Assembly: GCA_002763225.1 (NCBI GenBank) | Contig: PFAI01000025.1 | Location: forward strand, 9,839 to 36,119 | Direction: 5' to 3' | DNA: 26,281 nucleotides | Origin: Candidatus Diapherotrites archaeon CG10_big_fil_rev_8_21_14_0_10_31_34 | GTDB lineage: Archaea > Iainarchaeota > Iainarchaeia > Iainarchaeales > 1-14-0-10-31-34 | In this document: positions 1-26,281 of the stretch, in pieces | How positions within the stretch are numbered: position 1 is the first letter of the stretch | How the letters are laid out: each line of letters starts with the position of its first letter | Position numbers and translations under genes: made by a program | The notes under the pieces: generated by a model | Seen by the model: only the letters and a program-made list of their open reading frames with translations | Databases searched by the model: none | Told to the model about the DNA's origin: nothing

Positions 1-43
1 AAAAGCGAAGATAATGCTTTGTGCTTAAACGGCGAAACGTTTA

Positions 44-138
44 TGGGGCCGCCGAGATTTGAACTCGAGTTGTAGGCTCATCAGTTAAAGTTTTCAAATC
101 CCCGAGCCTAAGTGATAACCAAGCTACACTACAGCCCC
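44..138 (-). tRNA. tRNA-Pro (anticodon read as GGG) with a 21-nt intron at 37/38 (79..99); no encoded CCA
   Basis: The reverse complement folds as a cloverleaf: acceptor GGGGCTG/CGGCCCC+A73, anticodon stem TAGGC/GCCTA, T-arm TCGAG-TTCAAAT-CTCGG. BHB central helix TCGG:CTGA with bulges GG^A and TG^A. Confidence 0.9.
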
Positions 139-1170
139 ATACCTTATTTTTTCATCAAAACATTTAATATCTTTTATATTACGTTTTCCTTTTTTCAAGC
201 TTTTGCAAATAAAATCTAAAACTTGATTTTTCATTAATCCTATGCATTTTCCGTTTGTTACCTTTACATTATCAGGAAAAAACCCGCCAAGTTCATTAAA
301 ACGCAAAAAATTTATTTTTTTACTTGTAGTTAAACCATGAATTCCGCTGAATATTGCTGTATCCAGATCAATTCTCATATCCAAACCAATATCATTGAAA
401 ATTTTTTTCCATTGAAGCACTAAATCAGGATGAGCGCATGCTAACCTAAGTGAAAAATCAATCCTTTTCTTGTGTTTATTTCTTTTTATGCTGACTGAAC
501 CATCTGTGCTCATAGCAAAACGTACAGCTATTTTTTTCGTCTCTAAATTTTCATCAAACAGAAATTTAAGAGAAGGTTTGCAATTAGCTTTACAAGTATA
601 AGATTTTGTAAATGCAAGAAGATTTTTCATCATTTTACTGTTTTTGCTTTTTTGGTAATCTAATATCCAAACGGAATTTTGTTTGCCTTTAATAAATGAA
701 GTCTGGTTTTCTTCAAAAGCTATTTTTATCATTGTTTTAAAGCATCTGTGAAGTGTGAAATCACAGCTAAAGAAGCGAACGTGATATCTTTTATCAGATT
801 TTCTGGGTAAAACACAACCATCGGTTAATAATCCGACAGCGACAATTTTCTGCCATTTTTCTGGAGAAAGCAATTCCCTCATTTGATTTTCATTTAAAAA
901 AGGCAAATCTATTTTTTCGCATTTTCTTTTGTTGTTAATTTCTATTAAGTTTATTTTATAATCTTTTACATTTTTTCCTGCTACTTCGCAAAGTTTTTTT
1001 AAGTAATTGTAGGACATGCGATGTCTTCCGCTTCTATAATGAAAAAACAGGCTTCTGTTAAAACCAATTTTTTTTGCCAGCTTTCTTGAGCTTAAACCTA
1101 TTTCTGCAGTAAGTTCATTTAATATTTCTGCTTGTTTTTCTTTTCCTACATCCAAATAAAGATTATTCAT
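124..1170 (-). CDS. Free-standing two-motif LAGLIDADG homing-endonuclease-like protein with N-terminal XRE-type HTH
   Basis: HTH-like LSSRKLAKKIGFNRSLFFHYRSG; LAGLIDADG-like helices VAVGLLTDGCV and VRFAMSTDGSV. The stop codon lies inside tRNA-Pro. Confidence 0.75.
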   Translation of the reverse strand: MNNLYLDVGKEKQAEILNELTAEIGLSSRKLAKKIGFNRSLFFHYRSGRHRMSYNYLKKLCEVAGKNVKDYKINLIEINNKRKCEKIDLPFLNENQMRELLSPEKWQKIVAVGLLTDGCVLPRKSDKRYHVRFFSCDFTLHRCFKTMIKIAFEENQTSFIKGKQNSVWILDYQKSKNSKMMKNLLAFTKSYTCKANCKPSLKFLFDENLETKKIAVRFAMSTDGSVSIKRNKHKKRIDFSLRLACAHPDLVLQWKKIFNDIGLDMRIDLDTAIFSGIHGLTTSKKINFLRFNELGGFFPDNVKVTNGKCIGLMKNQVLDFICKSLKKGKRNIKDIKCFDEKIRYGAVV

Positions 1171-1224
1171 ACTAAAAAAAGTATTTTGTGTTTTAAATAT
1201 GCTTTGAGGGTTAATTGCCGGTAA

Positions 1225-2343
1225 TTATTCAAGCAGTTTTTTATATAGTTTTTCAAGTTCAATTGTCCTTTTTTCTTTTGAATTTTTTCTTGCAGTTTCA
1301 ACTGCATTAACTGAAAGTTTTTCATATAACTTTTTGTCTGAAAACAGTTTATTTATTTTTTCTGCTGCTTGTTTTGCATTTCCGGGTTCAAATAAAAATC
1401 CATTTATTCCTTCTTTGATTGTTTCAGGAATTGCCATTTTGTTTGCGCCAATTGCAGGCATTCCAGAACTCATTGCTTCTGCAATAGTTAATCCTTGTGT
1501 TTCCATTGTTGCTGCAGTAACAAAAACATTTGATTCAGCTACTTTTTTCACTAAATCTTTTCCTTTTAATGCACCGGTAAAAAATACTCTTTTATCTAGT
1601 TCTTTTTCTTTTACTTGTTTTTTTAATGAATCTAATGCAGGGCCTGAGCCAATTATTGTAAGCAAAGCAGTTTTTTCCAGCAATGCAAGGACTTCAATTA
1701 ATACTTTGATGTTTTTTTCAAATGAAATTCTTCCAAAATAAACTAATTTTTTTTGCTTCAAATCTTTATTGCATTTAACTGAATTAAATAAACTAAAATT
1801 TATTCCGTTTGGCAGTACTTTAACCTTTTGTATTCCATTTTTTTCCAGTTCTGCTGTTGATTGATTTGTAGGAGTTGTAGTTAAATCACATTTATTGTAA
1901 AACAGTTTAGTGTAAAACCAGACTCCTTTTTTTGCTAGTTGTGATTTTTTCAAAAAAGGAATTGGCAGATACATCATAAAATCAGGCAAATAAGTGTGAT
2001 AGGTTCCAATAACTTTTTTTCCCAGTTTTTTTGCTGAATTTAATCCAATCCAGCCAATTGAAAACGGAGTATGCAAATGAATAATATCTGGATTAAATTC
2101 TTTTAGTTTTTTTTCTGCTTCCAATGAAATCAATGAACTGATTCTGTATTCTTTGTATGTTGGTAAAGAAAAACTTGGAATCCAGAATACATTAAATTTA
2201 GATTCTGTTTGTCCTTTAACTTTTGGAGCAAAAATCATTATTTGATGCCCTTTTTTTTCCAGTTCTTCTGCAAAGTTGTCTATAGAAATTGTCACTCCAT
2301 TTATTTGAGGCCAGTAAGAGTCAGTAAAAAAAGCTATTTTCAT
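1225..2343 (-). CDS. Glycosyltransferase family 4 (GT-B, diacylglycerol glucosyltransferase-like)
   Basis: MKIAFFTDSYWPQINGV N-terminus, HLHTPF, YHT, GRISFEKN, ETQGLTIAEAM. Confidence 0.9.
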   Translation of the reverse strand: MKIAFFTDSYWPQINGVTISIDNFAEELEKKGHQIMIFAPKVKGQTESKFNVFWIPSFSLPTYKEYRISSLISLEAEKKLKEFNPDIIHLHTPFSIGWIGLNSAKKLGKKVIGTYHTYLPDFMMYLPIPFLKKSQLAKKGVWFYTKLFYNKCDLTTTPTNQSTAELEKNGIQKVKVLPNGINFSLFNSVKCNKDLKQKKLVYFGRISFEKNIKVLIEVLALLEKTALLTIIGSGPALDSLKKQVKEKELDKRVFFTGALKGKDLVKKVAESNVFVTAATMETQGLTIAEAMSSGMPAIGANKMAIPETIKEGINGFLFEPGNAKQAAEKINKLFSDKKLYEKLSVNAVETARKNSKEKRTIELEKLYKKLLE

Positions 2344-2380
2344 GCAGTTATATTTTGAATTTAACTTCTTTAAATTCTTT

Positions 2381-3094
2381 CTATCTTATGTTTTCGTATT
2401 TTTTGCTGGATTTGCCGAAAAAATAAAAGTTTACTGCGTTCTTTAAATGAAAAAAAATGTAATTCAGATAACCCCATGCTTTAACTCTTCTGGCTGAAAC
2501 TTCTACTTGGCTTTTTGAATTCCATTTAATTTTTCCGACTTTCTTTAATCTGTTAAATAAATTTAAATCTTCGCATGTAACAAGACTTGTATCAAATCCA
2601 TTTATTTTATCAAATTCTGTTTTTCTTGCAGCAATATTTGAGCCAATCGGGTTATGCATTCCAATTAAACTCATTAATCCCAAAAACAATGGCATTAAAA
2701 TTCTGCTTCCTTTTTTTTCTATTCCGCTTACATCAGAAAAAAACACGCTTCCATATTGTCCAACTACTTTTGGATGTTTCTGAAAAAAATCAAAGTTTTC
2801 TTGCACCCAATTTTCTTTTACAATTGCATCTGCGTCAGTAAACAACAAGTATTTTCCTTTTGCTTGTTTTGCTCCTGCGTCTCTTTCAGCTGAAATCCTT
2901 CTGACTTTTTCTATTATAATTCTTGCACCCAAACTTTTTGCAATCTTTACAGTCCGGTCTTCGCTGTTGCCGTCTGCAACAATTACTTCAAATTGCCCGG
3001 AAAACTTTTGTAAGTTAATTGACTTTAAGCAGTTTCCAATTCTTTTTTCTTCGTTTAGTGTGCAAACTATTACTGAGACATTTATTTCATCCAT
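2381..3094 (-). CDS. Glycosyltransferase family 2 (GT-A)
   Basis: VSVIVCTLNEE, VADGNSED, FTDAD (DxD), GFD..CEDL, VSARR. Confidence 0.9.
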   Translation of the reverse strand: MDEINVSVIVCTLNEEKRIGNCLKSINLQKFSGQFEVIVADGNSEDRTVKIAKSLGARIIIEKVRRISAERDAGAKQAKGKYLLFTDADAIVKENWVQENFDFFQKHPKVVGQYGSVFFSDVSGIEKKGSRILMPLFLGLMSLIGMHNPIGSNIAARKTEFDKINGFDTSLVTCEDLNLFNRLKKVGKIKWNSKSQVEVSARRVKAWGYLNYIFFHLKNAVNFYFFGKSSKKYENIR

Positions 3095-3135
3095 TTTATC
3101 TTTAATAAAAAAGCAGAACTAGAATAAAAGCTTTT

Positions 3136-3161
3136 CAGTACGGGCTTGTCCCGTACGTTTG
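3136..3161. repeat. CAGTACG-N9-CGTACnTTTG hairpin unit, copy downstream of tRNA-Trp (second copy at 3234..3259, in the intron)
   Basis: cagtacg-ggcttgtcc-cgtacgtttg versus cagtacg-actgaaagt-cgtacttttg. Confidence 0.7.
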
Positions 3162-3182
3162 ATACAACTTTGAAAAGTTGTT

Positions 3183-3320
3183 TGGGGATACTGGGAATCG
3201 AACCCAGATTGCTTAGTTGCTTCCAAACCATTGCAGTACGACTGAAAGTCGTACTTTTGGTTAAACCCTTTGGAAAGGGTTTGTCTGGAGCCAAGCGGGA
3301 TACCATTACCCCATATCCCC
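3183..3320 (-). tRNA. tRNA-Trp(CCA) with a 67-nt intron at 37/38 (3218..3284)
   Basis: Acceptor GGGGATA/TATCCCC+A73, anticodon stem CTTGG/CTAAG, loop CT-CCA-G^A, T-arm CTGGG-TTCGATT-CCCAG. BHB outer helix CAAACC:GGTTTG. Confidence 0.93.
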
Positions 3321-3410
3321 AAATCGCCACTGTCGATTTATGCCAGTGTACCATCTTCGCTTTGGCTCGATGGTACTTATAAAACAGGCTTTAAGAATTT
3401 GGTTTAAAAA

Positions 3411-3419
3411 TATTTATAA
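3411..3419 (-). promoter_or_regulatory. Candidate TATA box for the tRNA-Trp transcript
   Basis: Minus-strand TTATAAATA about 90 nt upstream of tRNA G1. Confidence 0.4.
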
Positions 3420-3558
3420 GCTATTGCAGTGCTGTTAAACAAGATTGATTTATCCCTCGTTTTTGCAAGCCTTTGCCTGCAAAGGCTTCTAGGAGCACCT
3501 CGGAATTTGGAAAAATTAATAAAGGATGATACTCTACTTATTAGTTAAAGGGATTTAA

Positions 3559-4836
3559 ATGAAGAAAATTGCTGTGTTTTTGTTTTTGCTTTTATTGGTT
3601 AGTTTTGTTTATAGTTTGTCTTCAACTGAAGTAACCAATTTTTTTCGTTCTGAAACGCATTACTTGGAATCCAATCAGTCGTTTAGTGAAACTCCTTTTT
3701 TCATTAAATCAGGTGAAAAAAATTATTGGGTTATAGTTTTGATTTCAGAGAGAACTCCAACTGGTTTTGCTGCTGTTTTATCAGATAAAAAAGAAGTAGT
3801 GGAATCTGATTCAATTAACAGGCAGTTGTTTAAGACTGCATATATTTTGTATTCAGTTAATTCATATAGATCTGATTCCCAATGGATTTTTTCTAATTCA
3901 AATAAAGGAAAATTTAATACTTTAACCAGAATTCTTTCAGCTGACGTTCCATTTAAATTGAATTCAATTAAAGAAGGAACAGCTGATTCAGAAATAAAAA
4001 ATAAAGTTAATTTAATGATTTCAATGCTTGATGTAATGTCATCTAAATCAAATGAAATAGAAACTGCATTTGATTCAGTTATTTCATTTGAATTAAATTT
4101 TATTTCAGAGCCAGATACAACTGATGCTGATTCATTGAAATCAAAGTACAATGAAGTTTTTTCTTTGCTGCAGGATTTTAAGGAACTAAAATTTGAGTAT
4201 TCTTTGAATGCACTTGAATTAAAGCAATTGATTTCTGAATCTGAAATAAATGCATCAGATAAACAGCAGTTTTTGGCTTTGGCTTCAGAGCCCCAGCAGT
4301 TAAGTTCAATTGAATCAATTTTTTCTTTGTCTGAAGATGTTTCCCAGAGAGTTGATGAAATTTATTCTGCAGTTAACTCTAAAGTGAATTCCTGGGTGGA
4401 TAATGTTTCTTTAATGCATGAAAGGAATTCAGCTTATGATGAAATTTATTCTGAAGACCAAAAATTTTATACTAAAACAAAAAACAATTTTTACACTTTA
4501 AATGATGCGTTTATTTACATTACAAAAGAAGAAAACAGTCCTTACTGGAAAGAACAAGGAAAACTTTCTTCTTTAAAAAAAGATTTTTCTGAAGCAGAAA
4601 AAGCATTTGAACAAAAAAATTATTCTAAATCAGTTTCTTTTGCAGAAAAAGCTAAATCTGATGCAATAACAATAATTGAATCAGGTTTTTCTGAATCAAC
4701 TAATCCTTTTGTTGAAAACATTGAGGCAATAATAATTGGTTTAGCTGTTTTGCTGGCTTTATTGATTTTGTTTAATAACAGGAAAAAGTTTTTTAAATCA
4801 GCAGAAGAAGAGGAAATAACTGAATTCAAATTTTAA
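3559..4836 (+). CDS. Hypothetical cell-surface protein (N-terminal signal peptide, helical body, C-terminal TM anchor)
   Basis: MKKIAVFLFLLLLVSFVYS signal; IIIGLAVLLALLILF followed by basic NNRKK. Confidence 0.75.
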   Translation: MKKIAVFLFLLLLVSFVYSLSSTEVTNFFRSETHYLESNQSFSETPFFIKSGEKNYWVIVLISERTPTGFAAVLSDKKEVVESDSINRQLFKTAYILYSVNSYRSDSQWIFSNSNKGKFNTLTRILSADVPFKLNSIKEGTADSEIKNKVNLMISMLDVMSSKSNEIETAFDSVISFELNFISEPDTTDADSLKSKYNEVFSLLQDFKELKFEYSLNALELKQLISESEINASDKQQFLALASEPQQLSSIESIFSLSEDVSQRVDEIYSAVNSKVNSWVDNVSLMHERNSAYDEIYSEDQKFYTKTKNNFYTLNDAFIYITKEENSPYWKEQGKLSSLKKDFSEAEKAFEQKNYSKSVSFAEKAKSDAITIIESGFSESTNPFVENIEAIIIGLAVLLALLILFNNRKKFFKSAEEEEITEFKF

Positions 4837-5969
4837 GAGTAAAATTCAATTAAGTCTCCGTCTTTTAATTTAAATTCTTTTGAAACTTTTTGTCCTGGAA
4901 AAGAACCTGAACCCCAGACTTTAACATACTTTAAGTTTTGGGCAAAATCTCTGTGTAATATATTTGCTACTTCTTTTACTGCAGTGCCTTCAGGCAAAAC
5001 CATTGGCTCGTTTAAATCTTCTTTTTCTCCTGGTCTTCTGGTGTAAATCAGGATTTTTCCGAGCAAAGAAAATATTTCTTTTTTTATTTCATCTAGGTTT
5101 TCTTTTGAGTAATAAATGTATTTTACTTCTTTTCCCTCTAAATCTTTTAATTCAATTTTTTTTTCTGTTCCTTTAGTTATTACTGCTAAAAGTTTCTTGT
5201 ATTCAATTCTGTTATCTAATACTTCAGAGATTTTTTTTAAGTCAGCGTTTTCATTTATTATTACATTGCAGTTTTGCAGTGACATGCTTTTAAGAAATTC
5301 AATTAACACTTTTGGTTCCACTTTCAGATAATTTTTTCCTGTAATATCTATTCCGGGAAACTTTGAAGTAGTTATTTGGATTAAAGGTTTTTGCTTGTTT
5401 AATTTAATGTGCACTTCTTTTGTTTCATTTAATAAAATATTTAATTGTTCTTGTGCTTTGTCTTCTTCTAATACTGTTACTACTGCATCAGCATTTCTTA
5501 TAACTGAAAGCAATTGAATTCCGTTTGCTTTTCCTTTAGATGAATCTGTAATTAAAGCCGGAACTTCAACTAACTGCACTTTTGTTCCTTTATAATTCAT
5601 TGTTGCTATTTCAGGTTTTGTTGTAGTAAATTCATAGTTCCCCACAGCTAAATTTGCATTGCTTATTGAGTTAATCAAAGAGCTTTTTCCGGTATTTGGC
5701 GTTCCGATTACTGCTATTTGCCCGCATCCTTCTTTTTTTACGTTAATTGAATGGCCTGCTCCGCTTTTTGGTACACTTTCTTGTTTGTCTATTTTGGTTT
5801 TTAGTTTAGCGATTTTCTTTGAAATTTCTGCTCTAAGCTTTTCTGCTCCTTTATGTTTTGGTGCAGCAGAACGCATTTCCTGTAATGCAGCAAACTTTTC
5901 TAAATCAGTTACTGCTTCATGAAATTTTTTTTCTGCTACTGCATATTCATAATCAGCATTTGAAGGCAT
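4833..5969 (-). CDS. OBG/DRG-family GTP-binding protein with C-terminal TGS domain
   Basis: PKHKGAEKLRAE, G1 GTPNTGKS, G2 YEFTT, TGS-like LHRDF...VKVWG...PGQKV...LKDGDLIE. Confidence 0.88.
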   Translation of the reverse strand: MPSNADYEYAVAEKKFHEAVTDLEKFAALQEMRSAAPKHKGAEKLRAEISKKIAKLKTKIDKQESVPKSGAGHSINVKKEGCGQIAVIGTPNTGKSSLINSISNANLAVGNYEFTTTKPEIATMNYKGTKVQLVEVPALITDSSKGKANGIQLLSVIRNADAVVTVLEEDKAQEQLNILLNETKEVHIKLNKQKPLIQITTSKFPGIDITGKNYLKVEPKVLIEFLKSMSLQNCNVIINENADLKKISEVLDNRIEYKKLLAVITKGTEKKIELKDLEGKEVKYIYYSKENLDEIKKEIFSLLGKILIYTRRPGEKEDLNEPMVLPEGTAVKEVANILHRDFAQNLKYVKVWGSGSFPGQKVSKEFKLKDGDLIEFYS

Positions 5970-6018
5970 TTAAATCAGAAATAAATTTGACTGAAACTGT
6001 TTAAAATATAATAATCAG

Positions 6019-6615
6019 CTACTTTTTCCATACTTTAAACACTATTAGCTCTTCAAAAAACAGTTTTTCCCTGCCAACAATCTCAAATTCAAGCAATTGT
6101 TTTTCCAGCTTTAATTCTGTTTCTTTTATTCCGTTCAGGTTTGACTGCAAAAAAAAGCATTTCCCGTTTTCAGTTAAATGCTTTTTTATTTTTGGAATAA
6201 ATTCATCAATGACTTTTCTTCCGTTTTTTCCTCCGTCTAATGCTTTATCAATCCATTCTTTTCTTTTTCCTTCTTCTATTACATAAGGAGGATTAAAATA
6301 AATGAAATCAAATTTTTCTTTAATGTTTGAAAACAAATCGCTTTCTCTTACTTCAACTTTTAACTGATTTTCTATTGCATTTTTTTCTGTTAACTTTAAT
6401 GCATTTGGATTAATGTCTGCGCATAAAACTATTGCATTTTGTTTTGCTCCAATTAATCCAATTAATCCTGTTCCGCAGCCTAAATCCAGTGTTTTTGATT
6501 TAGGAAAAACTTTAACTTGTTTTGCCAGCAGTAAAGAGTCTTCTCTTGGAAAATAAACTTGTTTATCCGAGAAAAGTTTTATTTCCTGAATTTCAATTGG
6601 AGTTATTTGTTTCAT
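6019..6615 (-). CDS. HemK2/PrmC-type N5-glutamine methyltransferase (archaeal release-factor methylase family)
   Basis: VYFPREDSLLL, LDLGCGTG, FNPPY, DGGKNGR, LFFEEL. Confidence 0.88.
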   Translation of the reverse strand: MKQITPIEIQEIKLFSDKQVYFPREDSLLLAKQVKVFPKSKTLDLGCGTGLIGLIGAKQNAIVLCADINPNALKLTEKNAIENQLKVEVRESDLFSNIKEKFDFIYFNPPYVIEEGKRKEWIDKALDGGKNGRKVIDEFIPKIKKHLTENGKCFFLQSNLNGIKETELKLEKQLLEFEIVGREKLFFEELIVFKVWKK

Positions 6616-7849
6616 CAGCTTTGCAGCCCTTTAATTCCGGATGCAGCAGGCAAATAATCTCTGATATTTTGGCTGTGTTTTTGTTTCCCTGAACTATATA
6701 TTTGCAGTCAAAAACCAGTGAAGGAGTATAATGAACTCCATAACTTAAAGCCAGAGTATTTTCATCCTGTATTTTTTGCATTGGTTCTTTTTCTTTAATG
6801 CATTGAGCGAATTTATTTGCATCAGGGATTTGAGTTACAAAAATCCCTCCATTAATTACTTCTGGACTGCTGTTTTCAACTGCGTCTCTTTCTAATCCAA
6901 ATGCTTCAGGAAATTGTTTTTCATATAAATATTTGTCAAACCCAAAAAACCTTCCCTGTTCTCTTGCGCATTCAGCAACTACTGCAGTTGTTTCACTTTT
7001 TTCTCCGTGAACCAAATAATTTTTGTAGTTAAAGATTATTTCTCCGGCAAATTTTTCTCTTGCTTCCTTTGTTTTATCAAAAATTAATGCACATCCTAAA
7101 GTCTGGTAATCGCAGAATTGTTCTACAATTACTTTTCCTTCTCCTGAATCGCATTCTAATCCGTTTAATAACATTATATTAGGTTTTTTTTCGCTTATTG
7201 CTAAATAGGATTCCGGAATAATATAGTAACCGTTTTTTTTAGTGAACTCTTCTTTAATCAGGTTTTCCACAAAAGGATACTGCTCTAAGTCTTTTGAATT
7301 AACTAATGCAGTCGGAACACTCGTTAAATTAAATTCTGCAATATAATGCTTGTTTTCTTCTTTTGCCAAATCAATTAATGTCACTTCAACCGGAATGTTT
7401 CTTTCTTCAGACTTAAAGTTTGCGATAATTGAGTTTTCTTTTTCACAAAAACCGCATTCAGAAGAATAAAAATTCTTTATTTCAACAGGGGTTTTGATTA
7501 TTTCTGTATCCCATTGCCCTTGTTTTACAGCCTGGTCATTTAAAATTTTTTGAATTCCAAACCCTGCAACTATAATTAATAATATTCCAAGCACTACAAG
7601 AACCCATGGAAAAGACTTTTTTTTCTCTTTTTTTTGGGTTTTTTGCGCTATTTCTATTTTTTCCACTGATTCCTGCTGAATTTCTTTTTCTATACTGTTT
7701 TGTTCTTTTTCAGTTTCTTCAGCTGCTTTATCATGTTTTTCTTCTGTTTTCTGTTCTTTAACTTCTTCTTTTTGTGTTTCGTTCAATTTGCTACTTTTTT
7801 CTTTTTTTATTTCTTTTTGTTTCTCTTTTTTTTCTTCCATTGTTCTCAC
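6593..7849 (-). CDS. Membrane-anchored tandem thioredoxin-fold/DsbA-like protein with charged N-terminus
   Basis: Lys/Glu-rich N-terminus, one TM, FYSSECGFC, SVPT, then a DsbA-like domain (AECAREQGRF, GVHYTPS). Confidence 0.75.
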   Translation of the reverse strand: MRTMEEKKEKQKEIKKEKSSKLNETQKEEVKEQKTEEKHDKAAEETEKEQNSIEKEIQQESVEKIEIAQKTQKKEKKKSFPWVLVVLGILLIIVAGFGIQKILNDQAVKQGQWDTEIIKTPVEIKNFYSSECGFCEKENSIIANFKSEERNIPVEVTLIDLAKEENKHYIAEFNLTSVPTALVNSKDLEQYPFVENLIKEEFTKKNGYYIIPESYLAISEKKPNIMLLNGLECDSGEGKVIVEQFCDYQTLGCALIFDKTKEAREKFAGEIIFNYKNYLVHGEKSETTAVVAECAREQGRFFGFDKYLYEKQFPEAFGLERDAVENSSPEVINGGIFVTQIPDANKFAQCIKEKEPMQKIQDENTLALSYGVHYTPSLVFDCKYIVQGNKNTAKISEIICLLHPELKGCKADETNNSN

Positions 7850-7911
7850 TTAAACTATTTAATTTGCTTTGTTTTTTAAATTTAACGAGATTGTTAGTTT
7901 ACTGGTTTATT

Positions 7912-8652
7912 ATGTTTATTGATGTTCACTGCCATTTAGAGATGTTTAAAGATATTAATGGTTTAGTTAAAGAATCTCTTTTAAACCAAACTCAAAAAAT
8001 GATTTCTTCTTCAGTTGACTTTAATTCAATGAAAAAAAACATTGAATTCTCAAAAAAATTTGATGAAATTGAATGCTGTTTGGGATTGCATCCATCTAAT
8101 ATTCTTTTAATGAAAGAAAAAGAAATTGATTTATCAATAGATTTTCTGAAAAAAAACATTCATTGTGCAGTTGCTTTAGGAGAAATTGGAATTGACTTCA
8201 AGCATGCTAAAACAACTGAACAAAAAGAAAAACAAATCAAATTATACAAAAAACAGCTTGAAATTGCAGAAAAAAATGTTCTTCCGGTTGTAACTCATTC
8301 TCGTTTTGCGGAAAAAAAGTCTTTGGAACTGCTTTCAGATTTCAAAGGAAAAGTTTTATTGCATTGGTTTGACGGAAACAAAAAAACAATTCTTGATGCA
8401 ATAAGAAAAAAATATTTTTTTTCTGTGGGTCCTGCAGTAATTTATAACCCTGATTATCTTGCTAAAGCAATTTCAATTCCTTTGAATCTTCTAATGCTTG
8501 AAACTGATTCTCCGGTAGAGTTTAACGGTGAAACAGCAAAACCTTTTTGGGTTAAAAAAGTTGCAGAAAAATTAGCAAAAGAAAAAGGCATTTCTTTAAA
8601 AGAAATTGAAGAACAAACAACAAAAAACGCTGAAGAATTTTTTTCAATTTGA
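7912..8652 (+). CDS. tatD: TatD-family hydrolase/DNase (start re-called at ATG 7912)
   Basis: IDVHCHL, GLHP, GEIGID, HSR, LHWF, LETDSP. Confidence 0.92.
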   Translation: MFIDVHCHLEMFKDINGLVKESLLNQTQKMISSSVDFNSMKKNIEFSKKFDEIECCLGLHPSNILLMKEKEIDLSIDFLKKNIHCAVALGEIGIDFKHAKTTEQKEKQIKLYKKQLEIAEKNVLPVVTHSRFAEKKSLELLSDFKGKVLLHWFDGNKKTILDAIRKKYFFSVGPAVIYNPDYLAKAISIPLNLLMLETDSPVEFNGETAKPFWVKKVAEKLAKEKGISLKEIEEQTTKNAEEFFSI

Positions 8653-9660
8653 TTTTGCTTCAAGAACTTTGTGTTCTTTTCCTTCAGCCAAAATTTCACA
8701 GTTCCCAAAAACTTCTTTTAATTCTTTCTCCAAAAAAACTGCTTTATTCAAAACTAAAACGATTCTCCCGTTTTTTTCTAAAAACTTTTTTGAATCCAAA
8801 ACAAATTTTTCCAAAAACTCTCTTTTTTCGTGCGTAGGAGGATTAGATGCAATTAAATCAAATTTTTCTTTAATGTTTTGAAATCCATCTGAAACCAACA
8901 CTTTAACATTATTCACTTTATTTAATCCTGCATTCTTTTTAGTTAATTCAACTGAAGTTAAATCAGAGTCAATCATTAAAACTTTTGTTAAAGGATTTTC
9001 TTTTGCCAGAATTATTCCAATAACCCCGATTCCACAACCAAAATCCAGTACTTTTTTTTCTTTTATTTTTTCAAGGTTTTCAAGCAAAAATTTTGTTCCG
9101 TCATCAATTTTGTTTTTAGAGAAAACTCCTGAAGAAGAATTAAATGAATAAAAATTGTTTCTGAAAGAAAAATCAAAAACCTTTTCTGATTCTTTTTTTG
9201 GAATAATTTTTTTTGTTTTCTCTGAAACAATTAATCTTAATCCTCCTTTAACTGAAACGGTTTTTGCATTGCCAAAAATCTGGTTCATTTCTTCTGCTGT
9301 TTTTTTTGCTCCTCTGGATGTTTTTCCAATAAAATAAATTTTTCCTTTTTTTTGGGTTTTTTCTCCTGCGATTTCAAGTAATTGAATTGTTTTTTCTGTT
9401 CCAAGAAAATCTTCGTGGAATACAACAGAAAAATCAAATTCTTCTTTTATTTCTTTAAAAGAGTTAACCAGCAAAACCACTAAATTCTTGTTTTGAATTG
9501 TTTTTTCAACTAAATTTTTCTGGTTTAATTTAGTTAAAACAAATACAACTAAATTTTTTTCTGAAAAGAATTCTAATGCCTCCAAATCTGTTTTGCCTAA
9601 AAAAAGGATTTTTCCTTTTTCCATTATTTTTTTCAGTAATTTTATCTTTTGTTTTTGCAT
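8644..9660 (-). CDS. Class I SAM methyltransferase, RsmC/RlmG-like (MTS domain)
   Basis: GVFSKNKIDDGTKFLL, LDFGCGIG, SDGF, SNPPTH, with a duplicated degenerate N-terminal half. Confidence 0.82.
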   Translation of the reverse strand: MQKQKIKLLKKIMEKGKILFLGKTDLEALEFFSEKNLVVFVLTKLNQKNLVEKTIQNKNLVVLLVNSFKEIKEEFDFSVVFHEDFLGTEKTIQLLEIAGEKTQKKGKIYFIGKTSRGAKKTAEEMNQIFGNAKTVSVKGGLRLIVSEKTKKIIPKKESEKVFDFSFRNNFYSFNSSSGVFSKNKIDDGTKFLLENLEKIKEKKVLDFGCGIGVIGIILAKENPLTKVLMIDSDLTSVELTKKNAGLNKVNNVKVLVSDGFQNIKEKFDLIASNPPTHEKREFLEKFVLDSKKFLEKNGRIVLVLNKAVFLEKELKEVFGNCEILAEGKEHKVLEAKSN

Positions 9661-9681
9661 TACCTATGTTTTGGCTAAACC

Positions 9682-9699
9682 AAAATATATATATATTTT
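9682..9699. promoter_or_regulatory. Palindromic TA-rich tract, probably a shared TATA region for two divergent genes
   Basis: AAAATATATATATATTTT, a perfect palindrome between the starts at 9660(-) and 9737(+). Confidence 0.45.
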
Positions 9700-9736
9700 T
9701 TTGAATAGAACTTGTTGTTACTTTGGAGTGATTATA

Positions 9737-10273
9737 ATGGTTTTTGAGTTTTTGGTAGTATTAATTGTTTCTTTGATTTTTGGTAATGGCTTGCTTTATT
9801 TAACTGGCCCGAAAGAAAAAACAGGTTTAGTGTCATTAAAAGAGCAGATTCAGGAAGAAAAAGAAGAAAAATCACAAACAGAAGAACCAAATGTATCTGA
9901 TTTATCAGGCAATGTTTTTGTTGATGAAGTTTATTCAGTTCAGGCTTCTTTGAGAAGTGTAAATGAAAAAATTAAACTGGCTCATGAGAGAATTAATGAT
10001 TTAGAAGCTTCCTTGCAGTCAATTAACTCTGTTTTAATTTCTTCTAAACCTGAAACCCCTTTTGCCGTGGACGAAAAAATAAAGAATTTAGATAATTTCA
10101 GGAGAAACACTAAAATCGAATTAGAAGCAATAAAAAAACTTTTAAAACAGTTAAAAGAATTCAGGAAAATTAAAGGCAAAAAAACTCCTTTAACTAAAAA
10201 TAAAGAACAAGAATTAAATAAACGCATTCATGAACTGGTTTTTAACACTAAGAAAGAGGACCAGAATTTCTAA
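9737..10273 (+). CDS. Hypothetical protein, N-terminal TM plus coiled coil (start re-called at ATG 9737)
   Basis: SD-like GGAGTG before the ATG; hydrophobic N-terminus; heptad-like body. Confidence 0.65.
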   Translation: MVFEFLVVLIVSLIFGNGLLYLTGPKEKTGLVSLKEQIQEEKEEKSQTEEPNVSDLSGNVFVDEVYSVQASLRSVNEKIKLAHERINDLEASLQSINSVLISSKPETPFAVDEKIKNLDNFRRNTKIELEAIKKLLKQLKEFRKIKGKKTPLTKNKEQELNKRIHELVFNTKKEDQNF

Positions 10274-10300
10274 ACTGGTTTTTAACATCAAAAAAGAAGA
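10233..10300 (+). repeat. Imperfect 28-bp direct repeat (24/28 identical), period 40 bp, duplicating the gene 3' end
   Basis: AACTGGTTTTTAACACTAAGAAAGAGGA (10233) versus AACTGGTTTTTAACATCAAAAAAGAAGA (10273). Confidence 0.75.
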
Positions 10301-10339
10301 TTAAATCTGTTTTTATTGTTTTTTATTGACTTTTTTTTT

Positions 10340-10909
10340 ATGGAAAAAACTGTTTCAATGGTAATTGCGTGCCCTAATTGCAAAGGCAAAGCAGTTATGA
10401 CTGAATCAATTATTGAAATTCCTTATTTTGGTAAAACCTTGTTTTCGAATTTACGTTGTCAGGAATGCAGTTTTAATTTAAATGATATTTCATCTGATTC
10501 AGAGAAACCTCCAACCCGTTTTTCAGTGAAAATTTCTTCAGAAAAAGATTTAACAACAAAAATAGTGAAATCAAGCAGTTCAACAGTTAAAATTCCTGAA
10601 TTAGGCGTCAGAATTGAACCGGCTCCTGCTTCTGAAGGATATTTTACTAATATTGAAGGTTTATTAAATAAAATTCTGGATTCGTTTTCTTTTACTTATT
10701 TTGAAGAAGAAGAAAAAGATGCAAAAAAACTAAAAGAAAAACTAATCAAGCAAATTGAGCAGGCAAAAACTGCAAAATTTTTTTTCACTGTAATTGTTGA
10801 AGACCCTTTTGGAAACGGAGCATTAATTTCAGATAAAGCAAAAAAAGAAAAATTAAATGAAAAAGAAGTTTTTGAATTAAAAAAAAGAATGAGTTTTTTA
10901 GGACACTGA
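10340..10909 (+). CDS. ZPR1 zinc-finger protein (archaeal)
   Basis: CPNC...IPYFG...CQEC, IPELGVRIEP, TNIEGLL, VEDPFGN. Confidence 0.92.
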   Translation: MEKTVSMVIACPNCKGKAVMTESIIEIPYFGKTLFSNLRCQECSFNLNDISSDSEKPPTRFSVKISSEKDLTTKIVKSSSSTVKIPELGVRIEPAPASEGYFTNIEGLLNKILDSFSFTYFEEEEKDAKKLKEKLIKQIEQAKTAKFFFTVIVEDPFGNGALISDKAKKEKLNEKEVFELKKRMSFLGH

Positions 10910-11584
10910 TTTTGTTTTCCAACTTTTCCTTGTTTTTTTGTCTTTAGAATTTTCCCTGAACCTTTTTGAAATAACGCTTGCCGCGCCAATAACTGGTTCC
11001 AAGTCATCGCCTTTAACTAAAAAATTTCCTTTTTTGACTCCATTCAATTTACTTCCATCAATTAACACTTCACTTGTTTCTTTTATTTCATCAAAAAATT
11101 TTGTTATTGAATTAATTGCTTTTATTTCAATTGAATTCATTGTTTCTCCTTTTTCTCTTAATTCATCAATATACTCTGAATTCAAAGAAAAAATTATATG
11201 GCATTTAGAGTTTTCTGAAGCAATTTTGCTTTTTTCTTTTATGTTTTTTGTTTTTTTGCTGTCCCTTAACTCCAACAGTTTTTTGTTTTCCCCTAACACA
11301 GCTGTAATTACAAATGGCCCGGTTAATTCTCCTCTACCAGTTTCATCTATTCCGACAATTGTTTTGCTTTTAACTTTAATTATTCTGATTAATTCTTCTG
11401 CTATTTTATTGCAGTCTTTTCCTTGAATCATTAATTTTCCTGAAGAATAAAGCGTTACAGTTGAATCATCTATTTTCACTCTTTTTTCTTCGAACTGGCT
11501 GTTTACTTTTTTTTCTTCAAACTTTTTTAAAACTTCAATTATTTGTTTTTTTTCTTTTGAACTGAAATTCAATACTTTCTGCAT
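10898..11584 (-). CDS. Type 2 ribonuclease H with RNase HIII-like N-terminal domain
   Basis: VTLYSSGKLMIQG N-domain; catalytic GIDETGRG, RDSKK, IDG, KGDD, IGAASVIS. Confidence 0.8.
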   Translation of the reverse strand: MQKVLNFSSKEKKQIIEVLKKFEEKKVNSQFEEKRVKIDDSTVTLYSSGKLMIQGKDCNKIAEELIRIIKVKSKTIVGIDETGRGELTGPFVITAVLGENKKLLELRDSKKTKNIKEKSKIASENSKCHIIFSLNSEYIDELREKGETMNSIEIKAINSITKFFDEIKETSEVLIDGSKLNGVKKGNFLVKGDDLEPVIGAASVISKRFRENSKDKKTRKSWKTKSVS

Positions 11585-11642
11585 TTTTTGTCACGCCATT
11601 AAATATTAAACTCTAATGCAATATAATTCTTTTTGTTTGAAT

Positions 11643-11849
11643 ATGATTCTTAAATGCGCTGTCTGCGAAAAAGAATTTGGAAAAATAAACGATAAAATAG
11701 TTTTATGCAGATACAAAGAAGGAATAGTTCATCAAAACTGTTGTGTAAAACATTGTTCTGTTGACGGAAAACCCTGCAGACATTCAATGGGAATTTTTCG
11801 CAGAAGCAAATTTAAGGAAGAAGAATTTTGGAATGAAAAAAGTGATTAA
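11643..11849 (+). CDS. Small Cys/His-rich zinc-finger-like protein
   Basis: CAVC...C...HQNCCVKHC...CRH; start at ATG 11643 or 11616. Confidence 0.6.
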   Translation: MILKCAVCEKEFGKINDKIVLCRYKEGIVHQNCCVKHCSVDGKPCRHSMGIFRRSKFKEEEFWNEKSD

Positions 11850-12074
11850 ATGATTTCAGAAATAGCTTATGCTGTATTTTTATCTAAACCGTCAATTTTC
11901 TGGCTTGGAATAATAACTTATACTGCATTTGTTTTCGCTGCATTGATTTCAGTTTTAAATGCCAGAGGAAAAAGAATTTTCCCGTTTAAATGGCATTCAA
12001 GAATGGCTTACATTGCTTTGGCTTTAGCAATCTTGCATGGAATCCTTGGTTTAAGCGTTTACTTTAATTTTTGA
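11850..12074 (+). CDS. Small two-TM membrane protein with two His (possible heme-b ligands)
   Basis: Two hydrophobic helices; WHSRMAY...AILHG. Confidence 0.6.
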   Translation: MISEIAYAVFLSKPSIFWLGIITYTAFVFAALISVLNARGKRIFPFKWHSRMAYIALALAILHGILGLSVYFNF

Positions 12075-12146
12075 TTTTTTGTTTTTGTAAATTTTATAGA
12101 AACATATTTATTCTTTTTGCTTTTTGTTATTAAAAGGTAAACTAAA

Positions 12147-12893
12147 ATGTTATTTGAAAATAAAACTATTGTTGTGACCGGTTCAGCTAAAGGGATAGGA
12201 AAAGAAATTGCGCTTCAGTTCGGAAAAGAGAAAGCAAATGTCGTGGTAAGCGATTTAAGCAAAGAAGACTGTATTAAAACAGTTAAAGAAATACTTTCTT
12301 TTGGGGGGAAAGCCATTTCAGTTAAATGTGATGTTTCAGATAAAATTCAAGTCAAGGCATTAATTGGTTCTGCAGTCAAAGAATTCAATTCAATTGATGT
12401 TCTGGTTAATAATGCAGGAATTTATCCTTTTGCTTCTTTTCAAGAAATGACAGAAAAACAATGGGACAAAGTAATTGACATTAATTTAAAGGGAACTTTC
12501 TTGTGTTCAAGGGAAGCAGCAAAACAAATGATAAAACAAGGAAAAGGCGGAAAAATAATCAATATTTCTTCTGTTGCAGGAATTCTTGGTTTTTGTTCGC
12601 TGGCTCATTATTGTGCATCCAAAGGAGGAGTTAATGCTTTTACTAGGGCTTTAGCTTTAGAGCTGGCTCAATTCAAAATAAATGTTAATGCTGTTGGCCC
12701 CGGTCCGATTAAAACACCAGGAATAGGTAACCTTGACGAAAAAATATTAAAGGGAATTATTGATTCAGTTCCTTGGGGGAGAATAGGAGAACCAGCAGAC
12801 ATAGCTAATGCAATTTTGTTTCTTGCTTCAGATAAAGCCGATTTTATTACAGGGCAAGTACTTGAAGTTGACGGCGGAATGACAATAAAATAA
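12147..12893 (+). CDS. SDR-family NAD(P)-dependent oxidoreductase (FabG-like)
   Basis: TGSAKGIG, NNAG, catalytic S and YCASK, FITGQ..VDGG. Confidence 0.95.
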   Translation: MLFENKTIVVTGSAKGIGKEIALQFGKEKANVVVSDLSKEDCIKTVKEILSFGGKAISVKCDVSDKIQVKALIGSAVKEFNSIDVLVNNAGIYPFASFQEMTEKQWDKVIDINLKGTFLCSREAAKQMIKQGKGGKIINISSVAGILGFCSLAHYCASKGGVNAFTRALALELAQFKINVNAVGPGPIKTPGIGNLDEKILKGIIDSVPWGRIGEPADIANAILFLASDKADFITGQVLEVDGGMTIK

Positions 12894-12898
12894 TGTTT

Positions 12899-13285
12899 TT
12901 ATTGCAGGTTGCCGATGAAATAATTTTCCCTTAAAGTTCTTGCATTATCTGAATGAGGGGTTCCAGAACCCATTGACCTGTTTTCAAATAATTCTGTTGC
13001 GTCTTTACCGCATCCTTCAAGAATTGCGGTTCCTCCAGGATGAGACGGAATGAATTCAGTTACATCAAAAACTTTTCCGCTTAAAACAAGCCAGCAGTCA
13101 TCTGCATTATTATGTTTTGCTATCTCGCTTAAAGAAAAAGTTTTTGGTGCAGAACCATTATCTGAATTATCTTTTGTTCTGTTTTGATTATCTGCTGCTC
13201 CGTTGTTTTTAACTGGTTCCAACTGAGTGCAGCCAGAAACTAAAATTATTACAAGTATTCCGGCTAAAATTATTTTGTTTTTCAT
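12899..13285 (-). CDS. Cytochrome b5-like heme-binding lipoprotein (start re-called at ATG 13285)
   Basis: Lipobox-like LVSGC; HNNADDCW, VFDVTEF..HPGG, GKDAT, PHS. Confidence 0.88.
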   Translation of the reverse strand: MKNKIILAGILVIILVSGCTQLEPVKNNGAADNQNRTKDNSDNGSAPKTFSLSEIAKHNNADDCWLVLSGKVFDVTEFIPSHPGGTAILEGCGKDATELFENRSMGSGTPHSDNARTLRENYFIGNLQ

Positions 13286-13301
13286 AAATTTTTCTTCCAA
13301 A

Positions 13302-13661
13302 TTAATTTTTACAGTCAACGCAGTCAATTCCTTTGCATAATGCATTATGGTTTTTCCATTTAATTGCCCATTCTTTTATTTCTTTTATTACTTTAATGAA
13401 ATCTTTCCCGCTTTCAGTTAAAGAATACTCTGATTTAATAGGAAAAGTTTTAGCGGAAATCTTTTTTTTAATCAAGCCGCTTTTTTCTAAATTCTTTAAT
13501 CGAATAGAAAGCGATCTTGGATTAACGTTATTCAGATTGCGTCTGATTTCAGAATACCTTTTAGGCTTAAGTTTGTTTTTGCATAACTGGACTAAAATCT
13601 CTAAAGACCATTTTTTTCCAATCAGGCCGGCCGCAACAAAAACAGGGCATTTTTTGTTCAT
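13302..13661 (-). CDS. HxlR-family winged-HTH regulator with Cys-rich C-terminal tail
   Basis: N-terminal CPV...IGKKWS, LSIRLKNLE, EYSLTESG; tail CKGIDCVDC. Confidence 0.88.
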   Translation of the reverse strand: MNKKCPVFVAAGLIGKKWSLEILVQLCKNKLKPKRYSEIRRNLNNVNPRSLSIRLKNLEKSGLIKKKISAKTFPIKSEYSLTESGKDFIKVIKEIKEWAIKWKNHNALCKGIDCVDCKN

Positions 13662-13692
13662 AATTAATAAAGAAACAGAAACATTATATATT

Positions 13693-13728
13693 TAACTATG
13701 GTTTTTATAGTTAGTATACTTTATACTA
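13693..13728. promoter_or_regulatory. Two overlapping inverted repeats upstream of the hxlR-like gene (candidate operator)
   Basis: TAACTAT-N7-ATAGTTA (13693..13713) and TAGTATA-N3-TATACTA (13712..13728). Confidence 0.45.
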
Positions 13729-13791
13729 TTAATAGAAATTAGAAAAACAATAATAAATAAAATGGTAAAAAAGAAACAGGATCAGAGGATG

Positions 13792-14067
13792 TCAGCATCC
13801 TCCAACCATGTCCGGAGCATTACTTAATTTGTCCAGAATTTCCTGATCAGTTTGTTTGGCATTATTTGAACTTGTATTGTCTGTATTGCCTGACAAAACT
13901 ACTGTTTGTTGCGGTGCTTTTTCAAATGAAGCAATTTTTCCGCTTAATTCATTTAACTGAACTGCAGAAACAACTGAAACCACAAAAAGTATTGCGACAA
14001 AAACAAGCAACAAATTGTCAAACCCCAGTATGCCTGGCTTTGATTTATCTGGTTTTGTTTCGCTCAT
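13792..14067 (-). CDS. Small single-TM protein ending in PDMVGGC
   Basis: One TM and a low-complexity linker; SD AGGAGGT (14075..14081) 7 nt upstream; C-terminal motif shared with the neighbouring gene. Confidence 0.8.
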   Translation of the reverse strand: MSETKPDKSKPGILGFDNLLLVFVAILFVVSVVSAVQLNELSGKIASFEKAPQQTVVLSGNTDNTSSNNAKQTDQEILDKLSNAPDMVGGC

Positions 14068-14068
14068 T

Positions 14069-14779
14069 TTAACAACCTCCTACCATGTCTGGTACACTTT
14101 CATTGACTTGATTTAAAAGGTCTTCATTGTAAGTCCCTTCTTGTGCAGCCAATTCTAATGCTCTTTTAGTCATCTGTTTAGGGAAAAACAATGTTTTCCA
14201 TTTAACTAATTCATTTAATATTTCCTGGTCTGTGTAATTGTCTGCGTGATTCTGCAAAAGATATTTTGCTAATCCTCTCATTGCATAAGAATGAGCGCAA
14301 CCGCATGCAGCTTTTCCGTCAGGAAAAGTAATTGCTTTTGCTCCGCAGCAAAACTCGCAGGAAATGCTTGTAGTTACTTTAATGTATCTTTCCTGCAGTT
14401 CTCCTTCAAGAGAAATTGCATTATCGAACTTTCCTAATACTGCTATTCCTGCAACCGGTTCATCATAACTTACTCCTAATTCAGTTCCATAATATTCCGG
14501 AATTCCTGACGGAATTATATCTGAAAGAGAAATTTGTTTTGAACCAGTATTTGCAGGCTGGTTGACTGATAAATTTGCTGTACTGCTCAAGGGATTGTTT
14601 GCTGTAATTGGATTGGTTGAAAAAGTTTTGTCTTCAAGAACCGAGGACAGTGAAGTCCCTAGGGAAATATTGTAAACCTGGACTAAAGCAACTAAAACAA
14701 TTAAACCAACAGTAAAATACTGTAAAATATTCATTTTTTTTGATTTATTTATTTCTTTTATTTGCTCTGTTTGCGTCAT
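14069..14779 (-). CDS. Single-TM protein with CEFCC...CGCAH Cys cluster, ending in PDMVGGC
   Basis: Strong SD AGGAGGT upstream; TM; SCEFCCGA and ACGCAHS motifs. Confidence 0.85.
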   Translation of the reverse strand: MTQTEQIKEINKSKKMNILQYFTVGLIVLVALVQVYNISLGTSLSSVLEDKTFSTNPITANNPLSSTANLSVNQPANTGSKQISLSDIIPSGIPEYYGTELGVSYDEPVAGIAVLGKFDNAISLEGELQERYIKVTTSISCEFCCGAKAITFPDGKAACGCAHSYAMRGLAKYLLQNHADNYTDQEILNELVKWKTLFFPKQMTKRALELAAQEGTYNEDLLNQVNESVPDMVGGC

Positions 14780-14802
14780 TTATTTTACCTCCTATTAAAA
14801 GA

Positions 14803-14821
14803 TTTACAAAAGATGTAAAGC
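14803..14821. promoter_or_regulatory. Candidate BlaI/CopY-type operator, copy 1 (TTTACA-N5-TGTAAAGC)
   Basis: TTTACAAAAGATGTAAAGC, between TTTATAAA (14828..14835) and the SD of the PDMVGGC operon. Confidence 0.7.
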
Positions 14822-14879
14822 AACACATTTATAAACATATTTTAATATGGTTAGTTAGGCAGGATAATTAAGTGGTAAA

Positions 14880-15242
14880 ATGGAACTGCATAAAATTGAT
14901 TTTGAAAAAAAAGGGCTTAATTCTTTAGTGGGCAAACTTGAATCAGACATAATGGATAGTTTGTGGGAAAAAAAGAAAGCTACCTGCAGGGAAGTGTTTG
15001 ATGCAGTAGATAAAAAAAACGATGTAGCTTATACTACAATTACTGTTACAATGGACAGAATGCATTCAAAAGGATTAATTGAAAGAAAAATACATAAAGG
15101 AAAAGGCGGGTTAATTTACACTTATTCCCCTAAATACAGCAGAATGGAATTAAGCGAGGAAGTGTCAGATAAATTTGTTTCTTTTCTGAAAGACACTTTT
15201 GGAAGTTCTTCTGTTGCCTACCTGAGGAAAAAACTGAAATAA
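14880..15242 (+). CDS. BlaI/MecI/CopY-family transcriptional repressor
   Basis: GKLESDIMDSLW, VAYTTITVTMDRMHSKGLIER, YTYSP. Confidence 0.9.
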   Translation: MELHKIDFEKKGLNSLVGKLESDIMDSLWEKKKATCREVFDAVDKKNDVAYTTITVTMDRMHSKGLIERKIHKGKGGLIYTYSPKYSRMELSEEVSDKFVSFLKDTFGSSSVAYLRKKLK

Positions 15243-15250
15243 GGATTTAA

Positions 15251-15967
15251 ATGGTTGAAACTGTTTCAGCAGTGGATTGTGCTGTTCAATGCGTAGCAGG
15301 ACAAAATCCTTTCTTAATGTACTTCAATTATTTTCTTATTGGATTAATTTTAATTTCAATTCTTGTTCTTGTTTTAATCAGAAAAAAGCTTTCAATTAAA
15401 CAATCTCTTTTTGTTAAGGCAGTTCTTTCAACTTCAATTATCCTGCTTTTATTAATTCTTGCTTTTGCAAACTCTCATTATCAGACAGTTTTCCATACGG
15501 CTCATCTGGCTGCATTATTTTCTGCAGGCCTGTTTTTTGTAGTATCCTATATTTTTTCCCCTTTGCTGATGCAGATTGGACTGACAAAAACAAAAGATGA
15601 AAGAGTTGAAAAAATAACAAAAGAAGAATCAGTAAAACTCTCAATATTAAACCCTGAAATAATTGTTTTTGTAAATGCTGAACCAAATGCTTTTGTTGTT
15701 TCAGGATATAAAAAAATAATTTTTATTTCAACAGGGTTAATTGATTTGTTGAATGAAAAAGAATTAAGGGCAGTAATAAAACATGAGTTAATGCATTTGA
15801 AAAGCTCTTTCTTTAATATTAAAAGATTTTTTTCTTCAGTCAGGGCAGGCACTTTTGGTCTGCTTCCAATTCACTTTGAAGAACTTGATATTCTTGAAGA
15901 AATAAAACTTGACAGGAAAATGGGAAAAGAAACAGAAGTTCTGGATAAGGCAAGAGAAAAACTCTGA
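15251..15967 (+). CDS. Membrane zinc metallopeptidase, M48/M56 (BlaR1-like) without a penicillin-binding domain
   Basis: Three TMs, PNAFV, ISTGL..LL..ELRAVIKHELMH (HExxH); adjacent to the blaI-like gene. Confidence 0.82.
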   Translation: MVETVSAVDCAVQCVAGQNPFLMYFNYFLIGLILISILVLVLIRKKLSIKQSLFVKAVLSTSIILLLLILAFANSHYQTVFHTAHLAALFSAGLFFVVSYIFSPLLMQIGLTKTKDERVEKITKEESVKLSILNPEIIVFVNAEPNAFVVSGYKKIIFISTGLIDLLNEKELRAVIKHELMHLKSSFFNIKRFFSSVRAGTFGLLPIHFEELDILEEIKLDRKMGKETEVLDKAREKL

Positions 15968-15993
15968 AGCAGTTTCCTTTAAAAACTTATTGT

Positions 15994-16014
15994 GCTTTAC
16001 AAATAATGTAAAGC
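15994..16014. promoter_or_regulatory. Candidate BlaI/CopY-type operator, copy 2
   Basis: GCTTTACA-AATAA-TGTAAAGC with perfect 8-bp arms, just downstream of TTTAAAAA and upstream of SD GGAGG. Confidence 0.72.
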
Positions 16015-16040
16015 TTTAATCGGCTTATGGAGGTTTTTTT

Positions 16041-16403
16041 ATGGACTTGTTTAAAACAGCAGTTATTTCACTTTTTGTTGTTGCACTGATTGGAGTAATT
16101 TCAGTTTCAGTTGCCGCGCATTTATCAGGGGATTCTGTTGAAGCCAATTCAGTTGATTCTTCTGATGCAGATTTTTTTGCTGAAATGCAGGCAATGCATG
16201 GCGGAAATTTTGAGGAATTTCATCAGAATCTTTTAGGAGACAACTGGAAAGAAGAAATGCAGGCAATGCACGAAGCAATGGCTGAAGGAAACTTTGATGA
16301 AATGGCTGAACACTGCCCTTTGATGAAAGGATTGGGTAACAAAGAAGAAATTCAGGGCAACACTGGAGAAATAGATGAGCCAATGCAGGGAATGATGCAA
16401 TAA
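16041..16403 (+). CDS. Secreted/anchored Met/His-rich putative copper-binding protein with EMQAMH repeats
   Basis: Signal peptide; EMQAMH twice (17-bp DNA repeat at 16182 and 16254); EMAEHCPLM; MQGMMQ. Confidence 0.75.
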   Translation: MDLFKTAVISLFVVALIGVISVSVAAHLSGDSVEANSVDSSDADFFAEMQAMHGGNFEEFHQNLLGDNWKEEMQAMHEAMAEGNFDEMAEHCPLMKGLGNKEEIQGNTGEIDEPMQGMMQ

Positions 16404-16418
16404 AAATATTTTATCTGG

Positions 16419-16495
16419 AAAGCCGTTAATTTTTTTCATTGAATCTTTCTTGAGTACCCCTCTAAATTGTGTTCAGGAAATTGATTTACGGCTTT
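16419..16495 (+). other. Long intercistronic hairpin followed by a pyrimidine tract (terminator, attenuator or processing site)
   Basis: AAAGCCGT/ACGGCTTT outer stem; 12-bp TTTCTTGAGTAC/GTGTTCAGGAAA inner stem whose G-U pairs work only on +. Confidence 0.5.
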
Positions 16496-16564
16496 TCCCC
16501 TCTTTTAGTTTTAATAAAATAAAAAAAGTTAATAACCAAAACAAATATTGACTAGGTGGGGTAA

Positions 16565-17158
16565 ATGGACGGAATTAATAATCATCAATTAACTAAAAAA
16601 GAAAGAAAAGAACTGAAAAAAAAACTGAGAAAAGAAAGAGAAGAAAATGAACTTAAAGCAAATGACAGAAACAAAACAACAAAAAAAATAATTAAAATAG
16701 GGGTTGCTGCTTTAATTTTGATTTTTATTGGTGCTTTTGTAATCCAAACAATTTCAGTGAGTACTCCTGACTCAAGAGGTTCTGGAACAATAAAAATTAC
16801 TCCTGAAGTAAAGGACTTTGGGAATGTTAGTGTTGGGCAAGGCACTGTAAGCACTTCAATGGAAATAATTAATGAAGGAAAAGGAAAGCTTACATTGACC
16901 GGATTAAAATCTTCCTGCATGTGCACTAGTGCAGTAGTAGTAATTGATGGAATTGAAAGCCCTGTTTTTGGAATGCATAGCAATCCTGTCTGGTCTAAAT
17001 CAATTGAACCAGGACAAAAAGCCCAGTTAAAAATTTTTTATGACCCTGCTGCTCATCCGGATTTAAGAGGAGCAGTAACAAGAATTGTTTCAATTTATTC
17101 TAATGATCCATTAAACCCAGAGAAAATTGTCAGAATTAATGTCAATCAGGTGTCATAA
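16565..17158 (+). CDS. DUF1573 (Ig-like) membrane-anchored protein
   Basis: TM; DFGNV..INEGKGKL..SSCMCT..IEPGQ..IYSND. Confidence 0.8.
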   Translation: MDGINNHQLTKKERKELKKKLRKEREENELKANDRNKTTKKIIKIGVAALILIFIGAFVIQTISVSTPDSRGSGTIKITPEVKDFGNVSVGQGTVSTSMEIINEGKGKLTLTGLKSSCMCTSAVVVIDGIESPVFGMHSNPVWSKSIEPGQKAQLKIFYDPAAHPDLRGAVTRIVSIYSNDPLNPEKIVRINVNQVS

Positions 17159-17161
17159 AAA

Positions 17162-17575
17162 ATGAATGAAAAAGTTTTTTTTGTTTTGATTATTTCTTTA
17201 ATTATTTTTTCTGGATGTATTTCCGCCGGCCAGCCAGAACCAGAAAACAAGAAGCCTTCAATAGAAATTACTCCAAAAAGTTTTGATTTTGGGACTGTTC
17301 CAAACGAAAAAATTGAAAAAGTTTTTTTTGTTAAAAACACTGGAAAAGGATTTTTGGAAATCCTTGGGGTAAGCACTTCCTGCGGCTGCACTAAAGGAAC
17401 AATAAACAAAAAATTAATTAAGTCAGGAGAAACAGCTGAACTGCTTGTTTCAATTGATCCTGATTTGATGGGCGAAAAAGTTGTGGGCAAAATTGAAAGA
17501 ATTGTTTATGTCAAAAGCAATGATTCTGATAATCCTGAAATTGAAATTGAATTAACTGCAAATATTCTGGAGTGA
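17162..17575 (+). CDS. DUF1573 (Ig-like) lipoprotein
   Basis: Lipobox-like FSGC; FDFGTV..KNTG..TSCGCT..KSND. Confidence 0.82.
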   Translation: MNEKVFFVLIISLIIFSGCISAGQPEPENKKPSIEITPKSFDFGTVPNEKIEKVFFVKNTGKGFLEILGVSTSCGCTKGTINKKLIKSGETAELLVSIDPDLMGEKVVGKIERIVYVKSNDSDNPEIEIELTANILE

Positions 17576-17579
17576 AAAA

Positions 17580-18788
17580 ATGAAAATTAAATTTATTGCA
17601 TTGTTTTTGGTTTTATTGTTTTTGCCTGCATTTTCTTTTGCCGCAAATTATGAAAATGCAGTAATTTATTACAACAAAGCATGTCATGGATGCACAATGT
17701 ATATTGAAGATAATATTGAGCCGTTGCTTGAAAGCCATGGAATTAAAATTGAAAAAAAAGATTTTATCAGCGAAAAAGAAAACAGAATTGAATTAAATGA
17801 GTTAAGCAGGCAGTTAGGTATTCCCCCCCAGCTTCAGGGGCATTTCACTATTATTATTGGCAACAAAATTATTCTGGAAGGACACGTTCCTGAAGAAATA
17901 ATTGAATATCTTTTGGAATCAGAAAACGAGTTTGAAAAAATAATTGTTTTTCAGGATGAAATGGATAACGCGGAAAATTATAAAGCATGGGCTTTCAAAG
18001 GAGAATTAAAAGAATACAAAATTGATGAACCTATTTCAGCTTATTTAAACTGGTTTAATGAAAATAAAGATTCTTTGGAAACCCCAAAAGAACTGCTTTC
18101 GGATTCACTGGATTTCTGGCAGCTTCTGCCCCTGGTTTTGATTACAGGCTTATTGGATGGAATTAATCCTTGCGCTTTTGGAGTGTTATTGTTTTTCATT
18201 GCATTTCTTTATTCAATGAACCGGTCAAAAATGGAAGTATGGAAAGTCGGAAGCGTGTTTATTTTAGCGATTTTTGTTGCATATTTTTTGATTGGATTAG
18301 GTTTGCTTCAGGCAATATTAATTACAGGCATTCCCCACTTGTTTGGAAAAATCAGCGTGTTTTTAATGCTGTTTTTGGCTTTAATTAATTTTAAGGATTA
18401 CTTTTTTTATGGGAAATGGTTTAGCCTGAAAATGCCTTCTTTTGCTACTCCAATAATAAAAAAAAGAATGACAAACATAACTCTTGTTTCTGTTGCAGTG
18501 CTTGGTTTTCTGGTTGGTTTATGCACTTTTCCCTGCAGCGGGGGAATTTATATAGGAATACTTTCTTTGCTTGCAATCCAGACAACTTTTATGCAGGGAA
18601 TGGCTTTCCTTGTAATCTATAATATAATGTTTGTTGTTCCCCTGATAATAATTTTATTGGTTGCAGGAAACAAAAAAGTAACAGAAAAAATAACTGAATG
18701 GGAAAAAGAAAACAAAAGAAAAATGAAGCTAGTGATGGGAATTGTATTGCTTGTTTTGGCGGCAATACTTTTTCTTTTTGCTTTTTAG
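17580..18788 (+). CDS. Thioredoxin-like (CxxC) plus CcdA/DsbD transmembrane thiol-redox fusion protein
   Basis: Signal peptide, ACHGC, TM domain with DGINPCAF and LCTFPCSGGIY. Confidence 0.85.
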   Translation: MKIKFIALFLVLLFLPAFSFAANYENAVIYYNKACHGCTMYIEDNIEPLLESHGIKIEKKDFISEKENRIELNELSRQLGIPPQLQGHFTIIIGNKIILEGHVPEEIIEYLLESENEFEKIIVFQDEMDNAENYKAWAFKGELKEYKIDEPISAYLNWFNENKDSLETPKELLSDSLDFWQLLPLVLITGLLDGINPCAFGVLLFFIAFLYSMNRSKMEVWKVGSVFILAIFVAYFLIGLGLLQAILITGIPHLFGKISVFLMLFLALINFKDYFFYGKWFSLKMPSFATPIIKKRMTNITLVSVAVLGFLVGLCTFPCSGGIYIGILSLLAIQTTFMQGMAFLVIYNIMFVVPLIIILLVAGNKKVTEKITEWEKENKRKMKLVMGIVLLVLAAILFLFAF

Positions 18789-18800
18789 GAGGACAATAAC

Positions 18801-18947
18801 ATGAATGAATGCTTTTATTGCAGGAAAAAAACTGAAAACGTTTTAGAAAAAGACGGAAAAAAATTTTGTTCAGAAGAATGCATTAAAGAATACAATAAAA
18901 AACTGGAAAAAATGCTTGAAGGAAAAAATACCTGTGAGTTCTGCTGA
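18801..18947 (+). CDS. 48-aa TRASH/YHS-like metal-binding protein, absent from the ORF track
   Basis: SD GGAGG upstream; translates MNECFYCRKKTENVLEKDGKKFCSEECIKEYNKKLEKMLEGKNTCEFC; fills the operon gap. Confidence 0.8.
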   Translation: MNECFYCRKKTENVLEKDGKKFCSEECIKEYNKKLEKMLEGKNTCEFC

Positions 18948-18962
18948 AGGAGTTAATCAGGA

Positions 18963-19526
18963 ATGAATTCTCTGAAAGAAAAAAAACATTATTTTTTTGG
19001 ATTGCTTGCATTTCTCGGAATGATTGCGTTTTATTTTGCCATTCTGATTATTGCTAATTCATTTGAACATGCTTTAAGTGAATTCCAGAGAATCTGGTAT
19101 TTTATTTTATTTATTTCAGTTGGTTTTGGGGTTCAGACTGCGTTGTATTTTTACATAAAAAATTTTTTGATTAATTCTTCTGCAAAAGCCAGTGTTGCCG
19201 GGTCAGCCGGAGTTTCAGGCGTGTCAATGGCTGCCTGTTGTGCGCATCATTTAACAGATTTTTTGGCGGTATTAGGGTTATCTGTTTTTGCTGTTTTGTT
19301 AAGCCAATATCAGGTTTCATTAATGCTTGTGGCAGTTTTTTCTAATCTGCTTGGAGCAATTTACATGCTTTCGGTAATTAAAAAACATAATTTAATCAGA
19401 CAGGAAACTGTTTTATTGAAAAAAATAATTTCAGTTGATCTGGATAAATCATTTAACTTGTTTTTAGTGATTGGGCTGGCTTTGATTGTTTTATCAGTTA
19501 TTTATTCTTTTAATGGAGTAAATTAA
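18963..19526 (+). CDS. Multi-TM membrane protein with MAACCAHH metal-binding motif
   Basis: 4-5 hydrophobic helices; SMAACCAHHL; SD GGAG. Confidence 0.75.
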   Translation: MNSLKEKKHYFFGLLAFLGMIAFYFAILIIANSFEHALSEFQRIWYFILFISVGFGVQTALYFYIKNFLINSSAKASVAGSAGVSGVSMAACCAHHLTDFLAVLGLSVFAVLLSQYQVSLMLVAVFSNLLGAIYMLSVIKKHNLIRQETVLLKKIISVDLDKSFNLFLVIGLALIVLSVIYSFNGVN

Positions 19527-19541
19527 AAAAGAGGTGAAAAA

Positions 19542-19880
19542 ATGCAGGCAAATGAATTAGCAATGTATGGTTTGATTTTCTTTGGCATAATATTATCAGG
19601 CATGGCTTTAATGAATTTAAATCAGGTACAGCATAAAACGGTAATTTCAACTGATGAGAAAGGAGTTGTCCTGAAAACAGAAGAAAACCAAAAAATATTT
19701 GAAGAACAAGCAATTGAACTTGACTCGAAATGCGGGGATTTGGAAGACAAGGAAAACATCCAGCATTTAAGCCATCATCCGGGCATGTATATGGAATGCC
19801 TTGAACAGGTTGATTCAGAAAAACTAATGGAAGCAACAGGAAAAACTTTAGAAGAAATTTTAGGGCAAAATTTTAATTAA
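19542..19880 (+). CDS. Membrane-anchored hypothetical protein with C...HLSHHPGMYMEC motif
   Basis: SD GAGGTG; N-terminal TM; His/Met/Cys cluster. Confidence 0.7.
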   Translation: MQANELAMYGLIFFGIILSGMALMNLNQVQHKTVISTDEKGVVLKTEENQKIFEEQAIELDSKCGDLEDKENIQHLSHHPGMYMECLEQVDSEKLMEATGKTLEEILGQNFN

Positions 19881-19895
19881 AAAGGAGGAAAAAAC

Positions 19896-20312
19896 ATGAA
19901 AACAATAACCATTGGGGCAATAATTTTACTGCTTTTATTAGTTGGATGCGTTAACACTGAACCCAAAGCCCAAACAATAAAAGAAAAAGATAAACAAAAC
20001 AATGAACAAAAAATCAGTTTTACTGATATTTCTGCTCAAGAACTAAAACAAAAGCTTGAAAACAAGGATTTCTTTTTATTGGATGTTCATGTTCCTGAAC
20101 AGGAACACATTAAAGGAACAGATGAATTCATTGCATTTGACAAGATAGAAGAAAACATTGACAAGCTTCCAAAAAACAAGGAAACCCTAATTGTAGTTTA
20201 CTGCAGAAGCGGAAACATGAACATAACTGCATCAGAAAAATTAGTTGAATTAGGGTACAAAAATGTGATGAATCTTGAAGGCGGAATAAAAGCTTTTAAT
20301 TCATTGGAATAA
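19896..20312 (+). CDS. Rhodanese-like lipoprotein
   Basis: SD GGAGG; lipobox LVGC; LLDV..HIKGT..VYCRSG..NLEGG. Confidence 0.88.
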   Translation: MKTITIGAIILLLLLVGCVNTEPKAQTIKEKDKQNNEQKISFTDISAQELKQKLENKDFFLLDVHVPEQEHIKGTDEFIAFDKIEENIDKLPKNKETLIVVYCRSGNMNITASEKLVELGYKNVMNLEGGIKAFNSLE

Positions 20313-20339
20313 TAAAAAAAATGTTTTTAGGATGAAAAA

Positions 20340-20765
20340 TTGAATAAAAAAATAAAATATTCTGTAATTGGATTAATGATTTCAATAGTCTTTTTCTTGA
20401 TTATGGGTACTCCGACTGCATTAATTTCAACTCCTTTAATTAAATATTCAAGAATGATTCCTGCAACATTTTTAGATTACTTTTTTTTAATTACAACTTC
20501 GGTTCTGCTTGGAACTTTAATTTCATTAAAACTTTACTTTAACTCAAAAGAAAAATCAGAGTATAAAGCAGCAGCAGGAGGGATAGCGGGATTTATTGCT
20601 TTTAGTTGCCCTATATGCAATGTACTGCTTGTTTCAGCATTAGGTTCTGCTACAATCATGACTTTTATTGAGCCATTAAGGCCTGTTCTGGGAATTGCAT
20701 CAATAATAATTTTAATTTATCTGATTTACAGAGAATTAACCTGCAAAAAGTGTAAAAAAAGTTAA
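20340..20765 (+). CDS. Four-TM membrane protein with CPIC and C-terminal CKKC
   Basis: TTG start; FSCPICN inside a hydrophobic segment. Confidence 0.7.
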   Translation: MNKKIKYSVIGLMISIVFFLIMGTPTALISTPLIKYSRMIPATFLDYFFLITTSVLLGTLISLKLYFNSKEKSEYKAAAGGIAGFIAFSCPICNVLLVSALGSATIMTFIEPLRPVLGIASIIILIYLIYRELTCKKCKKS

Positions 20766-20786
20766 TGAAATAAAAAAAGTTAATTT

Positions 20787-21218
20787 CTAATGTTTGTGCC
20801 CTGAAAAGTTTTTCTTGAATGAGTCAGCGCAATGAGAACAGCAGAAAACAGTTTCTTTTCCTTTAATTTTTTCTTTATATCCTCCTTTGAATATTTCGCA
20901 TCCGCAGTGAGCGCACTTTGAAAGATTTGGTTCAATAGCCAGTTCAACTAAATCGCCAAACCTTGAAAGCATTGTCTGGCAGAACTTTTTCCCTAAAGAG
21001 GTTAAAACATAAATCTTTTTTTCACGTTTTCCCTCAGATTTTATTTTAATATAGTTTTCTTTCTGGAGCTTTGCAAGAAAAGGGTAAATTTGGCTTGCAG
21101 AAACTTTTCTTCCCATTTTTTTTTCCACGGTTTTAATCAAATCATAGCCGTGTTTAGGGCCTTCAAACAACAGTATAAGAGAATAAAATTTCACTAAATT
21201 ATCCACTTTTACTTCCAT
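20787..21218 (-). CDS. PadR-family regulator fused to a C-terminal TRASH-like metal-binding domain
   Basis: PKHGYDL..SQIYPFL..KKIYVLT; CAHCGC...FCCSHC. Start re-called at ATG 21218. Confidence 0.87.
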   Translation of the reverse strand: MEVKVDNLVKFYSLILLFEGPKHGYDLIKTVEKKMGRKVSASQIYPFLAKLQKENYIKIKSEGKREKKIYVLTSLGKKFCQTMLSRFGDLVELAIEPNLSKCAHCGCEIFKGGYKEKIKGKETVFCCSHCADSFKKNFSGHKH

Positions 21219-21250
21219 AAATAAAATGTTATGCAAAAGATTTAAAAAAA

Positions 21251-21273
21251 GATATATCTTAATATGATATATC
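21251..21273. promoter_or_regulatory. GATATATC-N7-GATATATC candidate PadR operator in the divergent promoter
   Basis: Two palindromic octamers at 21251 and 21266, between padR and the copA operon. Confidence 0.6.
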
Positions 21274-21353
21274 GTAAAATGGTGTGTGGCTGAATAGATG
21301 ATAAAAAGAAAAAGAAATGCTGTTAATTTTGATTAATATTTGGGGGTAATAAG

Positions 21354-21599
21354 ATGGCTGAAAAATTAAATGAACTTGCATTGGGTTATTCCGGAGGAAT
21401 TGTTTCCGGTTTGGGAATGCTTTTGCTGGGGGTTTTTGGTAATTTTGGAGTTTATTCAGGAATGGCAGGAATGATGGAAGAAGGCCACATGTTTTTTTCT
21501 TTGACTCCTGTTGGAATAATTTTTGGGATAATTGAAGCAGGAGTAATGGGTTTTATTGCAGGCTATGTAATTGCTTTAGTTTACAATAAATTTGCCTGA
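21354..21599 (+). CDS. Small two-TM protein with MMEEGHM loop
   Basis: SD-like GGGGGT; Gly-rich hydrophobic helices; first gene of the copA operon. Confidence 0.7.
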   Translation: MAEKLNELALGYSGGIVSGLGMLLLGVFGNFGVYSGMAGMMEEGHMFFSLTPVGIIFGIIEAGVMGFIAGYVIALVYNKFA

Positions 21600-21624
21600 A
21601 GCTTTCTCTAAAAAAGGTGTTTTG

Positions 21625-22005
21625 ATGTATGGATACAAAAAAGAATTCAAGGGAAGTTTTGATGAGGCTTGTGAAAGAACAGTTGAAGAGCTAAAAAAAG
21701 AAGGCTTTGGGGTTTTAACTGAAATCAATGTAAAAGAAACCCTGAAAAAAAAATTAAACAAAGACTTTGATAATTATAAAATTTTAGGGGCCTGCAATCC
21801 GGCTTTTGCTTTCAAAGCATTGGATGCAGAAAAAGAAATTGGTTTATTGATGCCTTGCAATGTAATTGTATTTGAAGACAAAGGAAAAGTTTTTGTTTCA
21901 GCAGTTCTTCCAAGTAAAATGATGAATGCAGTGGAAAACAAAGAACTGGAAAAAATTGCAGTTGAAATAGAAGAAAAACTGAAAAAAGTTATTAATGGAG
22001 TATAA
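21625..22005 (+). CDS. DUF302 domain protein (start re-called at ATG 21625)
   Basis: [34 protein letters not shown]. Confidence 0.88.
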
Positions 22006-22006
22006 A

Positions 22007-25000
22007 ATGAAAGCAATTGACCCTGTCTGCGGAATGACAGTAGAAAAAGAAAAAGCCAAATTCAAGACAGTTAAAGAAGGAAAAGAATATTTTTTTTGCT
22101 CTAAAAACTGTTTTGATAAATTCACTGGAAAAGAAAAAGCAACAGAACATAAACATTTCATTGATTCTGATTCAAAAGAAAAAAATCATGCTTCAAAAGA
22201 AATCACAGACTCTTCTTCAAAAGAAACTTCTTCTGTTTCAAGGGAAACAATTTTGATTAAAGACATGCATTGTGCTTCCTGTGCATTAACAATAGAAAAA
22301 TCTTTAAAAAAAATTGATGGAGTTAAATCTGCTAATGTTAATTTTGCTACTGAAAAAGCAGTGGTTGAATTTGATAAAAATACAGTTAGCAGGGAAAAGT
22401 TTGAGGAAACAATTGAAAAAGCAGGATACGGCATAATAAAAGAAGAAAAAGAGTTTGGGAAAAACAAAGTTGTATTAAAAGTTCATGGAATGGATTCTCA
22501 GCATTGTGCAGGAATAATTGAAGACACATTAAAAAAAATTGATGGAGTGAAAAGCTATCAAACTAATCTGACAACACAAAAAGCAACTGTTTTGTTTGAT
22601 TCTTCTGCTGTAAAAGTAAGTGATTTGATTAAGGCAATCGGGAATGCAGGTTATGAAACAGAAAAATATGCGCCAACTGATATTGAAAGAGATGCAAGGC
22701 AAAAAGAAATTAAAGAATATAAAAACAAGTTTCTTTTGTCGATTGCCTTGTCTTTGCCTTTAATGTATTTAATGTTTTCAAATTTTTTTGCTTTGCCTGT
22801 TCCTGAAACAATTCTTGAAAATGAGGTATTGATTCAGTTATTGCTTGCAACTCTTGTGATGTGGATCGGAAAAAAGTTTTTTATTTCAGGTTTCAAGGCT
22901 TTAATTCTGAACAGGAACCCTAACATGGATTCTCTTGTAGCAATTGGGGTTGGTTCTGCTTACAGTTTCAGCTTAATTGCATCAATAATGATTTTTTCCG
23001 GTTCAGCTTTGTTTACTTCAATGGACTTGTATTTTGAAGTAGCAGCTTTTTTGATTGCATTTATTTTATTGGGAAAATATTTTGAAGCATTGGCTAAAGG
23101 AAAAACTTCTGAAGCAATAAAAAAGTTAATGGGCTTGCAGGCAAAAACTGCTTTAGTGGAAAGAAACAAAAAAGAAACTGAAATCCCAATAGAAGAGGTT
23201 TTGATTGGAGATATTGTTATTGTTAAGCCCGGAGCAAAAATTCCTGTTGATGGAAAACTTGTTTTTGGTCATTCAAGTGTTGATGAAAGCATGGTTACAG
23301 GAGAAAGCATTCCGGTTGAAAAAAACATTAATGATTTGGTTATTGGAGCAACAATAAACATGACAGGAAGCTTTAAATTCAGGGCAGAAAAAGTTGGTGA
23401 AGAAACTGTTTTATCCCAGATAATTAAGTTTGTTGAAGATGCTCAGGCAAGCAAGGCTCCAATACAGGAATTGGGAGACAAAATTGCTTCAGTTTTTGTT
23501 CCTGCTGTAATGGCAATAGCAATTATTTCTGCTTTATTGTGGTTTTTTGTTTTTGGCCAGGGATTTTTGTTTTCTTTAACTATTTTTATTAGCGTAATGA
23601 TTATTGCTTGTCCTTGTGCTATTGGCTTGGCTACCCCTACTGCTGTAATGGTTGGAACTGGATTAGGAGCAGAGCACGGGATTTTGATTAAGAATGCTTC
23701 AGCACTTCAGAAAGCAGGAGAAATTAATGCAGTTGTTTTTGATAAAACCGGTACTTTAACTAAAGGAAAACCTGAAGTAACAGACATTATTTCTTTAAAC
23801 GGATTCAAAGAAAAAGAAATTTTAGAGATTGCTGCTGCAGTTGAAAACAAGTCAGAGCATCCTTTAGGTGAAGCAATAGTTAAAGCTGCAAAACAAAAAA
23901 AAATTAGTTTTGATGAACTAAAAGAATTTAATTCAGTCAGCGGAAAAGGAATTAAAGCAAGTTATAAAGGAAAAAACATTCTGCTTGGAAACAGGAAATT
24001 AATGGAAGAAAATAAAATTGAAGTAAGTGGACTGGAAAACTCTTTACAGGAACTTGAAAATAACGGAAAAACTGTTGTAATGCTTTCAGTTAACAATAAG
24101 CTTTCCGGAATAATTAGCGTTGCTGACACTTTAAAGGAAACTTCTTTTGATGCAGTAAAACAATTAAAGGAAATGCATTTGGATGTAATAATGATTTCAG
24201 GGGATAATGAAAGAACTGCAAGAGCAATCGGAGAAGAAACAGGAATTGAAAGAGTTTTTGCTGAAGTTTTGCCGGAAGAAAAAGCAGAAAAAATACTGGA
24301 GTTGCAAAAAGAAGGACGGTGTTTAATCCCGGGTTCATTAATATTTTCTAATCCAACCTTAAAAGAAATAGAAAAAGTAGACGTTGGGGATAAAGTTTTA
24401 TCATCAAATGGCAAAAGTCAAATAGTAAAAGAAGTTTTTAAAAGAAATTACGAAGGAGAAATTGTAAATATTAAAGCAGCTTATTTGCCTCAAGTTTCAA
24501 TGACCCCCGAACACCCTGTAAAAGTGTTTAGATATGAAAAAATTAAAAATAGAAAAAATATATACAGAAAATTCAATAGAGGATTCAAAGATTTTAATAA
24601 TTATTTAAACTGGGTGGAAGCAAAAAACTTGACTAATTCTGACTATGTAGTTTTCCCAAAATATAATGTGGAGGAAACCACAAGTTTAGACTTAACCAAA
24701 TACATATTAAATGAAAAATATTATAGGATAAATAAAAATCGAATTGTTTCCAGCCAAAACATATCTTTGCCTAAAATGATTGGCGTTAATCAAAAGTTCT
24801 TAGAGTTGTGTGGCTGGTATTTAGCAGAAGGCAGTGCAAACAATAAAATGGTTGAATTTTCTTTGTCTAGAAGAGAAAAAGTTCGTGCAAATAGAATTGG
24901 AAACTTGATTGAAAATATCTTTGGGGTTAGTCCGGTAATTGAAATAAGAGATAAAGAGATTAGAGTGAGAATAAAATCAAAACTTTTAGTTAGATTTTTT

Positions 25001-25771
25001 AGAGATCAATTTAATTCACACGCTAAGAACAAAAAGATTCCTATATGGATAACAAATGCGCCTAAATCTTATTTGTTTTCATTCTTAGAAGCTTATAGAT
25101 TTGGTGATGGACATTCTACAGATAAACTATGGATATTCAATACTGCATCAAGAATTTTAGCTAATCAATTGCTAATAGTCTTAAACAAGTTAGGGTATGT
25201 TGGGAGTTTAAATGAAAATAAAGGGGCAAGGCGTGGTAGCACGATGTATGTTGTAACAGTATCTAAAAATCCAAAAAGAAAGTATTATATTGAGAATAAG
25301 GATTTTTATTTACTTCCAATTAGAAAAAAAACAAAGTCTAAATATAAAGGAAAAGTTTATAATCTTGAAACCGAAGACCATACCTATTCTGCTTTATTTG
25401 TAGTACACAATTGTGTAGGTGCTGTGGGGGACGGGATAAACGACGCTCCAATGTTGGCTCAGGCAGACATTGGAATTGCAATTGGTTCCGGAACTGATGT
25501 AGCAATTGAAACAGGCGGCATTATTTTAGTTAAAAATGATTTAAGGGACGTGGTTAAAGCAATTAAGTTAAGCAGGCATTCAATGAATAAAATAAAACAG
25601 AATTTTTTTTGGGCTTTTGCTTATAATCTAATAGGAATCCCTGTTGCTGCAGGGATATTGTTTCCTTTTACCGGAATTTTGTTGAGCCCTGTTATTGCAG
25701 GAACTGCAATGGCTTTCAGCTCAGTTTCAGTTGTAACTAATTCTCTTTTATTAAAGAATGCAAAAATTTAG
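22007..25771 (+). CDS. copA: Cu(I)-translocating P1B-type ATPase with YHS and two HMA domains, interrupted by an intein
   Basis: DPVCGM..FCSKNC (YHS), MHCASC, degenerate [43 protein letters not shown] before ATG 22007. Confidence 0.95.
24320..25411 (+). mobile_element. 364-aa intein with LAGLIDADG endonuclease domain inside copA
   Basis: Block A CLIPGSLI, block B MTPEHP, blocks [10 protein letters not shown] and EAYRFGDG, block [12 protein letters not shown], block G VVHN/C(+1). Confidence 0.95.
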
Positions 25772-25792
25772 AAACCCTTTGCCAGGAACCCT

Positions 25793-25915
25793 GCTAAAAA
25801 GAGGCATTAAAACTTTTGGTTTTGCCGGAAAGGAGGTATCGGAACCGCAGGTTCTGATTTGGCAAGCCGTTTATGGGAAACAAACTCGGCGGGTTTTAAC
25901 CCTCTGTAGTTTAGC
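25793..25915 (+). ncRNA. Putative structured RNA element (three-way junction) downstream of copA
   Basis: Nested pairings GCTAAA/TTTAGC, AGAGG/CCTCT, TTAAAACTT/GGGTTTTAA, with arms TTGCCGG/TTGGCAA plus ATCGGAACC/GGTTCTGAT, and GCCG/CGGC. Confidence 0.45.
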
Positions 25916-25969
25916 TGAAAACCATTAATTTTAAGGCATTAACACAATATAATATTGCAGGCAATAAAT

Positions 25970-26281
25970 GTGAAGTTTGGAATAATTTTAGGAACAAATG
26001 AACCAGAAAAAGCCTGGAATGCTTTCAGGTTTGGAGTGACAGCGCTTAAGGAAAACCATCAAGTAAAAGTTTTTCTTTTAAACGAAGGCGTTGAAGCAGA
26101 AGGCATTCAAAACAAAGAATATAACGTGAAACAACAAATTGATTTGTTCATTGAAAACAAAGGCCAAATACTGGTCTGCGGAACCTGCTTAAAGTCAAGG
26201 CAAAAAGAAGGCAGCAATGTCTGCCCGATTTCAACAATGAAAGACCTGCTTAAACTGGTTGAAGAATCAGACAAAATCCTG
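25970..26281 (+). CDS. DsrE/DsrF-like (YchN-type) protein, truncated at the window end; not in the ORF track
   Basis: GTG start; MKFGIILGTNEPEKAWNAFRFG...VFLLNEGVE...VCGTCLKSR...CPISTMKDLL. Confidence 0.85.
   Translation, partial: MKFGIILGTNEPEKAWNAFRFGVTALKENHQVKVFLLNEGVEAEGIQNKEYNVKQQIDLFIENKGQILVCGTCLKSRQKEGSNVCPISTMKDLLKLVEESDKIL

Follow-up and report, generated by a model that had tools for sequence, protein, structure and literature searches.

A flexible C-terminal tail with glycine and cysteine can shuttle metal or electrons between a site on the outside and a buried redox centre, as in MerA, which ends in ...CC, and in mammalian thioredoxin reductase, which ends in ...GCUG. The enterobacterial Scs (suppressor of copper sensitivity) operons encode DsbD-, thioredoxin- and DsbA-like envelope proteins for copper tolerance. 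CcmH is described as a membrane-anchored thiol reductase with a pocket for Cys-containing peptides beside its CxxC (PMC3884852), SoxY as holding its sulfur substrate on the Cys of a C-terminal GGCGG (PMC6067878), and CopG as binding a Cys-bridged Cu4 cluster through CxCC and two Met (PMC7558416). DPANN archaea are tiny and mostly uncultured, they have few recognisable stress systems, and the protection of their envelope is poorly understood. Here we describe a pair of adjacent genes, called LONG and short, which is, judged from sequence, an unannotated and undescribed family conserved in DPANN archaea.

The window, that is the whole stretch of 26,281 nt that was analysed, comes from Candidatus Diapherotrites archaeon CG10_big_fil_rev_8_21_14_0_10_31_34 (assembly GCA_002763225.1, contig PFAI01000025.1, positions 9,839-36,119 of the forward strand). 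The host is a tiny groundwater archaeon with a genome of 1.04 Mb (81% complete). A first, sequence-only reading of the window had drawn attention to two tandem membrane proteins with an identical C-terminal heptapeptide, PDMVGGC, and both open reading frames are indeed present with this tail (Table 1).

Table 1. Features of the window and their positions (position 1 is the first letter of the window).
Feature	Position	Strand	Basis or remark
short, 91-aa ORF: N-terminal TM helix, low-complexity linker, tail PDMVGGC	13792..14067	-	
short, tail codons P-D-M-V-G-G-C, residues 85-91	13795..13815	-	
short, predicted membrane helix, ~residues 16-37	13957..14022	-	sequence
LONG, 236-aa ORF: N-terminal TM helix, disordered linker, helical Cys-centre domain, tail PDMVGGC	14069..14779	-	
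LONG, tail codons P-D-M-V-G-G-C, residues 230-236	14072..14092	-	
LONG, CcmH-like core, residues 119-199: helix, CxxC loop, two helices	14183..14425	-	structural match
LONG, Cys centre C141-E142-x-C144-C145...C159-G-C161-A-H163	14291..14359	-	alignments
LONG, predicted membrane helix, ~residues 18-40, after Lys-rich N-terminus	14660..14728	-	sequence
Inverted repeat TTTACA-N5-TGTAAAGC	14803..14821	.	divergent promoter region, ~25-40 nt upstream of LONG start
BlaI/CopY-family winged-helix repressor, divergent from LONG	14880..15242	+	Pfam Penicillinase_R E 1.1e-15
Membrane M48/M56 (BlaR1-like) metallopeptidase without sensor domain	15251..15967	+	Peptidase_M48 E 6e-10; M56 E 0.0024
Met/His-rich protein of 120 aa with 11 Met and 5 His, secreted or anchored	16041..16403	+	composition
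Divergent CopG/DUF411-like N-domain (CHGC) fused to DsbD/CcdA-like membrane domain	17580..18788	+	DsbD_TM E 1.4e-6
Two conserved genes of no known family: CCAHH membrane protein (group 2), small anchored protein (group 6)	18963..19880	+	
Rhodanese (+, lipobox-like signal), MerT-like CPxC membrane protein (+), PadR-TRASH metal-binding regulator (-)	19896..21236		
Rhodanese	19896-20312	+	Pfam
CopA-type P1B ATPase (YHS and 2 HMA domains), intein-interrupted	21995..25771	+	Pfam
DsrE fragment	25955-26281		

Each protein has a single N-terminal hydrophobic helix with lysines before it, followed by a linker. TDQEIL is common to both and CEFCC and CGCAH are found in LONG, as had been read from the sequence. 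In the topology that we infer for LONG, the N-terminus is inside and the domain outside. The LONG stop and the ATG of short lie 1 nt apart, and the two genes therefore form one operon. The tail codons read CCA GAC ATG GTA GGA GGT TGT TAA in LONG and CCG GAC ATG GTT GGA GGA TGC TGA in short, which amounts to four synonymous differences, in the codons for Pro, Val, Gly and Cys, and leaves the peptide unaltered. With the tail also conserved in homologues, the earlier suggestion of selection on the peptide holds. The two proteins had further been called largely dissimilar. This is right insofar as BLASTP aligns only the tail region (8 of 19 residues identical, E 7e-4) and the TDQEIL region (7 of 9), but the two are not unrelated: short looks like a paralogue of LONG minus the domain, with a similar membrane helix and the same tail. 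In an alignment of 68 short proteins, V88, G89 and C91 are invariant and the membrane helix ends in a Q-rich motif (e.g. VQAFQI).

The family has 1346 LONG homologues at E<=0.01 and, in a set of 1.84 billion representatives, 342 clusters at 50% identity. Within the phylum it is found in 39 of 215 genomes, and several DPANN lineages beyond the phylum have it as well. Lack of conservation of the motif in homologues had been named beforehand as a possible refutation; in fact, of the 120 best homologues, 105 have [VI]GGC as their C-terminus. Among the 150 most diverse representatives, 131 end in G-x-C, and 114 of those 131 have the form [MQIF][VI]G[GSA]C. The tail is also paired. Of 80 related loci, 69 have two or more ORFs with a G[GS]C end, usually LONG and the short gene immediately downstream, and in another 8 loci the short ORF alone is tailed and LONG has lost its tail. 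A tail-bearing short ORF lies downstream of LONG in 77 of the 80 loci in our tally.

The tail is confined to this module. A DNA pattern encoding MVGGC and a stop gave 70 matches in 34 of the 215 genomes of the phylum, and cross-comparison places every one of them at, or immediately downstream of, a LONG-family match. The 176 genomes of the phylum without LONG gave no match, nor did the reversed control pattern. In the host genome, LONG and short are the only GGC-ending ORFs (2 of 4620 ORFs of at least 40 aa). Because so few ORFs end in this way and the tail is kept in relatives, a chance origin of the shared tail is excluded.

The two tails of a locus also vary together. The residue at position -4, Met or Gln, agrees between LONG and short in 64 of 65 same-locus pairs, compared to a mean of 53.4 and a maximum of 58 in 2000 shuffles. 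A contrast of Q-tailed and M-tailed LONG proteins first pointed to positions 143 and 149, beside CExCC; in a weighted mutual-information scan between tail and domain (273 sequences), the top positions were the variable columns 204, 87, 113, 153, 148 and 156. Met/His-rich inserts are present in 36 of 82 short proteins (ETYEQMMARMHP type in 16, WTEDEKMxYEHHG type in 20) and an N-terminal CC in 12 of the 82; the window's own short protein is without a Met/His insert.

The domain of LONG carries a cysteine centre of five Cys and one His that is invariant in 116 aligned homologues. It is kept in 187-188 of 188 non-redundant members, including all 25 tail-less ones. The AlphaFold2 model of LONG has a helix at residues 18-51 and a mean pLDDT of 86, with residues 91-200 at about 97. 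In two models the tail reaches a pLDDT of 81 (LONG residues 231-236) and 78, compared to a pLDDT of 47-61 for the N-terminal linker. When the LONG model was compared by VIA-align with a set of 48,161 chains, the top match was 2hl7_A, the periplasmic domain of CcmH (Z 6.7, rmsd 2.6, 71 of 82 residues), and the same chain came first for the model of a 42%-identical homologue (Z 6.1, rmsd 2.7, 75 of 82 residues); both values are under the tool's safe Z of 8, below which a common helical arrangement is possible. The next matches reached Z 5.1 and 4.0 in the two models.

At the sequence level, LONG and CcmH align without significance (hhalign P 0.17 with E. coli CcmH; P 0.022, probability 2%, with 52 enterobacterial CcmH), and in both comparisons the CxxC falls in the same register, CEFC landing on the CPKC of E. 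coli. The CcmH profile is poor because the gathered set is nearly all enterobacterial. Pfam CcmH (PF03918) matches neither LONG nor any of the 116 members at E<=10, and at this threshold no family recurs among the 116 (most frequent DUF2615, 7 members, best E 0.015). The remark in the sequence-only reading that no characterised family was known is borne out: LONG and short have no Pfam or NCBIfam match, and sequence and profile searches of solved structures returned only spurious repeat-protein matches or E>1. Foldseek found nothing in the PDB at E<=0.001 for the LONG model, the ESM Atlas returned only unnamed clusters of LONG's own family, and we found no paper on the MVGGC motif, the LONG/short family or the pair.

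Next to the pair lies an island of copper and thiol genes (Table 1). The rhodanese, DsrE, CcdA and peptidase that had been read in it are all found, CcdA as a DsbD/CcdA-like domain and DsrE as a fragment. The CopG-like N-domain fused to this CcdA-like domain matches DUF411 at E 0.0015, under the cut-off. The Met/His-rich protein has no Pfam match and is, by its composition, a candidate copper-binding protein. Pfam identifies E1-E2_ATPase, HMA, YHS, Intein_splicing and LAGLIDADG_3 in the CopA-type gene. N-terminal lipobox-like signals (LVGC, VSGC, FSGC) are carried by other island proteins.

Gene context was counted in 80 related loci by crude ORF calling and BLAST clustering into neighbour groups. 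The group of the CopG-like/CcdA-like gene (group 3) is present in 39 loci, with CcdA-like membrane domains in up to 24 members, and supplies the first gene after short in 17 of 75. A bona fide CopG/DUF411 (E ~1e-25) occurs in 17 loci and a CopG-like N-domain in 31. The two conserved families without a name, groups 2 and 6, are found in 40 and 23 loci. HMA proteins occur in 23 loci, PadR-TRASH regulators in 18, Met-rich proteins in 16 and cupredoxin-like proteins in 11, and at least one of HMA protein, PadR-TRASH, cupredoxin, Met-rich protein and DUF2933 is present in 45; CPC-motif CopA-type ATPases lie within 6 kb in just 8. The neighbourhood tabulation thus links the tail to metal and redox loci, as had been predicted, through recurrent CopG/DUF411, CcdA-like, thioredoxin-like and HMA/CopA genes.

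The sequence-only reading had brought up the neighbouring peptidase as a possible processing enzyme for the tail. This peptidase shares an operon with the BlaI-like repressor, which is a Penicillinase_R protein in Pfam and has NCBIfam BlaI/CopY matches under the curated cut-offs. The repressor family (group 12) is present in 15 of the 80 loci and the peptidase family in 16, and the representative of the peptidase group (group 10) matches M56 at E 3e-10. BlaI-type operators are TACA/TGTA-type dyads. The inverted repeat in front of LONG has this form and is probably the operator of the BlaI-like repressor; of the 12 non-empty intergenic stretches that separate the BlaI-like gene from LONG (the window and 7 loci), 8 contain TACA-N5-TGTA. 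By sequence, a Penicillinase_R repressor beside an M56 membrane protease and a TACA/TGTA dyad together correspond to a BlaI/BlaR1-type arrangement. With the peptidase paired to such a repressor and the dyad placed before LONG, a BlaR1-like regulator is therefore likelier than a tail processor.

Since related archaea keep the pair in a setting of copper and thiol genes, the tails probably serve as flexible arms on the outside of the cell, where they would handle copper or electrons. More specifically, we tentatively favour tethered arms ending in Gly-Gly-Cys that exchange Cu(I) with the Cys centre of LONG, in one direction or the other. LONG and short would then be the core of a conserved DPANN envelope module, in which LONG, held by its one N-terminal anchor helix, would display a CcmH-like three-helix domain outside the cell. 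The CxxC loop of this scaffold would have been expanded into the five-Cys, one-His centre CExCC...CGCAH, and short would be LONG without the domain, reduced to membrane helix, flexible linker and tail. Both tails, ...[M/Q]-V-G-G-C-COOH, would act as tethered arms with a single thiol at the tip and may reach the Cys centre of LONG, the LONG tail in cis and the short tail in trans. The arms would collect or deliver a thiophilic cargo, most likely Cu(I), which would exit via CopA or be handled by the CopG-like neighbours, and the thiols would be kept reduced by the CcdA-like and thioredoxin-like neighbours. Expression would be controlled by the BlaI-like repressor and M56 protease in the window, and by a membrane-bound winged-helix regulator in most relatives.

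The docking of the arms, their cargo and the direction of transfer are parts of this model that we infer. A complex prediction for LONG 81-222 with short 38-91 from both alignments, run without controls, scored 0.03 against a mark of 0.32 and speaks neither for nor against docking. The sequence-only reading had proposed a Met/Cys swinging arm that passes Cu(I) or electrons to the Cys cluster; such an arm fits the gene context and stays a candidate, but Gln replaces the tail Met in 46 of 273 non-redundant tails. The thioether ligand is lost in these tails, and a role of Met as obligatory ligand is therefore weakened.

The copper reading is itself weakened because the nearest fold, that of CcmH, belongs to a thiol-disulfide oxidoreductase and not to a metal protein, and this favours a redox rival. 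LONG could be a cell-surface CcmH-type oxidoreductase that binds no metal and is supplied by its CcdA-like and thioredoxin-like neighbours. As a shuttle or resolving Cys, the terminal Cys would then form a mixed disulfide with CExCC and exchange electrons with envelope proteins that oxidation or copper has damaged. Two models have CcmH as their best structural match, with the CxxC in the equivalent loop, and the CopG-like/CcdA-like group is frequent and often directly follows short. Thioredoxin-like (15), DsbA-like (10) and AhpC/TSA (6) genes are likewise found among the 80 loci, and in the sole fused forms encountered, three longer proteins, the domain is each time attached to a secreted prolyl isomerase of the FKBP type, which is a folding catalyst; among 14 long representatives, Pfam showed no other fusion partner. 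We nevertheless consider such a relay rather unlikely. Five invariant Cys and a His exceed what a redox CxxC needs, many linkers of short and LONG have Met/His or CC motifs typical of soft-metal sites, and copper-specific DUF411, HMA and TRASH genes recur. No Cytochrom_C_asm (PF01578) or CcmH match was found in the genome (81% complete), and the classical CcmH substrate is therefore absent.

Cu(I) might also be held jointly, in a reading that we regard as unlikely: the five Cys of LONG and the Cys of the arm (six thiolates, with His and Met/Gln near) would form a shared Cys-bridged Cu(I) cluster, or the LONG domain itself would install a new covalent modification on the terminal Cys. A shared cluster would be multinuclear and span two separately membrane-tethered polypeptides, with short as an arm-only loading or unloading subunit. 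If true, this would be a surface copper buffer or hand-off station built on a re-used CcmH redox scaffold, of a kind undescribed in any organism and restricted to ultra-small archaea.

That the Gly-Gly-Cys end serves as a SoxY-like arm, moving covalently bound sulfur (persulfide or polysulfide) from one envelope enzyme to another, the rhodanese for example, and perhaps precipitating or detoxifying copper as sulfide, appears quite improbable. It would account for the rhodanese and DsrE fragment in the window, and for the rhodanese-containing genes in 14 and the YgaP-like TM protein in 7 of the 80 loci. Copper and thiol genes are, however, more frequent than rhodanese; the recurrent neighbours include no Sox, Dsr or Hdr enzymes, SoxY (PF13501) has no match in the genome, LONG or short, and the tail Cys is the last residue, with no Gly-Gly after it.

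A lipidated, sorted or otherwise processed terminal Cys could instead pin the C-terminus to the membrane. The lipobox consensus is [LVI]-x-[GAS]-C, which VGGC fits, other island proteins have lipobox-like signals at their N-termini, and 9 of the 80 loci have a bona fide Lgt gene (TIGR00544, 233 bits) placed two genes upstream of LONG. Such a tag is all the same very improbable: Lgt is present in 0 of the 215 genomes of the phylum and the LONG family in 39, and the tail, unlike a general sorting signal, is on no other protein family. It is also far more invariant than lipoboxes and follows a polar linker, with no hydrophobic helix before the Cys. A sortase-type tag would have a TM segment and a basic cluster after the Cys, whereas LONG and short end there. 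Lgt-dependent lipidation in the phylum is rejected, Lgt being absent from the host genome as from the other genomes of the phylum; another archaeal lipoprotein enzyme may act on the terminal Cys. Archaeosortase, exosortase and rhombosortase signals (PGF-CTERM, GlyGly-CTERM) consist of a motif, a TM helix and a C-terminal basic cluster and occur on many proteins per genome. No TM helix or basic residues follow the motif here and the tail is confined to the LONG/short module, and these signals were also rejected.

The ubiquitin-like sulfur-carrier or RiPP end that had been suggested, with Gly-Gly exposed by removal of the Cys or the tail as a modified core peptide, has the Gly-Gly-Cys string and an adjoining peptidase in its favour and nothing more, and is scarcely credible, given that the models show a membrane anchor and mostly helix or disorder but no beta-grasp, that the peptidase has a BlaI-type repressor and an operator-like dyad as its companions, and that no E1-like, JAMM, YcaO, radical-SAM or lanthipeptide enzymes are among the recurrent neighbours. 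A ThiS/MoaD/SAMP carrier was rejected on the helical models with their membrane helix and on the lack of an E1-like or JAMM gene in the window or among recurrent neighbours.

The design of the module is unusually clear: each module has two copies of a strictly conserved last-residue Cys tail that the rest of these genomes lacks. Should the arms carry Cu(I), as we tentatively favour, they would represent a new way of extracellular copper trafficking; should they carry electrons, LONG would stand for a new branch of the CcmH-type oxidoreductases, one independent of cytochromes c. In both cases, several genes listed as 'hypothetical' in a widespread copper/thiol island gain names and hypotheses for their function, and the seven-residue peptide is a candidate metal- or thiol-reactive tag.

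Of the described systems, CcmH of P. aeruginosa (PDB 2HL7), from System I of cytochrome c maturation, appears closest. Like LONG as predicted, it is a single-pass membrane-anchored extracytoplasmic protein; the LONG models resemble its three-helix bundle with the CxxC in the loop after helix 1, and CcdA/DsbD- and thioredoxin-type partners are found beside both. LONG differs in having [S/A]-C-E-[Y/F]-C-C (here S-C-E-F-C-C) in place of LRCxxC, an inserted hairpin with CGCAH, an extra N-terminal subdomain (IPxGxPxxYG...) and a C-terminal arm. Its anchor is N-terminal, the sequence similarity to CcmH is not significant, and cytochrome c assembly genes were not found in the genome. With CopG/DUF411 (PF04214), a periplasmic copper-resistance protein, LONG shares a dense Cys motif, predicted in LONG to lie outside the cytoplasm, and CopG genes adjoin the pair in 17 of the 80 loci; LONG and short have no DUF411 match, however, and LONG has CxxCC and CGC, not CxCC, whereas CopG is a soluble protein of thioredoxin-like fold with no terminal arm. 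The Scs operons follow the same logic as the island and, by their description, are without a counterpart of LONG, short or the tail. With SoxY, LONG and short have in common a single Gly-flanked Cys at the extreme C-terminus of an extracytoplasmic protein, which is a carrier arm in SoxY and is proposed to be one here. They differ in lacking the SoxY fold and Pfam match, in having the Cys last, in placing the arm on two membrane-tethered proteins and in their copper/thiol context. Finally, MerA and thioredoxin reductase are cytoplasmic flavoenzymes of unrelated fold, whereas the arm of LONG and short would be membrane-tethered, extracytoplasmic and duplicated on a domain-less protein.

The window encodes two tandem proteins that share a C-terminal heptapeptide, PDMVGGC: a longer membrane-anchored protein (hereafter LONG) and, one base downstream on the same strand, a short protein. 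The two copies of this tail differ by four synonymous codon changes and no replacement over the seven codons compared. Besides 19 residues around the tail, the sole match between the two proteins by BLASTP is TDQEIL (7/9). In each, a single hydrophobic helix comes after a Lys-rich N-terminus, and the positive-inside rule would place the bulk of both proteins outside the cell; LONG also contains CEFCC and CGCAH. Because only 2 of the 4620 ORFs (≥40 aa) in the whole host genome (1.04 Mb, 31% G+C, 81% complete) end in GGC, namely LONG and the short protein, the shared ending described in the sequence-only reading is correct and not due to chance.

Features of the window discussed in the text
Feature	Coordinates	Strand	Description
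LONG	14069-14779	minus	ORF, 236 aa, ends PDMVGGC
Short protein	13792-14067	minus	ORF, 91 aa, ends PDMVGGC
Likely operator dyad	14803-14821		TTTACA-N5-TGTAAAGC, intergenic, BlaI-like gene to LONG
Anchored/secreted protein	16041-16403		120 aa, 11 Met and 5 His, repeated EMQAMH-like motifs
Fusion protein	17580-18788		402 aa, divergent CopG/DUF411-like domain (E 0.0015) and DsbD/CcdA-like membrane domain
CopA-type ATPase	21995-25771		1258 aa, intein with LAGLIDADG homing-endonuclease domain inside HAD/phosphorylation domain
Cytochrome b5-like protein	12899-13345		lipobox-like start VSGC
DUF1573 protein	17162-17575		lipobox-like start FSGC
Rhodanese	19896-20312		lipobox-like start LVGC

LONG has no match to Pfam or NCBIfam models, nor to solved structures by sequence, which bears out the earlier statement that no characterized family is known. 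Among 1346 homologues at E≤0.01, every named one is hypothetical and the labelled ones are DPANN archaea (Iainarchaeota/Diapherotrites, Micrarchaeota, Woesearchaeota, Pacearchaeota, Aenigmatarchaeota and Nanoarchaeota). The tail motif is kept: [VI]GGC ends 105 of the 120 best homologues, and an exhaustive profile search of 1.84 billion representatives gave 342 clusters (50% identity, E≤0.001), of which the best 150 include 114 ending in [MQIF][VI]G[GSA]C and 17 more ending in another G-x-C (131/150), the remainder being mostly fragments or read-through gene calls. Across 116 LONG sequences, 19 columns are invariant, including C141, E142, C144, C145, C159, C161 and H163. These seven positions are each kept in 187–188 of 188 non-redundant members, and all 25 tail-less members retain them. 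In rare metagenomic forms (P0242, P0243, P0244 and P0324), an FKBP-type prolyl isomerase led by a signal peptide is fused ahead of the LONG domain, and these fusions keep the tail.

A one-genome-per-species scan yielded at least 528 LONG loci, of which 80, all archaeal records, were kept for analysis. ORFs ending in G[GS]C number two in 61 loci, three in 7, four in 1, one in 10 and none in 1. As a rule, the second tail-bearing ORF encodes 56–140 aa, lies directly downstream of LONG and consists of a membrane helix with a Q-rich end (VQAFQI-like, common to LONG and short proteins), a low-complexity linker and the tail. In the loci with one tail, it is on the short ORF only in 8; in the remaining 2 only LONG is present: one locus lacks a short ORF, the other is at a contig end. 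The residue at −4 (M or Q) matches between LONG and short tails in 64 of 65 same-locus pairs (mean 53.4 and maximum 58 in 2000 label shuffles), an agreement inflated by kinship of the loci. Met/His-rich inserts are present in 36 of 82 short proteins, and the same inserts occur in some LONG homologues. Ahead of the membrane helix, 12/82 short proteins carry a cytoplasmic His/Asp/Glu-Cys-Cys-Lys motif (N-terminal Cys-Cys proteins at loci L022, L034, L035, L041, L050, L062, L068, L071, L073 and L076), so that in such proteins motifs of the soft-metal type stand on either side of the membrane.

The LONG family is found in 39 of 215 genomes of the phylum Iainarchaeota, among them 17 of the 58 rated high-quality and 2 of the 6 from the genus of the window's host; the module is therefore an accessory trait. 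Searching these 215 genomes for the DNA pattern of M-V-G-G-C-stop gives 70 sites, spread over 34 of them. When site coordinates are compared with those of LONG-family matches, every site either sits at the 3' end of a match or follows one on the same strand by no more than about 0.7 kb. The 176 family-negative genomes contain no such site, and a reversed control has no match in the 215. The tail thus belongs to the LONG/short module, which rules out a general sorting signal across many proteins.

For the 80 loci, flanking ORFs were called crudely and clustered by BLAST, and one representative per cluster was annotated. In 40 of 76 cases the gene directly upstream of LONG encodes a protein of two TM helices whose cytoplasmic part is a winged helix (DUF7343), and in 10 it encodes a BlaI-like repressor. 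The DUF7343 group (for example L050:1392-1898, E 3e-14; absent from the window) also has Cys and His residues in an outer loop and could serve as a one-component sensor of metals or thiols in the membrane. Of 75 cases, the gene that comes next after the short protein(s) is for an unknown membrane protein with CPxC in 19 and for a CopG-like/CcdA-like protein in 17. Within about 6 kb, the 80 loci contain unknown membrane proteins with CC or CxxxC (40 loci), the CopG-like/CcdA-like group (39; any CopG-like N-domain in 31, bona fide DUF411/CopG at E about 1e-25 in 17), HMA-domain proteins (23; CopA-type ATPases with CPC in 8), PadR-TRASH (18), MerT-like (17), Met-rich proteins (16), M56/M48 peptidase (16), thioredoxin-like (15), rhodanese-containing (14), cupredoxin-like (11), DsbA-like (10) and Lgt (9).

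Of 12 non-empty stretches between a BlaI-like gene and LONG, 8 contain TACA-N5-TGTA, a dyad that resembles the BlaI/CopY-type operator form, and the dyad in the window is likely a repressor operator of this type. Given the BlaI-like repressor and the operator-like dyad, the neighbouring peptidase would most simply be a BlaR1-like partner of the repressor rather than an enzyme that processes the tail.

ORFs at 12147-26281 of the window fall into the same neighbour clusters. This island encodes a BlaI-like/M56 pair, a Met/His-rich protein, a CopG-like/CcdA-like fusion, rhodanese, a MerT-like protein, PadR-TRASH, DUF302 and the intein-containing CopA, which carries one YHS and two HMA domains at its N-terminus. 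The 120-aa protein has no Pfam match and is, by composition, a candidate Cu(I)-binding protein. In the fusion, CHGC replaces CGCC; its two parts are separate genes in other loci. According to a review, CopG holds a Cys-bridged tetranuclear copper cluster via CxCC and two Met and is linked to copA and cus genes (PMC7558416). The tail is linked to metal and redox loci: DUF411, HMA, PadR-TRASH, CcdA-like and thioredoxin-like genes recur across the 80 loci.

An AlphaFold2 model of LONG (116 sequences, mean pLDDT 86) predicts a membrane helix at residues 18–51, a disordered linker (pLDDT 52–58) and a helical domain (pLDDT about 97 for residues 91–200), with the last six residues at pLDDT 81. Foldseek against the PDB found no match to this model at E≤0.001. 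The top match by exhaustive VIA-align is 2hl7_A, the periplasmic domain of P. aeruginosa CcmH (Z 6.7, rmsd 2.6 Å, 71/82 residues, model residues 119–199; next match Z 5.1). 2hl7_A again ranks first (Z 6.1, 75/82 residues; next match Z 4.0) for a model of P0103, a homologue 42% identical in sequence whose linker is rich in Gly and Ser (tail block pLDDT 78). Both Z scores lie below 8, a range in which a common helical arrangement can produce such matches. By hhalign, LONG CEFC falls on E. coli CcmH CPKC with 87 columns in register, an alignment that is not significant (P 0.17 and 0.022). CcmH is reviewed as a single-pass membrane-anchored thiol reductase, a three-helix bundle with CxxC in the loop joining helices 1 and 2 and a pocket beside it thought to take the Cys-containing motif of apocytochrome c (PMC3884852). 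Taken together, the LONG core reads as a probable CcmH-like scaffold, with the CxxC loop expanded to CExCC and an inserted CGCAH hairpin. Membership of the CcmH family itself was rejected: LONG does not match the family model, its motif is a different one, and the 81%-complete host genome yielded neither CcmH nor cytochrome c assembly genes.

A strictly conserved terminal Cys behind two Gly thus stands on two membrane-tethered proteins of one operon; an invariant Cys5His centre on the modelled CcmH-like scaffold goes with the tail in every case, and the pair sits in copper and envelope-thiol islands. From this combination we infer that the tails may act as flexible arms, each bringing one thiolate to the LONG cysteine centre, the LONG arm in cis and the short-protein arm in trans. 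The arms would exchange thiophilic cargo there, with CcdA-like and thioredoxin-like gene products keeping thiols reduced. Our tentative first choice of cargo is Cu(I), favoured by DUF411, HMA, TRASH and Met/His motifs around the pair and inserted into it, by five Cys and a His beyond the needs of a redox CxxC, and by the CopG precedent for CxCC-type copper clusters. Counting against Cu(I) are the window's short protein, which has no Met/His insert, the few loci with CopA proper near the pair (8/80), the closest fold (CcmH) being a redox enzyme, and Gln in place of the tail Met in 46 of 273 tails. The last also qualifies the earlier proposal of a Met/Cys arm passing Cu(I) or electrons: a tethered Cys fits the conservation and the copper/thiol context, but the Met is replaceable.

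The main rival, which we consider rather unlikely, is a metal-free thiol-disulfide relay with the arms as shuttle cysteines. A role in folding or repair would suit the three FKBP fusions, all of which have a signal peptide, and the closest modelled fold, CcmH, is that of a redox enzyme; against the relay, the Cys5His centre is larger than a redox CxxC requires. A SoxY-like sulfur carrier has a precedent in SoxY (PMC6067878) and rhodanese and DsrE genes at hand; since no SoxY match was found in the host genome and no Sox enzymes among the recurrent neighbours, we think it improbable. Slightly less credible still is a lipidation tag on the terminal Cys: the tail resembles a lipobox and nine of the 80 loci have an Lgt gene, but Lgt is found in 0 of 215 phylum genomes, and a general signal would be neither so invariant nor so exclusive as this tail. 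Ubiquitin-like or RiPP processing of the Gly-Gly-Cys end, suggested by the sequence-only reading, found no support and is very improbable.

The lipobox-like starts of three other window proteins, with Lgt absent from the 215 genomes, would imply an archaeal non-Lgt lipoprotein pathway. In 9/80 loci a bona fide bacterial-type Lgt gene (TIGR00544, 233 bits) is found upstream of LONG at a distance of two genes; in all seven of these that were examined (L034, L041, L050, L054, L066, L068 and L076), the LONG tail is lost and the short tail kept.

A listing-level literature survey found no paper on the MVGGC motif or the LONG family, and the LONG/short family and its paired-arm architecture are undescribed. 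The analysis adds the predicted CcmH-like fold, the genome-wide exclusivity of the tail, the exclusion of Lgt, the operator-like dyad and the FKBP fusions. Because carrier arms, CcmH-type scaffolds, and copper and thiol islands each have a precedent, the finding is not categorically new; compared with CcmH, LONG may share the three-helix fold and the CxxC-bearing loop, and differs in its CExCC and CGCAH.
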